From contig JBAZFO010000003.1 of NCBI GenBank assembly GCA_041653315.1, positions 1,180 to 65,179 on the forward strand: a stretch of DNA of 64,000 nt, in the 5' to 3' direction. Both the position numbers and the translations under genes were made by a program. How positions within the stretch are numbered: the first letter of the stretch is position 1; every line of letters begins with the position of its first letter. The notes beneath the pieces are model-generated. The model was given only the letters and a program-made list of their open reading frames with translations, ran no database searches and was not told where the DNA came from. The stretch comes from Candidatus Micrarchaeia archaeon. Its GTDB lineage: Archaea > Micrarchaeota > Micrarchaeia > Anstonellales > JAHKLY01. Positions 1-64,000 of this stretch are shown piece by piece.

Positions 1-280
1 CTGATATCTCTGTTTTTAAATCTGAAATCTTAATATTAATCCCTACAGAACGATCTTCTGTTTTTCTTTTATCATTTTGATAACCATTACTTTCAACAGA
101 AACTATTTTTATCCCTCTAGAATTATCAATTGACGAAGAGAAACTATTAGGCTCTTTTATGCCCATAAATGAGGCCTCTTGAAAACTAATTAAAACCCCA
201 GTCAATAATATAAATATAAAAATTGATATGTATATTGATTTAAAACAAAAAAACTTATTTACATCTAGTAAATTTTTCAT
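1..280 (-). CDS. Partial CDS running off the left edge. N-terminus is MKNLLDVNKFFCFKSIYISIFIFILLTGVL..., a signal-peptide or TM-like start; secreted or membrane hypothetical
   Basis: Reverse-strand ATG at 278..280 is followed by a hydrophobic N-terminal segment. The frame is open to position 1. It is absent from the ORF track because it is incomplete. Confidence 0.35.
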   Translation of the reverse strand, partial: MKNLLDVNKFFCFKSIYISIFIFILLTGVLISFQEASFMGIKEPNSFSSSIDNSRGIKIVSVESNGYQNDKRKTEDRSVGINIKISDLKTEIS

Positions 281-412
281 ATTATTCCCCCCCACAAACT
301 AATTTTTATACTATTCTTATAATAATATTACAAAATGCTTTTAAATCTAGTGGGTATTTATGTAATTAGATAAATACCAAAATATGTAAAAACACACAAA
401 ATCGGGATTAGT

Positions 413-991
413 ATGCAAATAAAAAATAATGATGACTATAAAACAGCATTAGAATTAGCATCAAATATAATACTCAATGGAGGTATTATTTTATATCCAA
501 CAGATACAGTTTATGGATTAGGATGTAATGGATTAAATTTAAAAGCTGTTGAAAAAATTAATAAAATAAAACAAATAACTGAATTTAAACCTATATCTGC
601 TTTATTTGGGCATATAGAAATAGCAAAACAATACTGTAATATAAACGAAGAACAGGAAAAAATTTTAAAAAAATATCTACCCGGGCCATATACTTTTATT
701 TTACCTTTAAAAAAAGCAATTCCCCTATCTAATAATAACACTTTGGGAATACGAATACCAAATAATAAATTTTGTATAGATTTAGGAAAATTATTAAAAA
801 TTCCTATAGCTTCAACAAGTGCGAATTTAACAGGTGAAAAACCACCAATAAACATATCAGAGGTTACTATAAAAAAGAAAGTGGATCTAATAATTGACCA
901 AGGAGAATGTAATGAAAAAGAATCTTCAACTATAGTAGATCTAATAAATAACAAAATAATAAGACAGGGAAAAGCAGAGTTTAAATTTTAA
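413..991 (+). CDS. L-threonylcarbamoyladenylate synthase, Sua5/YrdC/TsaC family (t6A biosynthesis)
   Basis: 192 aa with the YrdC-domain hallmarks ILYPTDTVYGLGCN and STSANLTGE. Size fits a stand-alone YrdC domain. Confidence 0.85.
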   Translation: MQIKNNDDYKTALELASNIILNGGIILYPTDTVYGLGCNGLNLKAVEKINKIKQITEFKPISALFGHIEIAKQYCNINEEQEKILKKYLPGPYTFILPLKKAIPLSNNNTLGIRIPNNKFCIDLGKLLKIPIASTSANLTGEKPPINISEVTIKKKVDLIIDQGECNEKESSTIVDLINNKIIRQGKAEFKF

Positions 992-1026
992 GAAAGTAAT
1001 AAAAATAATGCTTTTAAAATAAACTT

Positions 1027-1548
1027 ATGAAAAAGGTAATATTAGTAGATAAAAATAATAATGAAATAGGAGAAGAAGAAAAGCAAAAAGCACATTTAGA
1101 AGGAAAACTTCATAGAGCTTTTTCTATTTTGGTTTTTAACAGTAAAAAAGAACTATTAATCCACAAAAGAGAAAGCAGCAAATATCATTCAGGAGGATTA
1201 TGGACAAATACAGTATGCAGTCATCCAAAACCAAAAGAGAAAATAGAAGATGCAGTTCATAGAAGATTAAAAGAAGAAATGGGATTTGATACAGAACTTA
1301 AAGAGATAGGACAATTTATTTATAAAACAAAAATAAAAGACTTAACAGAACACGAATTAGATTATGTATTTTTAGGTTTTTCGGATAAAAAACCAAATCC
1401 AGATCCAAAAGAAATTGAAGATTATATGTATTTATCACTAGAAGATTTAAAAAAAGATATGAAAATTAATCCAAATAAATACACTTTTTGGTTTAAAATA
1501 ATTATAAAAGATTATGAAAAAGAAATAAATACCTTTATAAACTCATAA
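1027..1548 (+). CDS. idi: Isopentenyl-diphosphate delta-isomerase type 1 (Nudix fold)
   Basis: LHRAFSILVFNSKKELLIHKRESSKYHSGGLWTNTVCSHP matches the type 1 IDI signature (HRAFSVF ... WTNTCCSHP) and a Nudix E-rich box. Confidence 0.7.
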   Translation: MKKVILVDKNNNEIGEEEKQKAHLEGKLHRAFSILVFNSKKELLIHKRESSKYHSGGLWTNTVCSHPKPKEKIEDAVHRRLKEEMGFDTELKEIGQFIYKTKIKDLTEHELDYVFLGFSDKKPNPDPKEIEDYMYLSLEDLKKDMKINPNKYTFWFKIIIKDYEKEINTFINS

Positions 1549-1610
1549 ATGAATAATAAAATAAAGAGAAACAAAAATTAGTGAATAAATAATGCTTATT
1601 TTGTTTTAAA

Positions 1611-2837
1611 ATGGTGAAAAATATGACAATGGAATTATTGAGTAAAAAAACAGTCCATTCATTAAAAGAAATGGGTTATGAAAATTTAACAGAAGTGCAA
1701 AAAAAAGTTATTCCTAGAATTATTGAAGGAAAAGAAGTTATTTGCAGAAGTAAAACAGGCACTGGAAAAACAGCTGCTTTTGGTATTGGGCTAATTGAAA
1801 GAATAGTAGAAAAAAAATCAAAAAAAGGATTAGTTATTACTCCAACAAGAGAACTAGCAGTGCAAGTAGCAAAAGAAGTATATAAAATAGGTAAAGGAAA
1901 TAGAATAAATGTAATCACTATTTATGGTGGCGTAAGTATTGAAAATCAAATAAATGATTTAAAAAGAAGACCTGAAATTGTAGTCGCAACACCAGGTAGA
2001 TTATTAGATTTAATTAATAGGCGAGAAATTGAACCAAAAGAATTTGATGTAGTAATTTTAGATGAAGCAGATATAATGCTTGATATGGGATTTATTGATG
2101 ATATTGATAAAGTTCTGAGTAAAATTAAACCAAAACCATTAATTGAATTATTTTCAGCAACAGTAGATAAAGAAATTCTGAATATTGCAGAAAAATATAT
2201 GAAAGATTATGAATTTATAGAAATGTCAGATATGGGAAAACCAATAGAAATCACTGAAAAAATAATAGATGTTACTCAAAAGGAAAAATTTGGTGCATTA
2301 TTAGATATTATATTCGAGGATAAAAATAGAAAAACTTTGATATTTTTAAATACTAAACGCGGAGTTGAAAGAATTGCAGAAAAAATAGAACAAAAAAGAT
2401 TCAGAGTAGGAACTTTACATGGAAATATGTCTCAAAATAAAAGAGAATTTGTTTTAAGAGAATTTAAACAAAATAAAATAGATATTTTAATAGCAACAGA
2501 TGTAGCAGCAAGAGGAATACATATAGATAATGTAGATCTAGTTATTAATTTTGACTTAGCTAAAACTGCTAAGACTCACTTACATAGAATAGGAAGAACT
2601 GGAAGAATGAATCAAAAAGGTTGTGCAATATCTTTTAATACAACAAATGAAATAAGACGTGAATATATTGGATACCTGCCTCCTGTACAAAGCGAAACGT
2701 ATTCATATGAAAGCAGAGGAGAAAATAAAGAAAACAGAAAAAATAGGCCAGTTTATGATAATAAAGATAATAGAAAAAAAAATAATAAAAAAAGAGAGTT
2801 TACAAGACAATACGGCGATCCAAATTATAGAGATTAA
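1611..2837 (+). CDS. DEAD-box ATP-dependent RNA helicase
   Basis: Motif I SKTGTGKTAAF, Ia PTRELA, Ib TPGRLLD, II DEAD (VILDEADIML), III SAT, V ATDVAARGIHI and VI HRIGRTGR. Basic and acidic C-terminal tail. Confidence 0.9.
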   Translation: MVKNMTMELLSKKTVHSLKEMGYENLTEVQKKVIPRIIEGKEVICRSKTGTGKTAAFGIGLIERIVEKKSKKGLVITPTRELAVQVAKEVYKIGKGNRINVITIYGGVSIENQINDLKRRPEIVVATPGRLLDLINRREIEPKEFDVVILDEADIMLDMGFIDDIDKVLSKIKPKPLIELFSATVDKEILNIAEKYMKDYEFIEMSDMGKPIEITEKIIDVTQKEKFGALLDIIFEDKNRKTLIFLNTKRGVERIAEKIEQKRFRVGTLHGNMSQNKREFVLREFKQNKIDILIATDVAARGIHIDNVDLVINFDLAKTAKTHLHRIGRTGRMNQKGCAISFNTTNEIRREYIGYLPPVQSETYSYESRGENKENRKNRPVYDNKDNRKKNNKKREFTRQYGDPNYRD

Positions 2838-4651
2838 AAATTAAAAAAATCATCTAAATGTTTAATTATATAATCTGAAGGGAAGTATTGAAAATCCTTT
2901 GGGAAATATTGCTTATATTTTTCCCAATTAAATCTTTCATCTAATAATACGATAGCACATTTATCTGTTTCGCTTCTTATTCCCCTGCCTGCAGATTGTA
3001 AAACTTTATTTACTGCAGGAATCATATAAGTATATTCATTTCCTTTTCCTTGACCAAATTTAATATCAAAATAAGATACTAAATTCTTTTTTTCTAAAGA
3101 AGGAGGAGCTAATGGAATTCCTACTATAACAATTCCTTGAAGAGAATTATTTTCAAAATCAATACCTTCTGAAAAAGACCCTTTTTGTACACCTAACAAG
3201 GTTAAATTATTCTTTTTATGCATATTTTCTAAAACTATTTTTTTGTCCTCTTTTTTCCATTCTGAAGATTCTAAAATTAACTCTTTAGTTGAATCTATAT
3301 ATTTAGAAACATTCTCCATTAATTTATATGAAGGAAAAAAAACTGCGGTATTATGAGGTATACATTCAATTACTTCTGCAATTGCATTTCCCATTTTTTT
3401 AAATTCTTCTTCATTTCTCTTATGATATACAGTTGATAAAATATTAGAAGATAAAATAAGCCTATTCTCTTTTGGAAAAGGCGAGATATACTCTTTAAGT
3501 TCTCTATTTTCAATACCTAAAATGTCTGCATAAACTTCTGGGGGATACAAAGTTCCACTCATTAATATTGATGCATGAACAGAAGAAAAAATAGGTTGCG
3601 TAATATCTGAAGGATCAAGTGGAAATAAAGAGATTTCATCTTCTTTTATTATTCTTAATACATGTTCATTATCTTCTTTCCAAGAATAGAAAAAATTCAA
3701 CATGCTTGTTAAAGATAAAAACTCAAATTCATTTTCTTTTTTAGAACTTGCATATACTTCTGTTTGTTCAAGTCTACTTATAAAACTATTAAAATCAAAT
3801 TCAGAAACAAATGAGTTTTTAAATAACTCATTTATTTCATCCAACAACTCTTGTTTTTCTATAATTTTTTCTTGTCTACTCCCCAATAAATTAAAAATAT
3901 TCTTTAAAGAATCAAATGCCCTAGATAAAACAGGATCTGGAGCATATTCTTTTAATTCTTTTTTACAATTTGAGATTAAATTTTTAGATAAAGTAAATGT
4001 CATTAATTCTCTAGCTCTTTCTGGAAGATTATGCGCTTCATCAACAATTAAAATTATATCTTCCAAACCAATATTCATTTTAGACAAAACAATATTTTTT
4101 ATCATTGAATCAAAAATATAATTATAATCACAAACTAATACATCTGCATCTGCAATTAATTTTGATTCTGCTGAATGTGGACATGCAGAAAATTGTTTAC
4201 AAATTTGTTTTGCTTCTTCTACATGATAAATATCTTCCTTTAATGCCATTAAAGCAAAACCTTTTACATATGCATAAGGACATTTTTTAGATTTTATTTG
4301 ATGATAACAAAAAGAATCAAAATCATTTCTTTTCATATCTTTTGATTCTTGCAATAAACACATCTGTTGTTTATTTATTATATCTGCAACAACTAATTCA
4401 ACATTGTGTTTTTCTTTTATTAATTTTAAAGTATTTATTGCTATGGTATGTTGAGAATGTCTTGAAGTTGTAAAAATAACTTTTTTATTAAATTCTTTTG
4501 CATATTCTAAAACTGCACTTAAAACAGCTGCTGTTTTTCCTATACCAGTTGGCGCATATGCCAATAAATTAGTTCCTTTATAACACGCTTCTTTACAGTC
4601 TTCATAAAATTGTTTTTGAACTGGTCTTATCTCATCAAAAGGAAAAAACAT
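2834..4651 (-). CDS. XPD/Rad3-family (DinG-like) 5'-3' DNA helicase with an Fe-S cluster
   Basis: Walker A AYAPTGIGKT, DEAH box VDEAHNL, four Cys in the FeS region (CYHQ..C..C..C) and C-terminal motif GRGIRSETDKCAIVLLDERF. Confidence 0.8.
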   Translation of the reverse strand: MFFPFDEIRPVQKQFYEDCKEACYKGTNLLAYAPTGIGKTAAVLSAVLEYAKEFNKKVIFTTSRHSQHTIAINTLKLIKEKHNVELVVADIINKQQMCLLQESKDMKRNDFDSFCYHQIKSKKCPYAYVKGFALMALKEDIYHVEEAKQICKQFSACPHSAESKLIADADVLVCDYNYIFDSMIKNIVLSKMNIGLEDIILIVDEAHNLPERARELMTFTLSKNLISNCKKELKEYAPDPVLSRAFDSLKNIFNLLGSRQEKIIEKQELLDEINELFKNSFVSEFDFNSFISRLEQTEVYASSKKENEFEFLSLTSMLNFFYSWKEDNEHVLRIIKEDEISLFPLDPSDITQPIFSSVHASILMSGTLYPPEVYADILGIENRELKEYISPFPKENRLILSSNILSTVYHKRNEEEFKKMGNAIAEVIECIPHNTAVFFPSYKLMENVSKYIDSTKELILESSEWKKEDKKIVLENMHKKNNLTLLGVQKGSFSEGIDFENNSLQGIVIVGIPLAPPSLEKKNLVSYFDIKFGQGKGNEYTYMIPAVNKVLQSAGRGIRSETDKCAIVLLDERFNWEKYKQYFPKDFQYFPSDYIIKHLDDFFNF

Positions 4652-4663
4652 ATCTACACCATT

Positions 4664-5557
4664 TTATAATATTTCTAATAATTCATCTATTCTACTTAGA
4701 TTAATAATCGGTTTTTGAAATCTTTCGTAATCTTCTATTAATCTAGGGCATGCTGTATTTATATATGCATCAAAAATATTAAAATTCTGTAAAGCAATTG
4801 AATTAATTTCATTACATATTAGAATTACTGCTTGTTTTCCTTTTTCTTCTAATTTCTTTTTAGCTTCTTCTGCGCCTTGTAAATTAAATTGCCCTATTTT
4901 TGTTGAAACTAAAATACCAAAGGTTTTAGCTTCACTTGATTTTAATAAAGCACCTTGTAATTTTTTATTATATACTTGTATTTCATCATTTACTTTTTTG
5001 AACTCTCCATTTATTGGATTTATAATAAAAACAGGAATTTCATAATTTAAAGTTAAATAATGAAATTTTCCTCCTCCAATATATAAAACACACTCTATTT
5101 TATCTAATATTTCACCTACTGCTCCAGTATCACATCCTAAAATTTGTCCTTTATAAAAACATTTTGGTCCTTTTCCCATAAAAACTTCCTTATGATTTTT
5201 TTTTAATAATTGTTTTATTTCATCTAATTGGTGAATATGCTGAACAGTTGTTATTAAACCTATTTTTTTGAAATTTTTTATTCTACCTAAATGTTTTTTT
5301 ATAATTTCTAAATCTATATCTTGGTGATACTCTTTATATTCAACTTGTATCTTTGTTTTTATACCTACAAAAGGCGCATGGCCATAATGAATTATTTTAT
5401 CTGCTTTTACTTTTTCAGCTTCTTCAATAGCTAAATCACAAGCACCATAACAGCTTGCACTGGATATAAATACTTCATTACCTTGATTTTCTAATATTTT
5501 CTGCTCCTCAAGCGCTTTTGATTTAAGCCCTTCTGGAAACTGTAATAATATGCGCAT
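4664..5557 (-). CDS. dph2: Diphthamide biosynthesis protein Dph2 (2-(3-amino-3-carboxypropyl)histidine synthase)
   Basis: N-terminus MRILLQFPEGL...SCYGACD and conserved Cys pattern typical of archaeal Dph2. Confidence 0.8.
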   Translation of the reverse strand: MRILLQFPEGLKSKALEEQKILENQGNEVFISSASCYGACDLAIEEAEKVKADKIIHYGHAPFVGIKTKIQVEYKEYHQDIDLEIIKKHLGRIKNFKKIGLITTVQHIHQLDEIKQLLKKNHKEVFMGKGPKCFYKGQILGCDTGAVGEILDKIECVLYIGGGKFHYLTLNYEIPVFIINPINGEFKKVNDEIQVYNKKLQGALLKSSEAKTFGILVSTKIGQFNLQGAEEAKKKLEEKGKQAVILICNEINSIALQNFNIFDAYINTACPRLIEDYERFQKPIINLSRIDELLEIL

Positions 5558-5578
5558 GTTAAGAATTTAGAGGGTTTT

Positions 5579-5611
5579 ATTTAAAAAGGCTTTTAGAGAG
5601 TACATTTCCGG
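5579..5611. repeat. 33-bp element ATTTAAAAAGGCTTTTAGAGAGTACATTTCCGG, copy 1 (downstream of the R gene)
   Basis: Perfect direct-repeat copy at 7956..7988. Core AGAGAGTACATTTCCGG also at 8820..8836 and AGAGAGTACATTT at 14262..14274. Confidence 0.8.
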
Positions 5612-6547
5612 TTAAATATCTTTAAATAATCTTTTTAATCCTACGGTGTTTACAAAAAAATTATTTTTATTATTTAAATGGGATTTAATATCCTCTTTTT
5701 GTCTTGAAATTTTATTATTAAATGAATCTTCAATAAAATAATTAAAATAAATTCCATCTATAAAAGAAACATAATGAACACATTTATTTTTTTCAGAATT
5801 TTTAATAAATGAGATTAATTCACTTATTTGTTTATCTTGAGCACCACCACCTTCTTTTATGTGTTTTGCTTCAATTATAAAGAAGTGACTCTTTATTTTA
5901 AGAACCATGTCCGGTTCTTTAGATTGTTTTCCTTTTCCAAATTTATAACATATTTTATATTTTTTACAAAATTCATTAAATAATTTTTTATCTCCTTTAT
6001 CTGGTAAAAAATAACTAATTTTATTTTCTTCAAATTTTTTAATATTTCGTGAATATTCAACTTTCATTTGTTTATTTAAAATTTCTTTAATCTTTTTTAT
6101 ACCTAAAACACTATTTTTACGTGAAGAACCAGAATCATAAAGTGCTTGAATAGTAATATTCGAATAACCTAATGAATCATAAATTTTCCTTCTTTTTTGA
6201 CAATATTCATTAAGAATTTTTTCTAAAATTTCCCTCTTATTAGAAAGTTTTAAAAAAATAGAGTAAGAAATATCTAAAACCTTCCAAAAAGCAACAAATT
6301 CTGTATATTGTACTTTATTCATTGAAAGAATTATTTTATATATCTCATCAGATATTTTAATGGCGGCTTTTTTGTCTTTTTCACACACCACACAATAACT
6401 TATTATTAATTCTCTTAATCTTTCAACTTTAATTAAAAACTCTCTATCCTCAACAATTAATTTATCTTGACAATAAAATTCATCAATAACTGGTTCTGTA
6501 TTTTTTAAAGATAAATTCCAATAAAATAAATTGTTTTTTAAAACCAT
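5612..6547 (-). CDS. Candidate type II restriction endonuclease (PD-(D/E)XK fold), partner of the adjacent methyltransferase
   Basis: PD-x12-EAK motif (EPDMVLKIKSHFFIIEAKH). Overlaps the MTase gene end by 10 nt on the same strand. No other recognisable domain. Confidence 0.45.
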   Translation of the reverse strand: MVLKNNLFYWNLSLKNTEPVIDEFYCQDKLIVEDREFLIKVERLRELIISYCVVCEKDKKAAIKISDEIYKIILSMNKVQYTEFVAFWKVLDISYSIFLKLSNKREILEKILNEYCQKRRKIYDSLGYSNITIQALYDSGSSRKNSVLGIKKIKEILNKQMKVEYSRNIKKFEENKISYFLPDKGDKKLFNEFCKKYKICYKFGKGKQSKEPDMVLKIKSHFFIIEAKHIKEGGGAQDKQISELISFIKNSEKNKCVHYVSFIDGIYFNYFIEDSFNNKISRQKEDIKSHLNNKNNFFVNTVGLKRLFKDI

Positions 6548-7935
6548 TGTTCAAGACCTCTTTTTATTTGTGGCTCTTCGATTGTTGCATATTCTTCTAT
6601 TTGTGTAGAATCTTCTATATATGTAGAAAGATCAGATAATGAAAAAGTTTGCATAAGGTTTTTAACTTGAGAAAGACCTAAATATTTTCTTATATAAGTT
6701 CCATTAGAATATTTATAGGTTGTCATAAATTCACTATCTGTGTTTTCTCTTAATTTATTAAGTAAATTATTAAATTCTTTGATTAGTTTTTTAGAATTGA
6801 CGTCTGTTAAAGTTGGAGTTAAAAACATTTGAATAGGACAAGTTCTATAAGTAGCACCACTTATAAAAATACCATCAACTCCAAATACCTCTTGAATATT
6901 ATAAATTCCTGCTTTTCCATCTATTGAACCTGTATCAACCGTTCTAATAAAAAAAGGATTAGATAAAATCTTTTTATATAAATAATCATTTACAAAAAAC
7001 TCCTTTTTTAAATAACCTCTAGATGTGTATTTCTTTGAATCTAACAAAACAACTTTATTTTTTCCTAAATTTTCATTTATCTCATTTTCAGTAAGATAAA
7101 ATGATATTGAAAAAGAATTGGTTTTTTTTATTTTTTTAGTATATTCATAAAATTCGAATCCTGCTCTAAAATGATTTTTATTTGAAAGTTTATAATGTCT
7201 TTTTTTAGTCTCACAATTAATTTTTATTGCATCAAATTCTAATTTGGTATTAATCTTATCAGTTTTTTCAAAAAAACAAATTATTACATTTGTTCCTGTA
7301 AAATCAAATATTTTTTTTTCAAAAATTACTGCTTCATTTATATTATATCTACTAAGAAAATCATCCCTTATTTTATTTGAAACAACAGCACCAAATAAAA
7401 AATTAGACGGGATAATATAAATCATATTTTTTAAATTATTTCTAAGATCATTAATTAATGCAATTTGATATAAATCTTGATATCCTTTATTTACACCTGT
7501 GAAAAGTTTTTGCTGTTCTTTATTTTTTTCATGTTTAGAAATATAACCTAAATATAAATAAGGCGGATTAGTAATATGAAACACTGGTTTTTTGGAATTA
7601 AGCAAAAATTTTGGATAATTTTTAAGTGTATCTAATTGTAGAATGTTTTTTTCAGCAATTTCTTTAGGTATCCCGTAAGAAACTGCATTTTGGATTGATT
7701 TATCCACCATTTCCGATTGAATATCAAAAAGATATATATTTGCTTTAAAAAATTCAATTCTTTTATCTTTTTCAATTTGTTCAAGAATTGGAAGAATTAA
7801 ATTACCTTCACCTGCAAAAAGATCAACCCAAATATAATCATTTAATTTATTTTTAATTTTAGGAAAAATAAATTTTTTGAAAATATTTACTGAAGTTAAA
7901 TGTACTCCAAGATCCCTTCTCTTTCCTTTATCCAT
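6538..7935 (-). CDS. N6-adenine-specific DNA methyltransferase (gamma-type, type II R-M)
   Basis: AdoMet motif I VDLFAGEGNL and catalytic motif IV ITNPPY. Confidence 0.75.
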   Translation of the reverse strand: MDKGKRRDLGVHLTSVNIFKKFIFPKIKNKLNDYIWVDLFAGEGNLILPILEQIEKDKRIEFFKANIYLFDIQSEMVDKSIQNAVSYGIPKEIAEKNILQLDTLKNYPKFLLNSKKPVFHITNPPYLYLGYISKHEKNKEQQKLFTGVNKGYQDLYQIALINDLRNNLKNMIYIIPSNFLFGAVVSNKIRDDFLSRYNINEAVIFEKKIFDFTGTNVIICFFEKTDKINTKLEFDAIKINCETKKRHYKLSNKNHFRAGFEFYEYTKKIKKTNSFSISFYLTENEINENLGKNKVVLLDSKKYTSRGYLKKEFFVNDYLYKKILSNPFFIRTVDTGSIDGKAGIYNIQEVFGVDGIFISGATYRTCPIQMFLTPTLTDVNSKKLIKEFNNLLNKLRENTDSEFMTTYKYSNGTYIRKYLGLSQVKNLMQTFSLSDLSTYIEDSTQIEEYATIEEPQIKRGLEQWF

Positions 7936-7955
7936 ATATTTATTAAAAAGTTTAA

Positions 7956-7988
7956 ATTTAAAAAGGCTTTTAGAGAGTACATTTCCGG
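7956..7988. repeat. 33-bp element, copy 2 (upstream of the M gene)
   Basis: Identical to 5579..5611. Confidence 0.8.
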
Positions 7989-7993
7989 GTGTT

Positions 7994-8471
7994 TATACTT
8001 GTTTATATTTTGTATTAAAAAAATCTTTAGGATTTAATAATTTATTTTTTAATTTTTGAAAATATTTTTTATTCCAAGTTATAAAATAATCTGCTTCACT
8101 TTTAATAAAAGCATAATATTGCACCGAATCTTCATAATTAAAATTCATATCTTTAAGTGCTAATAATATCTCTTCAGTATTTAAGGAAATAACTTTCCAA
8201 TTTGTATTTTTAAAAATAGTAAGACAAAATTCTCTGGATTTTTTATCTGCTTCTTTTTCAGATAATTCTTGTCCATGTTTATATACCGGTCTTTGTAATT
8301 TAAAAGATAAATAATTAGATAAAGAAAAAATAGTTCCTTCATGTATAATTATTTCAATTTATTTCTTTTTATTAAGTCTACTAATTTAACTGAATCACTT
8401 AATGTTTTTTCATTAAATAAGGTATAATTAACATAATCAAAAAAAATATTTTTATCTATATATAAACTCAT
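7994..8471 (-). pseudogene. VapC-like PIN-domain toxin gene interrupted by a frameshift
   Basis: ATG at 8469..8471 opens a 41-aa frame MSLYIDKNIFFDYVN... (PIN N-terminal DxN motif) that stops. A second frame shifted by one nucleotide continues as ...EILLALKDMNFNYEDSVQYYAFIKSEADYFITWNKKYF, a PIN C-terminal D..T.N motif, up to a stop at 7994..7996. The shift lies in an A-rich run. Confidence 0.5.
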
Positions 8472-8725
8472 ATAAAATCTGCCTCAGAAACTATTTTATT
8501 TTCTATTAATTCTTTATGTGTTTTTGCTCTTTTTTTATCAATATACTCAACATAATCATCTTCCCATTTATCTTCTTTGTTTTCAATTAAAATATTTTGA
8601 TTATTCTTATAATATTCCATTGCCATTACCCGTATTGCTTCTGCTTTTGAATTAACAATTCCTTTTTTTAACATTTTATTAACAACTTTTTCAACCATAC
8701 CTTTAAACGTAGCATTTATCAACAT
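8468..8725 (-). CDS. Ribbon-helix-helix (CopG/Arc-like) antitoxin-type DNA-binding protein
   Basis: 85 aa. N-terminal beta strand MLINATFKG followed by helices (SKAEAIRVMAMEYY). Its stop overlaps the PIN start in an ATGA arrangement. Confidence 0.4.
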   Translation of the reverse strand: MLINATFKGMVEKVVNKMLKKGIVNSKAEAIRVMAMEYYKNNQNILIENKEDKWEDDYVEYIDKKRAKTHKELIENKIVSEADFI

Positions 8726-9200
8726 TTTTACTACCCCCTATGTAGTTTTTATGTAGTAAATATTTATAAATGTACTGTTTTAATTCTATTTTGTAAATAA
8801 AGTTTATAAATAACATTAAAGAGAGTACATTTCCGGACTAATTATTGTAAATCAATTATCTAATGTTTAAAACTTTATTTTAAATTTATAAAATGCAGTT
8901 GATTTATGAAAAAACAAATATAAATATAAAATCAAATAAGATTATTAAAACTATTTCTATTTAACTCTAATAAAAAGTTAAAAAAATAAATATGTTTTTT
9001 ATTTTAAAATAAGTTATTAATTATTTTATTAGAGCTACTATAATATTTACTATTAATAAGAATATAGTAATAATATTAATTACTCTAGTTTCTTTTCTCA
9101 TATCAAATAGTTCTAAAAAAATTCTTTGACCATCTATTGGATTCATTTAATCACCTTTTTTATATTAATGTTTCTCCTTTATTTTAATATGAAATTTTAT

Positions 9201-9515
9201 TTATCTATTTTTAATACGTTTTAGTAGATCTTCTTTCCTTTTGTTAAACTCTGTTATATCTTCATCTTTTATATAAATTTCTAAATTCTCTTGATTTTTT
9301 TCAGCGGCAATGCCAAAAATTCTTTTTTTAGATGACAACATTATTTTAAATAAATATATAAACTGTTTATAAACTTCTGGAGTTTGAATTAAATCTAATT
9401 TACATGTTTTTTCTATTTGTTTACCCTTCTCTTTTGTATCTAAAATTTTAAATGTAATTTTTCCTAAATCTCCACTTAAAAATGAAATTGATTTTATTAT
9501 TATATCTATCACCAA
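9201..9515 (-). CDS. Hypothetical protein (104 aa)
   Basis: ORF only. Downstream partner of 9586..10245 on the same strand. Confidence 0.3.
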   Translation of the reverse strand: MVIDIIIKSISFLSGDLGKITFKILDTKEKGKQIEKTCKLDLIQTPEVYKQFIYLFKIMLSSKKRIFGIAAEKNQENLEIYIKDEDITEFNKRKEDLLKRIKNR

Positions 9516-9585
9516 TACTATTATATATAGAAATATTTAAATGAATTTGTTGATTTTTTATGATGTAATGTTTAATTTTGTGCTT

Positions 9586-10245
9586 TTATTGTAAATCTTG
9601 CCCAAAAATGTTTGGTTTTCCCCTTTCTTCTGGTTCTATTACAGTTTCAAATGTTCCTTTATTATATGTCATAATTCTAACTCTATCTGTATATTTATTC
9701 CCATCTATAATTAAAGAGAGATTTATATTTTTTGATGAAAAAAATGAAAGTTTATCTATTGGAATAATTATAATATACTCAAAATAATTATACTTATATT
9801 TATCTCTATACTGAATGGCTTGTTTAATCTTGTTTTTTAATGCAACCATTGTTGCAGTAGTCTGTATCTCCACCCAATAATCCTTATCTTCATCTGTTAT
9901 AAAAAATAAATCTGGTCTTGGACCTTTTGATCTAAGTCTTGGGCGTTTTTCTATAAATAATTTATTTATATTATGTGTTTTATTGAAATATTTAATAAAC
10001 TCATTTTTAATCTCCCAATGTAAAAAATTTGGGATTGGTGTGTCAAAGGCACAAATATAATTCTCTTCTTGTCCTCTTTTTAATCTATTTAAAATATCTT
10101 GAATTTTTAAGATAGTTGTTTCATGTTTTTGATCTTCTCCTTCTACCTCAAAATCAAAGGTTTTCTTAGAATTATTTTTTAATAAATCATTTAACTCCCA
10201 AAGTGAAGTTATTATCTTCTTTATGCTTTCATCAATTTCTTGCAT
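9586..10245 (-). CDS. Hypothetical protein (219 aa) with a possible PD...E nuclease-like motif
   Basis: RPDLFFITDEDKDYWVEIQT segment. No firm domain call. Confidence 0.3.
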   Translation of the reverse strand: MQEIDESIKKIITSLWELNDLLKNNSKKTFDFEVEGEDQKHETTILKIQDILNRLKRGQEENYICAFDTPIPNFLHWEIKNEFIKYFNKTHNINKLFIEKRPRLRSKGPRPDLFFITDEDKDYWVEIQTTATMVALKNKIKQAIQYRDKYKYNYFEYIIIIPIDKLSFFSSKNINLSLIIDGNKYTDRVRIMTYNKGTFETVIEPEERGKPNIFGQDLQ

Positions 10246-10279
10246 TTAATCCCTTTTGATTATATTCAATACTATTATT

Positions 10280-13200
10280 TTAGGCTTCATCTAGCCAGTC
10301 GTCTTCATCGCGCATTAAATTCATACGCGCATTTTGTAATAAAAGCGCTTTTTCAGCGCTTGCTACAATTCTTCTTGTGCGCTCAATTGCATCTGGATTA
10401 ACAGACATTGATGTAAATCCATATTCAACTAAGCGCCTTGCAAAATCTGGATACACAGAAGGCGCTTGACCACATACTGAACATGTAATTCCTTTTTTAT
10501 TACAAGTTTTACCTATATATTTCAAGGATTTTAACACAGCACTGTTTCTTTCATCAAAATCATGCGCTAATTTAGCATTATCTCTGTCAACACCCAAAGT
10601 TAATTGAGTTAAATCATTTGTACCTACAGATACTCCATCTATTCCTACATCTATAAATTCATTTAATAAAATAACATTGGAAGGAACTTCTACCATCATC
10701 CAAAGTTTAAAATCTTTAGTTCTGTACAACCCTACTTCATGAAGTATTGTTTTAACTTGTTTAAGCTCTCCAACTCTCCTTACAAAAGGAATCATTAACC
10801 AAAGATTTTTAAGATTAAATTCATTACGAACTTTTTTTATTGCTTCTAATTCCATTTTGAAAACATTTGGATCTGAAATATATCTTGAAGCTCCTCTAAA
10901 ACCCATCATTGGATTTTCTTCTTCATGCTCATATTTTTCTCCGCCTTTTAATGATTTATATTCATTTGTTTTGAAATCAGTTGCTCTATAAACAACAGGC
11001 CTTGGATAAAAAGCAGAAGCAAATTTTCTTAATTCATTTGATAATTTATTTATAAATTCTTCTTTTCTATTTTCATCAACAAAAACTCTTGGGTGTTCTC
11101 CAATTTCAGCAATAATAAACTCTGCTCTTAATAATCCGATACCATCTACATCCATATCTGCTATTTCTTCAACTCTTGAAGAACTAGCTAAATTAACATA
11201 AATTTTAGTTCCAGTTATAGGAGAATATTTTTCTGTTTGAGAAATTTGTTTAGTTTCTTTATTTTTCATTTTAATTATTCCTTCATATACCACTCCCCTA
11301 ACTGCATCAACAGTTACATTCATCCCAGTAGATAATTTTTTAGTAGCATCGTTAGTACCAACAATACATGGTATGCCTAATTCTCTAGAAACTATGGCCG
11401 CATGTGAAGTTGAACCCCCATAATCAGTTACAATTGCACCTGCTTTTTTCATTGCTGGAACAAAATCTGGAGAAGTCATAGAGGTAACTAAAATTTCGCC
11501 TTTTTGTATTTTATCAATTTCATTTTTTGTAGGGATAATTCTTACTCTGCCAGAAACAACTCCTGGTGATGCACCTAATCCTTTTAATAAAACTTCTCCT
11601 TGTTCTTCATCAGAAGAATAATATGAAGGAGAATCTTCTTCATAAGATAAAGAATATCTTTCATTAATGTCTTTTTTTTCTGCTAATGAATCAAGTAAAT
11701 TATTAACTTCATCTTTTTCTTCTGTATTCTCTTGATCTAAAGTAGTAATAGGTCTAGATTGTACTATATACATTTTTCCATTTTCATAAGCCCATTCTAT
11801 ATCTTGAGGAACACCATAATGTTTTTCTATTTTTCTGCATATTTTTGCGAGTTCTACTATCTTATCATCAGATAATTTTTGTAGATTTTGAGAACTTAAT
11901 GAAATATCAATATGTTCATTTTTACCTTCAGATAAAATCAATTTCCAAGTCTGTGTAGAAATAAATTTATTTATTATTTGTAAATCATCTTTTTTAACTG
12001 AATATCTATCTGGAGTCAACGCACCAGACACTACAACTTCTCCTAATCCATATGCACCTTCAATTTCTATTCTATTTTTATCTTGGGTAATAGGATCAAC
12101 AGTAAAAGCTACACCTGCTGTTTCTGATTGAACCATTTTTTGGACTACAGCTGAAAGTCCGACTTTTAAATGATCAAATCCATTTTCAGTTCTATAAAAA
12201 ATAGCCCTGGATTCAAATAAAGAAGCCCAACATTCTTTAACAGATTGAACTACGTTTTCAGGTCCTTGAATATTAAGAAATGTTGACTGCTGCCCAGCAA
12301 ATGAAAATGTGTTATGGGTAATTATTCCCCCAGTTCCAGCAACAAAATTTTCAATTCCTGGAACAGTAAAATCATAAACCCACCCTTCATAATCTAATGG
12401 CTTTACTTCTTTTATTTTTTCCCAATTCACATCACCATCAAAAATAGATGAAAGATCTTCTGAATTATACTCTTTCATTAATTCTTTGAATCTTTTTTGT
12501 GTATATTCTCCATTTAATACTCCTTTATTCCAAGGAGTTGATTCTCTTTTAAATTTCCCAAATTCATCATAATAAACATATGCTTCTTCCTTTTCTTTAA
12601 TTACATCTTTATCATAAAAAGACTTTTTACAATTTGGACAATAATATCTTGTTTTTGTTTTATATTTGCTTGATTTATTTATTTTTTCTTTACAAATAGG
12701 ACATTTATTTATTTCAATGATGTCTTTTGATAATTTTGCATCTACTTTGTTTTTTATAATATCTGATAATTTTTTTGAAATTTTTATATTCGCTATATAT
12801 CTTGGAGAATTATTTTTTATTTTTATTAATTTATTTAATCTTTCTTGCTTCTTTGGATGTTCAAATCCTATCTCTTTTTTAAATAAATCAACATCTCCCC
12901 CCCAAATACTAAGCACCCTATATTTTTTCTTTTTATTAAAAGTAATACCAAAACCAAAAAGTTCTAATAATTTTGCTAAACCACTTATAAGTAAGTATGA
13001 AGAAGAGGTACAACTTATTGTATCTTTACTTACATATCCATCTCCATCAAAATAACCTTTTAAAAATTCAGATATAAATTGCTTTTCTAAACTAAAAATA
13101 AAATCTGGTATCCGTTTTATTTCACAGGATTTGCCTTTACCTTTCATATCTAAAGGTTTACCAGTTAATTCATGCAATAATTTAACGAGTGTTTTACAAT

Positions 13201-14251
13201 ATATCCTTAACGAATACTTATTTATTTTTTGATTATTATATAAACCAAGCGAATCAACAAATTTTATTACTCTATTCATGATTTCTTTTGTTGATGAAGT
13301 TATGATAACATTATTATCTTCATATGTTGAACCTTCAGCAACATAAACACCTAAAAAATACATAAAATCCTTTGTTAATGGAATTTTTGAAGGTAAAGAA
13401 TTTTGGATATTCCAATTATTAGAATTATTTTTAATCATAAGGTATCCATTTTCTTCAACAACATTTTTTCCTTTTATATAATCTGTTACCTCTAAATATT
13501 CCATTTTTTTATTTACAAATGGAAGTGTACCAACAGTAGGAACCATTTCTCCTCCTTTTAAATTATCAATTGTTTCTGTTTTCCATTCTAAAGTATCTTC
13601 ATCTAAAACTATTAAAGAATGATTTTTAGATACAGTAATCTCTTTTCCTGAAGCAGTTTTTATTTTATATACTCTTTCATTTGCGGGGTGTCTATATATT
13701 GAACTAGCGCTAGTCCATATTAATTTATTGTTTTTCATAGAAGGAACTTCTAAATTCACATTTTGTCCATCCCCAATTAATTTATATAATTCCCCCATTG
13801 TACAAAATTTGGTATTATTATTTATCTTTACTAAAACATGATCTTCTTCTGATATACTTGGCAAATCTTCTGCTGTGGCTGAAGATCTTACTGCAACATA
13901 GGTTTGATCACCATATTTTTGACATAATTTATTATACGCATCCATTATTTCATTTTTTAAATAATCTGGAATTTTACCTGCTAAAATTGCATTTTTAATA
14001 AATAAAGAAGCTTCATTTAAATTTTTAATATTATGAACATCTAAATCACTGGAATATTCTTTTATTAAAGAAGTAATATTATTTAATCTAATAAAATCAT
14101 AATAAGCTCCACTTGAAACACAAAAACCATCTGGAATTGGAAAATCTGAATTAATCATTTCACCTAGATTAGCCCCTTTTCCCCCAACTTCTGCTAAATT
14201 ATTTTTACTCAATTCTTTAAACCAATAGATATTTTTCATTATAAACACCAA
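10280..14251 (-). CDS. ppsA: Phosphoenolpyruvate synthase (PEP/pyruvate-binding, PEP-utilising and PEP-synthase domains), interrupted by an intein
   Basis: N-terminus GGKGANLGEM. Extein junction VAVRSSATAEDLP / TFSFAGQQSTFLN matches the conserved AEDLP..SFAGQQ block. The conserved PEP-utilising domain and C-terminal Cys block are present. Called start is TTG; the in-frame ATG at Met5 is an alternative. Confidence 0.9.
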   Translation of the reverse strand: MVFIMKNIYWFKELSKNNLAEVGGKGANLGEMINSDFPIPDGFCVSSGAYYDFIRLNNITSLIKEYSSDLDVHNIKNLNEASLFIKNAILAGKIPDYLKNEIMDAYNKLCQKYGDQTYVAVRSSATAEDLPSISEEDHVLVKINNNTKFCTMGELYKLIGDGQNVNLEVPSMKNNKLIWTSASSIYRHPANERVYKIKTASGKEITVSKNHSLIVLDEDTLEWKTETIDNLKGGEMVPTVGTLPFVNKKMEYLEVTDYIKGKNVVEENGYLMIKNNSNNWNIQNSLPSKIPLTKDFMYFLGVYVAEGSTYEDNNVIITSSTKEIMNRVIKFVDSLGLYNNQKINKYSLRIYCKTLVKLLHELTGKPLDMKGKGKSCEIKRIPDFIFSLEKQFISEFLKGYFDGDGYVSKDTISCTSSSYLLISGLAKLLELFGFGITFNKKKKYRVLSIWGGDVDLFKKEIGFEHPKKQERLNKLIKIKNNSPRYIANIKISKKLSDIIKNKVDAKLSKDIIEINKCPICKEKINKSSKYKTKTRYYCPNCKKSFYDKDVIKEKEEAYVYYDEFGKFKRESTPWNKGVLNGEYTQKRFKELMKEYNSEDLSSIFDGDVNWEKIKEVKPLDYEGWVYDFTVPGIENFVAGTGGIITHNTFSFAGQQSTFLNIQGPENVVQSVKECWASLFESRAIFYRTENGFDHLKVGLSAVVQKMVQSETAGVAFTVDPITQDKNRIEIEGAYGLGEVVVSGALTPDRYSVKKDDLQIINKFISTQTWKLILSEGKNEHIDISLSSQNLQKLSDDKIVELAKICRKIEKHYGVPQDIEWAYENGKMYIVQSRPITTLDQENTEEKDEVNNLLDSLAEKKDINERYSLSYEEDSPSYYSSDEEQGEVLLKGLGASPGVVSGRVRIIPTKNEIDKIQKGEILVTSMTSPDFVPAMKKAGAIVTDYGGSTSHAAIVSRELGIPCIVGTNDATKKLSTGMNVTVDAVRGVVYEGIIKMKNKETKQISQTEKYSPITGTKIYVNLASSSRVEEIADMDVDGIGLLRAEFIIAEIGEHPRVFVDENRKEEFINKLSNELRKFASAFYPRPVVYRATDFKTNEYKSLKGGEKYEHEEENPMMGFRGASRYISDPNVFKMELEAIKKVRNEFNLKNLWLMIPFVRRVGELKQVKTILHEVGLYRTKDFKLWMMVEVPSNVILLNEFIDVGIDGVSVGTNDLTQLTLGVDRDNAKLAHDFDERNSAVLKSLKYIGKTCNKKGITCSVCGQAPSVYPDFARRLVEYGFTSMSVNPDAIERTRRIVASAEKALLLQNARMNLMRDEDDWLDEA
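12311..13858 (-). mobile_element. Intein (516 aa) with a LAGLIDADG homing-endonuclease domain inside ppsA
   Basis: Begins SISEEDHVLV (Ser1) straight after DLP and ends ...GGIITHN followed by Thr+1. LAGLIDADG blocks LGVYVAEGS and LKGYFDGDGYVS. Removing it restores an 807-aa PpsA. Confidence 0.8.
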
Positions 14252-14364
14252 ACATTATAACAGAGAGTACATTTAAAATATTAATGCTTAATAAATACTT
14301 ATGAAATTGATAGTTAGGATAACCTTTAAATAAGTAATCCTATCTTAATATTTTATAATTTTTA

Positions 14365-14502
14365 GGGCTCGTAACTCAGCTTGGTAGAGTGGCTGGCTTT
14401 TAACCAGTAAGCCAAGGGTTCAATAACCTTTTTCTTTCTTGCAAGAAAGTAAAAGCTTAACCAAAAAGAAAGAAACTGGAAGAATAAATCCCTTCGGGCC
14501 CG
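14365..14502 (+). tRNA. tRNA-Lys (anticodon UUU) with a roughly 61-nt intron inside the T-loop (between TTCAA and AT, position 58/59)
   Basis: Acceptor GGGCTCG/CGGGCCC, D arm ACTC...GAGT, anticodon stem-loop GCTGG CTTTTAA CCAGT. T stem AAGGG...CCCTT is split by an intron that carries the hairpin TTTCTTTCTTGCAAGAAAG. Poly-T follows. Confidence 0.7.
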
Positions 14503-14550
14503 TTTTTTACTTATAGGAATTGTTATAAAACTCTTTGGAGAGACTAATAT

Positions 14551-15150
14551 ATGGAAATAGAATTCAAAAATAAAGAAATACATCTTAAAAGAGATACCTC
14601 CGAATTAGATAAATTTGTATTTGAAACAGTAAAAATAGTAAAAAAACATACAAAATATGTAATAATTAGTGGATATATTGCAATTCTTTTTGGTCGAGCA
14701 AGAGGAACAGAGGATATAGATATGTTTATTGAAAGAATTGATTTCAAAACTTTTGAAAAGATGTTTGATGATTTACTTGAAAATAATATGTGGTGTATAA
14801 ACGGAAGTAATAAAAGAAAAATGTTTGATTTATTAGAAGATAATCTAGCAATAAGATTTGCAAAAAAAGATACAGTTATCCCGAATTTTGAAATAAAATT
14901 TATAAAAGATATATATTCAAAATACTCTTTGGATAATAAAATAAAAGTAATACTTAATAAAGAAGAATTATATACTTCTTTACTAGAAATGCAAATACCT
15001 TATAAATTAAAATTAGGTTCTGAAAAAGATTTAGAAGATGCAACACATTTATATGTTTTATTTGAAAAATATTTAGATATGCAAAAAATGAAGGAAATAG
15101 CAAAAATGCTAAAAGTGGATTTGGGTGTATTAAATGAGAGATTACAATGA
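14551..15150 (+). CDS. Nucleotidyltransferase-fold protein (Pol beta-like minimal NTase, toxin-type)
   Basis: ISGYIAILFGRARGTEDIDMFIE matches the G[SG]-x9-13-[DE]h[DE]h NTase signature. Confidence 0.5.
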   Translation: MEIEFKNKEIHLKRDTSELDKFVFETVKIVKKHTKYVIISGYIAILFGRARGTEDIDMFIERIDFKTFEKMFDDLLENNMWCINGSNKRKMFDLLEDNLAIRFAKKDTVIPNFEIKFIKDIYSKYSLDNKIKVILNKEELYTSLLEMQIPYKLKLGSEKDLEDATHLYVLFEKYLDMQKMKEIAKMLKVDLGVLNERLQ

Positions 15151-15330
15151 AAAAAAACAAAGAATAGAATTTGTCAAAACTTGGGCAGAATATATTAAAA
15201 ACACCCCAAACTCTATTTGGTCAAAACAATATGTGATGTTTATTAATAGCATAATGAAATCTACTCTTCAAGATAAAGAAATTTATTTTAAAACACATAA
15301 AATAAATACTCAAAATTAATTGGTGTAATT

Positions 15331-15996
15331 ATGAATAAAAAAATAATAAAAATATTCCCAGGAGTATTTGAAATTGAAAGAAGAATTGCTACAAAGAATT
15401 TAATTAAAGGTAATCCTGTTTATGGAGAAATTATAAAAAAAATAGATAATGATGAATATAGGTTTTGGGACCCTCATAGAAGTAAATTATGTGCTGCAAT
15501 TAAAAGAGGAATAAAAGATATTTATATTAAAGAAGGAGATAAAGTATTATATTTAGGGGCAGCAACTGGAACAACATCTTCTCATGTTGCAGATATTATA
15601 GGCCCTAAAGGAGTAGCTTACTGTGTTGAATTTGCACCTATTTCATTTAGGAAACTTATTCATGTATGCGAAAATAGAACAAATATGATCCCAATAATGG
15701 GAGATGCAAGGAAACCAGATATGTATACTGAAGTTGGAGAAGTAGATATTGTTTATGAGGATGTAGCACAACCAGATTTAGCAGAAATACTATTAACAAA
15801 TTGCAGATATTTCTTAAAAAAAGGAGGATATGCAATGCTTGCTGTTAAATCACAAAGTATTGATGTTACTAAAGATCCAAAACAAACATATGAAGAAACT
15901 ATAAAAAAATTAGAAAAAGAACTAAAAATTGTTGAAACAATTATCTTAGATCCATATGAAAAAGACCACCTGTTTATTGTAGCTCAAAAAATTTAA
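15331..15996 (+). CDS. flpA: Fibrillarin-like rRNA/tRNA 2'-O-methyltransferase
   Basis: FWDPHRSKLCAAI, AdoMet motif YLGAATGTTSSHVADI; 221 aa. Confidence 0.9.
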   Translation: MNKKIIKIFPGVFEIERRIATKNLIKGNPVYGEIIKKIDNDEYRFWDPHRSKLCAAIKRGIKDIYIKEGDKVLYLGAATGTTSSHVADIIGPKGVAYCVEFAPISFRKLIHVCENRTNMIPIMGDARKPDMYTEVGEVDIVYEDVAQPDLAEILLTNCRYFLKKGGYAMLAVKSQSIDVTKDPKQTYEETIKKLEKELKIVETIILDPYEKDHLFIVAQKI

Positions 15997-16745
15997 TGAC
16001 CAAAATATAATTTTACTGCATACATAAAACCTATTCCTATTAAAAACATTAAAAATACTAATATAGAACGTTTCGTATCTTTTTGTTTATGTAATTCTGG
16101 AATTAAATCTGAAGATGCGATATAAATAAAACCTCCTGCTGCAAATGGAAGTAAAAAGGAAGTAAAATTTGGAATATAAATATAAGTTAAGGCACCGATT
16201 AATGCACCTAACACTGCGGTTAATCCAGAAGCAAAATTAAATAATAATGCTTTTTTCTTTTTCCATCCCCCATATAATAAAATAGCAAAATCTCCTATTT
16301 CTTGAGGTATTTCATGCGCTATAATCGCTATTGTTGTTGTTATACCAAAAGGAACGCTTACAATAAATCCAGCAACTATTATTAAACCATCAATAAAATT
16401 ATGAACTCCGTCTCCTATTAAACTCATATATGTAAATGAATGAACTTCACATTCATGTTCATGACAATGGTGCCAAAATAAAAATTTCTCAATTAAAAAA
16501 AATAATGAAAAACCAATTAATACACAAAAAAATGGATCACAAGAAGATACTTCTAACGCTTCTGGTAATAAATGTAAAAAAGCTCCGCCCATTAAAGCGC
16601 CTGCTGAAAAAGCAACTAATAAAATAAGAATTTTTTTTAATTTATCTTCATTTAAACTTAAAGTAATTACTCCTATAAAAGAAAGTAAACTTACAATAAA
16701 TGCAGCACTTATTGAATATATTAAAACTTCATTCATTTTTATCAC
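15993..16745 (-). CDS. ZIP-family divalent metal transporter (ZupT-like)
   Basis: Multi-TM, HNFIDGLII and HEIPQEIGDFAIL signatures. His-rich loop HHCHEHECEVH. Confidence 0.8.
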   Translation of the reverse strand: MIKMNEVLIYSISAAFIVSLLSFIGVITLSLNEDKLKKILILLVAFSAGALMGGAFLHLLPEALEVSSCDPFFCVLIGFSLFFLIEKFLFWHHCHEHECEVHSFTYMSLIGDGVHNFIDGLIIVAGFIVSVPFGITTTIAIIAHEIPQEIGDFAILLYGGWKKKKALLFNFASGLTAVLGALIGALTYIYIPNFTSFLLPFAAGGFIYIASSDLIPELHKQKDTKRSILVFLMFLIGIGFMYAVKLYFGH

Positions 16746-16974
16746 ATTAAAATTTAATATAAAATTATCTCAGAATAAATTTATAAAACATAGCTTTATA
16801 AACGAAAAACACGTATAATATTATAGGCAATGAAGTCACCGTCCCAGTATGAGATTAACGATGATTACCGGAGTAGCTACTGAGCCCATTATTATATTTT
16901 TTAATATTTTATACTCCATTACTTTTTTTACCAAAGTTATACTTTTATATAACTTTCGTAATATAATATCTTCT

Positions 16975-17619
16975 ATGGAATTACCAATTGAGAAAAAATT
17001 AAAAAAACAAGTACATTTAGAAACTGCTATTTTACAAGATATAATAATGGAAAAACTCGTTTATTCCTTAGACTTAGTTCTTCATGGAGGAACTTCTATA
17101 TGGCGAGTATATAAAGGAAATCGGTTTTCTGAAGATTTAGATTTTTATATGGAAAAATGGGAACCTGATAAAATAAAAGAAACTTTAAAAGAATTAGAAA
17201 TTTTTGAAATGAAACTCAAAAAATTTAAAAAAACAAAAAATACTGTTTTTTCAGTAATTGAAAAAAACAATGTAATTGTAAAAGTAGAAGCTTCTAAAAA
17301 ACACTGGAAATTTAAAGAAATGTTAGGAGAATATGAAAAAACAAATGGAAGTTATCTTCCTATTAGTACATTATCAGCAGAAGATTTATTCAAAGAAAAA
17401 ACAAAAACATATTTAAATAGAAGATTGATAAGAGATATTTATGATATATATTTCTTATTCCATCAGTGCGATTTTAAAAAAATAGAAAAAACAGGTAAAG
17501 AATTTATAAAAAATATCCCTTTCCCAAAAGATGAAGATGTTTTAAAATCATTAATTTTAACAGGAAAAGTTCCAACATTTAATGAAATAAAACTAAAATT
17601 ATTAAATTGGTTTAAATAG
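16975..17619 (+). CDS. AbiEii-type nucleotidyltransferase (DUF1814-like toxin of a type IV TA/Abi module)
   Basis: GGTSIWRVYKGNRFSEDLDFY matches the AbiEii GGTAL...RFSEDIDF signature. The track ORF begins at 16849, but the first 42 codons are hydrophobic low-complexity, so ATG at 16975 (MELPIEKK) is preferred. Confidence 0.6.
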   Translation: MELPIEKKLKKQVHLETAILQDIIMEKLVYSLDLVLHGGTSIWRVYKGNRFSEDLDFYMEKWEPDKIKETLKELEIFEMKLKKFKKTKNTVFSVIEKNNVIVKVEASKKHWKFKEMLGEYEKTNGSYLPISTLSAEDLFKEKTKTYLNRRLIRDIYDIYFLFHQCDFKKIEKTGKEFIKNIPFPKDEDVLKSLILTGKVPTFNEIKLKLLNWFK

Positions 17620-17627
17620 GTGAAATT

Positions 17628-18137
17628 ATGAAATATTCGTTAGAAATATTCAAATCAAAAAAATATCCTGTTTTTACGTTTAAAGATATTAAACAATTAA
17701 AAATACCTAAAAACTATGCAAAACAACTTATGTATAATAAAATAAAAAGAGGAGAAGTAAAAAGAATTAAAAAAGGGTATTATACTTTTCACGAAGATCC
17801 AATGATTGTAGTATTTGCATATGAACCAGCATATCTAGGATTAGAATCAGCATTAAGTATACATAAGGTTTGGGATCAAAAAACTGTTCCTGTGATTATA
17901 ACACAAAAAAACGTTAGACAGGGAATAAGAAAATTTAATAATACAAATTATGTTGTTAAAAGAATAGCACCCTCTTTATTTACAGATTACACAACCATTA
18001 ATTATTATGGGTTTTGGCTTCCTGTTTCAACTTTAGAAAAAACTTATGAAGATATCAAATATTTTAATGAAAAAATAGATCCAAAAACTATGAGGAAATT
18101 AAAAAAACTAATTAAAAAAAATAAACTTAAAAAATAA
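17628..18137 (+). CDS. AbiEi-like putative antitoxin/transcriptional regulator (wHTH N-terminus)
   Basis: N-terminal YPVFTFKDIKQL...KRGEVKRIKKGYYTF resembles the AbiEi N-terminal domain. Start is 9 nt after the AbiEii stop. Confidence 0.4.
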   Translation: MKYSLEIFKSKKYPVFTFKDIKQLKIPKNYAKQLMYNKIKRGEVKRIKKGYYTFHEDPMIVVFAYEPAYLGLESALSIHKVWDQKTVPVIITQKNVRQGIRKFNNTNYVVKRIAPSLFTDYTTINYYGFWLPVSTLEKTYEDIKYFNEKIDPKTMRKLKKLIKKNKLKK

Positions 18138-18149
18138 GAAAAAAGAAGT

Positions 18150-18686
18150 TCAATCTTGTTGTTTCTTAATACCATCTAACAACGCAACCAACTGGTTCTT
18201 TATTACCAAATCTAATAATTCTCTTTGACTTGCATGTGCCACCACCATAACATGTTCATCAGATCCCGGCATTGGATATAACGAAATTAAAAATTCTAAC
18301 ACTTCTTTTTTATTTCTAGAACTTAGTTTTTTGACTAAATATTTTAATAAATTATTTACATTAATATCTTTTTTTTCAATATATGTTGAGTTTAAATCAC
18401 TTATTTCATTTAAATCTATATGTATATCAAATGGGCGACCTTTGATTTTAATAACAAAATCTGGTGAGTTGTTTTCTAAAAATTTTGAAATTATAAATTC
18501 CACTGCTTTTTTTCTTTTATTATAATCCATGTCTTGAATTGAATCTAGAAATGTACCTAACAACGTTATTTTTGGAGTTTTTTCAGATAAACCTGAAATT
18601 GGAAAGTTTCTTCCTATGCTGTCGCTTCCTCCTTTAGCTTCTGTATTAGAATCTCCTTTAATTATATGTTCTTTAAATTTTAACAT
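18150..18686 (-). CDS. Hypothetical protein (178 aa)
   Basis: ORF only. Confidence 0.3.
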   Translation of the reverse strand: MLKFKEHIIKGDSNTEAKGGSDSIGRNFPISGLSEKTPKITLLGTFLDSIQDMDYNKRKKAVEFIISKFLENNSPDFVIKIKGRPFDIHIDLNEISDLNSTYIEKKDINVNNLLKYLVKKLSSRNKKEVLEFLISLYPMPGSDEHVMVVAHASQRELLDLVIKNQLVALLDGIKKQQD

Positions 18687-18797
18687 TATACCTCTCCTCC
18701 CCTTTATTTTATATATTATTTTATGTGTTTTTTCTTTATAAATGTTTCTATTAATGTATGACTATGTTAATACTACTATATTATTTTAACTGCCTTT

Positions 18798-18884
18798 TTA
18801 AATCTTTAACTGTTTTAGCGCTATTTATTATATCCTTATCCTGCGCCCAGCCTTTTCGCGCTGTTCCTATTCCTAATTCAATAT
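18798..18884. repeat. About 85-bp direct repeat, copy 1 (intergenic, upstream of gdhA). It is a displaced copy of the polX 3' end
   Basis: Identical to 20250..20335. Its reverse complement encodes IELGIGTARKGWAQDKDIINSAKTVKDL, the PolX C-terminus. Confidence 0.85.
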
Positions 18885-19015
18885 AACTACTAAACTTACA
18901 AATAATACATACATTGCTTCTAAAAACATAGGTGTATAAATCTTTTGTGTGTAATAATATCCTTCTTTATTAATTATCCCCTAAAAAATTCTATTAAAAT
19001 CTGAAAGGTGATTAA

Positions 19016-20233
19016 ATGAGTGTTTTTGAAAATAATATAAAAAGATTAGAAAATTTAAAAGATATAATACCAATAACAAAAAAAGAAATGGAAATTTTAA
19101 CTAATCCTAAAAAAGTGCTTAAAGGAAAGATAAAAATAAAGGACAAAGAATACGAAGCGTATAGAATAATATTTAATGATTCATTAGGTCCTGGAAAAGG
19201 TGGAATAAGGTTTCATCCAAAAGTAAATGAAGATGAGGTAAACTCATTGGCTTTTTGGATGGCTTTAAAAAACTCATTAGTTGGATTACCTTATGGCGGA
19301 GCTAAAGGAGGAGTAAATATTGATCCTAAACAATTAACACAAAAAGAATTAGAAGAAGTAAGCAGACAATATATGCAATTATTTTATGAAAACTTTGGAC
19401 AAAATAAAGATATTCCTGCACCAGATGTTAATACTAATTCTCAAATAATGGCTTGGATGCTTGATGAATATGAAAAAATTAAAAATAAACATGAATTCTC
19501 AATGATAACTGGAAAACCTATTGAATTAGGTGGGTGTGAATTAAGAGCAGGAGCAACAGGACAAGGAGGAGCAATTGTTTTAGATAATATAATAAAAAAA
19601 TTGGGAAAAAATCCAGATGAAACTACCGTTGCTATTCAAGGCTTTGGAAATGTTGGATTATATCTAGCTAAATTTTTATTTGAACGAGAGTATAAGATAA
19701 TTGCAATTAGTGATATTTCTGGAATGGTCTATGATAAAGAAGGTTTAAACATAAATAATTTAATCAATGATATGAAAGGAAAAGAATATCTAAAAGACTG
19801 CGGAATGGAAATAAAAGATAAAGAAGAATTATTATATTTAGAATGCGATGTTTTAGCGCCTTCTGCTTTAGAAAATCAAATAACAAAAGAAAACGCAGAT
19901 AAAGTAAAGGCAAAGATAATTTTGGAAATGGCAAATGGCCCAATAACTTCAGAAGCAGATGAAATTTTAAATAAAAATGATATTTTAATTATACCTGATA
20001 TTTTAGCAAATTCAGGAGGGGTTATTGTAAGTTATTTTGAATGGGTTCAAAATAAATTAGGTAATTTCTTTGAAATGGAAGATTTAGAAAGAAAATTAGA
20101 ATGTATATTAAACAAAACAACAGATAAAGTATTTAATCAAGAATTAAAAGACAAATATAATTTAAGAACAGTTGCTTATGCGCTTGCTATAAAAAGAATT
20201 TTAGATGCAGAAAAACTAAGAGGCAACTGCTAA
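19016..20233 (+). CDS. gdhA: NAD(P)-dependent glutamate dehydrogenase
   Basis: Catalytic LPYGGAKGGVNIDP and Rossmann GFGNVGL. AGGTGA Shine-Dalgarno-like motif 7 nt upstream. Confidence 0.9.
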   Translation: MSVFENNIKRLENLKDIIPITKKEMEILTNPKKVLKGKIKIKDKEYEAYRIIFNDSLGPGKGGIRFHPKVNEDEVNSLAFWMALKNSLVGLPYGGAKGGVNIDPKQLTQKELEEVSRQYMQLFYENFGQNKDIPAPDVNTNSQIMAWMLDEYEKIKNKHEFSMITGKPIELGGCELRAGATGQGGAIVLDNIIKKLGKNPDETTVAIQGFGNVGLYLAKFLFEREYKIIAISDISGMVYDKEGLNINNLINDMKGKEYLKDCGMEIKDKEELLYLECDVLAPSALENQITKENADKVKAKIILEMANGPITSEADEILNKNDILIIPDILANSGGVIVSYFEWVQNKLGNFFEMEDLERKLECILNKTTDKVFNQELKDKYNLRTVAYALAIKRILDAEKLRGNC

Positions 20234-21936
20234 TTTTTTATTTTTTTTATTAAATCTTTAACTGTTTTAGCGCTATTTATTATATCCTTATCCTGCGCCC
20301 AGCCTTTTCGCGCTGTTCCTATTCCTAATTCAATAAATCTTAGATGATCAATTGAATGTGAATCTGTTCCTATTGATAATTGTACTCCTTTTTGTATTGC
20401 GCGCCTTATATTATCTGCGCTTAAATCTAATCTATCCATATAACAATCTATTTCTAATGTGGTATTTGTTTGTTTTGCTTTTTCAAATATCTCATCTAAA
20501 TTTAAATTATATCCATCTCTTTTACCTATAACTCTTCCTGTTGGATGTGCTATTATATCAACATTTTCATTTTCCATAGCATTCATTATTCTTTTAGTCA
20601 TGTCTTTTTCAGACATTTTAAAATTGGAGTGAACTGCACCTAAAACAATATCTAATTCTTTTAAAATATTATCAGGAACATCAATTGAACCATCTTTTCT
20701 TATGTTTGCTTCAACTCCTTTTAATACTGTTATTCCATTTACTTCTTTATTTACTTTATCTATTTCTTTTGCTTGTTTTTCAAAATCAATTTCTTTTAAT
20801 CCTTGAGCAATTACTAAATCAGCTAATGAATGGTCTGTTATAAGAATATATTTATGGCCTAATTTTTTAGCTGCTAGAGCCATTTCTTTAATTGAATTTG
20901 AACCATCACTCCAAGTAGAATGCATTTGTAAATCTCCATATACTTTTGAAATTAAATTAGGTATTTTATTTTTTTCAGCTAATTCAATTTCTCCATTATT
21001 TTCTCTTAATTCTGGGGGAACATATTGTAAATTTAATTTTGAATAAACTTCTTTTTCTGTTTTTCCTGCTTCTTGTTTTTTATCTTTAAAAAGTCCGTAT
21101 TCATTTAATTTCAATTTATTTTTCATTGCTATTCTTCTTAAAGCAATATTATGTTCTTTTGAACCCGTAAAATACATCATTGCTGAACCAAATTCATTTT
21201 CATTAAATATTCTAAAATCACAATCAATTCCTATATTCAAAAAAGCAGTGCTTTTTAATTTTCCTTTTGATTTTATTTTTTCAATATATTTTAAAGATGT
21301 AAATTTATCCATTGCTTTTTGTGGATTATCTGAAACAACCAAAATATCTATATCTCCAATAGTTTCTTTCATTCTTCTTAATGAACCTACAAGTTCTATT
21401 TGTTTTATTGATTTTTCTTTTTTTAACTCACTTTTTATTTCATTTGCTATAGGTAAAACATAACCTAATAACTGCCTTCCTTTTATTCTTGAAAGCATTT
21501 GTATCCCATTTAATATTTCTTCTTCTGATTTTTCTCCAAAACCATCTAATTCTTTTATTTTATTATTTTTAACTGCTTTTTCTAATTCATTTAAATTTGT
21601 TATATTTAATTTTTCATATAAAATCTTTATTTTTTTAGGACCTAATGAAGGAATTCTTTTTAAAGAATCAAAATCAACAGGAATTTCTTTTTTTAATCTT
21701 TCATATGTTCCTATTTTTCCTGTTTCTAAATATTCTATTATTTTCTCTTTTGTTGATTTTCCAACTCCTGAAATTGAATCTAATCTTTTTTCTTTATATA
21801 ATATTTCAATATCTTCTTGGAGCATTTCTATTGAAGTTGCAGCATTTCTATATGCTCTTGGGCTCCAATCAACTCCTTTTAATTCTAATAAATCAGCAAT
21901 TTTATAAAATATATTAGCTATTTCTTGATTTTTCAT
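20230..21936 (-). CDS. polX: Family X DNA polymerase with C-terminal PHP phosphoesterase domain (PolX)
   Basis: HhH GVGKSTKEKI, pol beta NTase GSLRRMKETIGDIDILV, PHP motifs LQMHSTWSDGS and HS..DH. Confidence 0.85.
   Translation of the reverse strand: MKNQEIANIFYKIADLLELKGVDWSPRAYRNAATSIEMLQEDIEILYKEKRLDSISGVGKSTKEKIIEYLETGKIGTYERLKKEIPVDFDSLKRIPSLGPKKIKILYEKLNITNLNELEKAVKNNKIKELDGFGEKSEEEILNGIQMLSRIKGRQLLGYVLPIANEIKSELKKEKSIKQIELVGSLRRMKETIGDIDILVVSDNPQKAMDKFTSLKYIEKIKSKGKLKSTAFLNIGIDCDFRIFNENEFGSAMMYFTGSKEHNIALRRIAMKNKLKLNEYGLFKDKKQEAGKTEKEVYSKLNLQYVPPELRENNGEIELAEKNKIPNLISKVYGDLQMHSTWSDGSNSIKEMALAAKKLGHKYILITDHSLADLVIAQGLKEIDFEKQAKEIDKVNKEVNGITVLKGVEANIRKDGSIDVPDNILKELDIVLGAVHSNFKMSEKDMTKRIMNAMENENVDIIAHPTGRVIGKRDGYNLNLDEIFEKAKQTNTTLEIDCYMDRLDLSADNIRRAIQKGVQLSIGTDSHSIDHLRFIELGIGTARKGWAQDKDIINSAKTVKDLIKKIKN
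20250..20335. repeat. About 85-bp direct repeat, copy 2 (native polX 3' end)
   Basis: Identical to 18798..18884. Confidence 0.85.
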
Positions 21937-22026
21937 ATAAAACTAACATACGTAATGTTTAAATTAATTTTATAAATATTTCAAATCTATAGAAAGCTAT
22001 ATAAACATATAGAATAATATAACATT

Positions 22027-22242
22027 ATGACAAATACAACAATTATGATTGATTTAGAAATAAAATCTGCATTGGATTCTCTTAAAATACATCATAGAGA
22101 ATCATATAAAGAAATTATTGAAAAACTTATTAATTTTTATTTAGATGAAAAAAAATTGAAAAATTTTGTAGATGAAGCACAAAAAGAAAAAATAAAGGAG
22201 CTTTGGGATAATGAATGGGATGAAATCTGGAACACAGCTTAA
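22027..22242 (+). CDS. Small antitoxin-like protein (MazE/RHH-like), putative partner of the downstream PemK/MazF-like gene
   Basis: 71 aa, acidic C-terminus, overlaps the next gene by 32 nt. Assignment is by context. Confidence 0.35.
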   Translation: MTNTTIMIDLEIKSALDSLKIHHRESYKEIIEKLINFYLDEKKLKNFVDEAQKEKIKELWDNEWDEIWNTA

Positions 22243-22537
22243 ATTTGGAGATATAATATTAGCTGAAATACCTTTTGTTGAAATTAATGAAGTTAAAAAA
22301 AGACCTGCTTTGGTCCTATTCGAAGAACATAATAATGTAATTTTAATGGGCATAACAAGCAATCCACTAATGAAAGGAATTCAAATAACTAAAAAAGAGG
22401 GTGCTTTAACAAACAGCATTATTAAATTAAATTATATATTTACAATTGATAAAAATAAAATTATTAAAAAACTCTTTTCTTTATCTAAAAATAAAAAAGA
22501 TTTAATTTCTAGAGAATTTATTAAAAAAATAAAATAA
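22211..22537 (+). CDS. MazF/PemK-family toxin-like endoribonuclease
   Basis: GDIILAEIPF...KKRPALVL...VILMGITSN matches the PemK/MazF core pattern (GDIV..fP...K.RPalVl....v.v..iTs). Confidence 0.5.
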   Translation: MNGMKSGTQLKFGDIILAEIPFVEINEVKKRPALVLFEEHNNVILMGITSNPLMKGIQITKKEGALTNSIIKLNYIFTIDKNKIIKKLFSLSKNKKDLISREFIKKIK

Positions 22538-22546
22538 AAGAGGATG

Positions 22547-24661
22547 TTATTCCTCTTGTGTTTCATTTTGTGTTTCTTCTTCTATTGTTTCATTTTCTGC
22601 TTCTGTTTCATTTGTGTTTTCTCCTATTGCGTCTTCTAGTATTTCTTCTGCAGTTATTTCAATGAGTTTTAATTTTGCCTGCCTATCTGTAATTACACAA
22701 GTGTATAATGCATCATCAGAAGTTTCACCATTTATTTCTAAGATTTTGATTGTATATTGTCCTATTGTAAATGTTTCTCCTTCTTCTACTGCTCTTGTTG
22801 TTTCACTGCCGCCTTCCTCAAAAAATAATTCTGCTTCTTTGTCTGAAATTTCACATTTGTCATTTGCTTCTTGTGTTTTGAAGGTTATTGTGTTTAAACC
22901 TAATTTTAAATCACCAAAATCTTCATCTTCTCCTTCTTCAAATGTAAATTCTTCAGATATAGGTTCCATTATTTTTAATTCTGCTTTTTTATTTGATATA
23001 TCACATCCATCTTCATCGTCATTTAATTCAACATCTGCTATAATATCTTCTAATTCTATTTCTATATTATCAACTTTTATTGAATCTCCTAACAAAACAT
23101 CAGATTTAGATTTGCCATATTTTAAAGTTGCATCTTCTTTAATTAAGAAACAAGCTGCTTCAACTTCAACATCTAATGAAACTTTTTCACTATTGATTAC
23201 ACATTTTTCTTGATCTTCATCATATTCAACATCAATATCAAATTCTTTTACTAAGATAATGATATTATCTTTTCTTCCTGTTGTTTCACTATCTTCATCA
23301 CCTAAAGTTAATTTATAATCGTCCTCTCCATCCTCGATTTCTAAAACTACTTTCATATTTGAGGCAGTACAATCACTTGAAGGTAAAGTTAATTTTAAAG
23401 TCACTTCTTCATTATCTATTTCACACGTTCCATTAACTGAATCTTCCATATCTTCAGTTATTTCCATAACTTTTACTCTTTCTCCAGTTATGAAAACTTT
23501 TTCATCACCATAACCTAAAGTAAATGTTTCTGTTGTTAAATCTGGGAATAATAATTGTAAATCAACTTCTCTGTTTGTTATTGTACATTCTTCATCATAA
23601 GTAGTTATTCTTAAAGTTACATTTTCATTTGTAATTTCACATTCTTCTTCAATACATTCAATTTCTTGGCTTATGTCTGTTACTTGAACTCTTACTCTAT
23701 TACTTACAAAACTTGAAGCTCCTTCATTTAATTCAAATGTATCTGTTCCAGAACCTTCTGGACTAACTTTTAATATCACAGATTCTGAAATAATTTCACA
23801 ATCTTCAGTGCAATTTTCAGTTTCAGTATCTATTCTATATATTTCTATTTCAGTATCTTCATCTAAAGTTATATCTTCTCCTTCTTCAAATGTTTGAGTT
23901 TCAACATCAGTATCTGGAGCACCAATTTCTTGAGTAACATCTGTTATTCTAATTGTATAATCTCCGGTTAATGAAGCTTGTTCCCCTTCATCTTTCGTTA
24001 TTGTTACATCTGCCATATCTCCGATAGATACATCTTCTGTTATTGATTTTACTTTTATTTTAATATCATTTTCTAATTCCTTAGTTTCTTGTTCATCATA
24101 AATATCTGAATTAGAAAATGCTTCAACAAATTCTGTTGTTGCTCCTATTGTTTCAACTTCAACATCTGTTCCTGTTGATAAAGTAGTTGAATCAGTAACT
24201 GGAACTACTACTTTCTTTGATGAAACATCTGAAGATTGAACATTAAGTTTTATTTCCTTATTTTTTACTTCACATCCTTTTTTCTCAACACTAAAAATTT
24301 GATTTATATCTTCAATAAATAAAGCTAAATTATCAGATAGAACTTCTTGTCCTTGTTCTATTAAAGTAAATGTTTTGGATTCATTATCTTTAACTGCTTC
24401 TATTTTTATTTTTTCATCTGATATAATACATGTTCCATTATCATATTCTGCATCTTCAGATATGCTTTTTACTAATAAATTCCACCCTTCTAAAGTTGTA
24501 TTTTCTCCTTCTTTTAAACTTGTTGAAGTATCAATTGGAACACAAGTACAATCTTCTTGTTGAATAAATCCTTCTGGACATTCACTTGGACAACCTTCCG
24601 GTCCTAAACATCCAAAAAACAGCATTGATATTAATAATAATCCTAGAATATATTGTTTCAT
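22547..24661 (-). CDS. Secreted or surface-anchored, extremely acidic protein. N-terminal signal and lipobox-like Cys cluster, then about 11 repeats of a C-x-I-[ST]-[DN]-x-x-[AV]-x-L-K motif
   Basis: MKQYILGLLLISMLFFGCLGPEGCPSECPEGF. Repeat examples: GTCIISDEKIKIEAV, CEITNENVTLRIT, GTCEIDNEEVTLKLT, DKCEISDKEAELFF. C-terminal D/E/T-rich tail. Confidence 0.5.
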   Translation of the reverse strand: MKQYILGLLLISMLFFGCLGPEGCPSECPEGFIQQEDCTCVPIDTSTSLKEGENTTLEGWNLLVKSISEDAEYDNGTCIISDEKIKIEAVKDNESKTFTLIEQGQEVLSDNLALFIEDINQIFSVEKKGCEVKNKEIKLNVQSSDVSSKKVVVPVTDSTTLSTGTDVEVETIGATTEFVEAFSNSDIYDEQETKELENDIKIKVKSITEDVSIGDMADVTITKDEGEQASLTGDYTIRITDVTQEIGAPDTDVETQTFEEGEDITLDEDTEIEIYRIDTETENCTEDCEIISESVILKVSPEGSGTDTFELNEGASSFVSNRVRVQVTDISQEIECIEEECEITNENVTLRITTYDEECTITNREVDLQLLFPDLTTETFTLGYGDEKVFITGERVKVMEITEDMEDSVNGTCEIDNEEVTLKLTLPSSDCTASNMKVVLEIEDGEDDYKLTLGDEDSETTGRKDNIIILVKEFDIDVEYDEDQEKCVINSEKVSLDVEVEAACFLIKEDATLKYGKSKSDVLLGDSIKVDNIEIELEDIIADVELNDDEDGCDISNKKAELKIMEPISEEFTFEEGEDEDFGDLKLGLNTITFKTQEANDKCEISDKEAELFFEEGGSETTRAVEEGETFTIGQYTIKILEINGETSDDALYTCVITDRQAKLKLIEITAEEILEDAIGENTNETEAENETIEEETQNETQEE

Positions 24662-24709
24662 ATAAAATCACCAATTTAAATATTATACTAAAATATTTAA
24701 ATATAGTGT

Positions 24710-25588
24710 TTACTCTTTTTTAATGAAACATAATACAAAAATCATTATTCCAGTATATATAATTAATATATAATTCTTGTATGTCTCAGGTAAATAAATT
24801 AATAAAAGAAGGAATAATAATAAGAAAATTAAACCATAAAAATATTTTTTAGGAACTAATTTAAAAAGAATTTCAACTTTATCTAAATAAGAATTTTTAT
24901 GTGCTTCTTCAAAATTTAAAGAGATATTAGTTAAACCTTGAAAATTCTCTGCAAATATAGTTTTTTCTAATTTATCAAAATATTCAAATATTTCCTCTTT
25001 ATTATCCATAGTTATTGCTTTTAACTGCAATATCTCTTCTAATGAAAAAATAACAGATTTTATTTCGGCCATTAAAGATGGATTTAAATCAGGCATATTT
25101 GCATCATTTAAAGTATTTTTTATTTTAATAAATTCTAATTTTAATTCTTTAACTGATTTTTTAACTTCATCAAGATAAACTCCCCTATTTAAAGGATCAT
25201 CTAACTTCTTTTTTGTTTTGATTATTAAATATTTTAAATAATCACTATATGAAAATCCATAATTCTTTTTAAAATAAGAAAGAAATAGTTTTAATGAAGG
25301 TCTTCCTATTTGGATATTTAAAAAGGCTAAAAATTTTTCTAAAATAAAACAAAATAAAAGTATTGAAAAAGTAAATAAAAATAATAAAAATACTGCACTC
25401 ACTAAAGAAGTTAACACTATTAATATAACATTTTCTTCTAAAGTAAAATTAACTAAATAATAAAGAATAAATACAAAACTTATTAAATATACAATACCAT
25501 GCCACCATCTTCTAAAAGAAACTGCTGCTGAAATATCATCAAAAACTATATCTCCATTATTTTTTGTTTTCATATTTAAACGCCCCAA
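24710..25588 (-). CDS. Integral membrane protein, hypothetical
   Basis: Several hydrophobic segments at both ends and a charged central region. Confidence 0.4.
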   Translation of the reverse strand: MGRLNMKTKNNGDIVFDDISAAVSFRRWWHGIVYLISFVFILYYLVNFTLEENVILIVLTSLVSAVFLLFLFTFSILLFCFILEKFLAFLNIQIGRPSLKLFLSYFKKNYGFSYSDYLKYLIIKTKKKLDDPLNRGVYLDEVKKSVKELKLEFIKIKNTLNDANMPDLNPSLMAEIKSVIFSLEEILQLKAITMDNKEEIFEYFDKLEKTIFAENFQGLTNISLNFEEAHKNSYLDKVEILFKLVPKKYFYGLIFLLLFLLLLIYLPETYKNYILIIYTGIMIFVLCFIKKE

Positions 25589-25652
25589 ACCTTATTTGAT
25601 ATTTTTATTTTATATCTTCTTCTTTATAAATGTTTTGCTTTGTGTAAAAAAA

Positions 25653-25678
25653 AGTAAATAGCCTGCCTCAGACTCTGT
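25653..25678. repeat. 26-bp direct repeat AGTAAATAGCCTGCCTCAGACTCTGT, copy 1
   Basis: Identical copy at 27321..27346 spanning the AbiEii stop codon. Confidence 0.8.
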
Positions 25679-25836
25679 TTGAATTATGTGTGAATAGACT
25701 AACCTACATTGTTTATTTAACTTAATTTTGTAATAATATCTTTTCCTTCATAAAATTAGTTCAAAAAGTGTCATTTAATGACACTTTTTAAAAAGAAATA
25801 GAAAGGTTTTTATATTAGTAAGTAATAAACATATCT

Positions 25837-26433
25837 ATGAAAAATATAATTAAAATTTATGAAGCACTGATTAATCGAAAATCAAAAATATGTCATAGAA
25901 AAGAAATTATTGATATAATCAAAGAATATAATAAAAAATTTGGGAAAGTAAACATTAAAAACACGCTAAAATATCTTTCAAGACATAAATATACTATACG
26001 AGTATTCAAAAAGTTCTATTATATAAATTCATTAGATGAAAAGGAGCGTAAATTTTGTTTATTTGAAGATAGAGAATTATTATTTTCTGTATTAAACAAA
26101 CTCGATATTAAATGGTATGTTGGACTTAACTCTGCTTTATACATTTCTGGAGAAATTTGGCAAATACCAAACATATTGACAATAGTAAACAACAAAATAA
26201 GTGGAAAAAAATCAATACTTGGAATTACTGTTAGATTCTTCAAAATAAAAGAATCTTTAATTTTCGGCCTTAAGACAAAAAAAACTAAAAATAAAATTAA
26301 ATTTTATTACTCTAATCCCTCAAAAACTTATTTAGATTTAGTATATTTCAAACAATCTAAAAAAATTATTTTAAAGGAAAAAACTAAAAATTATCTTAAG
26401 AGGTATCCAAAATGGCTCAAAAAATTAATATAA
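25837..26433 (+). CDS. AbiEi-like antitoxin/regulator
   Basis: N-terminal wHTH-like LKYLSRHKYTIRVFKKFYYI. Overlaps the downstream AbiEii gene by 22 nt. Confidence 0.5.
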   Translation: MKNIIKIYEALINRKSKICHRKEIIDIIKEYNKKFGKVNIKNTLKYLSRHKYTIRVFKKFYYINSLDEKERKFCLFEDRELLFSVLNKLDIKWYVGLNSALYISGEIWQIPNILTIVNNKISGKKSILGITVRFFKIKESLIFGLKTKKTKNKIKFYYSNPSKTYLDLVYFKQSKKIILKEKTKNYLKRYPKWLKKLI

Positions 26434-27329
26434 ATAAATACATTGCAGAGGTCAAAAGGAATCTTGGAATAAAAGTTTCAGATGAAATAATTGAAAAAGA
26501 CCTGCTTCTGACTATTATTTTAGGGGAGTTTGAAAAGCTCGGGCTTGGAAAAGAACTTATTTTTAAAGGAGGAACTCTTTTATCGAGAAATTATTTGAAT
26601 TACCATCGATTTTCTGAAGATTTGGATTTTGTTCATCATAAATCCAATAAATTAAGAAAAATGAAAAGAAGAACAAGAGAAAAGGAAATTAAAAAATTCA
26701 TAGATTCATTTGTTCCAAAAATATATACATTAGCTGAAAACCTTGAACTTATATTTAGTAAAAATAGAAGTGATACAAAATTCTGTACTATTCTTCATGG
26801 AAGGACAGTATATATTTTCAGAATGTATTATTCTAACTCTAGATTTATAAAAATTGAGATTAATTTTATAGAAAAAATTATTCACAAACCAGTAAAAATT
26901 TCAATAAAAACAATAACTGATCTTTTTGATTCAAAAGAACTTGTGTTCAGTCTTGGGCTTGATATTCAAAACTTTAATATAAAAAGCTATTCTATAAATG
27001 AAATACTCATTGAAAAATACAGGGCAATTTTAACAAGAAAAGACTTAAAAGAAAGGGATTTGTTTGATTTATTTTTTATTCCAAATTCTCTTTCAATAAA
27101 AAAATCTGAAATAATACAAAAAATAAGTGCTTCATCATTAATAAAACGGGATCTTAATAAACTAATAGAAAAAAAACTTACTTTACTTGAAAAAAACAAT
27201 TTTTTTGAGAGTGATGAAAATATGGAATACCTAGCAATCGCTAATTATGATAAAAAGAAATTTGAAAAATTTAAGGAAAAAATAAAACCAAAACTAATAG
27301 AAATTTGCAAGACATTTTTAAGTAAATAG
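26412..27329 (+). CDS. AbiEii-type nucleotidyltransferase toxin (DUF1814-like)
   Basis: KGGTLLSRNYLNYHRFSEDLDFVH signature. Confidence 0.7.
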   Translation: MAQKININKYIAEVKRNLGIKVSDEIIEKDLLLTIILGEFEKLGLGKELIFKGGTLLSRNYLNYHRFSEDLDFVHHKSNKLRKMKRRTREKEIKKFIDSFVPKIYTLAENLELIFSKNRSDTKFCTILHGRTVYIFRMYYSNSRFIKIEINFIEKIIHKPVKISIKTITDLFDSKELVFSLGLDIQNFNIKSYSINEILIEKYRAILTRKDLKERDLFDLFFIPNSLSIKKSEIIQKISASSLIKRDLNKLIEKKLTLLEKNNFFESDENMEYLAIANYDKKKFEKFKEKIKPKLIEICKTFLSK

Positions 27330-27346
27330 CCTGCCTCAGACTCTGT
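27321..27346. repeat. 26-bp direct repeat, copy 2
   Basis: Identical to 25653..25678. Confidence 0.8.
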
Positions 27347-27476
27347 CAGCCTTCTCATCGCATTTCTGCTAAACGGTTGTTCATGTCATCATCGGCTTTG
27401 TCTATAATATACGAACATTTCTGCGCATAATATCATAGACAATTATATTTATGCTTTTTCCCTTTATAAATATTAC

Positions 27477-28379
27477 CTATTGATTTAATTTTATTTCTCT
27501 TAAAACTTCTTTTGTTTTTTCTATTAAATTCTGTGCTTTTTCTTCTCCTTTTACTGTAAAAACTCCTACACGCTTATGGCCTCCTCCACCATATTGTTCT
27601 GCATAAGCGCCCGCATTAAAATCAGTATCAACATCTTTTCTAAACATATTATAAGAAACATTTATTTTTATTAAATTTGGATTTTTTTGACTTTGATAAA
27701 TTATAATCCCAAAAGGAATTTTAGAATGTAACGCATGAACTAAAAATTTTCCAATTTTTGGAGCTTGTCTCCCTCCTCTCATATCTAAAACAAAAAATTT
27801 ATTATCTTCAACTTCAGACCAAGCTTCTATTATATCTTTATAAAATTCAATATCCTTTAATATTATTTCAGCATTATCTTTAACTTCAGGAATTTCTAAA
27901 ATTTCTTCTGGTTTTTTAAAAGAAAGCCAATTAACCATTTTTAATAAATACTTATCAGTTTCCCAAGGTTTATCATAAACAATACTTGAAAATGCAATTA
28001 ATATATACCCTTTTGGTTCTAACACATCTTCAATTTCATATTCTGCACTATCAATTTTATTTGTAATCTCTATTAATTCTCTATATTTATCTAAATAAGG
28101 ATTTTCATAATAATTATAAATCACTTGGGCACAGCTTTTTTCTAGAGCAAAAGATCCTTCAAATTTTAAACTTATTCTATTTGTTGTATGGTGATCAAAC
28201 CACATCCCACATTTTTTATGATAAGGCAAATCAGAAATCACATCATATTTAGTAACGAACACTTTATTTCTAATTACTGAATTTGGAGTAGTAAAAACTA
28301 TTTTATCAATATCTTCAACATCTTTCAATAAAACAGCACATACAACCCCATCAAAATCTCTATGTGTTAATAATCTCAT
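27477..28379 (-). CDS. DHH/DHHA1-family phosphoesterase (NrnA-like nanoRNase/pAp phosphatase)
   Basis: Motif I HRDFDGVVCAV, motif III FDHHT, DHHA1 GGGGH near the C-terminus; 300 aa. Confidence 0.8.
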   Translation of the reverse strand: MRLLTHRDFDGVVCAVLLKDVEDIDKIVFTTPNSVIRNKVFVTKYDVISDLPYHKKCGMWFDHHTTNRISLKFEGSFALEKSCAQVIYNYYENPYLDKYRELIEITNKIDSAEYEIEDVLEPKGYILIAFSSIVYDKPWETDKYLLKMVNWLSFKKPEEILEIPEVKDNAEIILKDIEFYKDIIEAWSEVEDNKFFVLDMRGGRQAPKIGKFLVHALHSKIPFGIIIYQSQKNPNLIKINVSYNMFRKDVDTDFNAGAYAEQYGGGGHKRVGVFTVKGEEKAQNLIEKTKEVLREIKLNQ

Positions 28380-28567
28380 ACTTATTATTAAATAGTAGAA
28401 ATAAATAAAAAATAGCGTATTACTTTTTTGGATTAATATCTTTAAAATAAGATCTTCTTCCTAATTTTTCCTTTTTTGTATCTTGTTTTTTTTCTCCTTC
28501 AGAATCTGTTCCATCCCAAAAAATCATATTATCACCAATTAATTTATTTAACATAAAAATATAAAAA

Positions 28568-28810
28568 TGCTCCGGCCGGGATTTTCTCCCAGTTGGCTTT
28601 TTTGCGCCAGCCAAGGTTTTGAATTCTCGAGCCTACAGGGTTCTTTTCTTTCCCTGGGGTTTCTTTTCTTACAAGAAAAGAAAGGCCACCCGGGTCGCCA
28701 GGGATCTCCAAATTTTCTTTTTCTTTCCCAAGGGTTTCTTTTTCTTTTCAAAAAAGAAAAAGAAAGGCTTTGAGAGCCTGGTATCCTTGACCGGACTAGA
28801 CGACCGGAGC
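28568..28810 (-). tRNA. tRNA-Glu (anticodon CUC) interrupted by three predicted introns: in the anticodon loop, at the T-stem/T-loop junction (about 53/54) and within the T-loop (58/59)
   Basis: Exons read GCTCCGGTCGTCTAGTCCGGTCAAGGATACCAGGCTCTCA / CCCTGGCGACCCGGG / TTCAA / ATCCCGGCCGGAGCA. Joined, they give a canonical archaeal tRNA-Glu (GACCCGGGTTCAAATCCCGGCCGGAGCA). Poly-T follows. Confidence 0.6.
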
Positions 28811-28814
28811 TTTA

Positions 28815-28928
28815 CGAATGTAATGAGTAAAGCGAGGTCTTTTTGCAACAGCAAAACAGACCGGAGCAAACGAACGTTAGTGAGTTTGTGAGGTCTTTTT
28901 GACAAAGTCAAAACAGACCGGAGCAAAA
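28815..28928. repeat. Two tandem units of about 57 bp upstream of tRNA-Glu. Each ends in a copy of the tRNA 5' end (GCTCCGGTCTG) embedded in a GGTC...GACC hairpin
   Basis: CGAATGTAATGAGTAAAGCGAGGTCTTTTTGCAACAGCAAAACAGACCGGAGCAAA versus CGAACGTTAGTGAGTTTGTGAGGTCTTTTTGACAAAGTCAAAACAGACCGGAGCAAAA. Confidence 0.7.
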
Positions 28929-29077
28929 AATACAATTTTATTTAATTATATAAAGGATAATTTAAAAAAATACCTAAAAACAAAAAAAGCAAAAGTTAGA
29001 ATATTTTTATAAATGTTGTGGTTGTTTATTAAAGTATAAAATCAAATCATGAACTAATAAAAAGAGGTGAAAAACAC

Positions 29078-29758
29078 ATGACAGATTTTGTAAACGCAAT
29101 AACTAAACCCTTTTCAGATATGAAAAGTTTAGGTATAGGAATAGTATTAGGGGCAATACCTATTGTAAATATGTTAACAATAAACGGATTTGGATTAAAC
29201 TGTGCAAAACACGCAGAGAAAAAAACATTACCAAAATGGGAAAATATTGTAGATCATATAACAAAAAGTATTATGGGAGCAATAGCTAGTTTTGTATACT
29301 TACTTCCAGCAATAATAGTTGGTGCTATATTTATGGCAACAATTTTAATGAGTGTATTAACTTCAGCAACAAGTGGAGTAACTGATCCTATGGCTTTAAT
29401 AAATTCAGTTCTTACTGGCGGGATTATTGGTGTAATATTATTTGTTATCCTAGCCTTATTAGCTGTATTTTTAATTCCCTTAGCATTAACAAGATATGTA
29501 TTAAAAGATAAATTCGGTGAAGCATTTGCATTCGGAAAAATAATAAAAAGAGCTTTAACTGGAGAATATATTATTACTTGGATAGTATATATAATCTATG
29601 CAATAGTATTATCAGTAATATTATCTATAATTTCAGGAATATTAATGATGGTACCAGCAATAGGATTTATATTAGGAATGTTAATATCTGGATTAGGTAC
29701 ATATCTAATAGCAGTAAGTGGATATACAATGTTTGGACAAATAAAATGGAAAGATTAA
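29078..29758 (+). CDS. Integral membrane protein, hypothetical (archaeal DUF-type)
   Basis: Several TM helices across the 226 aa. Confidence 0.4.
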   Translation: MTDFVNAITKPFSDMKSLGIGIVLGAIPIVNMLTINGFGLNCAKHAEKKTLPKWENIVDHITKSIMGAIASFVYLLPAIIVGAIFMATILMSVLTSATSGVTDPMALINSVLTGGIIGVILFVILALLAVFLIPLALTRYVLKDKFGEAFAFGKIIKRALTGEYIITWIVYIIYAIVLSVILSIISGILMMVPAIGFILGMLISGLGTYLIAVSGYTMFGQIKWKD

Positions 29759-29774
29759 GTTCTTTCTCCTTTTT

Positions 29775-30491
29775 TTATTTTTTAAATTTAAAATAAACTC
29801 TTCTATTATTTTTTCCTTTATTTTTTAATTCAATAATCTCTATTTTTGGAATTTCCTTTAAATTTTTAACATGGCAGCCACCATCTGCTTGTGTATCAAT
29901 CTCTCCTATTTTAACGATTCGTAATTCATTGACTTCTGGAGGCAAAACACTTGTTAATTTTACCATGCCTGGTATTTTAAGCGCTTCTTCACGAAGCATA
30001 TAAAAAATACTTACTGGAATATCTGAACCAAAATAAGAATTTACTTTTTCAACTTGATTCTCTAAAATAGACCTATCAAAATTTTCCAAATCAAAATCAA
30101 AACGAGTTTTATCTAATTCAATTTGATTTCCTGTAATTAAAGCACCAGTATCTGTATTTAACGTTCCTGCCAATACATGTGCAGCAGTATGATAACTCAT
30201 TAAGAGATACCTTCTATCCCAATCTAAAATACAATTTATAGAATCTTCTTTTTTCAAACCTTCCCTATCAACATAATGAATAACTTTCCCTTCTTCTTTC
30301 ATAACTTTAATAACAATAAACTCCTCATTTCCCCTTATAATTTTTCCAATATCACAAGGAACTCCTCCTCCTTGCGGATAAAAAATAGTCTGATTTAAAA
30401 TAATTTTACAATTATCAACTTCTTCAACAATAGCTTCACATTGTTTAAGATAAGAATCATCCATATATAATAATTTAGTCATAAAAATCAC
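29775..30491 (-). CDS. alaX: AlaX-M type trans-editing protein (alanyl-tRNA synthetase editing-domain homologue)
   Basis: Zinc-binding motifs HTAAHVL (HxxxH) and DGGCHV (CxxxH). Size of 238 aa fits AlaX-M. Confidence 0.7.
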   Translation of the reverse strand: MIFMTKLLYMDDSYLKQCEAIVEEVDNCKIILNQTIFYPQGGGVPCDIGKIIRGNEEFIVIKVMKEEGKVIHYVDREGLKKEDSINCILDWDRRYLLMSYHTAAHVLAGTLNTDTGALITGNQIELDKTRFDFDLENFDRSILENQVEKVNSYFGSDIPVSIFYMLREEALKIPGMVKLTSVLPPEVNELRIVKIGEIDTQADGGCHVKNLKEIPKIEIIELKNKGKNNRRVYFKFKK

Positions 30492-30553
30492 CTAATAACA
30501 ATTTATTCAAATATACTTAAAAATGTTCTAGCATAAATACTTTTGGTGATTTA

Positions 30554-31864
30554 TTGAAAGACTTTAATTTCCCTATGGGCGTATTAGTAAAACAACAAAT
30601 AGCTAGTGCAATAGGGGGAGAAATGATAAAAGTAAAAAATAACATACAAATAAATCATCGAATAAGAGAAAACGAAAGTGTTGGGGATTTTTTACATAAA
30701 ACACAAGACGAAGCATCTAAAATAAGAATAAAAAAAGAAAAAGAATTAATTTTTGATCAAAAACAAATACAACCTGCTTCATTAGACTTAACTTTGGGAG
30801 ATACAATCTATCATATACCTTTCACTTTTTTAGATTATAGAAGAAAAGTACAAGATATTATCGAAAAATATTCAGATATTAAATTTGATATATCAAATAA
30901 TAATAAAGCACTTTTACACAAAAATCAAACTTATATTGTTCCTTTAAATGAAGAACTAGATCTAAATCATGATATATATGCGAGATGCAATCCAAAAAGT
31001 TCAACTGGAAGAATAGATTTATTTGTAAGAACTATTACTGATAAAGGTTTAGAATTTGACACGATTCCTGCTGGATATAAAGGAAAATTGTATTTAATAA
31101 TAATTCCTCAATCATTTGATGTTATGGTTACTGAAGGAATTTCATTAAATCAAATCCGTTTTTGCAAAGAAAAATTAGATGAAAATATTGTACAAGATAG
31201 AATGATAGAACAAATAAGTAGAAAAATGGGGATAGCATATGAGGGTGAGGAATTAGCAGTTGGTGAAAAACATTTTAGTAAAAAGGATGGTTCAATTAGA
31301 TTAGGTATTAATCTAAAAGGTATAAATGGATTAAAAACAATTGGATTTAAAACAAAAAAAGATATTATTGATTCAATGGATTTAACAAAAATAAATAATT
31401 ATGACCCAGAAGATTTTTTTGACCCGATATTTGAAGAGCAAATTAAAGAAAAACCTTTAGTATTGAATCAGGGAGAATTTTATTTACTTGCTTCAGATCT
31501 AAAAATAGGTATACCTCCGCAATATTGCGCTGAATTAGAAAGTTATAATGAAGGATATGGAGAACACAGAAGTCATTATGCGGGCTTTTTTGATCCTGGT
31601 TTTGGTTGGGCAATAGATGAAAATGGAAATAGAAGTATAAAAGGAAGTTATGTAGTATATGAAGTAAGAATTAATGGCCCAAGTGTTGCAGTTTTTCATG
31701 ATAAAAATGGAAATAGTCAAAGTAAATTTGTTAAACTTCATTTTTACAAAAATTCTCAAATTCCAGAAATATTATATGGATCTAATATGAATTCTAATTA
31801 TCAAAATCAAGGTTTAAAATTATCTAAATATTTCAAAAAGAATTGGGAAGAAAAATATAAATAA
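30554..31864 (+). CDS. dCTP deaminase/dUTPase-superfamily protein, unusually long (436 aa)
   Basis: Dcd-like motifs ASLDLTLGD, KSSTGRIDLFV and a distant AGFFDPGFGW, separated by a roughly 190-aa insertion. Confidence 0.5.
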   Translation: MKDFNFPMGVLVKQQIASAIGGEMIKVKNNIQINHRIRENESVGDFLHKTQDEASKIRIKKEKELIFDQKQIQPASLDLTLGDTIYHIPFTFLDYRRKVQDIIEKYSDIKFDISNNNKALLHKNQTYIVPLNEELDLNHDIYARCNPKSSTGRIDLFVRTITDKGLEFDTIPAGYKGKLYLIIIPQSFDVMVTEGISLNQIRFCKEKLDENIVQDRMIEQISRKMGIAYEGEELAVGEKHFSKKDGSIRLGINLKGINGLKTIGFKTKKDIIDSMDLTKINNYDPEDFFDPIFEEQIKEKPLVLNQGEFYLLASDLKIGIPPQYCAELESYNEGYGEHRSHYAGFFDPGFGWAIDENGNRSIKGSYVVYEVRINGPSVAVFHDKNGNSQSKFVKLHFYKNSQIPEILYGSNMNSNYQNQGLKLSKYFKKNWEEKYK

Positions 31865-31865
31865 A

Positions 31866-31977
31866 TGGGCCTGGTGAGATTGTCAGACTTTCTGGCAATA
31901 TTTTGCGCCAGTAAAATCAATTGAACTCACGATCTTTGTCGTGTGAGGACAACATCATACCACTAGACCACAGGCCC
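31866..31977 (-). tRNA. tRNA-Val (anticodon CAC) with a roughly 40-nt intron in the T-loop (58/59)
   Basis: GGGCCTG TG GTCTAGTGGTATGAT G TTGTC CTCACAC GACAA AGATC GTGAG TTCAA[intron]AT CTCAC CAGGCCC A. Intron contains the CTGGCGCAAAATATTGCCAG hairpin. Confidence 0.7.
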
Positions 31978-32081
31978 ATAGACTGTGGGCTTTTGAACAA
32001 AGTTCAAAACAAACCACAGGCTCTTAAGAATTTTTTAATCTTCTCAATATTATAAATATATAAAAACATTCGCTTATTAAA

Positions 32082-34751
32082 ATGTATATGGTTCCTACAA
32101 AAAATGAACTTAGATTACAATTTACAAAAGATTGGAAAACACATTATGACTTAAAAATCTTTAAAAAATATGGATTCGAAAGACAGCAATGTAAAAAATG
32201 CGGAAAAAACTTTTGGTCTAAATTAAAACAAGATTTTTGTGGTGATCCCTCATGTGTAGGTTATCAATTCATTGGAAATCCCTCAGGAAAAAAACATTCG
32301 TATATCGAAGCTTGGAAAACAATTGAAAAATATTTCACAAAAAATAAACATAAATCTATTTATACCTACCCCTCAGTAGCAAGATGGAGAGACGATTTAT
32401 ATTTTACAATAGCATCTATATCTGATTTCCAGCCATATGTTGTCACTGGAGAAGTTAAACCCCCTGGAAACCCCTTAGTAATACCTCAAGCTTGTATTAG
32501 ATTTGGGGATTTATCAAATGTAGGAGTGACTGGGAGACATATGACTTCATTTACTATGGTTGGACAACACGCATTTAACACTAAAAAAACAGGATTATTT
32601 TACTGGAAAGATCAAGCAATAGAACATGATATTAATTTATTAAAATCATTTGGAATTAAAGAAGAAGAAATTTCTTTTATTGAAGATGTATGGATGGGAG
32701 GAGGAAACTTTGGCCCATGTATAGAATATTTTGTAAAAGGAATGGAAATAGGAAATTGTGTTTTTATGCAGTATCAATTTCTCCCAAATGGACAAATAAA
32801 AGAATTAGATACAAAAGTAATAGATATGGGTGCTGGATTAGAAAGATTCGCTTGGATCACACAAGGTACTGCAACTATATATGAACCAACATATTCTTTT
32901 GTTCTTGATGAAATAATAAAAGATACAAATATAAAAGTGGATAATAAATTAAAATTAGAATTTTGGTCAAAGGCAGGAGGATTAGATATTGAAGAAGGAA
33001 AAGTATCAGAAGAAAAATCAAGAATAGCAAAAGAATTAGGAATGACTGAAAAAGAATTATTTAACAAAATCAAACCTTTGCAAGCTTCTTTTGCTTGCGC
33101 AGATCATTTGAAAACAATTTTATTTACCTCAACAGATGGGATGCTTCCTAGCAACACGGGTGGAGGATATAATTTACGAATGATATTAAGAAGAACATTT
33201 GGATTTAATGAAGAATTTAATTTAAATTTAAATTATGATAAAATATTTGAAAACCATGCTAAATTATTAAAACCATTATACCCTCATTACTCAGAAGGAA
33301 TTGAAACAGCACAAGAAGTCGTAAAAGAAGAATTAATAAAATATAAAATCACAAAGGAAAAGGCGTTAGGAAAATTAACTAATGTAGTTGATAAAGCTAA
33401 AAAACAGGGTGGAATTCAATTAAATGAATTAATCCAATTATATGAAAGTGATGGGATACCTATTGAATTAATACAAGAAATATCAAAAAAGAATGGAATT
33501 GAATTAAATATCCCAGATAATTTTTATGATTATATTAAAAAGAAAGATGAAGAAGTTGAAGAAAAACAAAAATATTGTGTGGATGAATTTTGTAAAACAA
33601 AAAGTGAATATTATGAAAAAACAGAATGTAAAGCTAAAATAATTGGAATCTTAGATCATTTTATAATAACAAATAAGTCTTGTTTTTATCCAGAAAGCGG
33701 GGGACAAATTGGAGATATTGGTACAATTAATAATGAAAAAGTTTTAGAAACAATAAAACAAAAAGGAGTTATAATGCATAAAGTTGAAAATATAAAAAAC
33801 TTTAAAAAAGGACAAACTGTTATTTTAAAAATAAATATGGATAGAAGAAGACAGATTTCAATGCATCATACTGGTGCTCACTTACTTAATGCAGCAGCAA
33901 GAAAAATTTTAGGAAGACATGTTTGGCAGGCAGGTTCCTACAAAGATGAATATAAAGGCCAGTTAGATTTAACACATTATAAAAAAATAACTCAAGAAGA
34001 ATTAAATCAAATAGAAAAACAAGTAAATAAATATATAAGAGAAAATTTGGATATTAAAACAGTTGAATTAGATAGAGATAAAGCAGAAGAAAAATATGGA
34101 ATGAGAATATATCAAGGAGGAGCAGTACCAGGAAATAAATTAAGAATTGTTTCGATTGGAGATATAGATCATGAAGCATGCGGTGGAACACATACTACAT
34201 TTAAAAAAACAGGGGAACTTGGGATATTCAAAATAATAAAAAGAGAAGGAATAAAAGATGGAATTGAAAGAATTTCATTTAAATGCGGTGATTCAGCAAT
34301 AGAATATATTCAAAACAAAGAAGAAATAATAAGAAAAACTGCAAATATAATTTCAATACCAGAAGAAAAATTATATGAAGGAGTTGAAAAAATATTTGAA
34401 GATTGGAAACAAAGAGGTAAAATATTAATTTCTTTAAGACAAGAATTTGCTAAAAGAGAGATAGATAGATTAGAAAAAATATATGAAAAAAATAAAAAAA
34501 TTATCATAAGACCAATAAATGCTAATATTGAAACTTTAAAACAAATAGGAGATGAAATAACAAAAAGAGAAAGCGCTATGGCAGTTATTTTAGTAAACTC
34601 ATCTAACAATATAGTATGCGCAGTTGGAAAAAAATCTGAACAAAATGCTAAGGAAATTTTAGAAAAAACATGTAAAAAATACGGCGGTTCAGGTGGCGGA
34701 AGTATAAAAATTGCATTTGGAAAAACATTAAAAATTGTCAAAAAGGATTAA
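32082..34751 (+). CDS. alaS: Alanyl-tRNA synthetase, archaeal type
   Basis: 889 aa. Archaeal N-terminal catalytic region, editing-domain motifs HTGAHLLNAA (HxxxH) and ACGGTHT (CxxxH). C-terminal DHHA1-like G-rich GGSGGGS. Confidence 0.95.
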   Translation: MYMVPTKNELRLQFTKDWKTHYDLKIFKKYGFERQQCKKCGKNFWSKLKQDFCGDPSCVGYQFIGNPSGKKHSYIEAWKTIEKYFTKNKHKSIYTYPSVARWRDDLYFTIASISDFQPYVVTGEVKPPGNPLVIPQACIRFGDLSNVGVTGRHMTSFTMVGQHAFNTKKTGLFYWKDQAIEHDINLLKSFGIKEEEISFIEDVWMGGGNFGPCIEYFVKGMEIGNCVFMQYQFLPNGQIKELDTKVIDMGAGLERFAWITQGTATIYEPTYSFVLDEIIKDTNIKVDNKLKLEFWSKAGGLDIEEGKVSEEKSRIAKELGMTEKELFNKIKPLQASFACADHLKTILFTSTDGMLPSNTGGGYNLRMILRRTFGFNEEFNLNLNYDKIFENHAKLLKPLYPHYSEGIETAQEVVKEELIKYKITKEKALGKLTNVVDKAKKQGGIQLNELIQLYESDGIPIELIQEISKKNGIELNIPDNFYDYIKKKDEEVEEKQKYCVDEFCKTKSEYYEKTECKAKIIGILDHFIITNKSCFYPESGGQIGDIGTINNEKVLETIKQKGVIMHKVENIKNFKKGQTVILKINMDRRRQISMHHTGAHLLNAAARKILGRHVWQAGSYKDEYKGQLDLTHYKKITQEELNQIEKQVNKYIRENLDIKTVELDRDKAEEKYGMRIYQGGAVPGNKLRIVSIGDIDHEACGGTHTTFKKTGELGIFKIIKREGIKDGIERISFKCGDSAIEYIQNKEEIIRKTANIISIPEEKLYEGVEKIFEDWKQRGKILISLRQEFAKREIDRLEKIYEKNKKIIIRPINANIETLKQIGDEITKRESAMAVILVNSSNNIVCAVGKKSEQNAKEILEKTCKKYGGSGGGSIKIAFGKTLKIVKKD

Positions 34752-34752
34752 A

Positions 34753-35520
34753 TTACTCAAAAACCCAAATAGATTTATATTTTTTTAAATTTTCTTCTGA
34801 TAAATCATAAGTCATATCCACTAAATCAAACTGACAACCAGTATCTCTTTGCAGCGCATATACTTTTGGCTCTTTATTTTTATCTCTTAAAAAAAATCTT
34901 TTGGGGCCTTTATATCTATCTAAAACTTCTGGATTTGGTAATCCAGTTCTAATATCAATATGGCATTCACCATATTCTTCTTCAGGAACTGGATGACATA
35001 TAATATCATTAACTTTATCCAAAGTTAAAACAAAAACATTATCTTTTTTTTCAAAATTAAAACAACAAGCATTTATTATTAAAGCCATATTAGGTAAATC
35101 TCTTTTTCCTTTAGGAACTTCTATGACAACATGAGAATCAAAATGAGGAATAAAAACTTCAAAATATTCACCTATTGTTTTTCCTATTGGAGGTATGGCA
35201 AATAGTTTAGGAATTAATATATATTTTGGGTTTGGAAAAAAATTATAATATTCTTGATTTCTAATTCTATTATCCCTACATAACTTAGGAATAAATTCTT
35301 TATCAAATACTAATGCAGTTTCTAAATCTTTTATTGGCAACGGTTTTCCTTTAAAAATTTTTGATTTTCCAATAATAGCAAATTCATTTGGAAAATTTCT
35401 ACATAACTCATGCAATTCAAAAAAATCCATTTTAGTTTCTAAGGTTCTAACTAATTTTGCATTTGGTGTTCCAGAAAATAAAACTCTTTCTTTTGAAAAT
35501 ACTAATTCTTTATGTATCAT
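34753..35520 (-). CDS. Conserved hypothetical protein with several Cys/His residues (possible metal site)
   Basis: 255 aa, no confident family assignment. Confidence 0.35.
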   Translation of the reverse strand: MIHKELVFSKERVLFSGTPNAKLVRTLETKMDFFELHELCRNFPNEFAIIGKSKIFKGKPLPIKDLETALVFDKEFIPKLCRDNRIRNQEYYNFFPNPKYILIPKLFAIPPIGKTIGEYFEVFIPHFDSHVVIEVPKGKRDLPNMALIINACCFNFEKKDNVFVLTLDKVNDIICHPVPEEEYGECHIDIRTGLPNPEVLDRYKGPKRFFLRDKNKEPKVYALQRDTGCQFDLVDMTYDLSEENLKKYKSIWVFE

Positions 35521-35561
35521 AAGATAACCTCATTAAAAGATACTATTGATATTAAATGTAT

Positions 35562-36089
35562 TTAAAAAACCATATGAAAAGCATAATTTCCTAAATAAGC
35601 AAAAAGTATAAATCTTAATATTTTACCACACATTGAAGCTAATAAAAATTTCCACATTTTCATATGCATTGCTCCTGCTGTTATTCCTGCAATATCAAAA
35701 AAGGGGTTTGGTATAAATGCAAATACAAAAATTGCAAAAGCACCATATTTATCAACTTCGTCCGTATATTTTTTAATATGTTTTTCTTTATTTAAAATTT
35801 TTGTTCCTCCTTTTCCTAAATAATATCCTGTTAATTCTCCTATTGCGCTTCCTGTACCTGCAAGTACGCCCAATAAAATTGGATCTAAGGTTTTAGCCAT
35901 CAAAAAAACTATTGCCCAAGAGGGAATAGGAACAATAATAGTAGCACTTCCAATTAATGATATTAAAAAAGCACCTATATACCCTAAAGATTCAAAATAA
36001 GTAAGATAATCCAGCATTAAAAAAGCAATACAAATTATAAGTAAAGTAATAATTACAGTTAAAATTGAACTTATTTTATTATTCAACAA
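35562..36089 (-). CDS. DedA/VTT-family (SNARE-associated-like) membrane protein
   Basis: LGYIGAFLISLIGSATIIVPIPSW...GVLAGTGSAIGELTGYYLG pattern. Confidence 0.55.
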   Translation of the reverse strand: MLNNKISSILTVIITLLIICIAFLMLDYLTYFESLGYIGAFLISLIGSATIIVPIPSWAIVFLMAKTLDPILLGVLAGTGSAIGELTGYYLGKGGTKILNKEKHIKKYTDEVDKYGAFAIFVFAFIPNPFFDIAGITAGAMHMKMWKFLLASMCGKILRFILFAYLGNYAFHMVF

Positions 36090-36098
36090 ATCACTTTT

Positions 36099-36683
36099 TT
36101 ATTTTTTAAATTCACATCCACATTCGGCGCATTTTTTAGCGCTTGCTGGATTTGTTGCACCACATTCAGGACACTTTAAATATTTATTATTATCTTCCAA
36201 TGCACGCTCTTTTCCAAATTCTTTTGGTTTTATTTTTCCATCAATCAAACCAAAGGATTTTCCTTCTAAATCATACACTAATAATTTTTCCTTTTTTAAT
36301 TTTTCTATTATTAAAGATAAAATAATCATAAATTCTTCTAAATCAACTTCATATTGAATTGAAATTTTATAAGATTTTCCCAATAATGCAATTAAATTTC
36401 TTAAAAATGCTGCATCTAATTCAACAGATTCTTCTTCTTTTTTAGATGCTTGTTTTAATTTTTCGCTTAATATTAAATTAGTTAATGATATCTCTTTATG
36501 AATTTTCCTTAATTCTTTCGATTCATCTTTAATTTTCATTTGAAATTCCATAGCTAAATTAGCTATAGTACCCCAAGATAATTCAGATAAATTCTCTTTA
36601 AAACCAGGGGGTAATTTTTCTTTGTACCTATGAAGTAATTCTTGAGTTTCAATATTTTCAACTTTATCAAAGGTTTGTTTCAT
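36099..36683 (-). CDS. Hypothetical protein with C-terminal zinc ribbon
   Basis: CPECG...CAECG at the C-terminus. Confidence 0.4.
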   Translation of the reverse strand: MKQTFDKVENIETQELLHRYKEKLPPGFKENLSELSWGTIANLAMEFQMKIKDESKELRKIHKEISLTNLILSEKLKQASKKEEESVELDAAFLRNLIALLGKSYKISIQYEVDLEEFMIILSLIIEKLKKEKLLVYDLEGKSFGLIDGKIKPKEFGKERALEDNNKYLKCPECGATNPASAKKCAECGCEFKK

Positions 36684-36716
36684 ACTTTCATATTCAACAG
36701 AGATATTTATATATGT

Positions 36717-38033
36717 TTACTTTTTTGAAATTGCTCTCTGTAATTTTTCTGCATTAAAGTCTTTTTTAACAAAAATATAAGAAATCAAAAATCCAAGTAA
36801 TACTATCAATAACCCAAAGAAAATGACTTCAATTTCTATTTGTGCTATAAGTAATAAACAAGATAATGCACCAAAAAAAGCTAAAACAGGAAACTTACCA
36901 ATATTTAAAGGGATTTTAAAATTTCTTTTTATATTAGGCATTTTATATCTCAAAACAATTGCAGAAACATTAACAATAAAAAACGGAATTAAAATTGTGA
37001 TATTAGTCATATTTGCTACAAGATTTATATTTCCTAATAATACAAATAATGAAGATAAAATAAATAATAAAATTATGGCAACCCATGGAGTTTGTCTTTT
37101 TTTATGTAATCTTCCTAGTATTTCAGGTAAAACTTTTCCTCTTGCCATTCCATAAATCATTCTTGATGCTGCTAATAAAATTAATAAAATAGTATTCGCA
37201 GTTGCAAATAATGCTATAATCCCCATTATAAAAAATGCATCATTTCCTAAAAATGAATGAGATACTACATCTGCTAAAGGAGCAGTAGATTCTCCTAAAA
37301 CCTCCCAATTCATTACACTTATTGCAGAAATAGCAACAAGAATATATAATATAGTTGAAATAACAATTGCAAATAAAGTTGCCTTTGGAACTATTTTTGT
37401 AGGATCTTTAACTTCTTCTGCCATATTTACTATTTCATCAAAACCAATATAAGCAAAAAATATTAATGCAGCAGCAGAAAATACTCCAGCCATACCAAAT
37501 TCTGCTGGAAATTCAAAATAATCAACTGAACCTAAGTAGGGAATTGCTAAAAATACAACTGCAATTAAACCTAAAATCTCTACTATAGAACATATAATAG
37601 CAAACCATGCAGATTCTTTTATCCCATAAAATAAAATAATTGATAGTACTGCTAAACTCCCAACTGCAGTTAAAATTATGGGTGTATTAAAAAATGCATT
37701 AAAATAACCAGCAAAACCTAAAGAAACTGCTGCTACTGATATAATTGGAGAAATAAGTAATAACCACCCGATAACAAATGCTAATCTTTTATTAAATGCT
37801 TTTTCAGTAAAAACAAATTCTGCACCTGCTTTAGGAAATAAAGATGCTAATTCTGCATAACTTAACCCGCTTAATGCTGCTACTCCTGCGGCAATTAAAA
37901 AAGATAACCAAACTGTATTTCCTGCTACTCCTGCTGCTTCTCCAATTAAAACATATATCCCTGCACCCAAAATAATTCCTATTCCAGTCAATGTTAATTC
38001 CCAAAATCCTAAAGCTCTCTTTAATTCAACCAT
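36717..38033 (-). CDS. APC-superfamily amino acid permease (paralog 1)
   Basis: 12-TM profile, conserved LGFWELTLTGIGIILGAGIYVLIG start. About 75% identical to the neighbouring gene. Confidence 0.8.
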   Translation of the reverse strand: MVELKRALGFWELTLTGIGIILGAGIYVLIGEAAGVAGNTVWLSFLIAAGVAALSGLSYAELASLFPKAGAEFVFTEKAFNKRLAFVIGWLLLISPIISVAAVSLGFAGYFNAFFNTPIILTAVGSLAVLSIILFYGIKESAWFAIICSIVEILGLIAVVFLAIPYLGSVDYFEFPAEFGMAGVFSAAALIFFAYIGFDEIVNMAEEVKDPTKIVPKATLFAIVISTILYILVAISAISVMNWEVLGESTAPLADVVSHSFLGNDAFFIMGIIALFATANTILLILLAASRMIYGMARGKVLPEILGRLHKKRQTPWVAIILLFILSSLFVLLGNINLVANMTNITILIPFFIVNVSAIVLRYKMPNIKRNFKIPLNIGKFPVLAFFGALSCLLLIAQIEIEVIFFGLLIVLLGFLISYIFVKKDFNAEKLQRAISKK

Positions 38034-38060
38034 AACTTCATTAAAACATAAACCTTTAAA

Positions 38061-39395
38061 TTATTTTCTTGTATTGTGAAAATGTCTTTTTTCAATTTTC
38101 TTTTGACTCTTTTTTGGCAAAATCTTATCTTTAACAAATATATAGGAAACTAAAAATCCTAAAATAATAATTGAAGAACCAAATAGGATTACTTCAAATT
38201 TCATTTGTAAAATTAATAAAACACAAGTTAAAGCACCAAAAAAAGGAATTAATGGAAATTTCCCAATATTAAACGGGGTTTTAAAACTTCTTTTTATATC
38301 TGACATTTTATATCTTAAAACAATAGCAGAAACATTAACAATAAAAAATGAAGTTAAAATTGCAATATTAGTCATATTTGCGATTATTCCTATTTTACCA
38401 ATTAAAACAAATATTGAAGATAATATACATAATAAAATTATGGCAACCCAAGGGGATCTATATTTTTCATGAATTTTTGCTAAAATAGAGGGTAATCCCT
38501 TACCTTCAGCCATACCAAAAGTCAATCTTGATGCTGCTAATAAAATCAACAAAATTGTACTTGCAGTTGCAAATAATGCTATTGCTCCTAAAATTAAATA
38601 AGCATTATTTCCTAATGAAACAGAAGCAACATCTGCTAATGGTGCTTTTGAATTTGCAAGGTCCTGCCAATTTATAACACTCACAGAAGAAATAGCTACT
38701 AAAACATATAAAATTGTTGAAACTAATAATGCAACAAGAGTTGCTTCAGGAACAACAACCTTTGGATTTTTTGTTTCTTCACCCATATTAATAATTGTAT
38801 CAAAACCTATATATGCAAAAAATACCAAAGCTGCAGCAGATAAAACTCCAGATAACCCATACTCTGGAACCATTTCAAAATAATCAATTGAATCAAAATT
38901 TGGTATACCTAAAAATATAATCATAAGTAAACCTAAAATAGTAATTATAGCACATATGATCGCAAATCTTGCTGATGCTTTTATACCAAAAAATAAGATA
39001 ATTGAAAAAACTATTAAACTTCCAATTGCAGTTAAAATTATAGGTGTATTAAAAAAAATAGCAAAATATCCAGCAAAACCTAATGCAACTGCGGCAGCAG
39101 AAATAATACAAGCAATTATTAATAACCATCCAATAACAAATGCTAATCTTTTATTAAATGCTTTTTCAGTAAAAACAAATTCTGCACCTGCTTTAGGAAA
39201 TAAAGATGCTAATTCTGCATAACTTAAACCAGTCAATGCTGCAACTATTCCTGCTATAACAAAAGATAACCAAACCATATTTCCAGATAATCCTGCAGCC
39301 TGGCCTATTAAAACATAGATACCTGCACCTAGAATAATTCCTATTCCAGTCAATGTTAATTCCCAAAATCCTAAAGCTCTTTTTAATCTTTTCAT
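38061..39395 (-). CDS. APC-superfamily amino acid permease (paralog 2)
   Basis: Tandem duplicate of 36717..38033. Confidence 0.8.
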   Translation of the reverse strand: MKRLKRALGFWELTLTGIGIILGAGIYVLIGQAAGLSGNMVWLSFVIAGIVAALTGLSYAELASLFPKAGAEFVFTEKAFNKRLAFVIGWLLIIACIISAAAVALGFAGYFAIFFNTPIILTAIGSLIVFSIILFFGIKASARFAIICAIITILGLLMIIFLGIPNFDSIDYFEMVPEYGLSGVLSAAALVFFAYIGFDTIINMGEETKNPKVVVPEATLVALLVSTILYVLVAISSVSVINWQDLANSKAPLADVASVSLGNNAYLILGAIALFATASTILLILLAASRLTFGMAEGKGLPSILAKIHEKYRSPWVAIILLCILSSIFVLIGKIGIIANMTNIAILTSFFIVNVSAIVLRYKMSDIKRSFKTPFNIGKFPLIPFFGALTCVLLILQMKFEVILFGSSIIILGFLVSYIFVKDKILPKKSQKKIEKRHFHNTRK

Positions 39396-39428
39396 ATTTT
39401 CAATGTTATAAAAGATAAGTTTTTAAAA

Positions 39429-40154
39429 ATGCGCTTTAAAATTAAACATATGGAGGTGTATTTAATGAAAAAAATACCAATAGTATTTGTTTTAGTAATT
39501 GGATTGCTATTACTTATGGGGTGCACTCAAACAGAAACTGAAACAAATGGAAATTTAAAAGAAGATAATAAAGAAGAAATTGAAATACCAACAGCTGAAG
39601 AAAAAACAGTAGATAATTCATTTCAAGGATTTATGAATTGGAAAGAAGGAATGTGGGCAGATATAAGATCTATTGAAGGAGAAAGTACTGTCATGTCAAT
39701 TGTAGAAATCAAAAATAACATTATCAAATTTCAAACAGAAAGTATAATAGAAAACCAAGAATCTATTTCTCAAATTTGGTATGATGAAAGTTCTATGAAA
39801 GTAATCAAATTTATATCTAAAACTGACGATATGGTTATTTGTTTTGATATGATTGAAGAAGAACAAGTAGAACTTCCAAAAGAAGACGAAGCATATCTTG
39901 GAAAAACTCCAGAAATGGGATATGGATTATATACCACTCCAACAAATAAAAAAGTAAATTCAGCTAAATTTAAAGCAGAAAATGGAGAATATTGGGTTTC
40001 AAATGAAGTTCCTTTTGGCATAGTAAAAATTACAGACAGCCAAACAGATTTAATATCATTATATGATTTTGGAACTTCTGGAGCAATAAATAAAATTAGT
40101 GAAACAGATATAGCTAATTGCCAAGATTTAAGTTCATTAATATCTACCAACTAA
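39429..40154 (+). CDS. Secreted lipoprotein-like hypothetical protein
   Basis: Signal peptide with lipobox LLLMGC. Confidence 0.4.
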   Translation: MRFKIKHMEVYLMKKIPIVFVLVIGLLLLMGCTQTETETNGNLKEDNKEEIEIPTAEEKTVDNSFQGFMNWKEGMWADIRSIEGESTVMSIVEIKNNIIKFQTESIIENQESISQIWYDESSMKVIKFISKTDDMVICFDMIEEEQVELPKEDEAYLGKTPEMGYGLYTTPTNKKVNSAKFKAENGEYWVSNEVPFGIVKITDSQTDLISLYDFGTSGAINKISETDIANCQDLSSLISTN

Positions 40155-40185
40155 TTTCTTTCTTTTTTTTATTTTAATTAGAATA

Positions 40186-40293
40186 TGGGCCCAGTGAGAT
40201 TTGAACTCACGGCCTCTCGATTATCAGTCGAGCGCTCCAACCATTTTAGGCTTATTTAAATCTTACTAAATAAACTGACTAAGCTATGGGCCC
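40186..40293 (-). tRNA. tRNA-Ile (anticodon GAU) with a roughly 31-nt intron in the D-loop
   Basis: GGGCCCA TA GCTT AGTCAG[TTTATTTAGTAAGATTTAAATAAGCCTAAAA]TGGTTGGAGC G CTCGA CTGATAA TCGAG AG GCC GTGAG TTCAAAT CTCAC TGGGCCC A. T-loop is intact. Confidence 0.65.
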
Positions 40294-40353
40294 ATTAAAA
40301 TCAGAGAAATATGGTATAAAAGAATATAAAAAAGTTTTGTTTAATTTAAAAAC

Positions 40354-41286
40354 TCAAATCTGGCTCATTAATTTAGTTAAATCTTCATTTTTTAATTTTT
40401 GCATTTCAATTTTAGGTGTATAATACTCACTTTGCCCTTGAACCAATCTTTCTCTTATTTCTAAACATATTAAATACTCTTCCTGTAATTTATCAAATCT
40501 ATGTTCTTCTTCCGGATCAAATGATTTAACTTGTCTTTTTGCAGTCATTGCTTGAATACTTCTTGTAACATCATTTAATTTGTCTTCATTTTCATCAAAT
40601 TTTTCAAGTAATAAATTTGAAACCCAAATATTTTTGTTATTAATCTTCCTTAATGTTTCTGGATTCCAATTAATAATTTTTTCTCCTTTTTGATTTCCAC
40701 TAATTAATCTACTATTTTTAATACAGCAAGAAAATCCAATTCTATTAAGAAGTTGAATTAATTTTTTTTGTTTTTCAATTTTTATTGAAGAAATATCAAC
40801 TGACCAATCATTTGAAACTGAAAATGATTCTATTGCATCTTTTATTTCATCTGCATCAGATTGTGGCATAGAATTAAGAAGTAAGGTTAATTCTGCTAAT
40901 TCCTCTCTTTTTTCGTAATTTTCTTTTGTTAATCTTCCTCTTTGTTTCATGTTTTCATATAATTTTCCTTGTTTTGATTTTGCTGCGTACATCATTTCTC
41001 CAATAGTATGGGAATTAATTTCATCTGATAATTCATCAACAATTGATCTATGAAGAATTACTGTTAAAATACCTGCAGATTTTATCTTCATTTCTAAAGG
41101 AACAAGATTTACTTTTGTTTCATCTATAAAATTATTTAATGCAGAAATATGAATATCTTTTTGTTCTGCCCCATTTTGAAGTAAATAATCTCTTTTAAAA
41201 GTAAGCTCTCCTAATCTCCTTGACAAGGAGCTATAATCAACCAAATCCGCATGTGTAATTGTCATTTCTACCAACTTAATCACCAT
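40354..41286 (-). CDS. Hypothetical protein (about 311 aa)
   Basis: The track ORF extends to 41457 through a GC-rich structured region encoding an implausible basic N-terminus (MLYTLARRPKRRFNLHFYF...). An internal start at MVIKLVEMTITHADL is preferred. Confidence 0.4.
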   Translation of the reverse strand: MVIKLVEMTITHADLVDYSSLSRRLGELTFKRDYLLQNGAEQKDIHISALNNFIDETKVNLVPLEMKIKSAGILTVILHRSIVDELSDEINSHTIGEMMYAAKSKQGKLYENMKQRGRLTKENYEKREELAELTLLLNSMPQSDADEIKDAIESFSVSNDWSVDISSIKIEKQKKLIQLLNRIGFSCCIKNSRLISGNQKGEKIINWNPETLRKINNKNIWVSNLLLEKFDENEDKLNDVTRSIQAMTAKRQVKSFDPEEEHRFDKLQEEYLICLEIRERLVQGQSEYYTPKIEMQKLKNEDLTKLMSQI

Positions 41287-41289
41287 TAT

Positions 41290-41460
41290 TCTTTTATTTG
41301 GAGAAAAAAAGGCAGAAACACAAAAAGAGAATAGTGTTTTTGGTGTGTTGTGGGAGGTGAAAACTGCCTTTTTCCCCTTTGCTCTTTTTGCCGCACGGCA
41401 AAAATAAAAATGGAGATTAAATCTCCGTTTGGGTCGCCTTGCCAGCGTGTATAGCAAGTA
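41290..41460 (-). ncRNA. GC-enriched structured leader or candidate small RNA upstream of 40354..41286
   Basis: Hairpins GGAGATTTAATCTCC, GCCGTGCGGC and a GGCAG...CTGCC-closed element containing TCACCTCC. Base composition is anomalous for this genome. Confidence 0.3.
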
Positions 41461-41483
41461 TGATTTTTGATTTTATATGAAAT

Positions 41484-41909
41484 TTATTTCAATTTGAAAT
41501 AAACTGTTCTGCCTACTTGTTGTTTAACAAGTAAACCTGTTGAACAAAGCTTGTTTAATCTTGCACTTGCTGCATTTACTCCTTTATATTTAAAGTAAAC
41601 TTTTACATCATTAGCACATACTGCATTTTTTTGCCTAATAAAATCAACAATTTTTTGATCTACCATAGGCAATAATTGCTGGTTCTCTTCTTCATCTATT
41701 ATTAATCCATTTTCTATTCTATCAAGCTTTTCTACGATTGTTTTTAACATTCTATTTGAATTTTCTCTCTCTTCAACTAACAACTGTAATAATCCAGCCA
41801 AAACAACCGGATCTTTGAATTTTGGCATTTCCTTTTCAATTTGTTCAATGATATTCTGCATAGCCGAACTTTCGGCGATAGGTTTATAAATTTCCTCTTT
41901 CTTTATCAT
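41484..41909 (-). CDS. Winged-helix transcriptional regulator
   Basis: C-terminal wHTH pattern ANDVKVYFKYKGVNAASARLNKLCSTGLLVKQQVGRTVYFKL. Confidence 0.55.
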   Translation of the reverse strand: MIKKEEIYKPIAESSAMQNIIEQIEKEMPKFKDPVVLAGLLQLLVEERENSNRMLKTIVEKLDRIENGLIIDEEENQQLLPMVDQKIVDFIRQKNAVCANDVKVYFKYKGVNAASARLNKLCSTGLLVKQQVGRTVYFKLK

Positions 41910-41925
41910 ATCAAAACCTATTTTA

Positions 41926-41992
41926 TTCCGGTAAATCCCGGAAAAGTGATATCATAATAATATCACATAACTATCATGATATAATCATGATA
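41926..41992. promoter_or_regulatory. Cluster of operator-like repeats in the divergent intergenic region
   Basis: TTCCGG-TAAATC-CCGGAA at 41926..41943, GTGATAT-CATAATA-ATATCAC at 41947..41967, and direct repeat ATCATGAT-ATA-ATCATGAT at 41973..41991. Confidence 0.4.
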
Positions 41993-42115
41993 CATTTTTA
42001 AACCTTATAGTTTCTCTCTCGTATGATTTATCAAAAATATCAACTCAAAAATATTTTTTCAAACACAAAATAGAAAAAAGGAAACTATATATATTTTGCG
42101 TTATTATTTTATTAT

Positions 42116-42664
42116 ATGTATAAAAAATTTATTTTGGATAAAACAAAACAAATAAAAAATGCATTAATACAAAGAAAAATTTCTTCTCTTAAAAAAGTAC
42201 AATATGAATGTATTGAACATATGGCTGTTGAATTTAATCAAAATATATTTAATTTAGCAATTATTTGTTATATGCTTTCAAAAATGATTGCAAAACCTAG
42301 ATATTGGAAAACAAAAGGATTAAACGTATATTCAAAAAAAATAGAAAAATCTTTGGATACAATATTAAATTTAAACTATGAAGAGGGAAACATCTCTAAA
42401 ATATTACAAGAAATAATTGAAACAGTTCATTCATTAGATATTCAAGATAAAAAATATATTCATGAATTAATCGAAGGTGGAAAAATAAAAATAGGATCTT
42501 CATTATATTCAAAAGGAATTACTTTGGGTGTCGCATCTGATTTATCTGGTGCTGAAAGAATAGATATAATGGAATATATCGGGAAAACAACAATACATGA
42601 AAATAATAGAGAACCAGTAGAAATTAATGACAGGATTAAAAAAGTAAGGGAGATATTTGGGTGA
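42116..42664 (+). CDS. Hypothetical protein (182 aa)
   Basis: First gene of the plus-strand operon. Confidence 0.35.
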   Translation: MYKKFILDKTKQIKNALIQRKISSLKKVQYECIEHMAVEFNQNIFNLAIICYMLSKMIAKPRYWKTKGLNVYSKKIEKSLDTILNLNYEEGNISKILQEIIETVHSLDIQDKKYIHELIEGGKIKIGSSLYSKGITLGVASDLSGAERIDIMEYIGKTTIHENNREPVEINDRIKKVREIFG

Positions 42665-43355
42665 TTTTATGGATAAAAAAGCGATATTATGTGATGCAAG
42701 TTCATTGATTGCATTAACGGATACTGGGTTTTTATGGGTTTTATATTCTCTTAAAAAAAGATATAATATATTTTTAATGATGCCTCAAAAAGTTAAATAT
42801 GAATGCATAACAAGACCTCTTGGAATTAAAAAATATGCGATAAATGGGATAAGATTAATGGATGCAATTAATGATGGTATTATTGATTTAGTAGATATTG
42901 ATGTTGAAAAAGAAAGTATAGAAATAATGGAAATCGCTAATAATATGTTTTTTGCAAGAGGAAATCCAATTCATTTAGTTGATGCAGGAGAAGCAGAAAT
43001 GATCGCTTTAACTAAAAAATTAGGAATTTATAATGTTTTAATAGATGAAAGAAATACAAGAATGCTTATAGAAAATTCAAACGACTTGAAAAAACATCAA
43101 GAAAGAGAACTAAGAATTAATATCACCCCAAATCAAAAAAATATTCAAATATTTAAAGATATGACAAAAAATATTTTTCCTTTTAGAAGCAGTGAGATAT
43201 TAGCTATTGCTTATGAAAAAGGACTATTTAATAAATTTCAAGGATTAGAACAGCAAGCATTAGAATCTGGATTAAATAGTTTAAAATTTAATGGATGTTC
43301 AATTAGTTTTGAAGAAATAGGAAGATTGATAAGTATAGTTCAAAAACCTAAATAG
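42657..43355 (+). CDS. PIN-like domain protein (putative nuclease)
   Basis: Acidic residues arranged as in PIN folds: ILCDASSLIAL, VDAGEAEMIAL, LIDERNTRM. Confidence 0.4.
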   Translation: MGDFMDKKAILCDASSLIALTDTGFLWVLYSLKKRYNIFLMMPQKVKYECITRPLGIKKYAINGIRLMDAINDGIIDLVDIDVEKESIEIMEIANNMFFARGNPIHLVDAGEAEMIALTKKLGIYNVLIDERNTRMLIENSNDLKKHQERELRINITPNQKNIQIFKDMTKNIFPFRSSEILAIAYEKGLFNKFQGLEQQALESGLNSLKFNGCSISFEEIGRLISIVQKPK

Positions 43356-43363
43356 GTGAGTTC

Positions 43364-43999
43364 TTGCCAATAAAAATTTTTATGGACATAAGAGAAGACG
43401 AATTTATAAAAGATTTACTTATAAATAAGGAATTAGAAATTGAAATTCAAACTTTAAGTATTGGAGATTTTATTTGCTCAGAAAAAACAGTTATTGAAAG
43501 AAAAACAAAACAGGATTTAGAAGCATCTATAATTGATGGAAGATTATTTGAACAATTAAAAAGATTAAAAGAAACTTTTGAATGTGTTATTTTATTGGTT
43601 GAAGGATACGGTAATGCTGAAAGAATTAATAATAATGCTTTGAAAGGCGCGCAAGTATCAATAATGACTGACTATGGTGCTTCATTATTATTTACACATG
43701 ATAAAAATGAAACTGCTGAAATGATTTATGCAATTGCTAAACATGAACAAATTGCCAGAAAACAAAAAAATCGTATTAAAGCACATAAAAAAGCGCATAC
43801 ATTAGGAGAAAAACAAAGAGCTGTTATTGAGGCACTTCCTTTAGTTGGTCCTCAATTAGCAATTGATTTATTAGAAACTTTTGGAACAATTGAAAATATT
43901 ATTAGTGCAGATGAAGATGAATTAGCAGAAGTTAATAATTTAGGTAAGAAAAAAGCACAGCTTTTAAAAAATATTTTTGAATCTGTTTATGTTGAATAA
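43364..43999 (+). CDS. xpf: XPF/ERCC4-family structure-specific endonuclease, short archaeal form (nuclease plus HhH2)
   Basis: ERCC4 motif GDFICSEKTVIERKTKQDLEASIIDGRLFEQ and HhH2 LPLVGPQLAIDLLETFGTIENI. Track start is TTG; the ATG 18 nt downstream is an alternative. Confidence 0.8.
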   Translation: MPIKIFMDIREDEFIKDLLINKELEIEIQTLSIGDFICSEKTVIERKTKQDLEASIIDGRLFEQLKRLKETFECVILLVEGYGNAERINNNALKGAQVSIMTDYGASLLFTHDKNETAEMIYAIAKHEQIARKQKNRIKAHKKAHTLGEKQRAVIEALPLVGPQLAIDLLETFGTIENIISADEDELAEVNNLGKKKAQLLKNIFESVYVE

Positions 44000-44012
44000 A
44001 TTTATTATTTAA

Positions 44013-44633
44013 TTATCTAGATAAGATATTTAGAATTTCTTTTTTCCATTTTTTAAATTCTGTAAAATCCATTCCTGTATATGTATGATCATCAAAAGTT
44101 TTAATTAATTTAATCAAATGATCAAAATATTCATTTAATTTATATTCTTTTAATAATTGCTTGTATTTCTTAAAGTCTATTCCTCCATATCTTAATAAAG
44201 TTATAATATCTATTGAATCTTTCTTTCCTTTAATTGAATCTTTTCTATCTAAATATGCGCACTGTTTTAATATTAATAAAATTTCTGGTTGAACAATTTT
44301 TATTCCTTGTATTCTAGGATTTTTCATTTTAAGAATATCCTCTACGGGTATAGGAAGTTCTGAAAAATAAGGAACATAAATATCAATATCAAATCCTTTA
44401 TCTTCTATCTCATATTTTTTAAGATTAACATTCTTTTTTAAGTCATAATTATTTTTAATTGTATATAAAGTATCCATATCAATTAAAATGTCTATATCTT
44501 TCGACTTATTAATTTTTGTATATAAAAATAAACTCCATCCCCCTATTAAAACAAAATCAAATTCTTTTGTTAATCCTTGTAGTCTTTCCCAGCTTTGTTT
44601 TGTTATATTATCAGACCAAAATTCTCTCACCAT
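44013..44633 (-). CDS. Nucleotidyltransferase-fold protein (minimal NTase, toxin-type)
   Basis: LIGGWSLFLYTKINKSKDIDILID matches the GG-x10-DIDhh NTase signature. Confidence 0.5.
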   Translation of the reverse strand: MVREFWSDNITKQSWERLQGLTKEFDFVLIGGWSLFLYTKINKSKDIDILIDMDTLYTIKNNYDLKKNVNLKKYEIEDKGFDIDIYVPYFSELPIPVEDILKMKNPRIQGIKIVQPEILLILKQCAYLDRKDSIKGKKDSIDIITLLRYGGIDFKKYKQLLKEYKLNEYFDHLIKLIKTFDDHTYTGMDFTEFKKWKKEILNILSR

Positions 44634-44700
44634 TTAAATTTCACCTCTGTTCTTCTCCTGGAAATTTAAATAATTGAAAACTTATATTTTTCAATACCAT

Positions 44701-45282
44701 TTAAATCACCTTTTTCTTTATATCATTTAGAAAATCCTTTGCATACCATTCAGGAAGATTCCATAAGTCAACAAATATTAATGGAAGGGGAACAACATTA
44801 TTTTTTGAGAATTTGTTTAATAAATTTTCTTCTTTTAAAACAATAATATTTTTTGGGCCTTCTCTTAAAGGAAATCTTTCTTTTATTTCTTTAATATTAT
44901 TTGAGTATAAATAAATTTCTCCATAATCAGCAGGAGCATTTTTCTCAATTAATTTATACCCAGAATATGCAGTGAAATATACTTCATTTGGCATCAATGC
45001 TTCAATATTTTCAGGTTTATCTGGATAAAAAGTTGAATATACAATATCTTTTTGTATATCTCTTAAAGTAGCCCAATATACAAGAATTTTTTCAAAATCC
45101 CTTAAAATAAATTCTCTTGATTTAATTTCAATTGCATGCATTTTTTCCAAAGGTTTTAATGCATTGTTTACTGTACTTAAAGAAATTCCTAAGAAGTCTG
45201 ATATTTCCTTCTGTGTAAACTTAGTTCTATTCTTGAAATAAGAGTCTAAGATGAATAAATACACAAATTCCTTCTTTAACAT
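44701..45282 (-). CDS. HTH transcriptional regulator or antitoxin partner of the downstream NTase
   Basis: TQKEISDFLGISLSTVNNALKPL helix-turn-helix. Co-directional and adjacent to 44013..44633. Confidence 0.5.
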   Translation of the reverse strand: MLKKEFVYLFILDSYFKNRTKFTQKEISDFLGISLSTVNNALKPLEKMHAIEIKSREFILRDFEKILVYWATLRDIQKDIVYSTFYPDKPENIEALMPNEVYFTAYSGYKLIEKNAPADYGEIYLYSNNIKEIKERFPLREGPKNIIVLKEENLLNKFSKNNVVPLPLIFVDLWNLPEWYAKDFLNDIKKKVI

Positions 45283-45443
45283 GTTTCTATTTAGCGCATT
45301 CTTTATTTATAAATCTTTCGATGTTTATCGAAACACATAAATTTACTTGACTTTAAATAATTTTTTAAATAAATAATTATTTTTATACTGTCTATTTTAG
45401 CTTACTTAAAAAATTGCCAAAAAAATTATCAAAAAAACAGAGT

Positions 45444-46448
45444 TCAAAATCGTATGAACATTGCATCTCCAAATGAATAAAATCTATAATGCTGTTCTAT
45501 AGCTTCATTATAAAGCTCATGCCATTTATCTCCTATTAAACTTGCTATTAATAAAAGTAAACTAGTGCGTGGAAGATGGAAATTAGTTATTAAACCATCA
45601 AATTTTAAATTAAATTTATAACCTGGATAAATAAATAAATTAGTTTCTTTAGCGCAAGCCTTAACTTTTCCATTTTTTAATGTAGCACTTTCTAAAGTTC
45701 TTAAAGAAGTTGTACCAACAACATACAAAGCGCCTTTTCTTTTATTAATTACTTCTGCTGCCTTTTTATCAATTTCAAACCATTCAAAATGCATTTTATG
45801 TTTTTTATAATCTTCTTCTCTAATCTCAGCAAAGGTCCCTAATCCTACATGAAGACAAATTTTAACTATCTCAATCCCTTTAGCTTCTAAACGTTCAATT
45901 AATTTACTACTAAAATGCAATCCTGCAGTGGGTGCTGCAACAGAGCCTTCTTTTAATGCAAAAACAGTTTGATATTTTTTTCTATCATAATTTTCATTAT
46001 GTATATATCCAGGTAAAGTAAAATCTCCTTTTTGTTTAATTATTTTTTCAATAGGTTGATTAAATTTTAATAAAAAATGAAAATCAATTTGAGATGCAAT
46101 CTCAGCAATTACTCCATCTTGAAATAATAATTTATTCCCAATTTGTGGATTTTTACATTTAACAAATGCTTCATATTCTTTATTATTTTTCTTTTTTATA
46201 AGGGTTATTGAAGCCTGCCCCCCAGTTTCTTTTTGTCCAATCAATTTTGTATTTACAACTTTGGTTTCATTAACAACTAAAATGTCTCCTTTTTTTAGAT
46301 AATCAACAAGTTCAAAAAAATGTCTGTGTTCTATTGAATCTTCTTTTTTATTATAAATTAACAAACGCGATTCATGTCTTTTATCTAATGGTTTTTGCGC
46401 AATTAATTCTGTAGGTAAATTATAATAATAATTATTTATTGATTCCAT
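45444..46448 (-). CDS. queA: S-adenosylmethionine:tRNA ribosyltransferase-isomerase (bacterial-type queuosine pathway)
   Basis: YNLPTELIAQKP...SRLL, VAAPTAGLHF, LHVGLGTF, VGTTSLRTLESA, IYPGY, ITNFHLPRTSLLLLIASL and YRFYSFGDAMFI all match the QueA conserved blocks. Confidence 0.85.
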   Translation of the reverse strand: MESINNYYYNLPTELIAQKPLDKRHESRLLIYNKKEDSIEHRHFFELVDYLKKGDILVVNETKVVNTKLIGQKETGGQASITLIKKKNNKEYEAFVKCKNPQIGNKLLFQDGVIAEIASQIDFHFLLKFNQPIEKIIKQKGDFTLPGYIHNENYDRKKYQTVFALKEGSVAAPTAGLHFSSKLIERLEAKGIEIVKICLHVGLGTFAEIREEDYKKHKMHFEWFEIDKKAAEVINKRKGALYVVGTTSLRTLESATLKNGKVKACAKETNLFIYPGYKFNLKFDGLITNFHLPRTSLLLLIASLIGDKWHELYNEAIEQHYRFYSFGDAMFIRF

Positions 46449-46491
46449 AAACTCACTTTAAAAACGTATATATAAATTGGGCTCTTGGGGT

Positions 46492-47139
46492 TTAAAAAGG
46501 TATATCTAATTTATTTATTTCTTTTATTACTTTATCTGCCACTATTAATTTTTCTTTAGGGTTAGTGGTTTCTACTGCAATACAATAAGCACCAGAAGCT
46601 TTAGCAGCTTTAATTCCATTTATTGAATCTTCAATAATAACTGTTTCATTAGGTTTAACATTTAATTTATTCATTGTTTTTAGATAAATCTCAGGATCTG
46701 GTTTTCCGTTTTTAACATCTTCAGCAGAATATAAAATATCAAAATATTCTCTGATTTCAAATTTATCAACAACTAAATCCATTAATGATTTAAAAGAAGA
46801 AGTTGCTATTGCCAATTTATATCCTTTATTTTTTAATTCAATAATTTTTTCTTTTGCTCCTTTAAACAGTTCTAATCTTTTTTCCGCTTTTTTCATAAAC
46901 AATTCTCTTCTTTCTTTTATTGCTTTTTTATTTATTTCTTCTAACTCTTTTCCTGAAAAACCTTTTTCTTCAAAAAAAGGGCCAAAAACTTCTTCTTCAA
47001 CTCTACCTATAACTTTTTCATAAATTTTATCATTCATAAAAATTTCATATTTTTTATAAATCTCAAAATTTACAATTTTCCAAAGAGGTTCAGAATTAAC
47101 AATAACTCCATCCATATCAAAAATAATTGCTTTTATCAT
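46492..47139 (-). CDS. HAD-superfamily hydrolase (beta-phosphoglucomutase/phosphatase-like)
   Basis: Motif I FDMDGVIV, motif II IATSS, motif IV EDSINGIKAA. Confidence 0.85.
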   Translation of the reverse strand: MIKAIIFDMDGVIVNSEPLWKIVNFEIYKKYEIFMNDKIYEKVIGRVEEEVFGPFFEEKGFSGKELEEINKKAIKERRELFMKKAEKRLELFKGAKEKIIELKNKGYKLAIATSSFKSLMDLVVDKFEIREYFDILYSAEDVKNGKPDPEIYLKTMNKLNVKPNETVIIEDSINGIKAAKASGAYCIAVETTNPKEKLIVADKVIKEINKLDIPF

Positions 47140-47143
47140 TCAT

Positions 47144-47671
47144 TCACCAAGGTACATTTTTTAATTTAAGAATATAAGCTAATACATTAGCTATTTTATG
47201 AAGCACAAAAGTAATTATAATTAAAATAAGTATATCTATAAAATTAATTTTAAATATTAAATCATAAAAAATTAAACTTCCAAATAAAAGTGCTATTAAA
47301 AGGAAAACAATTTCATCAATAAAAAACAAAGATTCCCCTCTTTTTTTATTAAACCTTCTTTTAAGAAAACTTCCGCAAAGATCCCCAAAAATAGCTCCAA
47401 AACCTAATAAAATACCAGAATAAACATAACTCATTTGAAAATTAAATATATTATAAGGTGTATTAAATACTAGCAAACCAAGAACACTTCCAATAAAAAA
47501 TCCTCCAACAACAGCTGCAATAAATCCGCGTATTGTTTTACCAGGACCAAATATTCTTTTACCGTCAAAAAAATTCTTTCCAAAATCAATAGGTGAACCA
47601 TGCCCTAGTATAACAGGTAAAGAATTAGCTACGTACGCAGGCAAAATAAATATAAATAATTGAATAAGCAT
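47144..47671 (-). CDS. carS: CDP-archaeol synthase (CDP-2,3-di-O-geranylgeranylglycerol synthase)
   Basis: LPAYVANSLPVILGHGSPIDFGKNFFDGKRIFGPGKTIRGF matches the CarS/DUF46 signature; 175-aa membrane protein. Confidence 0.7.
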   Translation of the reverse strand: MLIQLFIFILPAYVANSLPVILGHGSPIDFGKNFFDGKRIFGPGKTIRGFIAAVVGGFFIGSVLGLLVFNTPYNIFNFQMSYVYSGILLGFGAIFGDLCGSFLKRRFNKKRGESLFFIDEIVFLLIALLFGSLIFYDLIFKINFIDILILIIITFVLHKIANVLAYILKLKNVPW

Positions 47672-48061
47672 AATATTATAATAATAAAAAGTATTAAATT
47701 AGTTATGAAAACAATAAAATCAATGAATTTATATGAAATACTGTTTATTTTAGTAATATCCGTTTCTATTCTTTTTGTAATATTTATAGGAATTCAAAAA
47801 ACAGAAACAATAAAACAAAATAAAGAAATAGACAATCTTACTATTAATAATATTGAATGTTTTGAGAATGAAACTAAAGACTGTATAACTATAAATAATT
47901 GTGATGGGGTTATATATTGTAGAAATGGAAAATGGACAAATTGTTATAAAAATAAAGTAATTTGTGTTCCTAATTCTTCAACTACTTGTGCTTTAACTCC
48001 TTGCAGTGCCGGAATTAAAATATGTAATGAATGCGGTACAGAATGGGGAGAATGTGAATAA
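47660..48061 (+). CDS. Small Cys-rich secreted or membrane-anchored protein
   Basis: N-terminal TM helix and 12 Cys in the C-terminal 70 aa. Confidence 0.35.
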   Translation: MNKHNIIIIKSIKLVMKTIKSMNLYEILFILVISVSILFVIFIGIQKTETIKQNKEIDNLTINNIECFENETKDCITINNCDGVIYCRNGKWTNCYKNKVICVPNSSTTCALTPCSAGIKICNECGTEWGECE

Positions 48062-48062
48062 A

Positions 48063-48521
48063 TTAAACAGCTTTTCCTGAAAGCATCCCTGTTTCAACAT
48101 GAACTGCAGTCCCCTCAGAAACAACATAATAAATTTTTAAAGGTATATTTTTGAATGAATCCCCTTCATTTAAAGAATAATTAATATCTCCTTTTATAAC
48201 CACTTGTTCACCTGGAGAGATAGAATATGGATATGCAATATTACCTAAATTTTCATTATTAAATTGAATATTTTGAATTTGTAAAGTTAAATCTGCAGTA
48301 TTTGACAAAACTAAAATTAATTCTTGATCCTCACCTAAAACTTCAAATTTATCTACCTCAATTATACTAAATCCTGTTGCTGTGTTCTCAGAATTTAAAA
48401 TAAAATTCAACATCCCTGAAAAAAATAAAACTGAAATAATAATCAAAACTAGTAAGATTGTCCAACCATAAACCATTATATATTCTATTGCACTTTGCGC
48501 TTTTTTTGTATCAGATTCCAT
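48063..48521 (-). CDS. Archaeal type IV pilin-like protein (class III signal peptide)
   Basis: KKAQSAIEYIMVYGWTILLVLIII, the canonical KxxQ-SAIEY prepilin-like N-terminus. Confidence 0.6.
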   Translation of the reverse strand: MESDTKKAQSAIEYIMVYGWTILLVLIIISVLFFSGMLNFILNSENTATGFSIIEVDKFEVLGEDQELILVLSNTADLTLQIQNIQFNNENLGNIAYPYSISPGEQVVIKGDINYSLNEGDSFKNIPLKIYYVVSEGTAVHVETGMLSGKAV

Positions 48522-48525
48522 TTTA

Positions 48526-49488
48526 TCACTCTATCTTTTGGATGTCTCCTTCTTTTGAAATATTATAATTAACCTCTTTAACTTTTAATCTTAATGGTAA
48601 ATTTATGGTGTAATCATAAGATTCAAATTCTATTTTATTTTCTAGATCAAAATCTATTTCACATTCTAAATTAGGATTATTCGGAGCATGGCTTCTTATT
48701 TCATACACTCTATAATTATCTCTATCCCAAGCAGTTCCTCCTAATTGAATATAAATCCAACAGGGCGATGATTTAATTCTTAATGAACTTGTTTTTGTTA
48801 AATCATAAGCCCCATCATTACAGACCGGACCTGGACAAGAATAAACTTGCCCTATCCCATCAGTTATATACAATTCAAATTCCATACAATTGGTTTGCCC
48901 AGAACATGAATTTCTTAAATGATCTGGGGCCCATTTATAATCATTTTTATTTTGTGGAATTGGGGCATAATCAAAAACATTATTTGTAGTAATATTTAGA
49001 ATATATTTTGTTATCTTTGAACAATTTTGAGTTGGACAAGAAAGAATAAGAACTCTTTTACCCCAGTCTTCATACTCATATTTAATATTCCAAGGTTCAA
49101 CAGTTATCCAAGGATCTAAATCTCCAAAAGAAAATTCATCTCCTTGTGTATTTAAAAATAAAATTTCTATATCTGAAGTATTATAATTCTCCTCAATAAA
49201 TTCTGCAGATTCTTCTAAATTTCCTAATATATCAAATTCAGCAGGCAATTTATCTTTAATAGTTAAGTTTGTTTCATTTTGTATAATTTCCAAATCAAAA
49301 CTTTCTAATGTAATCTCTTCTGATATATCTTCAAAAACATATAAAACTTTTTTTCCTGCAACCATATTATTTAAAACTGAAATATCATTTAAAGACTCCT
49401 TTTGAATATAAGAAGAAAAACTAATTAAAATTAAAAAAAGAAGACTTATAGACAATGAAAATAAAAATCCTTTTTTCATTTTTTCCAA
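48526..49488 (-). CDS. Secreted hypothetical protein in the pilus locus
   Basis: Signal peptide and Cys-rich C-terminal half. Confidence 0.4.
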   Translation of the reverse strand: MEKMKKGFLFSLSISLLFLILISFSSYIQKESLNDISVLNNMVAGKKVLYVFEDISEEITLESFDLEIIQNETNLTIKDKLPAEFDILGNLEESAEFIEENYNTSDIEILFLNTQGDEFSFGDLDPWITVEPWNIKYEYEDWGKRVLILSCPTQNCSKITKYILNITTNNVFDYAPIPQNKNDYKWAPDHLRNSCSGQTNCMEFELYITDGIGQVYSCPGPVCNDGAYDLTKTSSLRIKSSPCWIYIQLGGTAWDRDNYRVYEIRSHAPNNPNLECEIDFDLENKIEFESYDYTINLPLRLKVKEVNYNISKEGDIQKIE

Positions 49489-49901
49489 ACCTCAACCTCA
49501 AGATATCCTCTTTTTATTACATTATAGTCATTTGTATCAAAAAAAACTCTTCTTGAAGAGACAACAATCTCACCAGGTACATTATAATCAGTAGAATACG
49601 CAGTTGTATCAATAATTATATTGGCATTATACTCATATTCTTCCCCAAAAAGAGAATTTAATTCAGATTCAATAAAAATTTTTCCTTGCTGTGTATTTAA
49701 CCATAAAATTTCATCTAACCTATCATTATTATCTAACATCGTTAAAGCACTATCAACGTATCTTTTCATTAATAAAATTTCAGTATTATTTTGCTCTTCT
49801 TTTAATAACTGAGGAAGTGCACCAATTATAATTATTAATATTAACAAAGAAATTAATGCATCAGTTGCAAAACTTATTCCTTTTTTGCATTTTAATTCCA
49901 T
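49476..49901 (-). CDS. Pilin-like protein (class III signal peptide)
   Basis: KKGISFATDALISLLILIIIIG N-terminus. Confidence 0.5.
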   Translation of the reverse strand: MELKCKKGISFATDALISLLILIIIIGALPQLLKEEQNNTEILLMKRYVDSALTMLDNNDRLDEILWLNTQQGKIFIESELNSLFGEEYEYNANIIIDTTAYSTDYNVPGEIVVSSRRVFFDTNDYNVIKRGYLEVEVWKK

Positions 49902-50416
49902 AATCCAACCTCAATAGTTACTTCCTCATTTTCATATGTTGCATATTCTTTAATAATACTTATTTGAGAAACATTAGAAGTATTCAAAGGTAAAAAAGTT
50001 CCTATTCTTGTTTCATTACCAGAAATATTAAGTAAAGTATCATTAAGATATCTAATATCTATAAAAACATTGAACTCTCCTGCATTAATTGAATTATATA
50101 ATTGTTCGTCACTAAGTTTAACAAATTCTTTAAGTTTTTGGCTATTTATCTCTCCCCGAATCTCACATAAACCCAATCTACTAACATTTTCACATCCCCA
50201 ATTTTTTGGATATCCTGGACTTTCAATTAAAGTATCTAAAATTGCTATTGTTTTGACCATAATATCATTATCTAGTTTTTCATTTTTCAAATCTTCATAT
50301 AAATTAAAAAAAATAAATAAAACTATAAAAAATAATGGAATAACTATAAATAATTCAAATGAAAATGTTTGTCCTTTATATTTCTTCAATATATACAACT
50401 CCTTCTTTGTTTTCAA
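49892..50416 (-). CDS. Pilin-like protein
   Basis: YKGQTFSFELFIVIPLFFIVL N-terminus. Confidence 0.5.
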   Translation of the reverse strand: MKTKKELYILKKYKGQTFSFELFIVIPLFFIVLFIFFNLYEDLKNEKLDNDIMVKTIAILDTLIESPGYPKNWGCENVSRLGLCEIRGEINSQKLKEFVKLSDEQLYNSINAGEFNVFIDIRYLNDTLLNISGNETRIGTFLPLNTSNVSQISIIKEYATYENEEVTIEVGLWN

Positions 50417-50828
50417 TTTTATACTCTCCTAAATTTAAATTAAATGGGGGCTCTATAATATTCTCCCCTTCTTTTTTAAATAAATATATATTATTAAACC
50501 CAGAAAAATATTTGTTTGAACCAATTGATGCAATAATATAATTTTTTTCTACATATATAGAATAATTTTTTTCTATAATATAAGAAGTATCAAAAAATAA
50601 TGGCATCTCAACTGAATATCCGTCAGAGTATGAAGCAAGATCTAATTGTTTTGAAAAAGAATCTAATACTTTTTTAACTTCAACTTGTTCTTTATATATT
50701 TTAGTTTCATATTCAAAATCATATATTTTAACCCATACAATTAAAAAAATTAAAATTAAAAAAATAAAAACAAATAAAAATTCTGTTGATATTGTTCCTT
50801 TTTTAATATTGAGATTAATTGGCTTCAC
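50376..50828 (-). CDS. Pilin-like protein
   Basis: KKGTISTEFLFVFIFLILIFLIV N-terminus. Confidence 0.5.
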   Translation of the reverse strand: MKPINLNIKKGTISTEFLFVFIFLILIFLIVWVKIYDFEYETKIYKEQVEVKKVLDSFSKQLDLASYSDGYSVEMPLFFDTSYIIEKNYSIYVEKNYIIASIGSNKYFSGFNNIYLFKKEGENIIEPPFNLNLGEYKIENKEGVVYIEEI

Positions 50829-51225
50829 TTATCAACACCTCGCCCCCAACATATTCTAAGGAAATAATATTTGAACCACCAGAAGTGGGAAGATATCCAG
50901 TAAGATTTCTTTTTGCAATTGAAAAAACATCTGTTCCATTAGTATAAGTTAATATCCTATAATTTATCTCTTTACCCTCTAAAAAAGAATTATTTACATC
51001 AATATTATAAGGTAATTCAATAGTTATTTTTGTTTTTGAACCTTCCCCATTCGCAGTTAAATAATCTGCAGCACTAGTTATTCTATCACAAGCAATCTCA
51101 GCTTTTGAAACAGCTAAGGTAACTTGCACCTGCATCATTGCAATATAAAAAACAGGTAAAATTATTATCAAGGAAATCATAACAATAAAAACATATTCAA
51201 TACTCACTTGTCCTTTAAATTTCAT
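50815..51225 (-). CDS. Pilin-like protein
   Basis: MKFKGQVSIEYVFIVMISLIIIL N-terminus. Confidence 0.55.
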   Translation of the reverse strand: MKFKGQVSIEYVFIVMISLIIILPVFYIAMMQVQVTLAVSKAEIACDRITSAADYLTANGEGSKTKITIELPYNIDVNNSFLEGKEINYRILTYTNGTDVFSIAKRNLTGYLPTSGGSNIISLEYVGGEVLISEAN

Positions 51226-51335
51226 AGCAATATTAAAAATGAAAATATTATAAATTATTCTTTCCTCAAAAAATATGACGAAACTATTAAAAACTAATTT
51301 GCAGAAGGATTTGTATTATATCAAAAGGTAATTAT

Positions 51336-51845
51336 ATGGAAAATGAAGACACATGTAAAATTGAAACAAAAATTGATGAAATATTAAAATGGATAGAAAA
51401 TGAGGATATAACAGTTAAAGATATAAAAAATAGATATGGATTCACAGATTCAGAGATACACAAACTTCTTGATATCCTAAAAGAAAGCGGGCTTATTGAA
51501 GTTTCTTATTCATTATTATTTTTTAACAGAACAAAACTAATCAACCCACAAAAAAAGATAAATAAAAAAGAAAAAAAAGAGGAGGATCTTCAACTTGCGT
51601 TACGTTCTGAAAGATCAATAATAAATTTAAAAGAAAGAATAAAATGCATAAAAAAAGATACAAACGCAATTTTAATTAAAAATAAAAAAAGATTAGAAAA
51701 AGCAAAAAAAGAAAAAAAACTTAATAATAAAGAGATATCAAAAATTAAACAAAATTTAGATGAGATAAATTATCAGATTAAAGAAATAGATAAAAATTTA
51801 AAAACATTTGAAAATTTTATTATTAATTTAAAAAAGGGGAAATAA
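51336..51845 (+). CDS. Coiled-coil protein with possible N-terminal wHTH; pilus-locus accessory
   Basis: K/E-rich heptad-like sequence. First gene of the plus-strand pilus operon. Confidence 0.35.
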   Translation: MENEDTCKIETKIDEILKWIENEDITVKDIKNRYGFTDSEIHKLLDILKESGLIEVSYSLLFFNRTKLINPQKKINKKEKKEEDLQLALRSERSIINLKERIKCIKKDTNAILIKNKKRLEKAKKEKKLNNKEISKIKQNLDEINYQIKEIDKNLKTFENFIINLKKGK

Positions 51846-51846
51846 A

Positions 51847-53397
51847 ATGAAAAAAAAGACTAAAACTGTTATTAAAAAAATAAAAAAAGAAGAAAAAAAG
51901 ATATCTCAAAAAGAAGAGGGAGAATTTTATTCATTAGATTACTGCGGTATTAATATACCAATTCATATAAAGAAAGACAAAGATGAAAAAATAAAAATTT
52001 ATGAAATACAAAAAAAAGAAACTGGAAAAGCAACAGAAGCAGTATTAGAATACATTAAAAAAGAAATGATTAGGGAAGTTGAAAGAAAAATTGGTGGAAA
52101 AAAAGATATCAGTGAAGAAGAAATAGAAAACGAAATTATGGATAAAATAAAAAACTTATTAAAAACAAAGATAATTGGAGTAAATGAAAAAGAAGTTGAA
52201 ATTTTGTCAGCAAAAATAAGACATGATTTATTTGGATTAGGGGAAATAGACTTATTACTAGCAGATCCAAATTTAGAAGAAATCGTAATTAATTCAAGTA
52301 AAGAATCAATTCAAGTTTTTCATAAAAAATATGGATGGTTAAAAACTAATTTAAAAATATCAAACGAACAACAAATTAAGAATTACGCAGATATTATTGC
52401 AAGGAAAGTTAATAGACAAATAACAACGTTAACTCCGATTTTAGACGCAAATTTACCAAGTGGTGAAAGAGCAAATGCAGTATTAAATCCAGTGGCTTCA
52501 AAAGGTAATTCAATAACTTTAAGAAAATTTGAAAAAAATCCTTGGTCCTTACCAAGAATGATCACAGAAGAATCTAAAACTATGAGTATTGAAGTAGCTG
52601 CATTATTATGGATGTGCATAGAATATGAAATGAATATTATTGTTGCTGGAGGAACAGCCTCAGGTAAAACTTCAGTAATAAACGCACTTCTTAACTTTAT
52701 TCCCCCAAATCAAAGAATAATCTCTATTGAAGACACAAGAGAATTATATTTACCTGATTATTTACATTGGGTTCCAATGGTTACAAGAAAACCGAATTTA
52801 GAAGGAAAAGGAGAAATCACTATGCTTGATTTGCTGGTCAATTCCCTAAGAATGAGACCAGATAGAATAATTGTTGGAGAAGTAAGAAGACAAAGAGAAG
52901 CAGAAGTTATGTTTGAAGCAATGCATACTGGACATTCTGTTTATGGAACAATTCATGCAGATAATGCAGATTTAACAAGAAAAAGATTAATTAACCCTCC
53001 AATAAGTCTACCAGAAAGTACAATAACCAGTATCCATTTAATATTAGTTCAATACAGACACAGAAAAAAAGGGATAAGAAGAACATTTGAAGTTGCAGAA
53101 ATACTTCCAATAGGAGAAGGAGAAAAATCCAAAGTCAATGTAATATATCGCTGGAATTCAAGAACTGATAAATTAGAAAAGATTGGAAAATCAGAAAGAG
53201 TAATAGATGAATTAATGCTATATAGTGGATTAGATAAAAAAGGAATTGAAAACGAATTAAAAGAAAAAGAAATGATTTTAGAATACATGATTAAAAACAA
53301 AATTTTTGATATTGATGAAATAGAAAAAATAGTCGCAAATTATTATGATAATCAAGAAGCAACTGTTAAAGAAATAAAAGAAAAAATGAAGAGGTAA
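51847..53397 (+). CDS. Type IV pilus/archaellum-family secretion ATPase (TadA/CpaF/FlaI-like)
   Basis: Walker A IIVAGGTASGKTS, DTRE box, Walker B/His box region GEVRRQREAEVMFEAMHTGH. Confidence 0.85.
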   Translation: MKKKTKTVIKKIKKEEKKISQKEEGEFYSLDYCGINIPIHIKKDKDEKIKIYEIQKKETGKATEAVLEYIKKEMIREVERKIGGKKDISEEEIENEIMDKIKNLLKTKIIGVNEKEVEILSAKIRHDLFGLGEIDLLLADPNLEEIVINSSKESIQVFHKKYGWLKTNLKISNEQQIKNYADIIARKVNRQITTLTPILDANLPSGERANAVLNPVASKGNSITLRKFEKNPWSLPRMITEESKTMSIEVAALLWMCIEYEMNIIVAGGTASGKTSVINALLNFIPPNQRIISIEDTRELYLPDYLHWVPMVTRKPNLEGKGEITMLDLLVNSLRMRPDRIIVGEVRRQREAEVMFEAMHTGHSVYGTIHADNADLTRKRLINPPISLPESTITSIHLILVQYRHRKKGIRRTFEVAEILPIGEGEKSKVNVIYRWNSRTDKLEKIGKSERVIDELMLYSGLDKKGIENELKEKEMILEYMIKNKIFDIDEIEKIVANYYDNQEATVKEIKEKMKR

Positions 53398-53401
53398 TAT
53401 A

Positions 53402-54274
53402 TTGGCAATTCCATTTAATGTTTTACCAGAAAAAACAATTTGTTCGTTAGCATCTAAACTGCCCTCCTTGGGATATTGGACTATTCAAAAATTACCATTT
53501 ATACGAAAAGATTTAGATTCAGCCAATATAGAAAATTTTACTGCAGAAGAATATGGTGCAATAATATTTATTGTATCATTTATTAATAGTTTATTAATAG
53601 GATTAATTCTTACTTTATTAAATATAGCACTTAAATTAAATATTATTTTTTTAGTTATACTCATTTCAATAACAATTTTTATTTTCAGTTTCATTTCCTT
53701 AGTACTTTATCCAAAAATAAATGCAAAAAAAAGAATTAGAGATATTGATTCAAATTTAATACCTGCATTAAGACATTTATTAATAGAAATGAAATCTGGA
53801 GTGACATTATTTCAAAGTATGAGGAGCGTTTCAAGAGAATATGGGGAAGTTTCTAAAGAATTTTTAAAAATAGTAGATTCAATTGAAACTGGTATGGATG
53901 AATCAAAAGCACTAAAAGAAGCAGGAAGGAAAGTTCCTTCTCAAAAATTTAGAAAAATATTATGGCAAATAGGTAATACTTTAGTAACTGGTGCAGATAT
54001 TGTAAAAGAATTAGATGATTTAGTTCAAGAATTACGAAGAGGCCATGTTGAAGACATCAAAAAATATACACAAGAATTAAACCCATTAACTATGTTATAT
54101 ATGGTAATTGGTATTGTTTTACCTGCACTTGGAATTAGTTTAATTAATTTATTTCTTTCATTTTTAAGTATCAATATTCCTATGATATTCATCTGGTTAG
54201 TCCCTGTGTTCCTTGCAATATTTAATATATTTTTTATTTATTCAATTAGAAGCAGAATCCCTATGATATATTAA
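53402..54274 (+). CDS. TadC/FlaJ-like pilus platform membrane protein (T2SS-F domain), part 1
   Basis: TM helices plus the cytoplasmic domain LRHLLIEMKSGVTLFQSMRSV...ETGMDESKALKEA. Confidence 0.65.
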   Translation: MAIPFNVLPEKTICSLASKLPSLGYWTIQKLPFIRKDLDSANIENFTAEEYGAIIFIVSFINSLLIGLILTLLNIALKLNIIFLVILISITIFIFSFISLVLYPKINAKKRIRDIDSNLIPALRHLLIEMKSGVTLFQSMRSVSREYGEVSKEFLKIVDSIETGMDESKALKEAGRKVPSQKFRKILWQIGNTLVTGADIVKELDDLVQELRRGHVEDIKKYTQELNPLTMLYMVIGIVLPALGISLINLFLSFLSINIPMIFIWLVPVFLAIFNIFFIYSIRSRIPMIY

Positions 54275-54283
54275 TGTGATAAT

Positions 54284-55429
54284 ATGAAAAAAAAGAAATT
54301 AAGAAACAAAAAACAAATTACAAAAGTAAAACCTAAAGAAAAAAATACAATAATTGAAAAAAAAGAAATTAAAAAAGATACTGGAATACATGTATTACAA
54401 AGAACAATATCAAAAATATTTCCATCTAGTTTTATTAAATACATAGATAAATTAATAATAGAAAGTGATGAAGATACGGATACGCGAGAGTACCTTGGAA
54501 TTCGCATTTTAAAGTCACTTGCAATAGGAATTCTTGTATTTATTATTTCCCAAGTATTTACTCAAACATTAATCTCTATCTCTTTTGGATTTATTATTTT
54601 TATATTATTTTTTATTTGGGCAATTGTACGATTAATGTTAAAAGCAAATCAAAGAGCAACAGACATAGAAAAAGATTTACCAGAGATATTGCAAATGATA
54701 TCTGCTAATATGAGAGCAGGAATGACTGTTGAAAGAGCGGTTACAGAAACAGTTTGGCCTGAATTTGGTATTTTAGGTAAAGAGATAAATAAAATCAAAA
54801 TTAGATTACATACTGGAAAATCATTTTCAGAAGCTTTTGATGAAATGAGCAGAACTATAAGATCTGAGAATTTAAAAAGATCAGTTAAACTTTTAATTGA
54901 AGGTAATAAACTTGGTGGGGAAATGGCCCAACTTCTTTATGATGTTTCCAAGAATCTAAAAGAAACAAGAGAATTAAAAGAGCAAATTAAAAGTGCAACA
55001 ACAGCATATGCAATCTTTATTTTGCTCGGTGCTGTTATAATTACTCCTGTTTTATTCTCAATAAGTGCAGAATACAGCACATTTACAGAAAAAATATCAA
55101 TGACTGAAATGGGATCTGGAGTTCAAACACAAAATGAATTTAATACTGGAGGTTCAATGGGTATTTCTGGTTTAATATCTTTAATGGGAAATAAAGAAGG
55201 AGATACAAAAAGCTCATTTAATTCAGAAACAATAGAACTTTTCTCTTTAATATGTATAGCTGTAATCTCTATTTCAAGCTCTTTTATATTAGCAACAATA
55301 AGAGCAGAAAAAACTATTTCTGGTATTAAATATATTCCTTTTGCTTTAGGAATAAGTTATTTAATTTATTTTGTAAGTAGATTTGCTTTAAGCTTTGTAA
55401 TGGGATCTTTAGTGACAGGATTTTTTTAA
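54284..55429 (+). CDS. TadC/FlaJ-like pilus platform membrane protein (T2SS-F domain), part 2
   Basis: LPEILQMISANMRAGMTVERAV...HTGKSFSEAFDEM T2SS-F-like domain plus TM helices. Confidence 0.65.
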   Translation: MKKKKLRNKKQITKVKPKEKNTIIEKKEIKKDTGIHVLQRTISKIFPSSFIKYIDKLIIESDEDTDTREYLGIRILKSLAIGILVFIISQVFTQTLISISFGFIIFILFFIWAIVRLMLKANQRATDIEKDLPEILQMISANMRAGMTVERAVTETVWPEFGILGKEINKIKIRLHTGKSFSEAFDEMSRTIRSENLKRSVKLLIEGNKLGGEMAQLLYDVSKNLKETRELKEQIKSATTAYAIFILLGAVIITPVLFSISAEYSTFTEKISMTEMGSGVQTQNEFNTGGSMGISGLISLMGNKEGDTKSSFNSETIELFSLICIAVISISSSFILATIRAEKTISGIKYIPFALGISYLIYFVSRFALSFVMGSLVTGFF

Positions 55430-55496
55430 ACAATAATATTAAAAAGAAAGCATTTCATAATATTATTTTATAATATTAAATTACACTTCTAAAACA

Positions 55497-58319
55497 TTGA
55501 AAGGTGAAAATATGAAAAAAATAAATGAAGCAGAATGGGAAATTCCAAAAGAAGGCAATATGAATGTACCAATAAAAATTATTGGAACTGAAAAATTAAT
55601 TGAACAAATGAAAAGAGACAGAACATTTAATCAAATAAAAAATGTATCAACATTACCAGGGATTATTAAACATGCATTAGTGATGCCTGACGGCCATGAA
55701 GGATATGGTTTTCCTATTGGGGGGGTTGCTGCATTTGATTTAGAAACAGGAGTTATACCTCCAGGAGGGGTCGGATATGATATTAATTGTTTAACTGGAG
55801 ATACAAAAATTCCAACACCATATGGATGGTATCTAAAAATAAAAGATTATAATTTTCTATCTGATATTTCATTAGTAACAAATGGAAATACATATCTATT
55901 CAATACTCTTCAAAATTATTTTGTTTCTTCAAAACAAGGCCAATCAAAAGTTAAAAATTTTATGTATAAAGAATATAAAGGTGAAATATATAAAATAAAA
56001 ACAACTGCTGGAATACTAAAATGTACGGAAGAACACCCTATATTTACTATAAATGGAAAAAAATCAATAGATATTTTAACAATAAAAGATATGATTTTAT
56101 GCAACCCACATTTAGGGGTAGAATATAAAAAATACAAAGGAATTGAAGAAGATAAAAAATTATCTATATTTAGTAAAATTTTTGGATATCTTCTTGGAGA
56201 CGGAACAATTTATAAAACTAAAAACAAATTTTATGCAGTAGCTTATGGAACAGAAGAAGACCTTAAAAAAATGTCAATTGATTTAAAATCAATTGGTTAT
56301 TCTTCAAAAACATATCACAGATTAAGAGACCACTGTATAAAAGGAAAAAGTTTCAAAGCAGATAATTGGGAATTACATATTTATTCAAAGGAATTTATTG
56401 AAAAACTAATTAAACTTGGAATGCCTTTAGGAAATAAAACTAAAACAAAATTTGAAATACCTAATTGGATAATAAAAGGACCTAAATGGATAAAAAAACA
56501 ATTTTTAGCCGGGTATTTTGGAGCAGAAATGTCTAAACCTAAAAGTATGAGTAAAACATGCTTATATTTACCAGATGTAACAATGACAAAAGAAACAAAA
56601 TTAATAGACAATCTCAGATTTTTTATGCTACAGATAAGCAAAATATTAGAAGAATTTGATATAGAAGTATCAAAAATCTCAATTATTGAAAATGAAAAAG
56701 ATAAAAGTAGAATACGACTACTTATTAATGGTAAACCTAAAAATTTAATAAAACTTTATTCAAAAATTGGATTTGAATATAATAATAAAAGAGACTTTTT
56801 AGCAAAATGTGCAATATTATATTTAAGAAAAAAAATTAAAAATAAAAAAGAGAGGAGTGAATTAGCAAAATGGATTAAAAATAAAAAAGAACAAGGATTT
56901 AAAGCTAAAGAAATCAAAAAAATATTAAATGAAAAAATCAACGATAGGTTCATTGAGAGAGCATTTTATGAAAATTGCACTACAAGATTAACTCTTGATT
57001 TTCCATCTTTCAAAAACTTTGTCAAAGAACAAAAAGAATATTTTGAAGTTTATGGTACATTAATAGCTGAAATCATATCTATAGAAAAAAGAAAATTTGA
57101 AGGAAGAGTTTATGATTTCACTATAGAAAAAGATCACAATTTTGTTGCTAATGGAATTATAGTTTCAAATTGCGGGGTGAGATTAGTAACAACTGGTTTA
57201 ACTGTGGATCAAGTTAAACCAAAAATTGATGTTTTGATTAAAAAATTATTTGATAATGTCCCATCTGGTGTAGGTTCAAAAAGTAAATTACGTTTAGATG
57301 AAAATCAATTAAAAGATGCTTTAATAAACGGAGTAGAATGGGCAGTTAAAAATGGATATGGAAGACAAGAAGATATTGAAAATTGTGAAGAATATGGAAA
57401 AATGGAAGGTGCAGATCCATCCGCTATATCACAACAAGCACTAAAAAGAGGAAAACCTCAATTTGGAACATTAGGTGCAGGAAATCATTTCTTAGAAGTT
57501 CAGAAAGTAGATGAAATTCTATCTCCAGAAATAGCTGAAAAATTTGGTTTGAAGAAAGACCAAGTTGTTGTAATGATTCATTGCGGTTCAAGAGGATTAG
57601 GACATCAAATATGTGGAGATTATATTGATATAATGCTTAGAGCATCTGAAAAATATGGAATAAAATTAGCTGATAAAGAATTATGTTGCGCCCCAATAAA
57701 ATCTGAAGAAGCACAAAATTATATGAAAGCAATGAAATGTGCTGTTAATTATGCTTTTACAAATAGACAAGTAATAATGCATTGGGTAAGAGAAACTTTT
57801 GATGAAGTTTTTGGAAAAGGAACAAGTAATGATATGCATCTAGTATATGATGTTGCACATAATATAGCAAAAATTGAAGAACATGAAGTAGATGGGAAAA
57901 CAATGAAAGTATGTGTACATAGAAAAGGAGCAACAAGAGCATTTGCAAAAGGAAGGAAAGAATTACCTAAAAAATATATTGATATCGGACAGCCAGTTCT
58001 AATACCTGGTAGTATGGGAACTGCATCTTATGTTTTAGTTGGAAAACAAAAAGGAATGGAAGTTTCTTTTGGTTCAACATGTCATGGGGCAGGACGTGTA
58101 ATGTCAAGATCAGAAGCAATAAGGTCTTTTACTTTTAATCAAATCAAAGAAGAAATGAATGCAAAAGGAATAAAATTATTAGCTGCAGATAGACAAGTAG
58201 CACAAGAAGAAGCTTCAGGAGCATATAAAGATGTCGACGAAGTAGTTAAAAGCGTTGCGTTAGCAGATATTAGTGAAATAGTTGTAAAATTAAAACCAAT
58301 AGGTGTTGTAAAAGGATGA
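55497..58319 (+). CDS. rtcB: RtcB-family RNA 3'-phosphate ligase (tRNA-splicing ligase) interrupted by an intein
   Basis: Exteins: ...PDGHEGYGFPIGGVAAFD...GVGYDIN / CGVRLVTTG..., with HxxGxRG-type catalytic His motifs in the C-extein (GAGNHFLE, HCGSRGLGHQ, CHGAGR). Joined extein is 479 aa. Confidence 0.9.
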   Translation: MKGENMKKINEAEWEIPKEGNMNVPIKIIGTEKLIEQMKRDRTFNQIKNVSTLPGIIKHALVMPDGHEGYGFPIGGVAAFDLETGVIPPGGVGYDINCLTGDTKIPTPYGWYLKIKDYNFLSDISLVTNGNTYLFNTLQNYFVSSKQGQSKVKNFMYKEYKGEIYKIKTTAGILKCTEEHPIFTINGKKSIDILTIKDMILCNPHLGVEYKKYKGIEEDKKLSIFSKIFGYLLGDGTIYKTKNKFYAVAYGTEEDLKKMSIDLKSIGYSSKTYHRLRDHCIKGKSFKADNWELHIYSKEFIEKLIKLGMPLGNKTKTKFEIPNWIIKGPKWIKKQFLAGYFGAEMSKPKSMSKTCLYLPDVTMTKETKLIDNLRFFMLQISKILEEFDIEVSKISIIENEKDKSRIRLLINGKPKNLIKLYSKIGFEYNNKRDFLAKCAILYLRKKIKNKKERSELAKWIKNKKEQGFKAKEIKKILNEKINDRFIERAFYENCTTRLTLDFPSFKNFVKEQKEYFEVYGTLIAEIISIEKRKFEGRVYDFTIEKDHNFVANGIIVSNCGVRLVTTGLTVDQVKPKIDVLIKKLFDNVPSGVGSKSKLRLDENQLKDALINGVEWAVKNGYGRQEDIENCEEYGKMEGADPSAISQQALKRGKPQFGTLGAGNHFLEVQKVDEILSPEIAEKFGLKKDQVVVMIHCGSRGLGHQICGDYIDIMLRASEKYGIKLADKELCCAPIKSEEAQNYMKAMKCAVNYAFTNRQVIMHWVRETFDEVFGKGTSNDMHLVYDVAHNIAKIEEHEVDGKTMKVCVHRKGATRAFAKGRKELPKKYIDIGQPVLIPGSMGTASYVLVGKQKGMEVSFGSTCHGAGRVMSRSEAIRSFTFNQIKEEMNAKGIKLLAADRQVAQEEASGAYKDVDEVVKSVALADISEIVVKLKPIGVVKG
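55788..57170 (+). mobile_element. Intein (461 aa) with LAGLIDADG homing endonuclease inserted at the GYDIN/CGVR site of RtcB
   Basis: Starts CLTGDTKI (Cys1) and ends ...GIIVSN followed by Cys+1. LAGLIDADG blocks IFGYLLGDGTIY and FLAGYFGAEMSKP. Confidence 0.8.
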
Positions 58320-58328
58320 GGTGAAAAT

Positions 58329-59096
58329 ATGGAAATATCTATTACAAAATTAGTTGATGAAGGATGGAAATTATATTTAAAAAATTATACTAAATTATTT
58401 GTCCCATTTTTATTAATATTAGTATCAACAATAGTATTACTTCTTTCAATGTTTGGGATTGGTTATTTTTCAGTTTTATCATTAACTGACTTTCAAACTA
58501 ATATTCAATCAATATTTGCTATAGGTATAATAATATTTATATTCATATTAGCAATATCAATAATCACTCAAATGCTTGAATTTTCAGTATATAAACCAAT
58601 ACAAGAGATCATAAACAAGAAAAAACCAACAGATTGGAAAAAGAATTTTAAAAATCAATTTAAAAATACAATAAAAACCATAATTGCAAGTCTAATTATC
58701 TTCATTCCTTTATTAATTGCAATTATTTCTTTCGCACTTTCCATTTTTTATTATTCTACAAGTACCCTAATTTTTGCAATAGGTATATTAATCACAATTA
58801 TCTTAGGATTAATAGGAATTGCCTTATTATTTAGTTCAATGTTTATAGAATACAATATTGTACTAAAAAATATGGGAATTATTGAATCTATTAAAAAAAG
58901 TATCAAAACAGTAAGACACAATATTGGAATCTGTTTAGTATACTTGTTTTTTTGGGGTATTCTTAGTTTTATATTATCATTCGTAGGAATGATACCAATT
59001 ATAGGTATGTTCGTTAATTTGATAATTCAGATATTTATTATAGCTCCTGTATCTATTTTTACGTATATTTTATTAGCAAACAAGCTAATAAAATAA
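58329..59096 (+). CDS. Polytopic membrane protein, hypothetical
   Basis: About 6 TM segments. Confidence 0.4.
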   Translation: MEISITKLVDEGWKLYLKNYTKLFVPFLLILVSTIVLLLSMFGIGYFSVLSLTDFQTNIQSIFAIGIIIFIFILAISIITQMLEFSVYKPIQEIINKKKPTDWKKNFKNQFKNTIKTIIASLIIFIPLLIAIISFALSIFYYSTSTLIFAIGILITIILGLIGIALLFSSMFIEYNIVLKNMGIIESIKKSIKTVRHNIGICLVYLFFWGILSFILSFVGMIPIIGMFVNLIIQIFIIAPVSIFTYILLANKLIK

Positions 59097-59144
59097 ACAT
59101 CTCCTTTTTAAATTTTTTTATTGTAATAATCTCGGCGAGATTGA

Positions 59145-59906
59145 ATGTTTAGTTGGAATAAAGAAATTGAAGAGATATTAGAAAAATATACTTCGTATAG
59201 TATAAATAATGGAAATCTTACAGAATTAGAGATTGAAAAGCTAAAATTGAACTTACTTTTAAAAACAATTGAAAATTCAAAAACTTTAATTGAAACAGAA
59301 GAAAGAAGCAAACAAATACAACAAAAAATACATGATTTAAGCTATGCATTTGCATTTGCTTCTTTAAAAGATAGAAAAAAGAGAATAAAAACTAGAATAG
59401 AAAAAACAGAAGAATTTATAGAGCGAATAAATAATACCTCAACAAAAGGGGAATTTTATGAAGAATTAGTCAAACAAGCAAAGGAAAGGATTGAACAGTA
59501 TAAAAAAATTGAGGGTATCCCAACTATTGAAAGAAATATTGTTGAATCTGTTTTAAAAAAACAAATTGAAAATAAAGTATCCCAAACTAAAAAACAAATA
59601 ATAAAAAATGCGATTACTGCTCCTTTAAGACCAGGTAAAGAAGTAAGAGTTTTATTAGATAAAAAAACATTAACTATAATAAATGAAAAAACAAAAATAC
59701 AATATGAAACTGAAAACGCAAATAAAGAAATTGAAGAAATATTTAAGATTAGAAATTTATTTGGTGTTTCATTAAACGAATTATATTCTCCTTTGGTTAT
59801 AGATATCAAAAAACAAGAGGATAATATAAAAATGGACATAACAGAAAAAATATTTGAAGGAAATAAAATAAAAACTAAAAATCATTCAGTTTTATTTGAA
59901 GCATAA
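59145..59906 (+). CDS. Coiled-coil hypothetical protein
   Basis: K/E-rich, helical. A 7-bp perfect inverted repeat AATCTCG-G-CGAGATT sits immediately upstream. Confidence 0.35.
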   Translation: MFSWNKEIEEILEKYTSYSINNGNLTELEIEKLKLNLLLKTIENSKTLIETEERSKQIQQKIHDLSYAFAFASLKDRKKRIKTRIEKTEEFIERINNTSTKGEFYEELVKQAKERIEQYKKIEGIPTIERNIVESVLKKQIENKVSQTKKQIIKNAITAPLRPGKEVRVLLDKKTLTIINEKTKIQYETENANKEIEEIFKIRNLFGVSLNELYSPLVIDIKKQEDNIKMDITEKIFEGNKIKTKNHSVLFEA

Positions 59907-59980
59907 GTTTAAAAACACCTATTTATTTAATAATAATATCGAGATGTGAGCTTTAAGCTTGAATCGACTAATTCATAGAG

Positions 59981-60517
59981 GTGAGTTCCATGGGATTATA
60001 TACCTGGATAAAGAAAAGTTTTCAAAATGAGTATAAAACAGGAAGTTTAGAATATAAACAAAGACTTCAAGATTGGAGAAAAGAAGGAGTAATTACTTAT
60101 GTTGGAAAACCAACAAATATTGCAAGAGCAAGATCCTTAGGATATAAAGCAAAAGAAGGTTTTTTTGTAGTTAGAGTAAAAACTAAAAAAGGTAGAAGAG
60201 CAAGAAGTGCACCTGTTGGGGGTAGAAAACCAAGTAAAAATTTTAAATACATTTCCCCAGGAAAATCATATCAAGCTCAGGCAGAAGAAAAAGCTGCAAG
60301 AAAATATTCAACTAGGGAAGTACTTAATTCCTATTGGGTAGGAGAAGATGGGCAACAAAAATATTTCGAAGTAATAATGTATGATTCTACTTTAAATACA
60401 ATACCAAAAGAATTAAGAAATAAAAAAGGTAGAGCATTTAGAGGATTAACAAGTATTGGCAAAAAACACAGAAGTATGAGACATAGAGGAAAAGGCATGA
60501 ATAGGCCAGTAAGATAA
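59981..60517 (+). CDS. rpl15e: Ribosomal protein L15e
   Basis: YKQRLQDWRKEGVITYVGKPTNIARARSLGYKAKEGFFVVRVKTKKGRRAR matches L15e. Confidence 0.85.
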   Translation: MSSMGLYTWIKKSFQNEYKTGSLEYKQRLQDWRKEGVITYVGKPTNIARARSLGYKAKEGFFVVRVKTKKGRRARSAPVGGRKPSKNFKYISPGKSYQAQAEEKAARKYSTREVLNSYWVGEDGQQKYFEVIMYDSTLNTIPKELRNKKGRAFRGLTSIGKKHRSMRHRGKGMNRPVR

Positions 60518-60524
60518 GATTACT

Positions 60525-60977
60525 ATGTACAATATTGTTTTAAATAAAATAAAGGAAAATTTTGATTTTGAGGAACTTTTCCTTTATACCTCTTTTTCTA
60601 TTTTTAAAACAGATAAAATAAGAATCGCATGTTCCCAATGTAAAAAAAATAAAATTATATACTTAGAAACATACGAGCCTTCAATGGAAATAATTCAAAA
60701 ACTTAAAGAAAAAAAAAGTATTTTACTTATAAATTTATTAGATATAATAAATAAAGAAGGCCCAAATAGAAGTATTTTAATAAATAGAATAAAATTATTA
60801 TTAAAATTATGTATAAAATATAAAATAGAATTTATATTTTCTTTTTTAGCTTTAAATGAAATGGAAATGAGAACTTTTAAAGAAGGTATTGCGCTTGGGG
60901 TTTTATTAGGTTTAAAACCAATTCAAGCTAAAAATGCATTTATTAATATTAAAAAATTAACTGAAAAAGAGGAATAA
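60525..60977 (+). CDS. Possible reduced RNase P protein subunit (Rpp30-like position), hypothetical
   Basis: Assigned only by its position between rpl15e and the Pop5 gene (the conserved archaeal L15e-Rpp30-Pop5 order). At 150 aa it is shorter than typical Rpp30; no motif confirmed. Confidence 0.3.
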   Translation: MYNIVLNKIKENFDFEELFLYTSFSIFKTDKIRIACSQCKKNKIIYLETYEPSMEIIQKLKEKKSILLINLLDIINKEGPNRSILINRIKLLLKLCIKYKIEFIFSFLALNEMEMRTFKEGIALGVLLGLKPIQAKNAFINIKKLTEKEE

Positions 60978-60981
60978 AAAA

Positions 60982-61308
60982 ATGGGAATAAAGCCTACTG
61001 CAAGAATGAAAAAGAGATATATTGCATTTCAAGTTATTGGAAAAGATGCAGATAAAATTAGTGATATTGAAATTAAAAATACATTTTATTCTATTCTTAA
61101 TCAGCTTTATGGAGAAATTGGTTTTTCAAATTTAGGTTTTAATTTAATTGAATATAAAGAAAAAAAAGGAATAGTTCGTTTTAGAAGACAAGAATTAGAA
61201 AAAGCAATATCTAGTTTTGCATTTATAAAAAATATAAACAACAAAGAAGCTCGTTTATCTCCTTTAAGTACTAGTGGAAGTTTAAAAAAATTAAGAGAAA
61301 AGTTATAA
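60982..61308 (+). CDS. RNase P protein component Pop5 (Rpp14 homologue)
   Basis: KRYIAFQVIG near the N-terminus and SGSLKKL near the C-terminus fit the Pop5 RYI.FE ... SGT pattern; 108 aa. Confidence 0.65.
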   Translation: MGIKPTARMKKRYIAFQVIGKDADKISDIEIKNTFYSILNQLYGEIGFSNLGFNLIEYKEKKGIVRFRRQELEKAISSFAFIKNINNKEARLSPLSTSGSLKKLREKL

Positions 61309-61893
61309 TTCTTGTTCTAATTCATTTAATACTCTTTTAAGATTATATAATTTACCTAAAACAAATGGGTCTTCTGTTTTTTCATATATTACTTGATAAT
61401 ATTCCTTTCTATTAGAAAAAGCTAAAAATAAATCTCTTTTTAAATTTAAAAAATCAATATAATTTTTATCAGAATCTAATTTATTTTGCATAAAGGGTTT
61501 TAACTCTTCAGTAATATATCTTAATTTAAATAGACAATCTAAATTCTTTCCAAGTTTCGTTAATTCTAATGCTTTTTTAGAAGCCAACAATAAATTTTTA
61601 GATGCAAATAACATTCTTTCAATATACAAGTCTTCTGAAATATCTGTATCCAAAGATAATAATTTTGAAGATTTTAAAGCAAATTTTGCTGCTTTCGCAA
61701 ACTGATTATTCTCTGCAAAATATTCTGCTAACTCCCATAGATGATTGGATAACTTATTTTTTGAAGAAATTGAATTACCACCAAATATTTTTGCACTCAA
61801 AATTTTAGTATTTAAAAAAATTTGAATTGCCCTATCTTGTAAAGGTACTGGAAAAAAATCTCTTTGTATTTTTGTATTAATTTCTGATAACAT
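61303..61893 (-). CDS. Alpha-helical hypothetical protein (paralogous to the next gene)
   Basis: HLWELAEYFAENNQFAKAAKFALKSSKLL resembles LSELAFSNHRFEVAKRKKSLLKY in 61915..62325. Confidence 0.3.
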   Translation of the reverse strand: MLSEINTKIQRDFFPVPLQDRAIQIFLNTKILSAKIFGGNSISSKNKLSNHLWELAEYFAENNQFAKAAKFALKSSKLLSLDTDISEDLYIERMLFASKNLLLASKKALELTKLGKNLDCLFKLRYITEELKPFMQNKLDSDKNYIDFLNLKRDLFLAFSNRKEYYQVIYEKTEDPFVLGKLYNLKRVLNELEQEL

Positions 61894-61914
61894 ATTTACA
61901 CTTCCATTATTAAC

Positions 61915-62325
61915 TTATATTCCATATATTCTTTTAAAACTAGTATTTCTTCCTTCTTTTATTTCCTCCTCAGTTAATTCAACATCTTCAACATAACTTA
62001 AGAATTTTTCTATTTGTTCTAATTTCTTTTCGCTATTTAAGTTTTCAAAACAATCTTTTGCACACAAAAGCATCATTTTAGCCAATTTTCTTTCTTGCTC
62101 TCCTCCTTTATTTAATAAAACCTTTGCTCTTCTTAAACAGATATCTCCTGCTGAATTATATTTTAATAAGGATTTTTTTCTTTTTGCTACTTCAAATCTA
62201 TGATTTGAAAAAGCTAATTCACTTAACATTTTTGCTTGTATCCAAACATACATTCTTTCTCTTAAAGTTAATTCAGATATAATAAACTCTTTAGGTTCTG
62301 TAAATCTACTTACCAAATTAAACAC
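61915..62325 (-). CDS. Alpha-helical hypothetical protein
   Basis: ORF only; paralog of 61303..61893. Confidence 0.3.
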   Translation of the reverse strand: MFNLVSRFTEPKEFIISELTLRERMYVWIQAKMLSELAFSNHRFEVAKRKKSLLKYNSAGDICLRRAKVLLNKGGEQERKLAKMMLLCAKDCFENLNSEKKLEQIEKFLSYVEDVELTEEEIKEGRNTSFKRIYGI

Positions 62326-62459
62326 CTCTCTAATTAATATTAGTTTTGTGTTAAAATATATATTTAGTTGTATTTAAAAAGGTTTTTATATGGGGATTTA
62401 TAAAAAAACGCTGGAGCAAATAAAATTTGCTTGGTGCATTTTTTCTACAGAAAAAATAG

Positions 62460-62676
62460 CGCCGAGGGAGGGATTTATTCAATTTCTTTCTTTTTGGTTA
62501 AGCTTTTTCTTTCTTTTTAAAGAAAGAAAAAGGTTATTGAACCCCCAAGTCCGTGAAGACACACGATTTCTTATTTTTATTTTGTTTTCTTTTCTTTGCT
62601 TAAGCTTTCTTTTCTTTTCCAAAAGAAAAGAAAGGTTATTCCAGTCGTGCGCACTACCAGATTATGCGACCTCGGC
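62460..62676 (-). tRNA. tRNA-Ser (anticodon GGA, long variable arm) with two introns: canonical 37/38 in the anticodon loop and a second in the T-loop (58/59)
   Basis: Exons GCCGAGGTCGCATAATCTGGTAGTGCGCACGACTGGAA / ATCGTGTGTCTTCACGGACTTGGGGGTTCAA / ATCCCTCCCTCGGCG. Variable-arm hairpin GTCTTCACGGAC. Poly-T follows. Confidence 0.6.
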
Positions 62677-62782
62677 ATTACTATGACGAGGGTTGTAAGC
62701 TTTGCTTACTTTACCTCGGCATGAATATAATATATGACGGAGGATTTTCATGAAATGAAAACTGACCTCGGCATAATTATTA
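62667..62782. repeat. About 2.5 tandem units of about 50 bp upstream of tRNA-Ser. Each begins with a copy of the tRNA 5' end (ATGCCGAGGT) and forms an inverted repeat with ATGACG(A/G)AGG
   Basis: ACCTCGGCAT at about 62669, 62713 and 62765, paired with TATGACGAGGG and TATGACGGAGG. Confidence 0.65.
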
Positions 62783-62896
62783 ATAAACAATAATTAACTA
62801 CAGAAATTATAATAATAAGACTTTAAAAATTAACCGGATGAAAAAATCAAGATATTTAAAAAGTAGTTAATTAAGATATCCTCTTTATTATTTTAA

Positions 62897-63772
62897 TTAT
62901 CTAAACTCTATTGATTCTGGAGTATGTACTCTGTAATATCTTCCGAGTTTACATATCAATCCATTAATCTCCATAGACATTTGATCAGATCTATCTTTAG
63001 AATATGCATAACGCGTTTTACAGAAAGAGGGAACATCAGAAAAAAAATTAGTATCTACAATCCGAGTATGTTTCAAAAATTTTGGTTGAATAAAACCATG
63101 AGAATCATAAGTTGTAATAAATTTAGATTCAATAAACATATTCAAAACTACCTCTAACCCATAACCTATTCTTTTAACTACCTCTGGTTTTTCATTTTTA
63201 TCTATTACAATTCCAGTAATTAAATAAAACCAAGGTATGATTGATTTTTTTCGTCTAAAAATTTGTTTAAATAGTTGAAACCAAGAGATTTTCTTTTTAT
63301 CATCTAAAATAGGTTCTAATGCCTTAATTCTTAAAGCTCTTTGGCCACTTAAATAAGTGATGCTCTCCTTTGTTGTTCCAATTGTCATATTTATGTTTTC
63401 ATTATTTAATATTGGATTAATAAGCATATCAATTTGTTCTTCTGAAACCTTTAGTAAATCAGCATCCAACATTAAAATTATATCTGCGCCCATTTGATAA
63501 GATGCTTTTGCTGCGCAATAAAATGCAAATGCTTTTCCCATATTTTCAGGTAAAACAATATTAATAAAACCGGGATTTTCTAAATAAGCTTCTAATTTTC
63601 TCTGTGAACTATCTTTACTTCCATCATTAATTGCTATTATGCCATCTATTTTCCCTTCATTCAACATATCATTTAAAGGATTAAGTGTTTTATGTAAATT
63701 TTTAGCTTCATTATAAACTGGCACAATTGCCATTATTTTATGTGGCTTTTTGGCTGTTTTTTGAGATTTCAT
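62897..63772 (-). CDS. Family 2 glycosyltransferase (dolichol-phosphate sugar synthase-like)
   Basis: MAIVPVYNEAKNL, INDGSKDSS, DxD in LMLDADL. Confidence 0.8.
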   Translation of the reverse strand: MKSQKTAKKPHKIMAIVPVYNEAKNLHKTLNPLNDMLNEGKIDGIIAINDGSKDSSQRKLEAYLENPGFINIVLPENMGKAFAFYCAAKASYQMGADIILMLDADLLKVSEEQIDMLINPILNNENINMTIGTTKESITYLSGQRALRIKALEPILDDKKKISWFQLFKQIFRRKKSIIPWFYLITGIVIDKNEKPEVVKRIGYGLEVVLNMFIESKFITTYDSHGFIQPKFLKHTRIVDTNFFSDVPSFCKTRYAYSKDRSDQMSMEINGLICKLGRYYRVHTPESIEFR

Positions 63773-63865
63773 ATTAAAAGATGTGTTTTTGGGTGTTTAT
63801 AAATGTAATGTTTTATATAAAAAAAGTATAATTATTTAAATAAAATAATAAAAATTAAATAGAAA

Positions 63866-63910
63866 AATAAAAAAATAGAAAAATAAAAAATAAGAAAAAT
63901 AAAAAAAGAT
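63866..63910. repeat. Low-complexity tandem repeat, three to four units of (A/T)AGAAAAATAAAAAA
   Basis: ATAGAAAAATAAAAAAATAGAAAAATAAAAAATAAGAAAAATAAAAAAAG. Confidence 0.5.
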
Positions 63911-64000
63911 TTGGCCTAGATTATTGAAAATCTTTCTTTTTTATGTTCTGTTGGTGCACCGGGACCACCTATTTTTTCTACTTTTTCTGTTTTTCTTGCT

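Follow-up and report, generated by a model that had tools for sequence, protein, structure and literature searches.

A displaced polX 3' end beside gdh in a Micrarchaeia genome, the probable scar of additive recombination

In a 64-kb window of a Candidatus Micrarchaeia MAG (the window being the whole stretch of DNA that was analysed), the glutamate/leucine-family dehydrogenase gene gdh is enclosed by two identical copies of the 3' end of its neighbour polX, which encodes a family X DNA polymerase. We consider it probable that recombination anchored in the polX end added a 1452-bp unit to this locus and shifted the old polX end downstream. The locus is best read as a recombination scar in a fast-changing stretch of the genome, not as a new type of element.

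Results

A perfect 86-bp direct repeat encloses gdh

The two repeat copies, R1 and R2, are direct and identical at 86 of 86 positions, with an offset of 1452 bp (Table 1). A verbatim direct repeat around gdh had been reported in the preliminary description of this DNA, and it is confirmed here with a length of 86 bp instead of 85 bp. At the base composition of the window (26% GC), the expected number of chance 86-mer pairs is approximately 1e-35 to 2e-35, and a third copy is absent, as none of the 14-mers in the repeat is found again on either strand of the 64 kb. Identity ends abruptly on both sides. The flanks of 18-19 nt on the tail side, t1 and t2, are mismatched at 8 of 18 positions; on the opposite side R1 is continuous with the region upstream of gdh, and R2 with the body of polX. 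Read along polX, the order is polX body-R2-t2-gdh-U-R1-t1. Only 86 bp are duplicated and gdh is present as a single copy in the window, so this is not a simple tandem duplication.

The repeat had originally been equated with the last ~28 codons of polX. It does lie in the 3' region of the gene, but the last six codons (IKKIKN) and the stop fall outside it. Perfect identity bounds the divergence of R1 and R2 to at most 3.5% (at P = 0.05). The recent origin proposed on these grounds is likely but uncertain, given that another cassette of the window lies between 27-bp repeats that are also still perfect, though its insertion predates the split from the related genome L029. Conversion or constraint can therefore preserve such repeats.

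Table 1 Features of the gdh-polX locus and its surroundings, in window coordinates.
Feature	Coordinates	Strand	Description
Zip	15993-16745	-	Next to sRNA 'E'
'E', C/D-box-like small RNA gene	16826-16887	+	62 nt; marks the fixed far edge of the variable region; conserved in L021, L022, L024, L028 and L029
AbiE toxin-antitoxin pair	16975-18137	+	AbiEii (16975-17619) and AbiEi (17628-18137); Pfam AbiEii, AbiEi_4
Orphan gene	18150-18686	-	178 aa; no Pfam family; directly downstream of the putatively displaced polX end
D, spacer between t1 and orphan gene	18687-18780	-	TATA-like run and purine-rich, ribosome-binding-like run before the ATG at 18686
t1	18781-18797	-	Tail KRQLK and stop TAA (18781-18783); contiguous with R1; translation matches related polX tails
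R1	18798-18883	-	Detached, non-coding polX 3' copy; reads (Y)IELGIGTARKGWAQDKDIINSAKTVKDL
U, gdh upstream/promoter region	18884-19015	+	132 bp; block 18917-19003 aligns only to the gdh upstream region of L028
gdh	19016-20233	+	Glutamate/leucine-family dehydrogenase; 405 aa, intact; Pfam ELFV_dehydrog_N, ELFV_dehydrog
t2	20230-20249	-	Putative replacement tail IKKIKN of live polX and stop TAG (20230-20232); first base of the Ile codon in R2
R2	20250-20335	-	Repeat copy inside live polX; encodes IELGIGTARKGWAQDKDIINSAKTVKDL
polX	20230-21936	-	Family X DNA polymerase with PHP domain; 568 aa, intact; Pfam HHH_8, pol beta palm and thumb, PHP

The detached copy carries the polX tail of the relatives

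The live polX protein is 100% identical to a PolX-annotated protein in a Candidatus Micrarchaeia MAG and shares 79% identity with its nearest relatives. Its end differs from theirs. All five related polX ends, namely KRKLK (P0002/L021), KKRLK (P0003/L022), KKKLK (P0004/L024 and the L029 remnant) and KKQLK (L028), share with t1 the tail type K[KR]xLK followed by a stop, and the live gene instead ends in IKKIKN. At the nucleotide level, t1 differs from the other tails by 4-5 mismatches per 18 nt, and those tails differ from one another by 1-5. Because KRQLK plus stop is the tail type of related polX genes, R1 together with t1 is, to judge from its sequence, the original polX 3' end, now displaced, and the live gene bears a replacement tail. 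The far copy had been rightly recognised as a duplicate of the polX 3' end, but its ancestral tail and stop had been missed. R1 itself falls in no listed open reading frame, and no in-frame ATG, GTG or TTG lies between the upstream stop (at ~18969) and R1.

The origin of the live tail can be read in two ways. Besides its eight mismatches to t1, t2 has 5-6 mismatches per 18 nt to the polX tails of relatives. Matches with at most five mismatches to polX tails occur in approximately 0.9% of all 18-mers in the window and in 28% of the A-rich ones, and t2 is itself A-rich and of low complexity. On the plus strand it forms a T-run immediately after gdh, and the polX stop overlaps the gdh stop TAA (20231-20233). 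Thus t2 may be either a diverged tail or an unrelated A-rich spacer. Sliding-window identity along gdh-polX detected no recombination breakpoint within polX.

The polX end borders a hypervariable site

In most relatives gdh lies tail-to-tail with polX, and the gdh of the window is 81-84% identical to those of related Micrarchaeia. Since L022/L023, L024 and L028 already have this arrangement with no repeat, the suggestion that gdh is a newcomer beside polX is contradicted. The site from the polX end to the sRNA gene and Zip contains gdh in L028, L022/23 and L024, is empty in L021, and holds gdh and AbiE in L029, where polX is deleted. Gene order at the polX end, which had been recommended for comparison, thus varies among relatives. 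This stretch is a hypervariable cassette site in this clade of Micrarchaeia.

In the window, the AbiE pair, the orphan gene and R1-t1 form a block that separates gdh from the C/D-like sRNA gene and Zip. The AbiE pair, whose start codon was placed through comparison with L029, is orthologous to L029 9233-10439 (84.8% nucleotide identity). L029 and L030 also retain a 48-nt polX-end remnant (NSAKTVKDLKKKLK plus stop) beside an orphan gene and the orthologous AbiE pair (85%), and because the polX end adjoins AbiE there too, this association predates the duplication. The only match of the 178-aa orphan protein among 5.8 billion proteins was itself, and blastn found no homology of spacer D to relatives. 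The small RNA gene has a conserved TATA box ~27 nt upstream; its sole match in Rfam, below threshold, was the archaeal C/D sRNA sR39. A conserved palindromic motif (AAAGTTATAC TTTT ATATAACTTT) was at first taken as a possible attachment site or end of the IS200/IS605 type, but fits better as the TATA-box promoter of leaderless AbiEii, 226-aa and gdh transcripts.

Different parts of the locus point to different relatives. The genes flanking the site in L021 and L028 are 95% identical, and yet the two differ in the presence of gdh and at 5 of 18 nt of the polX tail, which implies that the tail travels with the cassette and not with polX. A phylogeny of gdh had been proposed as a check, and the gdh of the window groups with that of L028 in 90-100% of bootstrap quartets. 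Furthermore, blastn alignments of the gdh upstream region begin at 18917 for L028, compared with 19004 for L029 and 19007 for L022. Beyond polX, on the side away from gdh, the 700-aa gene clusters with L029 (98%), and the AbiE insertions are likewise shared with L029. Quartets of fibrillarin and Zip gave no grouping, so that backbone ancestry is drawn mostly from one fast-evolving gene and the shared insertions. The discordance could equally mean that L029, rather than the window, replaced its gdh.

An anchored addition is the favoured event

In the event that we favour, the added unit would consist of a copy of the terminal conserved 86 bp of polX, the differing tail t2, and gdh with the 132 bp upstream of it. 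It would have entered between the polX body and the old end, with the polX end itself as the homologous anchor, and left the old end stranded 1.45 kb away. Two routes could lead there: a circularised fragment integrated by one crossover (Campbell-type insertion-duplication), or a homologous exchange in polX together with an illegitimate join at the other end (homology-facilitated illegitimate recombination). The incoming DNA may have come from a related genome, or from a sister chromosome copy, with the common arrangement in which gdh abuts polX. As a result, polX would have remained intact with a new six-residue tail, gdh would retain its own promoter, and R1 would be inert. The two perfect repeats might later recombine, with deletion of gdh and restoration of the old polX end.

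Anchored addition is favoured because the gene order is the exact product of adding a repeat-bearing segment at the repeat. On the other hand, 86/86 identity of the repeat is odd for a donor divergent in tail and gdh, and would call for a very close donor with old cassette alleles or for later conversion. The possibility that the repeats excise gdh, raised at the outset, is borne out to the extent that two perfect 86-bp repeats are a plausible substrate and that the product would be the state seen in L021. Such a deletion would plausibly leave a gdh-less locus with the ancestral polX end.

Searches for a donor, or for a pre-insertion genome of the same lineage, returned none, the nearest relatives being ~80% identical; that the event took one step, and in which direction it ran, is therefore our inference, as are the origin of the incoming DNA, the recombination route and its reversibility. 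A scan of a genome collection with polX yielded only relatives of ~50% identity (CPR and DPANN), useless for synteny, and a metagenome scan with a degenerate pattern of the repeat recovered only the known L021 contig and a chance match in a bacterial tRNA region (L026). A scan of viral contigs with gdh gave a single match of 36% and no sign of a virus-borne cassette.

Among the alternatives, the one that deserves most weight, though unlikely, is tandem duplication followed by random loss, a mode of gene-order change described for organelle genomes. Starting from an ancestor with the order sRNA-gdh-AbiE-orphan-polX, as in L029, a block that begins in the region upstream of gdh and extends 104 nt into polX would have been doubled, and the first copy of gdh and the second copies of AbiE and the orphan gene deleted. 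The order of gdh and AbiE would thereby be swapped and pseudogene fragments left at the junctions; R1 would mark the join of the duplication and t2 the scar of a deletion. This account turns both sharp borders of the 86 bp into rearrangement endpoints, takes perfect identity as recency and makes a donor unnecessary. L029 does have the proposed starting order (gdh, AbiE, polX end), and the T-run of t2 directly after gdh could be a leftover of the gdh 3' flank. Nevertheless, it takes three events, two of them illegitimate deletions, which must occur before the very unstable 3-kb tandem copies collapse through homologous recombination, and it leaves the tails and the discordant ancestry of gdh unexplained. 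In the window, the sRNA gene adjoins the AbiE promoter motif, which has the look of a native arrangement, as it recurs in L021 and L022, and not of a deletion scar. Moreover, both gdh and the sequence upstream of it group with L028 instead of L029, and neither a second gdh nor a second AbiE copy has left a remnant in the window.

Independent contigs reproduce the junctions

Independent k=31 Logan contigs of run SRR18595300 match the window base for base (L033 at 16557-18827, L025 at 18854-20279 and L034 at 20306-25678) and, wherever they meet the repeat, end exactly 30 nt inside it. An assembly error had been named as the outcome that would overturn the initial observation. All four junctions (t1/R, R/U, t2/R and R/polX body) recur exactly in these contigs, which establish the junctions but not their linkage order across the 86 bp. 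The polX carried by the Logan contig, which stops within the repeat, is truncated to 543 residues. The sample is heterogeneous: the assembled sequence does not account for the breaks that the contigs show at 16557 and at the 27-bp repeat.

An artefact of assembly or population, in which a gdh-less chromosome (t1-R-polX) coexists with a 1452-bp circle or tandem array, or a mixture of these, appears quite improbable. It would accommodate junctions whose order the k=31 contigs do not prove, as well as the heterogeneity at the two breaks. An exact look-up of the polX protein in a gene-position index gave no record, and with polX truncated in the Logan assembly only the MAG contig links both sides. 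However, the R/U junction is present in the reads, which show no other left-hand neighbour for it (L025 begins at 18854 rather than at 18884), so gdh has no other chromosomal home in the sample. A circle of 1.45 kb that carries a single metabolic gene and lacks replication functions would probably not persist, both copies lie on the one 70.5-kb MAG contig, and an analogous structure was assembled twice independently (L029 and L030).

Other cassettes are flanked by unrelated repeats

In L029 and L030, AbiEii-AbiEi lies between direct repeats of 40 nt exact (107 nt at 85%) that duplicate the last nine codons of gdh plus spacer. Two further cassettes in the window, a methylase cassette and a second AbiE pair, lie between perfect duplications of native single-copy sequence, of 33 bp and 27 bp, respectively. 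The repeats of the four cassettes (27, 33, 40 and 86 nt) are unrelated in sequence. Comparable repeats were rare among the other loci examined, and relatives with gdh at the polX end have no flanking repeat. A literature search on Micrarchaeota and direct repeats found nothing relevant.

It is conceivable, although we think it rather unlikely, that the gdh unit, the two AbiE pairs and the methylase unit represent one systematic, integrase-free mode of gene exchange in Micrarchaeota. Cassettes of 1.2-2.4 kb with 27-107 nt of target would then insert additively where conserved genes or sRNAs end and leave again through recombination between the flanking copies. If so, gdh, a core metabolic gene, would be a reversible, population-level accessory cassette.

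Dedicated, site-specific mobility seems very improbable. Here, gdh, AbiE and methylase would be small circular cassettes, each with an attachment copy and served by a recombinase encoded elsewhere, after the model of attL/attR of integrative elements or of Xer-dependent elements. The four cassettes, found in two sister genomes, do have perfect or near-perfect repeats of their target, which are rare elsewhere, and three of the four sit at the 3' end of a gene or sRNA. The element-proximal copy provides the replacement gene end, as in elements that integrate at 3' ends: R1 and R2 duplicate the target 3' end, and polX is intact with all its domains. The contig breaks at the 27-bp repeat would also fit a coexisting empty-site allele. 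However, repeats of such unlike length and sequence reveal no common recombinase site; gdh in relatives has no repeat at all, and the other cassettes use unrelated sequences. The cassettes encode no recombinase, the Pfam hits of the 27 proteins encoded between 4.6 and 40 kb in the window include no recombinase family, and the insert has neither a transposase nor an integrase within ~10 kb. The cassette ends share neither a motif nor an inverted repeat. Homologous recombination over short homology would give the same pattern with no new machinery.

Insertion of a transposon or IS with target-site duplication can be dismissed: the bare topology fits, with a direct repeat on either side of an insert, but transposases typically give duplications of 2-15 bp, compared with 86 bp here and 27, 33 and 40 nt at the other cassettes; the insert (18884-20249) encodes gdh and no other credible ORF; its ends (80 nt) have no terminal inverted repeats, the longest inverted match being internal and 7 nt long, and align at only 9 of 25 positions; and the differing tails that flank the duplication cannot result from fill-in of a staggered cut. 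Of the initial proposal that gdh was inserted into the polX 3' region with duplication, what survives is a 1452-bp gdh unit bounded by a duplication, and what falls is a target duplication of the transposition type.

Discussion

The closest parallels that we found are the rhs, CDI and T6SS effector-immunity loci, where C-terminal displacement is attributed to homology-facilitated illegitimate recombination in section 13 of PMC5361080, which cites Jackson et al. 2009, Koskiniemi et al. 2014 and de Vries & Wackernagel 2002. As outlined in that section, incoming DNA is anchored in the conserved part of a resident gene, as proposed here, and the old 3' end becomes a downstream orphan; the orphan keeps a conserved stretch that forms a direct repeat, and later deletion reinstates the orphan end. 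The polX locus differs in that the target is a housekeeping repair polymerase and the cargo a metabolic gene on the opposite strand, rather than a toxin tip with its immunity gene. Moreover, only six residues are swapped, with no functional diversification of polX. To our knowledge, neither DNA uptake nor C-terminal displacement has been shown in DPANN archaea.

Campbell-type insertion yields the order homology-insert-homology, gives identical copies if the homology of donor and recipient is identical, and is reversible. Unlike in the typical case, no circular vector or replicon is evident; a linear piece of the genome would first have had to close into a 1452-bp circle, and the homology is short (86 bp here, 27-40 bp for the other cassettes). 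Some integrative elements and prophages target the 3' ends of tRNA or protein genes; they bring a replacement 3' end and are bordered by attL/attR direct repeats. The polX locus resembles them in that the target 3' end is duplicated, the target is kept intact through the copy brought in, and the original end lies on the far side. It differs from them in having no integrase in or near the insert, a lone housekeeping-type gene native to the position, and parallel cases with unrelated repeats. Taken-up DNA that is partly repeated in the chromosome can also create repeat-bordered duplications, as in transformation-triggered merodiploidy through alternative pairing of repeats (PMC3784515). Those tandem copies span 100-900 kb between pre-existing IS-derived repeats, whereas here the repeat is a new product and only 86 bp are duplicated.

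DPANN archaea have tiny genomes, and their gene gain and loss are poorly understood. The locus offers a legible scar of additive recombination, in which the old copy, the added part and the border gene with its swapped tail all survive. Together with the three parallel cassettes, it suggests that recombination over short homology is enough to shuffle defence genes and a central nitrogen-metabolism gene among closely related Micrarchaeia without the enzymes of mobile elements. The presence of gdh in the population may be unstable. For annotation, positions 18781-18883 should be marked as a polX pseudogene fragment.

The 3′ end of polX is repeated beyond gdh

The window (26% GC) holds an exact direct repeat of 86 bp, R, one copy of which (R2) lies inside the live polX gene, while the other (R1) is detached beyond gdh at a spacing of 1452 bp. 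A repeat of the polX 3′ end flanking gdh had been reported in the preliminary description at 85 bp, and its presence was confirmed with the exact length given here. Identity between the copies stops sharply at both borders, approximately 2e-35 such pairs would be expected by chance, and no further copy was found in the rest of the window, down to any 14-mer. R encodes the peptide IELGIGTARKGWAQDKDIINSAKTVKDL and ends six codons before the live polX stop. Between the two copies sits gdh; it meets polX tail-to-tail, and the stop codons of the two genes overlap. The proteins encoded by polX, gdh, and the orphan gene (178 aa, adjoining the displaced polX end) each have an identical counterpart on a contig of 70.5 kb from a Candidatus Micrarchaeia MAG.

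Features of the locus, its relatives, and the read-derived contigs (window positions unless a locus is named)
Feature	Location	Strand	Remarks
R1	18798-18883
R2	20250-20335
polX	20230-21936	minus	568 aa; HHH_8, pol-beta palm and thumb, PHP domains
gdh	19016-20233	plus	405 aa, intact; both ELFV dehydrogenase domains
MazF/PemK-type toxin and partner	22027-22537		108 aa and 71 aa
Methylase cassette	5612-7935	minus	311-aa ORF and N6 DNA methylase
33-bp repeat	5579-5611; 7956-7988		perfect; borders the methylase cassette; ATTTAAAAAGGCTTTTAGAGAGTACATTTCCGG
Second AbiEi/AbiEii cassette	25679-27319
27-bp repeat	25652-25678; 27320-27346		perfect; borders second AbiE cassette
C/D-box-like sRNA genes	16826-16887; 27332-27397	plus; minus	conserved; C box AUGAAG/AUGAUGA, D box CUGA, terminal GGC/GCC stem
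Palindromic motif sites	~16940-16975; L029 9245-9285 and 10498-10538; L021 and L022 beside sRNA
PEP synthase/PPDK-family gene	10280-14251	minus	1323 aa
Rfam tRNA matches	14372-14431; 40194-40252	plus; minus	model positions 8/9-63 only
Amino-acid permease paralogues	36717-39395	minus	438 and 444 aa, in tandem
AbiE-flanking repeat	L029 9177-9283 and 10430-10536		40 nt exact, 107 nt at 85%
polX remnant	L029 11223-11270		48 nt of 3′ end; NSAKTVKDLKKKLK and stop
Peribacteria repeat	L015 2696-2856 and 6292-6452		161 bp, exact
Peribacteria polX homologue	L015 2863-4536
Contig L033	16557-18827
Contig L025	18854-20279
Contig L034	20306-25678
Contig L037	25649-27349
Contig L038	27320-28629

R1 carries the ancestral gene end

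Read on the minus strand, R1 gives the R peptide and then KRQLK and a stop; it has no in-frame start codon and is not an ORF. After R2, the live gene ends in IKKIKN and a stop. Related polX proteins terminate in KRKLK (P0002, 79% identity), KKRLK (P0003, 79%), or KKKLK (P0004, 66%, and P0005, 65%), and the related locus L028 and the L029 remnant in KKQLK and KKKLK, respectively. At the DNA level, the tail and stop adjoining R1 (t1) show 4-5 mismatches per 18 nt to the related tails, which differ among themselves by 1-5, while the live tail (t2) shows 5-6 to the related tails and 8 to t1. Given that t1 matches the related tails in type and distance and the live gene ends otherwise, the R1 copy is the ancestral gene end and live polX carries a replacement. 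As for t2, it may be a diverged polX tail or just the A-rich complement of the T-run after gdh.

The site between polX and the sRNA gene is hypervariable

Relatives at approximately 80% nucleotide identity revealed five versions of the locus. L028 and L022/L023 have fibrillarin, Zip, the conserved 62-nt C/D-box-like sRNA gene, gdh, and convergent polX, with no repeat. L024 likewise has the sRNA gene, gdh, and convergent polX without a repeat, its fibrillarin and Zip lying beyond asparagine-synthase and TnpB-like (OrfB_IS605) genes that follow the sRNA gene. L021 lacks gdh, and polX directly adjoins the sRNA gene and Zip. L029, L030, and L031 have kept gdh and lost polX except for an end remnant, which adjoins an orphan gene and an AbiEii/AbiEi toxin-antitoxin pair; in L029, the R region of this remnant begins with 29 nt that match window R exactly despite approximately 17% genome-wide divergence. 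The window has the orthologous AbiE pair (84.8% nucleotide identity), the 178-aa orphan gene, and R1-t1 between the sRNA gene and gdh. Fibrillarin, Zip, and polX are 95% identical between L021 and L028, yet the two genomes differ in 5 of 18 nt of the polX tail and in the presence of gdh, which is therefore polymorphic between close relatives. As the variants differ in content between the polX end and the sRNA gene, the site is hypervariable, and the polX tail travels with the contents.

Judged from these gene orders, gdh adjoining polX is the common state (L028, L022/L023, L024) and the stranded polX end the unusual one; the newly arrived gdh implied by the preliminary description was not borne out. 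Between polX and a 704-aa gene beyond it, the window also has a MazF/PemK-type toxin gene and its partner, where relatives have only about 50 nt.

Mosaic ancestry and possible mechanisms

Window gdh groups with L028 in 100% of bootstrap quartets when the fourth taxon is L024 and in 90% when it is L022, and the 132-bp gdh upstream region (U, 18884-19015) is alignable to L028 only, from position 18917. The 700-aa gene beyond polX groups with L029 (98%), and two AbiE insertions are common to the window and L029, the pair beside the polX end and another, older one. The fibrillarin and Zip quartets were uninformative, and no recombination breakpoint was visible inside polX. This mosaic fits the joining of a gdh-bearing allele of one type to a backbone of another, although L029 could instead be the lineage that changed.

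We consider it somewhat probable that the feature is a 3′-end displacement scar, formed when R-bearing DNA was added at R in a hypervariable DPANN locus. Incoming DNA of the order R-t2-gdh-U yields body-R-t2-gdh-U-R-t1 if it is circularised and recombines through one crossover, or if it undergoes one homologous exchange in polX while its other end is joined by illegitimate recombination immediately upstream of resident R. In PMC5361080 (section 13), the latter route is put forward to explain how effector 3′ ends in Vibrio T6SS clusters are displaced one after another, and likewise C-terminal displacement in rhs loci; orphaned ends described there also retain a piece of the conserved region. 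As a product of recombination, such a scar is of a known kind. What speaks most against addition at R is the identity of the two R copies beside strongly different tails; this requires a very close donor whose cassette allele was old (cf. L021 and L028), or conversion afterwards.

Sharp borders and identical R copies would follow if the gdh-AbiE block had been duplicated in tandem and then suffered two deletions; this history needs three events, is at odds with the ancestry of gdh, and seems unlikely. Mis-resolution of the repeat graph during assembly is less plausible. Independent contigs (k=31, run SRR18595300) tile the window exactly and, at R, end 30 nt into the repeat from either side, the break that a repeat of 86 bp imposes. 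Because they enter R from every side, all four junctions exist in the reads, each seen separately and not linked across R. The same strain is also present in the JGI dataset 3300035208. No alternative left neighbour of the gdh upstream region appeared among these contigs, and the analogous L029 structure was assembled twice independently (L029, L030). A recombinase acting in trans is very improbable; none was found among the 27 proteins encoded between 4.6 and 40 kb of the window. Transposon target duplication has next to no chance of being right, as the insert contains no transposase, integrase, or terminal inverted repeats: the earlier insertion or excision reading holds for topology and for the potential to excise gdh, but not for a transposition-like event.

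The perfect identity of R had also been taken as a sign of a recent event. At face value, 86/86 identity means that the copies have diverged by ≤3.5% (P=0.05), but it need not mean a very recent event, since the 27-bp repeat around an old AbiE insertion is still perfect.

Similar repeat-flanked cassettes recur

The part most worth following is the recurrence of similar repeat-flanked cassettes in this lineage. In L029/L030, the AbiEii-AbiEi pair is bordered by a direct repeat, the first copy of which comprises the last nine codons of gdh (DAEKLRGNC and stop), a spacer, and the promoter, while the second is a detached fragment preceding the next gene. The arrangement is of one kind with that of polX and gdh in the window, but with gdh as the conserved gene. 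The 33-bp sequence around the window methylase cassette occurs once in L028 and L029, upstream of a diphthamide synthase gene and with no insert. Around the second AbiE pair, the repeated 27-mer corresponds to the 3′ end and downstream sequence of a C/D-box-like sRNA gene, which is uninterrupted in L021 and L028, while in L029 this insertion survives as a decayed remnant. Contig breaks at this repeat are not due to the repeat itself, because its two contexts share no 30-mer. In SRR18595300, contig ends at 25678, 25649, 27349, and 27320 match to the base the junction inferred for a locus without the cassette (as 31-mers, AAA+AAGTAAATAGCCTGCCTCAGACTCTGT+C) and do not match a circle junction, which suggests that the cassette is polymorphic for presence or absence. 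Comparable repeats were rare in the other loci analysed. On an unrelated Peribacteria contig (L015), an exact direct repeat brackets a region with a polX homologue.

Small RNA genes and other features of the window

Of the two C/D-box-like sRNA genes, one has a conserved TATA box approximately 27 nt upstream and one lies two genes from fibrillarin. In Rfam they matched only archaeal sR families, and those below threshold (E = 0.52 and 0.0018). An AT-rich palindromic motif (ACCAAAGTTATAC TTTT ATATAACTTT) recurs across genomes, lying upstream of AbiEii, a 226-aa gene, and gdh; the motif probably serves leaderless transcripts as a TATA promoter, and it may also be an operator for AbiEi.

ARAGORN found no tRNA in the window, and the two partial Rfam matches possibly represent atypical, intron-containing, or split tRNA genes. 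The PEP synthase/PPDK-family product carries an intein that includes a LAGLIDADG homing endonuclease, which makes it longer than its orthologues in relatives (approximately 800 aa). Near their 5′ ends, the tandem permease paralogues are identical over stretches of 95 and 48 bp, suggesting recent duplication or gene conversion.

Follow-up and report, generated by a model that had tools for sequence, protein, structure and literature searches.

We find that an AbiE module in the genome of a Candidatus Micrarchaeia archaeon (contig JBAZFO010000003.1) has probably entered a resident small RNA (sRNA) gene at its 3′ end, by a route that duplicates a long and variable segment of its target. The event would belong to a class that can be described as insertion with long, variable target duplication, in which the element encodes no recombinase. 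The cassette lacks defined ends, and what is duplicated changes from site to site in sequence and length. The stretch of DNA that we analysed, referred to here as the window, comprises 64 kb. The original prediction had read the locus as a mobile toxin-antitoxin (TA) cassette or an integration scar, and this reading is borne out by an empty site in a relative, by what appears to be a population with two alleles, and by an enrichment of bracketing repeats around related cassettes.

The pair abiEi-abiEii is bracketed by a perfect direct repeat of 27 bp, located at 25652-25678 (copy 1) and 27320-27346 (copy 2). It had first been described as a 26-mer, AGTAAATAGCCTGCCTCAGACTCTGT, which is present in exactly two copies in the window, both on the + strand (25653-25678 and 27321-27346), and a matching A at both 25652 and 27320 extends the identity to 27 bp. 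Copy 1 had been placed about 160 bp upstream of abiEi and copy 2 across the abiEii stop codon, and both placements hold: 158 nt separate the end of copy 1 from the ATG at 25837, and the TAG at 27327-27329 lies within copy 2. The repeat is not a common motif, since it occurs twice in the window and its 21-mer core was found in a single further genome among the GTDB representatives; the core had no match in any viral contig searched. At the occupied site, the right junction sequence starts CATTTTTAAGTAAATAGCC... and the left one ends ...CTCTGTTTGAATTATG.

The insert of approximately 1.64 kb contains abiEi and abiEii as its sole genes, and its GC content of 22.9% is genome-like. Its left arm (25679..25759, + strand) is not conserved among related cassettes: alignment of the left arms reveals nothing conserved upstream of an operator-like palindrome, and homology to the closest cassette, L107, begins at 25759. 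The palindrome itself, with the core AAAAAGTGTCATTTAATGACACTTTTT (25760..25792, +; inverted repeat I19, 16-nt arms, 94% complementary), is directly followed by a BRE/TATA-like box, and its position and sequence are kept in 14 cassettes. AbiE systems are negatively autoregulated by AbiEi, and because of this published autoregulation the palindrome is predicted to be bound by AbiEi and presumed to be its autorepression site. The BRE/TATA-like element AGAAAGGTTTTTATAT (25800..25815, +), which reads AAAGrTTTATATA in all aligned cassettes, would serve as the promoter, and since the ATG of abiEi follows it after about 25 nt, the abiEi mRNA is expected to be leaderless or near-leaderless.

The first gene of the module, abiEi (25837..26433, +), encodes a predicted antitoxin and transcriptional regulator of 198 aa, which is recognized by the PADLOC AbiEi model (E 5.2e-16, residues 14-192) and has no Pfam match. 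It is directly upstream of abiEii (26412..27329, +; 305 aa), which has the same orientation, overlaps it by 22 nt and has its last codons and stop in copy 2 of the repeat. AbiEii is a predicted toxin of the DUF1814 nucleotidyltransferase type (Pfam PF08843, E 2.2e-25, 90 bits vs a cut-off of 22.5; PADLOC AbiEii, E 3.6e-40), and its motif KGGTLLSRNY..RFSEDLDF (the GGT..S-x-DLDF region) is invariant in 22 homologues. An AbiEi-type partner of 197-203 aa was found at every related locus examined. From these similarities, the pair is predicted to work as a toxin-antitoxin system.

Downstream of copy 2, a GC-rich stretch had been noted and taken to be compositionally foreign. The unusual composition is real, as 27347-27440 has 39.4% GC vs 25.9% for the window and lies at the 98th percentile among 94-nt windows. 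The foreign origin, however, does not stand, since the stretch consists of a conserved, native gene for a likely box C/D sRNA together with a hairpin, both on the opposite strand and both present at the same site in a cassette-free relative (L005, Ca. Micrarchaeota MAG JAHKLY010000002.1). The stretch stands out because structured RNA genes are GC-rich in a genome of 26% GC.

The sRNA gene (27333..27396, - strand; about 64 nt, 50% GC) likely belongs to a resident methylation-guide RNA of the box C/D class. It has the pattern GCC-G-AUGAUGA ... CUGA-GGC on the - strand, with a terminal stem formed by GCC (27394-27396) and GGC (27333-27335), box C AUGAUGA at 27386-27392 and box D CUGA at 27336-27339. 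The internal boxes are degenerate, the candidates being CAGA for D′ (27365-27368, -; alternatively UUUA) and GCGAUGA for C′ (27355-27361, -; alternatively GAUGAGA). The guide spacers, at about 15-17 nt, exceed the canonical length of 12 nt and range over 12-17 nt depending on the box assignment, and the putative guides read CGGUUGUUCAUG and ACUCUGUCAGCC, or ACUCUGUCAGCCUUC in a longer form of the latter. At gathering thresholds, Rfam gave nothing at this locus. In E-value mode, six archaeal C/D families (sR14, sR1, sR17, sR22, sR2 and sR41) align with it end to end, all below threshold, and the best of these, sR14, scores 19.8 bits vs a threshold of 38 (E 0.033). Since these families are guide-specific, failing their thresholds does not exclude membership in the C/D class. 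A scan with a C/D pattern, whose rules were written after viewing the sequence, returned the sRNA as the sole match in 64 kb and had no match in 20 shuffles.

The orthologue in L005 keeps box C, both guides, box D, the stem and the 3′ flank, the difference being an indel of 17 nt within the central loop; conservation is judged from two orthologues. Furthermore, fibrillarin is encoded in the window (15331-15996; PF01269, E 1.6e-85). The minimum free energy fold of the sRNA alone is no more stable than that of shuffled sequences (z +0.5), but a K-turn RNA is expected to have a weak folding energy, such that this value neither supports nor opposes the assignment. A search for guide complements that covered the window and 102 loci matched the sRNA gene alone. 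A stable hairpin (27398..27442, -) adjoins the sRNA on its 5′ side, shortly downstream of the stop of a DHH-family gene; the region 27330-27448 (-) folds with -30.1 kcal/mol (z -3.2), and its counterpart in L005 has the same fold (z -2.5) with a different stem sequence.

With the sRNA gene in place, the content of the repeat can be read. Besides the final 7 nt of the sRNA D guide, it holds box D, the 3′ half of the terminal stem and, from the 3′ flank, 13 nt. Copy 2 is continuous with the intact sRNA gene, and copy 1 is an orphan 3′ fragment of it that has no box C. Immediately 3′ of copy 1, the sequence has a run of eight T on the - strand (25646..25653; A8 on the + strand). Because oligo-T is a known termination signal of archaeal RNA polymerase, this run is probably the original terminator of the sRNA gene, now cut off by the cassette. 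In cassette-free L005, T-runs directly follow the equivalent repeat sequence. The layout suggests that an AbiE module comprising operator, promoter, abiEi and abiEii would have entered the Micrarchaeota chromosome between the body of the box C/D sRNA gene and its own oligo-T terminator, landing convergent to the sRNA and duplicating 27 bp of the target. Copy 2 would then preserve the intact sRNA gene and copy 1 would be a dead 3′ fragment beside the old terminator, while the GC-rich stretch would be the native sRNA with its upstream hairpin and not imported DNA.

Related cassettes in DPANN archaea carry comparable repeats. Exact bracketing repeats of at least 15 bp were found at 15 of 42 de-duplicated DPANN AbiE loci as compared to 3 of 190 shifted windows (Fisher p 4e-10), and repeats of at least 20 bp at 9 of the 42 loci and in none of the 190 shifted windows; in the inverted control, 1 of 42 loci scored. 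About two thirds of the family members have no bracketing repeat. Comparison of 16 bracketing repeats showed lengths of 15-161 bp, mutually unrelated sequences and, in some cases, imperfect copies. Between repeat and conserved core, the arms are likewise unconserved and vary in length, with 96-353 nt on the left and -10 to 212 nt on the right. In at least 9 of the 16 cases, the duplicated segment covers or adjoins a flanking gene at its 3′ end, among them a second C/D-like sRNA (L010) and an SRP RNA (L080). A 16-bp repeat in L078 and L074 was set aside as a BRE/TATA-like promoter motif that probably matches by chance. In L107, a 13-bp repeat runs into the contig end. In L107, abiEii has a 3′ end similar to the first approximately 8 nt of the window repeat (AAGTAAAT), a likeness that hints at a microhomology junction.

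Two further inserts in the window itself are bracketed by perfect repeats, namely a putative RM unit (32 bp) and a GDH gene (87 bp), the latter repeat being the duplicated 3′ end of PolX. Both look the same in architecture as the AbiE insert, with different repeats. As to the origin of the AbiE module, none of the viral contigs encodes a relative of the window AbiEii, plasmid matches to it are distant (25-34% identity), and no donor or vehicle was found.

Several classes of mobile element were considered in this context. A transposon of the IS or MITE type can be rejected, since the cassette has no terminal inverted repeats, its ends are unconserved and the duplication length ranges over 15-161 bp. 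An integron gene cassette does not fit either, as the position of the abiEii stop inside the target duplication leaves no room for an attC site and there is neither a nearby integrase nor an array. An unlikely explanation is site-specific integration, in which a non-autonomous element would have been inserted by a tyrosine or serine integrase acting in trans, with the 3′ end of the small RNA gene as attB and the 27-mer as the att core. The repeat does cover a small RNA gene at its 3′ end and reconstitute this gene, which is the classic tRNA-att arrangement of archaeal elements (PMC4158269), and two more cassettes, those at the C/D-like sRNA of L010 and the SRP RNA of L080, lie directly 3′ of non-coding RNA genes. 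However, the repeats share no core sequence, they vary in length and in their distance from the conserved core, and the arms are unrelated. At least 6 of the 16 duplications are at 3′ ends of protein-coding rather than RNA genes. ARAGORN found no tRNA at the 15 repeat-positive loci, such that a tRNA att site was rejected. Among the ORFs annotated with Pfam between 413 and 41909 there is no integrase, transposase or other recombinase, and the unrelated cargo of the RM unit and the GDH gene has the same architecture with different repeats.

The preferred reading of an insertion with target duplication predicts that sites without the cassette carry the repeat sequence once, and such a site exists in L005. 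Its flanking genes are about 80% identical to the window in DNA, and the locus runs from the membrane-protein gene through the repeat sequence, present once, to the sRNA and the DHH gene, the cassette being absent. The locus thus is not invariant among relatives, as it might have been had the original prediction been wrong. L005, which represents another species, provides the sole sequenced empty site.

Within the population sampled in SRR18595300, the Logan contigs break at the repeat: one ends at 25678, one extends over 25649-27349 and one starts at 27320, with overlaps of 30 nt. When both the occupied and the empty allele are put into a de Bruijn simulation at k=31, exactly these breaks result, whereas the occupied allele alone gives no break; k=31 is the value that we take the Logan assembly to use, and the 30-nt overlaps agree with it. 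Judging from these break points in the assembly graph, the two alleles apparently coexist in this population, the predicted junction of the empty allele being AAAAAAAAGTAAATAGCCTGCCTCAGACTCTGTCAGCCTTC. An excised circular form, with the predicted junction CATTTTTAAGTAAATAGCCTGCCTCAGACTCTGTTTGAATT, would give different breaks (25681; 25652-27346; 27317) and was therefore rejected. Four other Logan cassette contigs of about 1.7 kb (L103-L106) have no repeat common to start and end, and therefore short contigs as such are not evidence of a polymorphic insertion.

Polymorphism of this kind could also arise if the cassette were ancestral at the locus and had been deleted wherever the site is now empty, both in L005 and in some members of the population. 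Direct repeats promote precise deletion, and the polymorphism within the sample fits loss as well as gain. We nevertheless hold this scenario to be improbable. The duplicated gene 3′ end that brackets the cassette would still need an earlier insertion, and the empty site in L005 is a clean single copy with the terminator directly attached. Moreover, homologous cassettes with 58-76% identity are found in unrelated contexts across other DPANN lineages, and the two copies of the repeat are identical at 27 of 27 positions, which argues for a recent event.

Still less credence can be given to the view that the repeat is there for its function, with the orphan sRNA fragment, or the convergent overlap of sRNA and abiEii, regulating AbiE or the membrane-protein gene by antisense. 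The 3′ UTR of the abiE mRNA must indeed cross the sRNA in antisense, read-through of the sRNA would run antisense into abiEii, and a convergent arrangement with a C/D sRNA is common to two cassettes. However, most members of the family have no sRNA nearby, their repeats are unrelated and often are fragments of coding regions, and L005 has the sRNA without the cassette. Finally, mis-joins do occur in metagenome-assembled genomes, but it is hardly conceivable here that the repeat matches by chance or stems from an assembly artefact such as a chimeric contig or a repeat mis-join, given that 100 shuffles of the window yield an expectation of 0 matches to the 26-mer, that the junction sequences agree in three independent assemblies (the window MAG, the JGI contig L004 for the left junction and the Logan contigs L003, L002 and L001 for both), and that a repeat of 27 bp, being shorter than k-1, cannot cause a mis-join at k=31.

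How the insertion with its target duplication was brought about can be approached from these features. Most likely, the duplication would have been made by host recombination or repair. One option is that incoming DNA was joined, by an illegitimate or short-homology reaction, to two target positions offset from each other, as could be provided by a staggered break or by sister chromosomes; another is a circular intermediate that entered by a single crossover. The flanking repeats would then permit precise loss, giving rise to the polymorphism of occupied and empty sites.

The locus is a clean example of how, with no transposase or integrase, a defence or addiction module comes into a very small archaeal genome and leaves its target gene unbroken. 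It also adds a likely box C/D guide RNA for the Micrarchaeota, among which, to our knowledge, few annotated guide RNAs exist, and it cautions that GC-rich islands in very AT-rich genomes are likelier to be RNA genes than foreign DNA. More speculatively, DPANN archaea may have a general, recombinase-independent mode of gene gain by insertion with target duplications of variable length, which would carry addiction modules (AbiE, RM) as well as ordinary genes (GDH), would have them land or survive mainly at gene 3′ ends including those of non-coding RNAs, and would be reversible via the repeats; we entertain this as a possibility rather than expect it to hold. If it is true, cassettes of this kind would come and go within populations, and the three independent examples in the window together with about one third of one TA family would be the visible sign of a major form of genome flux in reduced genomes.

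In comparison with known systems, the module itself conforms to AbiE, which reportedly acts as a type IV TA and abortive infection system. It shares with known AbiE the overlapping bicistronic pair, in which an AbiEi regulator is followed by a DUF1814 nucleotidyltransferase, as well as a palindromic promoter operator. It differs in its archaeal promoter (BRE/TATA, probably leaderless) and in a short AbiEi (198 aa) that is missed by Pfam, and its clade is known from sequence alone. With respect to the joining step, homology-facilitated illegitimate recombination, which is said to occur in naturally transformable bacteria, offers a parallel, since there too host recombination captures foreign DNA via short or one-sided homology and microhomology, with no element enzymes or defined ends. 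However, that process is known from bacteria and typically produces insertion-deletions rather than target duplications, such that the likeness is one of mechanistic analogy only.

The sRNA resembles archaeal C/D sRNAs (Rfam sR14, sR1 and sR17; the Pyrobaculum families, PMC6009581) in its boxes C and D, short terminal stem, C′/D′-like boxes, size of about 64 nt, conserved guides and the presence of fibrillarin, and departs from them in its sub-threshold score, spacers of more than 12 nt, degenerate D′ and the conserved hairpin ahead of it. Integrative elements of the SSV and pTN3 types, which target tRNA genes, likewise insert 3′-terminally at a small structured RNA gene, which the duplication restores (PMC4158269), whereas the AbiE insert, with 1.6 kb and two genes, has no integrase and no conserved att core and has a C/D sRNA as its target. 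In the literature we found no report of archaeal TA cassettes with such duplications, nor of C/D sRNA genes as insertion sites.

The closest precedent is the insertion with long target duplication that is known for bacterial RM units (Nobusato et al. 2000 Gene 259:99; Furuta, Abe & Kobayashi 2010, PMC2853133). In both cases an addiction-type unit devoid of mobility genes lies between direct repeats for which the empty site of a relative has one matching copy, the repeats differ in length and sequence with each event, and flanking repeats are enriched around the gene class. The duplications of RM units often span the start or stop of a neighbouring gene and thereby keep the targeted gene whole, and the same tendency toward the ends of flanking genes was noted by Furuta et al. 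(PMC2853133). The window repeat of 27 bp is just under the criterion of more than 30 bp used in the RM literature, and the range of 15-161 bp in the AbiE family compares with roughly 45-420 bp in the RM tables. None of the archaeal RM systems survived the screen of the 2010 survey (PMC2853133). A mode of gene mobility described for RM units, mostly in naturally competent bacteria, would thus be extended to TA modules and to DPANN archaea, the cargo here being a type IV TA/Abi module instead of an RM system, and the target a box C/D sRNA gene.

The AbiE module of this contig represents a real and recent insertion, very probably polymorphic in the population, that hit the 3′ end of a probable resident box C/D sRNA gene and duplicated 27 bp of its target. 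As originally noted, a 26-mer brackets abiEi and abiEii: the 64-kb window contains just two copies (25653-25678 and 27321-27346, + strand), whereas none is expected from 100 shuffles, and identity extends for one further base (25652/27320) to 27 bp. Between the copies lie the genes for an AbiEi of 198 amino acids (PADLOC E 5e-16, no match in Pfam) and an AbiEii of 305 amino acids (Pfam PF08843, E 2e-25; PADLOC E 4e-40). Their placement was also much as noted, in that the abiEi ATG is 158 nt downstream of the end of copy 1 and the abiEii stop codon is contained in copy 2. Terminal inverted repeats were not found in the window cassette.

The stretch following copy 2 (27347-27440) is indeed GC-rich (39% versus 26% for the window, 98th percentile). 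However, it is not compositionally foreign, as had been proposed, and the cassette itself is genome-like with 22.9% GC. On the minus strand, 27396 to 27333 reads GCC-G-AUGAUGA-...-GCGAUGA-...-CUGA-GGC, i.e., a terminal stem of 3 bp enclosing a box C, a C′-like box and a box D. Judged by its sequence, this layout is that of an archaeal box C/D methylation-guide sRNA, and we regard it as a candidate guide. Rfam has six archaeal C/D families (sR14, sR1, sR17, sR22, sR2, sR41) that align here end to end, all below their guide-specific thresholds (best 19.8 bits, E 0.033). A C/D pattern scan matched the window at this site only and returned nothing from 20 shuffles, though its rules were made post hoc and it therefore carries less weight. 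The guide spacers of the candidate are non-canonical, and a stable hairpin is predicted directly 5′ of it (27398-27442). Fibrillarin, the methyltransferase of the C/D RNP, is encoded in the window (15331-15996, E 1.6e-85). Upstream of it, in the usual position of archaeal Nop5, lies an ORF of 199 amino acids without Pfam match (14551-15150), which may be a reduced or divergent Nop5.

Read on the minus strand, the repeat (ACAGAGU-CUGA-GGC-AGGCUAUUUACUU) starts with the final 7 nt of the D guide, continues through box D and the 3′ strand of the terminal stem, and ends 13 nt into the downstream flank. Copy 2 runs unbroken into the complete sRNA gene. No box C precedes copy 1, which is directly followed by a T8 run (25646-25653) that probably is the original sRNA terminator. 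Since one copy adjoins the T8 run and the other the intact sRNA, the 1.64-kb insert, which is convergent to the sRNA, lies between the sRNA body and its terminator. Owing to the duplication, neither the sRNA gene nor the membrane-protein gene's promoter region was disrupted. From the arrangement, the 3′ UTR of the abiE mRNA would now run antisense through the sRNA, and read-through from the sRNA would reach approximately 50 nt into abiEii, up to the next T-rich tract.

An empty site is available for comparison from a related Ca. Micrarchaeota MAG (L005, JAHKLY010000002.1), which is another species and the only source of a sequenced empty site. It is the sole genome of the GTDB representative collection to match the 21-mer core of the repeat, such that, with two copies in the window, the sequence does not behave as a common motif; viral contigs gave no match to the core. 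DNA identity to the window is about 80% for the flanking DHH-family gene and the genes downstream, and the orthologous site comprises the membrane-protein gene, then the repeat sequence in a single copy, the sRNA and finally the DHH gene, without AbiE cassette, which supports the predicted integration of a mobile toxin-antitoxin (TA) cassette. Conservation extends over box C, the two guide regions, box D, the stem and some 13 nt of 3′ flank; the central loop has a 17-nt indel, and the upstream hairpin is retained with another stem sequence. Because the sRNA is conserved at this cassette-free site, the GC-rich stretch is a native RNA gene rather than foreign DNA.

The sampled population very probably holds both alleles, the empty one being deduced from contig ends. 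Logan assembled this region of SRR18595300 as three contigs (L003 ending at 25678, L002 covering 25649-27349, L001 starting at 27320), with 30-nt overlaps between neighbors. A 27-bp repeat cannot cause branching in a k=31 graph, and the occupied allele alone gave no breaks in unitig simulations. Only the occupied together with the empty-site allele reproduced the observed coordinates exactly, arguing that both are in the sample. Adding an excised circle to the occupied allele instead gave breaks at 25681, 25652-27346 and 27317, and there thus is no sign of a circular form in this dataset. The left junction is independently supported by a JGI contig (L004, 99.96% identical). The pattern of L002 was sought in four other short Logan contigs and not found.

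Homologs of this AbiEii (58-76% identity) are common in DPANN (Micrarchaeia, Woesearchaeota, Nanoarchaeota), always with an AbiEi partner of 197-203 amino acids and in unrelated genomic contexts. Among 42 de-duplicated loci with both flanks available, exact direct repeats of at least 15 bp bracketed the gene pair in 15, as compared to 3 of 190 windows shifted by 1-2 kb (Fisher p 4e-10); for at least 20 bp, the counts were 9 and 0 (p 1e-7). The inverted-orientation control gave 1/42, and two thirds of the family show no detectable repeat. The repeats are unrelated in sequence, span 15-161 bp when mismatches are allowed, and some are imperfect. Conservation of the core sets in only ~95 nt before the ATG, with a predicted palindromic operator (AAAAAGTGTCA-N5-TGACACTTTTT) and then a BRE/TATA-like box; the arms that separate repeat and core are unconserved and measure 96-353 nt on the left and -10 to 212 nt on the right.

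For at least 9 of the 16 repeats, the duplication overlaps or adjoins a flanking gene at its 3′ end; these nine are six protein-coding genes, the window sRNA and two further RNA genes. At L010, a different C/D-like sRNA (~4970-5093, minus strand), recognized by eye without an Rfam call, directly follows the cassette; it has four good boxes (AUGACGA, 13 nt, CUGA, a ~70-nt loop with a possible hairpin, GUGAUGA, 12 nt, CUGA), of which the D guide and box D lie within a 17-bp repeat. At L080 (2118-2431), an archaeal SRP RNA (2170-2431, minus strand; 73 bits, E 2e-14, below gathering) has a T-rich 3′ flank that forms the 37-bp repeat around the cassette. Beside the Woesearchaeota cassettes of L011, L013 and L016, a GC-rich sequence of ~130 nt, some 20-150 nt downstream of abiEii on the minus strand, displays long-range complementarity (AAGCCTGCC...GTCAGCTTTG ... 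CAAAGCTGAC..GGCAGGCTT) and may be a further structured RNA. The closest cassette, L107, has DNA homology to the window from 25759 to 27326, its abiEii ending in ...TTCTTAGATAAAT... versus ...TTTTTAAGTAAATAG here. Since the repeat, in its first ~8 nt, is similar to the 3′ end of the cassette itself as well as to the native target, this comparison hints at a microhomology junction.

Other inserts in the window are similarly bracketed. A perfect 32-bp repeat, TTTAAAAAGGCTTTTAGAGAGTACATTTCCGG (5580-5611 and 7957-7988), surrounds minus-strand genes for an N6-adenine methyltransferase (6538-7935; PF02384, NPPY motif) and an unannotated protein of 311 amino acids (5612-6547), probably a restriction-modification (RM) unit that inserted immediately before dph2; this repeat carries a BRE/TATA-like motif on the minus strand and has a third, 80% identical copy at 8807-8836. 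The glutamate dehydrogenase gene (19016-20233, + strand) is bracketed by the duplicated 3′ end of a PolX-like gene (20230-21936, minus strand) within 18779-20340 (110 nt at 91% identity, perfect core of 87 nt), and contig L003 has an end in this repeat. A second, distantly related AbiE pair has reversed gene order (AbiEii-like, 16849-17619, PADLOC E 5e-20; AbiEi-like, 17628-18137, E 4e-15), and precomputed Pfam matches on L003 give a further TA pair, in which a DUF7557 protein (22027-22242) is combined with a PemK-family toxin (22211-22537). About 22 kb of the window thus hold a putative RM unit besides three TA modules. The ORFs annotated from 413 to 41909 include no integrase or transposase.

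Between the DHH and DUF4013 genes, 28565-28925 (non-coding, 45% GC) shows strong predicted structure on either strand (z about -5.8) and probably is an unannotated structured RNA of ~360 nt without credible Rfam match; it includes a 57-nt tandem unit ending in ACAGACCGGAGCAAA and an end of contig L001, and 28618-28810 is 84% identical to L005, above the adjacent coding sequence. Rfam tRNA matches at 40194-40252 (minus) and 14372-14431 (plus) cover only model positions 8/9-63, lacking the acceptor stem, and ARAGORN called no tRNA in the whole window; possible explanations are unusual tRNA ends, split or permuted tRNAs, or a tool limitation. The PEP synthase/pyruvate phosphate dikinase gene (10280-14239, minus strand) carries an intein with a LAGLIDADG homing endonuclease (Intein_splicing, LAGLIDADG_3, Hom_end).

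As to mechanism, we consider it most likely that incoming DNA was joined by host recombination or repair at two offset target points, which could arise from a staggered break or from sister chromosomes, with microhomology. Alternatively, a circular intermediate might integrate by a single crossover. The insertion departs from a site-specific integrative element in lacking a shared att core and an integrase among the ORFs annotated from 413 to 41909, and from a transposon in that ends are undefined, inverted repeats absent and the duplication variable in length. It also differs from an integron cassette, there being no room for attC and no intI among these ORFs. We found no donor or vehicle for the cassette. 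Once the insert is in place, recombination between the repeats could remove it precisely, and selection would keep insertions whose duplication preserves the adjacent gene, which would account for the bias toward 3′ ends, ncRNA genes included.

The AbiE insertion probably belongs to a known but little-studied class of gene mobility, insertion with long, variable target duplication, as described for bacterial RM units. There, the mechanism is unknown, the repeats often span the start or stop of a neighboring gene, and no archaeal case passed the screen (PMC2853133). The AbiE insertion is alike in that its repeats span neighboring gene ends, whereas cargo class, host group and target type are all new.

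Follow-up and report, generated by a model that had tools for sequence, protein, structure and literature searches.

How a gene spanning 243 nt can encode a tRNA of some 75 nt is the question raised by positions 28,568 to 28,810 of the 64,000-nt stretch of Candidatus Micrarchaeia archaeon DNA analysed here in full (the window), where an earlier note had read a tRNA-Glu split by three introns. In archaea, tRNAs interrupted at non-canonical positions by one, two or three introns are established (PMC4033280; PMC3239211), and a three-intron tRNA gene is a rare but already known kind. In the present case, the issues to be settled are (i) whether the locus is a genuine gene, (ii) where exactly its introns lie, and (iii) what the close relatives of the organism and the other tRNA genes of the window tell about the origin of these introns. 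On the evidence set out below, the locus is very probably a functional chromosomal tRNA-Glu(CUC) gene with three bulge-helix-bulge (BHB) introns, predicted at tRNA positions 37/38, 53/54 and 59/60. The host is a DPANN archaeon, as the earlier note supposed, belonging to the Micrarchaeia within the Micrarchaeota; the DHH and AlaX proteins encoded beside the gene match Candidatus Micrarchaeia archaeon, and among species-representative genomes the nearest is a Candidatus Micrarchaeota MAG, its AlaRS being 83% identical to that of the window.

Structure of the tRNA-Glu(CUC) gene

From 28810 to 28568, four GC-rich blocks can be joined in that direction to give a clean 75-nt tRNA-Glu(CUC), so that the span initially given for the gene stands with the correction that it lies on the minus strand. 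The blocks as first quoted are found exactly (28810-28771, 28703-28689, 28623-28619 and 28582-28568) and the expected product of roughly 75 nt is borne out, namely a sequence recognised by ARAGORN as tRNA-Glu(CUC), with a complete cloverleaf where every stem is paired (21/21 stem pairs intact) and with a GC content of 65% vs 25.9% for the whole window. The unspliced locus gives no ARAGORN call, with or without intron mode, and no Rfam tRNA call at gathering or permissive thresholds. The gene is neither a split nor a permuted tRNA gene, the four exons being collinear on one strand within 243 nt. The CCA end is not encoded. The features of the gene are as follows:

28771..28810, minus strand: exon 1, tRNA positions 1-37 (acceptor 5' strand, D arm, anticodon stem 5' strand and CUC anticodon)
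28704..28770, minus strand: intron 1, 67 nt, predicted at the canonical position 37/38, with a strict hBHBh' motif and a Y-R1-R2 module (described below)
28689..28703, minus strand: exon 2, tRNA positions 38-53, from exon matching and the ARAGORN cloverleaf
28624..28688, minus strand: intron 2, 65 nt, predicted at 53/54, with a BHB and a Y-R1-R2 module
28618..28623, minus strand: exon 3, the micro-exon UUCAAA, tRNA positions 54-59, bounded by BHB geometry
28582..28617, minus strand: intron 3, 36 nt, predicted at 59/60 from BHB geometry
28568..28581, minus strand: exon 4, tRNA positions 60-73 (T stem 3' strand, acceptor 3' strand and discriminator A)
28563..28567, minus strand: T5 run adjoining the discriminator, putative archaeal terminator

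Splice motifs at the exon-intron boundaries

By convention, the archaeal BHB comprises two 4-nt helix strands and two NN-N bulges, where the hyphen stands for the splice site. This geometry was applied at both splice sites of each intron, i.e., a 4-nt helix strand followed 5' to 3' by the bulge, with the two 4-nt strands of the central helix (H) mutually paired, and it agrees with the published description of a 3-4-3 BHB (PMC3239211). Such a motif is present at the boundary pair of each of the three introns, strict for intron 1 and with one mismatch in H for introns 2 and 3. Around intron 1, H is CUCU/GGAG with bulges CA-A and AU-C, the outer helix h is the anticodon stem (5 bp) and the inner helix h' has 2 bp. 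Around intron 2, H is CCCG/CGAG with one C.A mismatch, the bulges are GG-U and AA-U, and h' is GGCCU/AGGCU. Around intron 3, h is the T stem (5 bp), H is UUCA/AGAA (3 bp and an A.A mismatch), the bulges are AA-A and AA-U, and h' is CCU/GGG, followed by an inner hairpin UUGGCU/AGCCAA. The three sites initially described as the anticodon loop, the T-stem/T-loop junction and the inside of the T-loop are thereby placed, by BHB geometry and by the relatives, at 37/38, 53/54 and 59/60.

By sequence alone, the boundary of intron 3 is ambiguous over four positions. In all five homologues (5/5), 59/60 outscores 58/59 and 57/58 in terms of BHB geometry, and it is because this geometry selects 59/60 that exon 3 is taken as UUCAAA (28623-28618) and exon 4 as starting at 28581. 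As such, the micro-exon TTCAA first proposed stands as a separate exon, better described by six nucleotides than by five, with intron 3 at 59/60 rather than at 58/59. In the T-loop, position 59/60 is the equivalent of 37/38 in the anticodon loop.

Across the lineages, the intron-side strand of H in intron 1 covaries (GGAG, AGAG or AGGG). For intron 2, H is perfect (CCCG/CGGG) in two relatives (L001 and L020) compared with CCCG/CGAG in the window copy, and for intron 3 all four pairs form in L017 (UGAA) and L016 (UGAG) and three of four in L001 and L020 (UGAC), the window copy carrying AGAA. With single H mismatches in introns 2 and 3, splicing may thus be less efficient in the window copy. Minimum free energy folding of the whole transcript does not reproduce the three BHBs simultaneously, as expected if splicing is ordered, though this does not prove such an order. 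Since H of intron 2 occupies T-stem nucleotides 48-51 while intron 3 needs the T stem as its h, these two motifs cannot coexist, and excision of intron 2 would probably precede that of intron 3.

Presence and absence of introns among close relatives

The same locus was recovered from four further lineages by synteny with the DHH gene, their sequences coming from independent assemblies of NCBI, JGI, ENA and Logan data, and the comparison with the tRNA-Glu of related genomes called for by the earlier note yields four syntenic homologues. A MAFFT alignment of the five genes misplaced the introns because their modules resemble one another, and boundaries were taken instead from explicit exon matching. 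A sixth contig (L027) ends inside the leader array described below and stays outside the intron comparison, which reads:

Window: introns 1, 2 and 3; gene of 243 nt
L001 (= L014, L015): introns 1, 2 and 3; gene of 259 nt
L017 (= L018, L019): introns 1 and 3; gene of 193 nt
L020 (= L021): introns 2 and 3; gene of 179 nt
L016: intron 3 only; gene of 141 nt

Where intron 1 is missing (L020 and L016), the DNA runs CTCTCA-(C/T)CCTGG across the predicted junction, and where intron 2 is missing (L017 and L016), it runs CCCGGG-TTCAAA, with UUCAAA contiguous with exon 2. Intron 3 is present in all five lineages (5/5). A spliced tRNA-Glu(CUC) cloverleaf is likewise recovered in the four relatives; the exons differ among lineages by 1-3 substitutions per 75 nt, none of which breaks a stem pair, and in exon 1, 37 of the 40 positions are invariant over the five lineages, the variable ones being tRNA positions 17, 28 and 32. 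Identity of intron 3 between lineages is only 40-82%, and that of intron 2 reaches 92-97% vs about 81% for the adjacent coding DNA, i.e., the neighbouring DHH gene. The relatives' junctions, the covariation and the exon conservation together rule out chance, an assembly artefact and a single composite insert, and make a pseudogene unlikely. Because genomes that share about 81% identity in the coding DNA nearby differ in whether they carry introns 1 and 2, gain and loss of introns in this clade is, as far as can be judged from the sequences, recent and ongoing.

Further afield, a metagenome scan with exon 1 returned two contigs only, both identical to L001, and around three distant AlaX homologues (P0086, P0087 and P0089) synteny is lost and no tRNA-Glu was recovered. 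In an outgroup of the same phylum (L002, Anstonellaceae), tRNA-Glu(CUC) is uninterrupted, and it is for this reason that the statement that triple-intron tRNAs are diagnostic of particular lineages proves overstated.

These data bear on three other readings of the locus, of which the best surviving is that of a decaying pseudogene with introns that can no longer be spliced, tRNA-Glu(CUC) being supplied by another gene or GAG being read by a modified UUC tRNA. The C.A and A.A mismatches at sites where some relatives are perfect speak for it, as does the failure of standard finders to detect the gene, but a gene in decay would hardly keep all its cloverleaf stem pairs, exons near-identical over five lineages that share about 81% neighbouring coding identity, and both a promoter-like box and a terminator. 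Moreover, relaxed motifs need not be dead ones: the epsilon2 EndA of ARMAN-2 (Candidatus Micrarchaeum acidiphilum) is described as cleaving strict and relaxed BHBs in vitro, one at 59/60 included (PMC3239211). A pseudogene is accordingly considered improbable. Less credible still is that only two introns are real, the interruption of the T arm being one composite insert in which UUCAA(A) matches by accident. At 26% GC, A/T-rich words of 5-6 nt are not uncommon and the boundaries of the micro-exon are ambiguous by sequence, yet UUCAAA adjoins exon 2 in the two lineages without intron 2 and in L020 and L001 is flanked on either side by an intron conserved in its own right, the T loop cannot form without it, a separate BHB belongs to either segment, and the very pair 53/54 plus 59/60 is published for the tRNA-Pro(GGG) of ARMAN-2 (PMC3239211); very little room is left for such an insert. 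As for self-splicing group I/II introns or small transposable insertions, group I introns are reported in archaea (PMC6125680) and the intron module recurs like a mobile element, but inserts of 36-67 nt are far under ribozyme size (a core of at least about 200 nt), match no Rfam intron family even at E = 10 (only spurious miRNA-like matches appear), show no target-site duplications at the intron borders and fit the 3-4-3 BHB geometry at all borders, so that this reading can practically be set aside in favour of three BHB introns.

Other tRNA genes of the window and the Y-R1-R2 intron module

All five tRNA genes of the 64-kb window (5/5) are disrupted by introns, namely:

14365-14502, plus strand: tRNA-Lys(UUU), T-loop intron at 58/59 with H = GUUC/GAAU; no leader units
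28810-28568, minus strand: tRNA-Glu(CUC), introns at 37/38, 53/54 and 59/60; two leader units
31977-31866, minus strand: tRNA-Val(CAC), T-loop intron at 59/60; one leader unit
40293-40186, minus strand: tRNA-Ile(GAU), D-loop intron; no leader units
62676-62460, minus strand: tRNA-Ser(GGA), introns at 37/38 and 58/59; two leader units

With the predicted introns removed, ARAGORN recognises the Lys, Val and Ser tRNAs; for the D-loop intron of tRNA-Ile, no BHB was resolved by hand. Unspliced, none of the five genes (0/5) is detected by ARAGORN and Rfam yields two partial matches. ARAGORN and the Rfam tRNA model would therefore miss most or all tRNA genes of this DPANN lineage, and both its tRNA complements and any tRNA-based estimate of genome completeness would be understated. 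The T-loop introns of the Lys, Val and Ser genes match those of tRNA-Glu in family or position: the Lys and Ser introns are 85% identical to each other, and the Val intron is similar to Glu intron 3, at 60-71% identity.

Hairpins of at least 10 bp between a polypyrimidine tract (Y) and a polypurine tract (R1) occur in exactly five places in the 64 kb, all inside tRNA introns, i.e., Glu introns 1 and 2, the Lys T-loop intron and both Ser introns. The polypyrimidine/polypurine hairpin first attributed to each Glu intron is thus confirmed for introns 1 and 2 and not for intron 3, which is built on its UUGGCU...AGCCAA hairpin. Each of the five hairpins is followed by a second purine tract (R2), and the spacing of C and G residues co-varies among Y, R1 and R2. 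In most cases R2 fits R1 as a mirror equally well as, or slightly better than, as a direct repeat, which is not decisive. An alternative Y:R2 pairing may lengthen the outer BHB helix of intron 1 in the folding considered, a triplex being the other option. Outside the window, the module is found at 59/60 in L016 and in a tRNA-Ile-like gene of L001; two Iainarchaeum loci have it directly after the 3' end of their RNase P RNA gene. Glu introns 1 and 2 are members of one family of related introns, which differ in their position and in the tRNA that hosts them. The module may occupy only the discarded parts of stable RNAs, namely introns at 37/38, 53/54, 58/59 and 59/60 and, in Iainarchaeum, the RNase P RNA 3' trailer, and it seems to shift from one position or gene to another.

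Leader repeats upstream of tRNA genes

Directly upstream of tRNA-Glu(CUC) lie two tandem units of the same design:

28868..28924, minus strand: leader unit A, 57 nt, with GCTCCGGTC, a bulged hairpin and a second hairpin (fold z = -3.5; covariance-model match of 81 bits)
28811..28867, minus strand: leader unit B, 57 nt, with a second copy of GCTCCGGTC, a bulged hairpin and a second hairpin (fold z = -4.6)

The opening sequence of both units, GCTCCGGTC, is identical to nucleotides 1-9 of tRNA-Glu. The bulged hairpin consists of 5 bp, a 1-nt bulge and 6-7 bp (11-12 bp in total), and fold z-scores of the units range from -3.5 to -5. The second hairpin of unit B pairs with G1C2 of tRNA-Glu and, in general, that of a unit pairs with G1C2 of the next copy. 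In the relatives, the copy number varies from 1 to at least 5, with hairpin and tail types shuffled; seven of the 11 hairpin pairs show compensatory changes, one compensated change falling inside GCUCCGG, and no pair is broken. Units of the same design precede tRNA-Ser (two) and tRNA-Val (one), each derived from the first 8-11 nt of its own tRNA. The covariance model, labelled R1 like the purine tract, detects units upstream of tRNA-Glu and nowhere else, save for one relic downstream of tRNA-Ser; leader units were not found in the outgroup L002. Of note, that Glu-type relic ends in GCTCCAGCG, followed by T7.

Several classes of element were considered for these units and either rejected or, in the case of mobile elements and att scars, judged less likely. 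The core hairpin is not a dispersed repeat, no further copy being present in the window or in the relatives' loci. As extra 5' BHB introns, the Glu units show a palindromic CCGG/CCGG only, without flanking helices, and the Ser and Val units show nothing consistent. As MITEs or IS200/605-type elements, they lack terminal inverted repeats (by eye), the duplicated length is variable (9, 9 and 11 nt) and no transposase is nearby. The closest likeness is with the att repeats of tRNA termini left by plasmids and viruses (PMC3293823), since the leader units likewise open with an exact 8-11 nt copy of the tRNA 5' end and the gene content upstream of the array varies among the relatives. However, att repeats are longer (e.g., 44 bp for SSV1), and here repeats of 8-11 nt flank an "insert" of only 35-48 nt, with DUF4013, AlaX and DHH genes as neighbours and no integrase nearby; unlike att scars, the units are moreover tandemly arrayed and keep their hairpin by compensatory changes. 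The best guess is that they are transcribed 5'-leader modules, which would have arisen by tandem duplication of the leader and the tRNA start and would be removed by RNase P. That they are footprints of a small insertion or att-like process, target-duplicating and aimed at tRNA 5' ends, is possible.

Genomic neighbourhood and proposed maturation pathway

The neighbours of the gene are housekeeping genes encoding an archaeal-type AlaRS, an AlaX editing protein, a dCTP deaminase and a DHH phosphoesterase, together with a DUF4013 protein. Candidate signals and processing genes within the window are:

28960..28972, minus strand: conserved A/T box tatttttttaaat, candidate BRE/TATA element and putative promoter
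28946..28954, minus strand: TATA-like box tttatataa, read from the sequence, its centre about 26 nt upstream of leader unit A
55497..58319, plus strand: intein-interrupted gene for an RtcB tRNA-splicing ligase (Pfam PF01139, E = 2.6e-171, plus Intein_splicing)
60525-60977, plus strand: gene for an Rpp30-like RNase P protein, below the Pfam cut-off
60982-61308, plus strand: gene for a Pop5/Rpp14 RNase P protein, from the Pfam scan

In the window, L001, L020 and L027 alike, 35-38 nt separate the box tatttttttaaat from the first leader unit downstream of it, and the spacing of the TATA-like box to leader unit A fits archaeal TATA-to-start distances. Transcription would then start near 28924 and end at the T5 run after 28568. 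The RtcB-type ligase that a tRNA gene with BHB introns calls for is encoded within the window itself; as for the endonuclease, a scan of 60 window ORFs, each 108 aa or longer, gave no tRNA_int_endo domain. The EndA type known in the Micrarchaeota is epsilon2, an enzyme of broad specificity (PMC3239211). In the proposed pathway, EndA would cleave two nucleotides into each 3-nt bulge and RtcB would join the exons and, by analogy with other archaea, probably also circularise the excised introns, while RNase P would remove the structured 5' leader and CCA would be added post-transcriptionally. Loss of RNase P with leaderless tRNAs was considered and rejected, given the Pop5 and Rpp30-like genes in the window.

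Relation to known systems and significance

The closest known case is ARMAN-2, of the same phylum, where 56% of the tRNA genes are reported as disrupted (Fujishima et al. 2011, PMC3239211), with introns at 53/54 and 59/60 in tRNA-Pro(GGG) and one at 59/60 in tRNA-Cys (PMC3239211). Both systems have non-canonical BHB introns at the same positions and a mixture of strict and relaxed motifs, and the present gene amounts to the 53/54 plus 59/60 pair of ARMAN-2 with the canonical 37/38 intron in addition. In the ARMAN-2 examples described, on the other hand, there are at most two introns per gene, and those of the tested substrates measure 13-25 nt, compared with three of 36-67 nt here; two of the introns here hold a conserved polypyrimidine/polypurine module, and no leader repeats are mentioned for those examples.

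Up to three introns are likewise known in tRNAs of the Thermoproteales (Sugahara 2008; reviewed in PMC4033280), in which related introns in different tRNAs and positions have been read as intron transposition (Fujishima 2010; PMC4033280). The present lineage shares with them both the number of BHB introns and the occurrence of related introns across tRNAs and positions, which fits the picture of intron transposition. Yet the Thermoproteales are hyperthermophilic, GC-rich Crenarchaeota with an (alpha-beta)2 EndA, whereas the organism considered here is a DPANN archaeon at 26% GC with other intron families. One eukaryotic tRNA gene also has three ectopic introns spliced by proteins, though at other positions and with no sequence relation. 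Within the Micrarchaeota, a literature search of incomplete coverage found no report of a three-intron tRNA, and the present gene extends the range of such tRNAs from the Thermoproteales to the Micrarchaeia.

Beyond the gene itself, the locus is a clean case of intron presence and absence among close relatives, accompanied by two features not previously described. The five lineages, with every combination of two optional introns, are data suited to the study of BHB intron gain, loss and movement. It is tentatively suggested, as a possibility somewhat short of even, that the clade carries two undescribed features of stable-RNA genes, i.e., the Y-R1-R2 module in discarded segments and the tRNA leader repeats, both being new candidate elements. 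If this is true, the Y-R1-R2 module could be mobile intron cargo, an alternative-pairing or triplex element, or a functional circular RNA, and the leader repeats could represent a novel class of element for the processing or stability of 5' leaders.

Leader units upstream of tRNA-Glu

Copies of the tRNA 5' end are found upstream of the tRNA-Glu(CUC) gene, in the window as well as at the syntenic loci of Micrarchaeia relatives, where the number of these leader units varies from 1 to at least 5 copies:

28811-28924 (-), window: tandem 5'-leader units
6011-6068 (-), L001: leader units
2773-2829, L016: leader units
about 2465-2741, L017: leader units
2677-2789, L020: leader units
contig end, L027: leader units, the contig breaking off inside the array

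The unit opens with GCTCCGGTC, i.e., nt 1-9 of the tRNA, and continues with a hairpin in which a 1-nt bulge separates the first 5 bp from a further 6-7 bp; a second hairpin follows. When relatives are compared, compensatory changes affect 7 of the 11 pairs of the bulged hairpin.

Introns and leader units of other tRNA genes

Four further tRNA genes of the window are concerned, two of them with leader units of their own:

62676-62460 (-): tRNA-Ser(GGA), with a 71-nt intron at 37/38 and a 62-nt one at 58/59, each bearing the polyY/polyR module
62772-62677 (-): two leader units based on the 5' end of tRNA-Ser itself (GCCGAGGTC/A)
31977-31866 (-): tRNA-Val(CAC)
32023-31978 (-): a single tRNA-Val leader unit
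14365-14502 (+): tRNA-Lys(UUU)
40186-40293 (-): tRNA-Ile(GAU)

Neither ARAGORN nor Rfam detected the tRNA-Ser gene in searches of the window. The tRNA-Val leader unit begins with GAGCCTGTGGT, namely the first 11 nt of tRNA-Val with one mismatch, and the T-loop intron of this gene (41 nt, at 59/60) is related to Glu intron 3. The T-loop intron of tRNA-Lys (64 nt, at 58/59) carries the polyY/polyR module and shares 85% identity with that of tRNA-Ser, and tRNA-Ile exhibits a candidate D-loop intron of ~33 nt; in the window, leader units are absent at both tRNA-Lys and tRNA-Ile.

Immediately 3' of tRNA-Ser lies the relic of a Glu-type leader unit (window 62402-62459 (-)). Its 3' end is a tRNA-Glu-like start that is cut short, GCTCCAGCG, and then T7, which points to a rearrangement in which a tRNA-Glu gene was broken near its position 9.

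Other genes in the window

Inteins with a LAGLIDADG homing-endonuclease domain interrupt two genes, and an AbiEii-type copy (26412-27329) is located near the tRNA-Glu/DHH phosphoesterase locus:

55497-58319 (+): RtcB ligase, with intein
10280-14251 (-): PEP/pyruvate dikinase-type gene, with intein
25837-27329 (+) and 16849-18137 (+): two toxin genes encoding AbiEii-type nucleotidyltransferases, one adjoined by an ORF with a sub-threshold AbiEi antitoxin match
45444-46448 (-): ORF strongly matching Queuosine_synth (QueA-like; E = 2.7e-110)

QueA-like enzymes belong to bacterial tRNA modification, so a match of this kind is unexpected in an archaeal genome.

Conservation and possible spread of intron sequences

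Among the window, L001 and L020, the copies of Glu intron 2 (window 28624-28688 (-)) share 92-97% identity; in the same lineages, identity is about 81% for the adjoining DHH gene DNA. Such conservation points either to selection on the intron sequence or to its recent spread.

In Iainarchaeum, the Y-R1-R2 module (polypyrimidine, complementary purine and second purine tracts), with co-varying tracts, directly follows the gene for archaeal RNase P RNA on its 3' side and precedes the terminator:

8512-8761, L006: gene for archaeal RNase P RNA, scoring 119.6 bits with Rfam RF00373
8762-8830, L006: Y-R1-R2 module
about 2803-2865, L007: Y-R1-R2 module

The module is therefore restricted neither to tRNA introns nor to Micrarchaeia.

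Follow-up and report, generated by a model that had tools for sequence, protein, structure and literature searches.

Hairpin units that copy the tRNA 5' end precede some intron-rich tRNA genes in a narrow clade of Micrarchaeia

What are the short copies of a tRNA gene's own 5' end that stand, each inside a hairpin, directly upstream of certain tRNA genes in an uncultivated member of the Candidatus Micrarchaeia (DPANN archaea)? The stretch of DNA in which they occur (64 kb, hereafter the window; part of a 70.5-kb contig) is placed in this lineage by its AlaRS and further proteins, has a GC content of 26% and holds five tRNA genes, which were read from GC-rich islands. All five are interrupted by non-canonical introns (1-3 each) rich in CTTTCTTTTC/GAAAAGAAAG hairpins, and because of these introns the genes escape the usual tools: ARAGORN reported no tRNA in the window with its intron mode on or off, and Rfam returned two partial tRNA matches only. 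After in-silico splicing, ARAGORN called Glu(ctc), Val(cac), Ser(gga), Lys(ttt) and Ile(gat), which bears out the identities Glu, Ser and Val given in the original prediction for this DNA. The genes are:

28568..28810, minus strand: tRNA-Glu(CTC), three introns (one in the anticodon loop, two in the T-loop), identified by eye and by ARAGORN on the spliced sequence; 2 upstream units
31866..31977, minus strand: tRNA-Val(CAC), one T-loop intron, identified by ARAGORN on the spliced sequence; 1 upstream unit
62460..62676, minus strand: tRNA-Ser(GGA), two introns (anticodon loop and T-loop), identified by ARAGORN on the spliced sequence; 2 upstream units
14365..14502, plus strand: tRNA-Lys(TTT), one T-loop intron; 0 upstream units, negative control
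40186..40293, minus strand: tRNA-Ile(GAT), one D-loop intron; 0 upstream units, negative control

The gene for tRNA-Glu starts with GCTCCGGTCGT at 28810 and that for tRNA-Val with GGGCCTGTGGT at 31977, whereas tRNA-Ser has its own ATGCCGAGGT from 62678 onwards, with G1 at 62676. Upstream of these three genes, and on the same minus strand, partial copies of the 5' end lie within hairpins, as had been claimed from inspection of the letters alone. At Glu, GCTCCGGTCTG is found at 28924 and 28867 (a period of 57 nt), each time within a GGTCT...AGACC hairpin; at Val, GAGCCTGTGGT at 32023 is paired with CCCACAG; and at Ser, ATGCCGAGGT recurs at 62774 and 62722, each copy being paired with CCTC(C)GTCAT. 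The corresponding units are:

28868..28924, minus strand: Glu leader unit 1 (distal; hairpin H1 plus spacer S1), 57 nt, GCTCCGGTCT-G-TTTTGAC-TTT-GTCAAAA-AGACC followed by TCACAAACTCACTAACGTTCGTTT
28811..28867, minus strand: Glu leader unit 2 (proximal; hairpin H2 plus spacer S2 with ATTACATT), 57 nt
31978..32023, minus strand: Val leader unit, 46 nt, GAGCCTGTGGT-TTG-TTTTGAAC-TTT-GTTCAAAA-G-CCCACAG-TCTAT
62723..62774, minus strand: Ser leader unit 1 (type b), 52 nt, ATGCCGAGGT-CAG-TTTTCAT-TTC-ATGAAAA-T-CCTCCGTCAT followed by ATATTATATTC
62679..62722, minus strand: Ser leader unit 2 (type d), 44 nt, ATGCCGAGGT-AAA-GTAAGC-AAA-GCTTAC-AAC-CCTCGTCAT followed by AGTA

Every unit can be divided into the same four parts. 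The first is a copy of the tRNA from nt 1 (in Ser from nt -2) to nt 8-11, which ends without exception in GGT, i.e. at nt 6-8 of tRNA-Glu and tRNA-Ser and at nt 9-11 of tRNA-Val; the unit-free genes for Lys and Ile are without GGT at the corresponding place. The second part is an inner hairpin, AU-rich and variable, with a stem of 6-8 bp and a loop of 3-6 nt. The third is an antisense anticopy that pairs with nearly the whole copy and leaves a small mismatch or internal loop containing C (C2xU in Ser, C4xU in Val and C4C5 in Glu), and in the Glu units nt 1-5 (GCUCC) are left unpaired. The fourth is a spacer of 4-25 nt, often with AUUACAUU; ATTACATT is present in the spacers of Ser and in those of the Glu types S2 and S3. 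Folding predicts that the spacer can form a second hairpin, which closes on the initial base or bases of whatever follows it, be it another copy or the tRNA; for Glu unit 2 this would be a hairpin of 7 bp, with G1 and C2 of the tRNA at the end of its 3' arm. Units follow each other head-to-tail and contiguously, every 44-59 nt, with no foreign DNA in between. Each one folds as a single interrupted hairpin, without a cloverleaf or recognisable D, anticodon or T arms, and thus displays the overall inverted-repeat structure that characterises elements of the MITE/REP type. Three features had been overlooked in the original prediction, namely that the anticopy covers nearly the whole copy, that GGT stands at the end of every copy, and that an element is present on the 3' side of tRNA-Ser (described below).

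The presence of these copies upstream of Glu, Val and Ser is far beyond chance. When the whole 64-kb window was scanned for direct repeats that are GC-rich, measure 9 nt or more and fall within 250 nt, the three loci were recovered along with only two others, one of which is a coding repeat and the other the self-complementary acceptor ends of tRNA-Ile. The hairpins have z-scores of -2.6 to -5.5 relative to dinucleotide shuffles (Glu unit 1: -12.6 kcal/mol, z -2.6; Val unit: -16.0 kcal/mol, z -4.4; Ser unit 2: about -15 kcal/mol, z -5.5). A search for the units in the rest of the genome had been suggested as a check; within the 64 kb, they were located at tRNA termini only.

Archaeal integrative elements typically leave a segment of a tRNA gene behind as direct repeats, and one original suggestion was that the copies could be att-site scars of integrases that target the tRNA 5' end. 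That proposal has become scarcely credible: the copies measure a mere 8-11 nt and recur in tandem at intervals of 44-59 nt, separated by a conserved hairpin and by no foreign DNA; a Pfam scan of the approximately 58 ORFs of the window yielded no integrase, transposase or reverse-transcriptase domain; and three scans of IMG/VR viral contigs for a viral attP gave chance matches only. Other known repeat types fared no better. A CRISPR array was rejected as the variable parts are 20-nt hairpins that are conserved between genomes and as no cas domains occur in the window, and when the units were compared with C/D-box and H/ACA RNAs, K-turns, CRISPRs, integron attC sites and IS200/IS605 ends, no defining motif was encountered. 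No Rfam family matched at the units, either at the gathering score or at E<=1.

The position of the arrays relative to the putative promoters suggests where they belong in the transcription unit. The elements concerned are:

28947..28966, minus strand: TATA-like boxes upstream of the Glu array, TTTAAATT at -42 and TTTATATA at -30 from the first unit
60525..61308, plus strand: genes for the RNase P proteins Rpp30 (weak match) and Pop5/Rpp14 (Pop5 56.6 bits), identified with Pfam; presumed to encode the enzyme that removes the leader

A TTTAAAT motif occurs at the same spacing (-43) in the related loci L001 and L051, though not in L027. In all unit-bearing genes a TATA-like box is found at -30 to -54 from the first unit, with L027 as the one exception (nearest box at -77), and in unit-free genes it is found at -13 to -40 from the tRNA +1. 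Relative to the TATA box, the first copy therefore stands where the tRNA start stands in unit-free genes. No TATA-like box was found inside the arrays examined, and since the boxes lie upstream of the array, we infer that the arrays constitute a 5' leader between the promoter and the mature 5' end. The original suggestion of a promoter-proximal structure that acts on the 5' leader thus holds with respect to location, and the action itself stays a conjecture. A leader of this kind can be removed, as the genes for RNase P subunits are present; in relatives, the Pop5/Rpp30 gene pair adjoins tRNA-Ser. A gene for the RNase P RNA was not found in the window or in L001, and was seen, beside alaS, only in more distant relatives. 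We also considered a loss of RNase P together with leaderless tRNAs, as in Nanoarchaeum, and rejected it, because Pop5 and Rpp30 are present and the spacing of the TATA-like boxes points to leaders, albeit short ones, in genes without units as well.

The tRNA-like spacing of the first copy could also be read in an entirely different way: the first copy might be the true exon 1, and the splicing endonuclease might excise as an intron all that follows, as far as the matching point of the proximal copy. With a direct repeat in place, an excision of this type is possible in formal terms; at equilibrium, the distal copy is predicted to pair with the 3' acceptor strand; and the splicing endonucleases of micrarchaea are reported to be broad in specificity (PMC3239211). 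A bulge-helix-bulge (BHB), i.e. two 3-nt bulges split by a 4-bp helix, or a relaxed half-motif, should then be present at both excision sites. Neither a BHB nor a consistent half-motif was found at the required sites in either of the two pairing registers; the predicted loops are a 1-nt bulge (Glu), a one-sided 3-nt bulge (Ser type b) or internal loops of 4x3 or 4x2. Moreover, distal copies have substitutions with which an acceptor stem could not stay intact (Val G2>A in the window, Glu G6>T in L001 and Ser C3>A in L038), whereas the proximal copy is perfect in all cases, which indicates that the proximal copy is the functional 5' end. We regard the intron reading as highly improbable.

That each unit is a small-RNA gene of its own, or a duplicated promoter module within a series of tandem promoters, is very unlikely. 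Spacers of the S3 type do resemble the promoter-proximal stretch upstream of the first unit and end in T5-T6 right before the next copy, and one unit of L050 contains TTTAAAAA at about -33 to -26 from the tRNA start. Apart from the lack of TATA-like boxes within the arrays examined, however, the -30 to -23 position is usually taken up by the GC-rich anticopy, the spacers of Val and Ser (4-13 nt) are far too short for a promoter, and the compensatory changes in the stems (see below) are not expected of one.

Comparison with the syntenic loci of relatives, the other check that had been put forward, revealed between 0 and at least 6 units across five related genomes. Upstream of tRNA-Glu, there is 1 unit in L001, 1 plus a decayed hairpin remnant in L027, 2 in the window, 2 in L051 and at least 6 in L050, where the array is interrupted by an assembly gap (a run of Ns) and has a truncated unit remnant upstream. 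The unit of L027 is the ortholog of Glu unit 2, with 2 substitutions. Upstream of tRNA-Ser, the number of units rises from 1 (L039) via 2 (window) and 3 (L038) to 4 (L035, where one is a recent duplicate), and the type-b unit recurs in all three relatives. The single Val unit is intact in the window, decayed in L050 and absent from L051, where the promoter is nevertheless the same as in the window; the decayed version has lost its outer stem and retains the inner hairpin with a compensatory change from C:G to T:A. In two other genomes the tRNA-Val gene itself is absent from this locus. The number of units thus changes fast (from 1 to at least 6 at Glu, 1-4 at Ser and 0-1 at Val), and distal units are decayed in some genomes. 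At the level of the gene the pattern is far steadier, with units at Glu in 5 of 5 genomes, at Ser in 4 of 4, and at Lys in none of 3 (window, L057 and L058). A scan of JGI metagenomes with the 5' exon of tRNA-Glu retrieved 21 loci, among which units were seen in AT-rich close relatives only, and none were found in the more distant relatives with ordinary, intron-less tRNAs. The units are hence confined to a narrow clade of Micrarchaeia with intron-rich tRNA genes. As to the codons served, Glu-CTC and Val-CAC read rare ones (10% and 7% of the family codons, respectively) and Ser-GGA does not; a link between units and rare codons was dropped, as Ser-GGA does not fit and five genes are too few to conclude from.

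Across these genomes the stems have been maintained through compensatory substitutions. Among 8 distinct Glu hairpins there is not one non-canonical pair, although both sides have changed at 7 of the 12 pair positions, and the outer stem occurs as GGTCT/AGACC, GGTCC/GGACC, GGTGC/GCACC and TGTCC/GGACA. The four inner hairpins of the Ser units (GTAAAAAC/GTTTTTAC, TTTTCAT/ATGAAAA, ACAAAAC/GTTTTGT and GTAAGC/GCTTAC) have unrelated sequences and pair perfectly in all cases. Units with stems kept in this way are not decaying freely. At the sequence level, the unit H1+S1 is identical between the window and L050 at 56 of 57 positions, compared with 82.6% for the dcd DNA of the same pair; an intron of the same tRNA gene is identical at 62 of 66 positions, however, so that constraint or recent exchange concerns the whole locus and not the units alone. 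One-sided changes in the Ser units give rise to a few G.U pairs on the tRNA-sense strand, which is weak evidence in favour of a structure that acts in the sense-strand RNA. Fold energies of the sense and antisense strands did not discriminate between an RNA and a DNA structure, because the stems are almost purely Watson-Crick.

A conservation on a par with that of the tRNA exons, together with strict covariation, would fit a leader with a function of its own. Such a leader might be a switch between two registers, which delays or gates RNase P cleavage and the folding of these intron-laden pre-tRNAs, or its 5' hairpins might protect the transcript from 5'-3' decay. In register A, the copy would pair with its own anticopy, leaving the tRNA 5' strand free; in register B, the partner of the anticopy would be either the copy that follows or the 5' end of the tRNA, and the 3' acceptor strand would be bound by the first copy. 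In predicted folds the two registers are nearly isoenergetic. A function would likewise fit the unpaired ATTACATT-like motif that is common to the Ser spacers and the Glu spacers S2 and S3, as well as the steady presence of units at Glu and Ser versus their absence at Lys. There is a synthetic precedent, too: cleavage by RNase P has been placed under the control of engineered leaders that tie up the acceptor 5' strand (PMC8925977). The variation between genomes points the other way: the number of units is unconstrained, tRNA-Val manages with none, distal units decay, and the copy of L001 has diverged from the tRNA while its anticopy has changed to match, so that the hairpin has been kept and the ability to pair with the tRNA has not. 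We therefore consider a functional leader a doubtful reading, albeit one to be taken seriously.

The relationships between units extend beyond a single tRNA gene. Hairpin and spacer types have been reshuffled between genomes (H1+S1, H1+S3, H3+S1' and H3'+S2), and the Val core TGTTTTGAACTTTGTTCAAAA resembles the Glu H1 core TGTTTTGACTTTGTCAAAA plus one base pair, even though the flanks are specific to each tRNA. The Ser type-b units share 13-14 identical nt with the tail of the T-loop intron plus the 3' exon of tRNA-Ser (p<0.003), and a likeness to the 3' part of the same gene's T-loop intron is seen in the final Glu unit of L050 (significant relative to shuffles). For most other units, similarity to the tRNA beyond the 10 nt at the 5' end was not significant; a homology of Glu and Val units to the D-arm or anticodon arm (GTCAAAAAGACC vs GTCAAGGATACC), suggestive by eye, was discarded as it was not significant relative to shuffles. 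The same L050 unit has a counterpart on the far side of another tRNA gene:

62402..62459, minus strand: tRNA-Ser 3'-side element, 58 nt, a T6/A6 hairpin followed by GCACC, AAGCAAATTTTATTT, GCTCCAGCG and T7

The element occurs in the window and in L039 and shares homology with that final Glu unit of L050 (alignment A1); on its two sides stand the 3' end of tRNA-Ser and a sequence nearly identical to this end. Cores and spacers are common to different tRNAs, an intron and a 3' flank. The idea of decayed tandem tRNA copies, also part of the original prediction, survives in part as a statement on origin, in view of the tRNA and intron sequence shared by the Ser type-b units and the L050 Glu unit, but it does not describe the units as they are, given the stems kept by compensatory changes and the near-identity of a unit across genomes.

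Shared modules are also the main argument for a miniature palindromic element that is mobilised in trans, similar to a MITE, a REP or an intron, which would integrate behind a GGT close to a tRNA terminus and restore the end that it splits through duplication of the target. Copies of one mobile family would then make up the leader arrays, some of the introns and the Ser 3' element. The near-equality of the Val and Glu H1 cores would be accounted for, as would the match between the Ser 3' element and the L050 unit (both flanked by repeats of the local tRNA end), the resemblance of one Glu unit to an intron segment, the GGT at the end of all copies and its lack in Lys and Ile, and the original promoter spacing that is kept by the first copy. 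Yet the length of the duplicated target varies (8, 10 and 11 nt), unlike the fixed stagger of a transposase; the anticopy is specific for its tRNA and hence cannot travel with the element but must be made in situ; and within the 64 kb there is neither a free-standing copy away from tRNA genes nor a transposase or reverse transcriptase. Mobilisation in trans is accordingly unlikely in our opinion. The wider proposition, that the units, the hairpin-rich tRNA introns of this clade and the Ser 3' element make up one undescribed family of tiny palindromes that colonises leader, intron and trailer, inserts after GGT-type sites and rebuilds the tRNA end as a direct plus an inverted copy, is speculative and would likewise have to be called unlikely at present.

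The explanation that we prefer, tentatively and without claiming that it is probable, is that the units are lineage-specific, duplicative palindromic leader repeats, which are removed by RNase P and whose hairpins lock away the spare acceptor strand. They would have arisen by partial duplication and palindromisation of the ends of the tRNA gene itself, and in some units of intron tails, and would have spread among a few tRNA genes by recombination at the common GGT(C) junction, with arrays growing and shrinking via slippage or unequal crossing-over. Judging by the arrangement of promoter, array and gene, transcription would start upstream of the array and include the tRNA, and each unit would fold on itself while it emerges, thereby preventing competition of the surplus acceptor 5' strand for the 3' acceptor strand of the tRNA. 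RNase P would then cut at the genuine +1 and the array would be discarded, so that the hairpin would be selected as damage control and not for a function of its own. The hairpin of copy and anticopy has probably been retained on account of its immediate folding, by which the spare 5' strand is held away from the 3' acceptor strand.

Ensemble folding lends this some support. With the anticopy mutated, the predicted probability of the correct acceptor stem dropped from 0.48 to 0.08 for Glu of L001, from 0.09 to 0.03 for Ser and from 0.997 to 0.973 for Val; Glu of the window was unresponsive, so that the drop was seen in 3 of 4 constructs. The explanation is weakened by equilibrium folding, in which the 3' acceptor strand still prefers the distal copy in Glu and Ser of the window, and in the Glu units the unpaired GCUCC makes the sequestration only partial. 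In addition, harmful copies should erode, and yet nt 1-8 of the copy are identical to the tRNA in most units, which calls for concerted evolution or selection.

The literature searched offered no account of tandemly repeated leader units that reproduce the 5' end of a tRNA, and the units found here differ in a defining feature from each of the systems that they call to mind. With the att duplications of archaeal integrative elements they share the direct repeat of a part of a tRNA gene beside the intact gene, but here 8-11 nt of the 5' end are repeated in tandem, up to at least 6 times and with conserved hairpins, and an integrase or inserted element is lacking. BHB tRNA introns (including the non-canonical, transposing introns of the Thermoproteales and the introns of the genes at hand) are likewise short, hairpin-rich insertions in a removable part of the pre-tRNA, with complementarity to the adjacent exon and a quick turnover among relatives, and one unit even shares a module with a T-loop intron. 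The units are located upstream of the mature 5' end and without a BHB, however, and their removal needs a 5' cut (RNase P) and not splicing. REP/BIME elements and MITEs resemble them as short, imperfect, non-coding palindromes in variable tandem number of which the structure is kept more than the sequence, whereas the units are tied to a few tRNA termini, have arms that consist of the tRNA's own sequence, and are accompanied in the 64 kb by neither dispersed copies nor a gene of the RAYT or transposase type. Acceptor-stem minihelices and internally deleted tRNA pseudogenes come close to the Ser units, which hold both acceptor strands (with one C.U mismatch) in a single hairpin and 13-14 nt of the 3' end of the gene; the anticopies of Glu and Val, in contrast, are inverted nt 1-10 and not the 3' acceptor strand, and a T-loop is missing. 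Engineered riboswitch-tRNA leaders (PMC8925977) also have a segment with complementarity to the 5' acceptor strand of the tRNA, able to compete with formation of the acceptor stem; here, the arrangement is natural, the antisense segment has a decoy copy upstream as its partner in cis, and there is no evident ligand-binding part.

How the non-canonical introns, splits and permutations of archaeal tRNA genes originate is an open question, and the present genomes combine an unusually fast intron turnover with a second type of insertion, which duplicates the tRNA 5' end and shares modules with the introns. Close relatives with anything from 0 to at least 6 units form a natural series, in which both the origin of such insertions and the folding of pre-tRNAs in spite of upstream decoy strands can be studied. 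If there is indeed one palindromic family, this clade would show the disruption of archaeal tRNA genes and the gain of introns in action, and the leader arrays could in addition serve as a register-shifting checkpoint on pre-tRNA folding; if the units are merely tolerated junk that is removed by RNase P, they would be a curiosity of reduced DPANN genomes. The units matter for annotation, too: the genes go wholly unnoticed by standard tRNA finders, and assemblies can break at the repeats, the run of Ns inside the L050 array being an example.

All five tRNA genes encoded within the window contain non-canonical introns, with one to three introns per gene, inserted in the D-loop, the anticodon loop and the T-loop. 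The intron-bearing genes are:

14365-14502, tRNA-Lys(TTT)
28568-28810, tRNA-Glu(CTC)
31866-31977, tRNA-Val(CAC)
40186-40293, tRNA-Ile(GAT)
62460-62676, tRNA-Ser(GGA)

Many of the introns share a common architecture, that is, an XACC motif, a polypyrimidine/polypurine hairpin, a repetition of XACC and then a second purine arm. None of the five genes was detected by ARAGORN, and merely two fragments of them were matched by Rfam. In the case of tRNA-Ile, the D-loop intron contains a second D-arm-like stretch (AAGCCTAAAATGG; window 40250-40293, minus strand), as a consequence of which the Rfam alignment falls on the intronic AAGCCTAAAATGG and not on the exon; the gene was accepted by ARAGORN only when the splice retained AGCTTAGTCAG.

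Intron content varies between the orthologous tRNA genes of close relatives, both for tRNA-Glu (loci L001, L027, L050 and L051 of related genomes) and for tRNA-Ser (loci L035, L038 and L039). The tRNA-Glu orthologs carry 3, 3, 1, 2 and 2 introns, and an extra D-loop intron is present in the tRNA-Ser of L038 and L039, where the T-loop intron of L039 is a different one. Between L001 and L027 the downstream DNA is identical, yet the tRNA-Glu introns and the hairpin units that precede the gene differ. The longest tRNA-Glu array, in L050, comprises at least six units, as the assembly is broken there by a run of Ns at about 2990-3110. An element homologous to one tRNA-Glu leader unit of L050 was found on the other side of a tRNA gene:

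62402-62459, minus strand, hairpin element 3' of tRNA-Ser

The first T6 run of this element lies directly after the tRNA and may serve as a terminator.

The presence of a tRNA gene itself also varies: tRNA-Val(CAC) is located between dcd and alaS in the window (31866-31977), L050, L051 and L052, whereas two relatives lack it at the corresponding place between these genes; the loci considered here also included L001 (5500-6020) and L053-L056. In more distant relatives (L003, L004, L006, L007, L008 and L012) an archaeal RNase P RNA gene directly precedes alaS. No such gene was found upstream of alaS in the window and L001, nor anywhere in the 64 kb of the window.

Several other features of the window were recorded:

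10280-14251, minus strand, PEP-utilising enzyme (PPDK/PEP synthase-like) with one intein, which holds LAGLIDADG homing-endonuclease domains
15331-15996, fibrillarin gene
16849-17619, plus strand, AbiEii toxin-like gene, with an AbiEi-like antitoxin gene downstream of it (17628-18137; region 16849-18137)
26412-27329, plus strand, second AbiEii toxin-like gene, about 1.2 kb from tRNA-Glu and overlapped by an upstream ORF (25837-26433) without a Pfam match (region 25837-27329)
27334-27396, minus strand, stretch in an intergenic GC-rich island that weakly matches a C/D-box sRNA (sR14, 19.8 bits, E 0.56)
55497-58319, plus strand, tRNA-splicing ligase RtcB with one intein

The short GC-rich direct repeats TGCTGCTACT and CTGCTACTCCTGC (37728-37935) reside within an amino-acid permease gene and constitute a coding repeat that is unrelated to the tRNA units. 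Finally, the ORF at 45444-46448 (minus strand) strongly matches QueA, a bacterial-type queuosine biosynthesis protein (369 bits), whose occurrence in an archaeon is unexpected.
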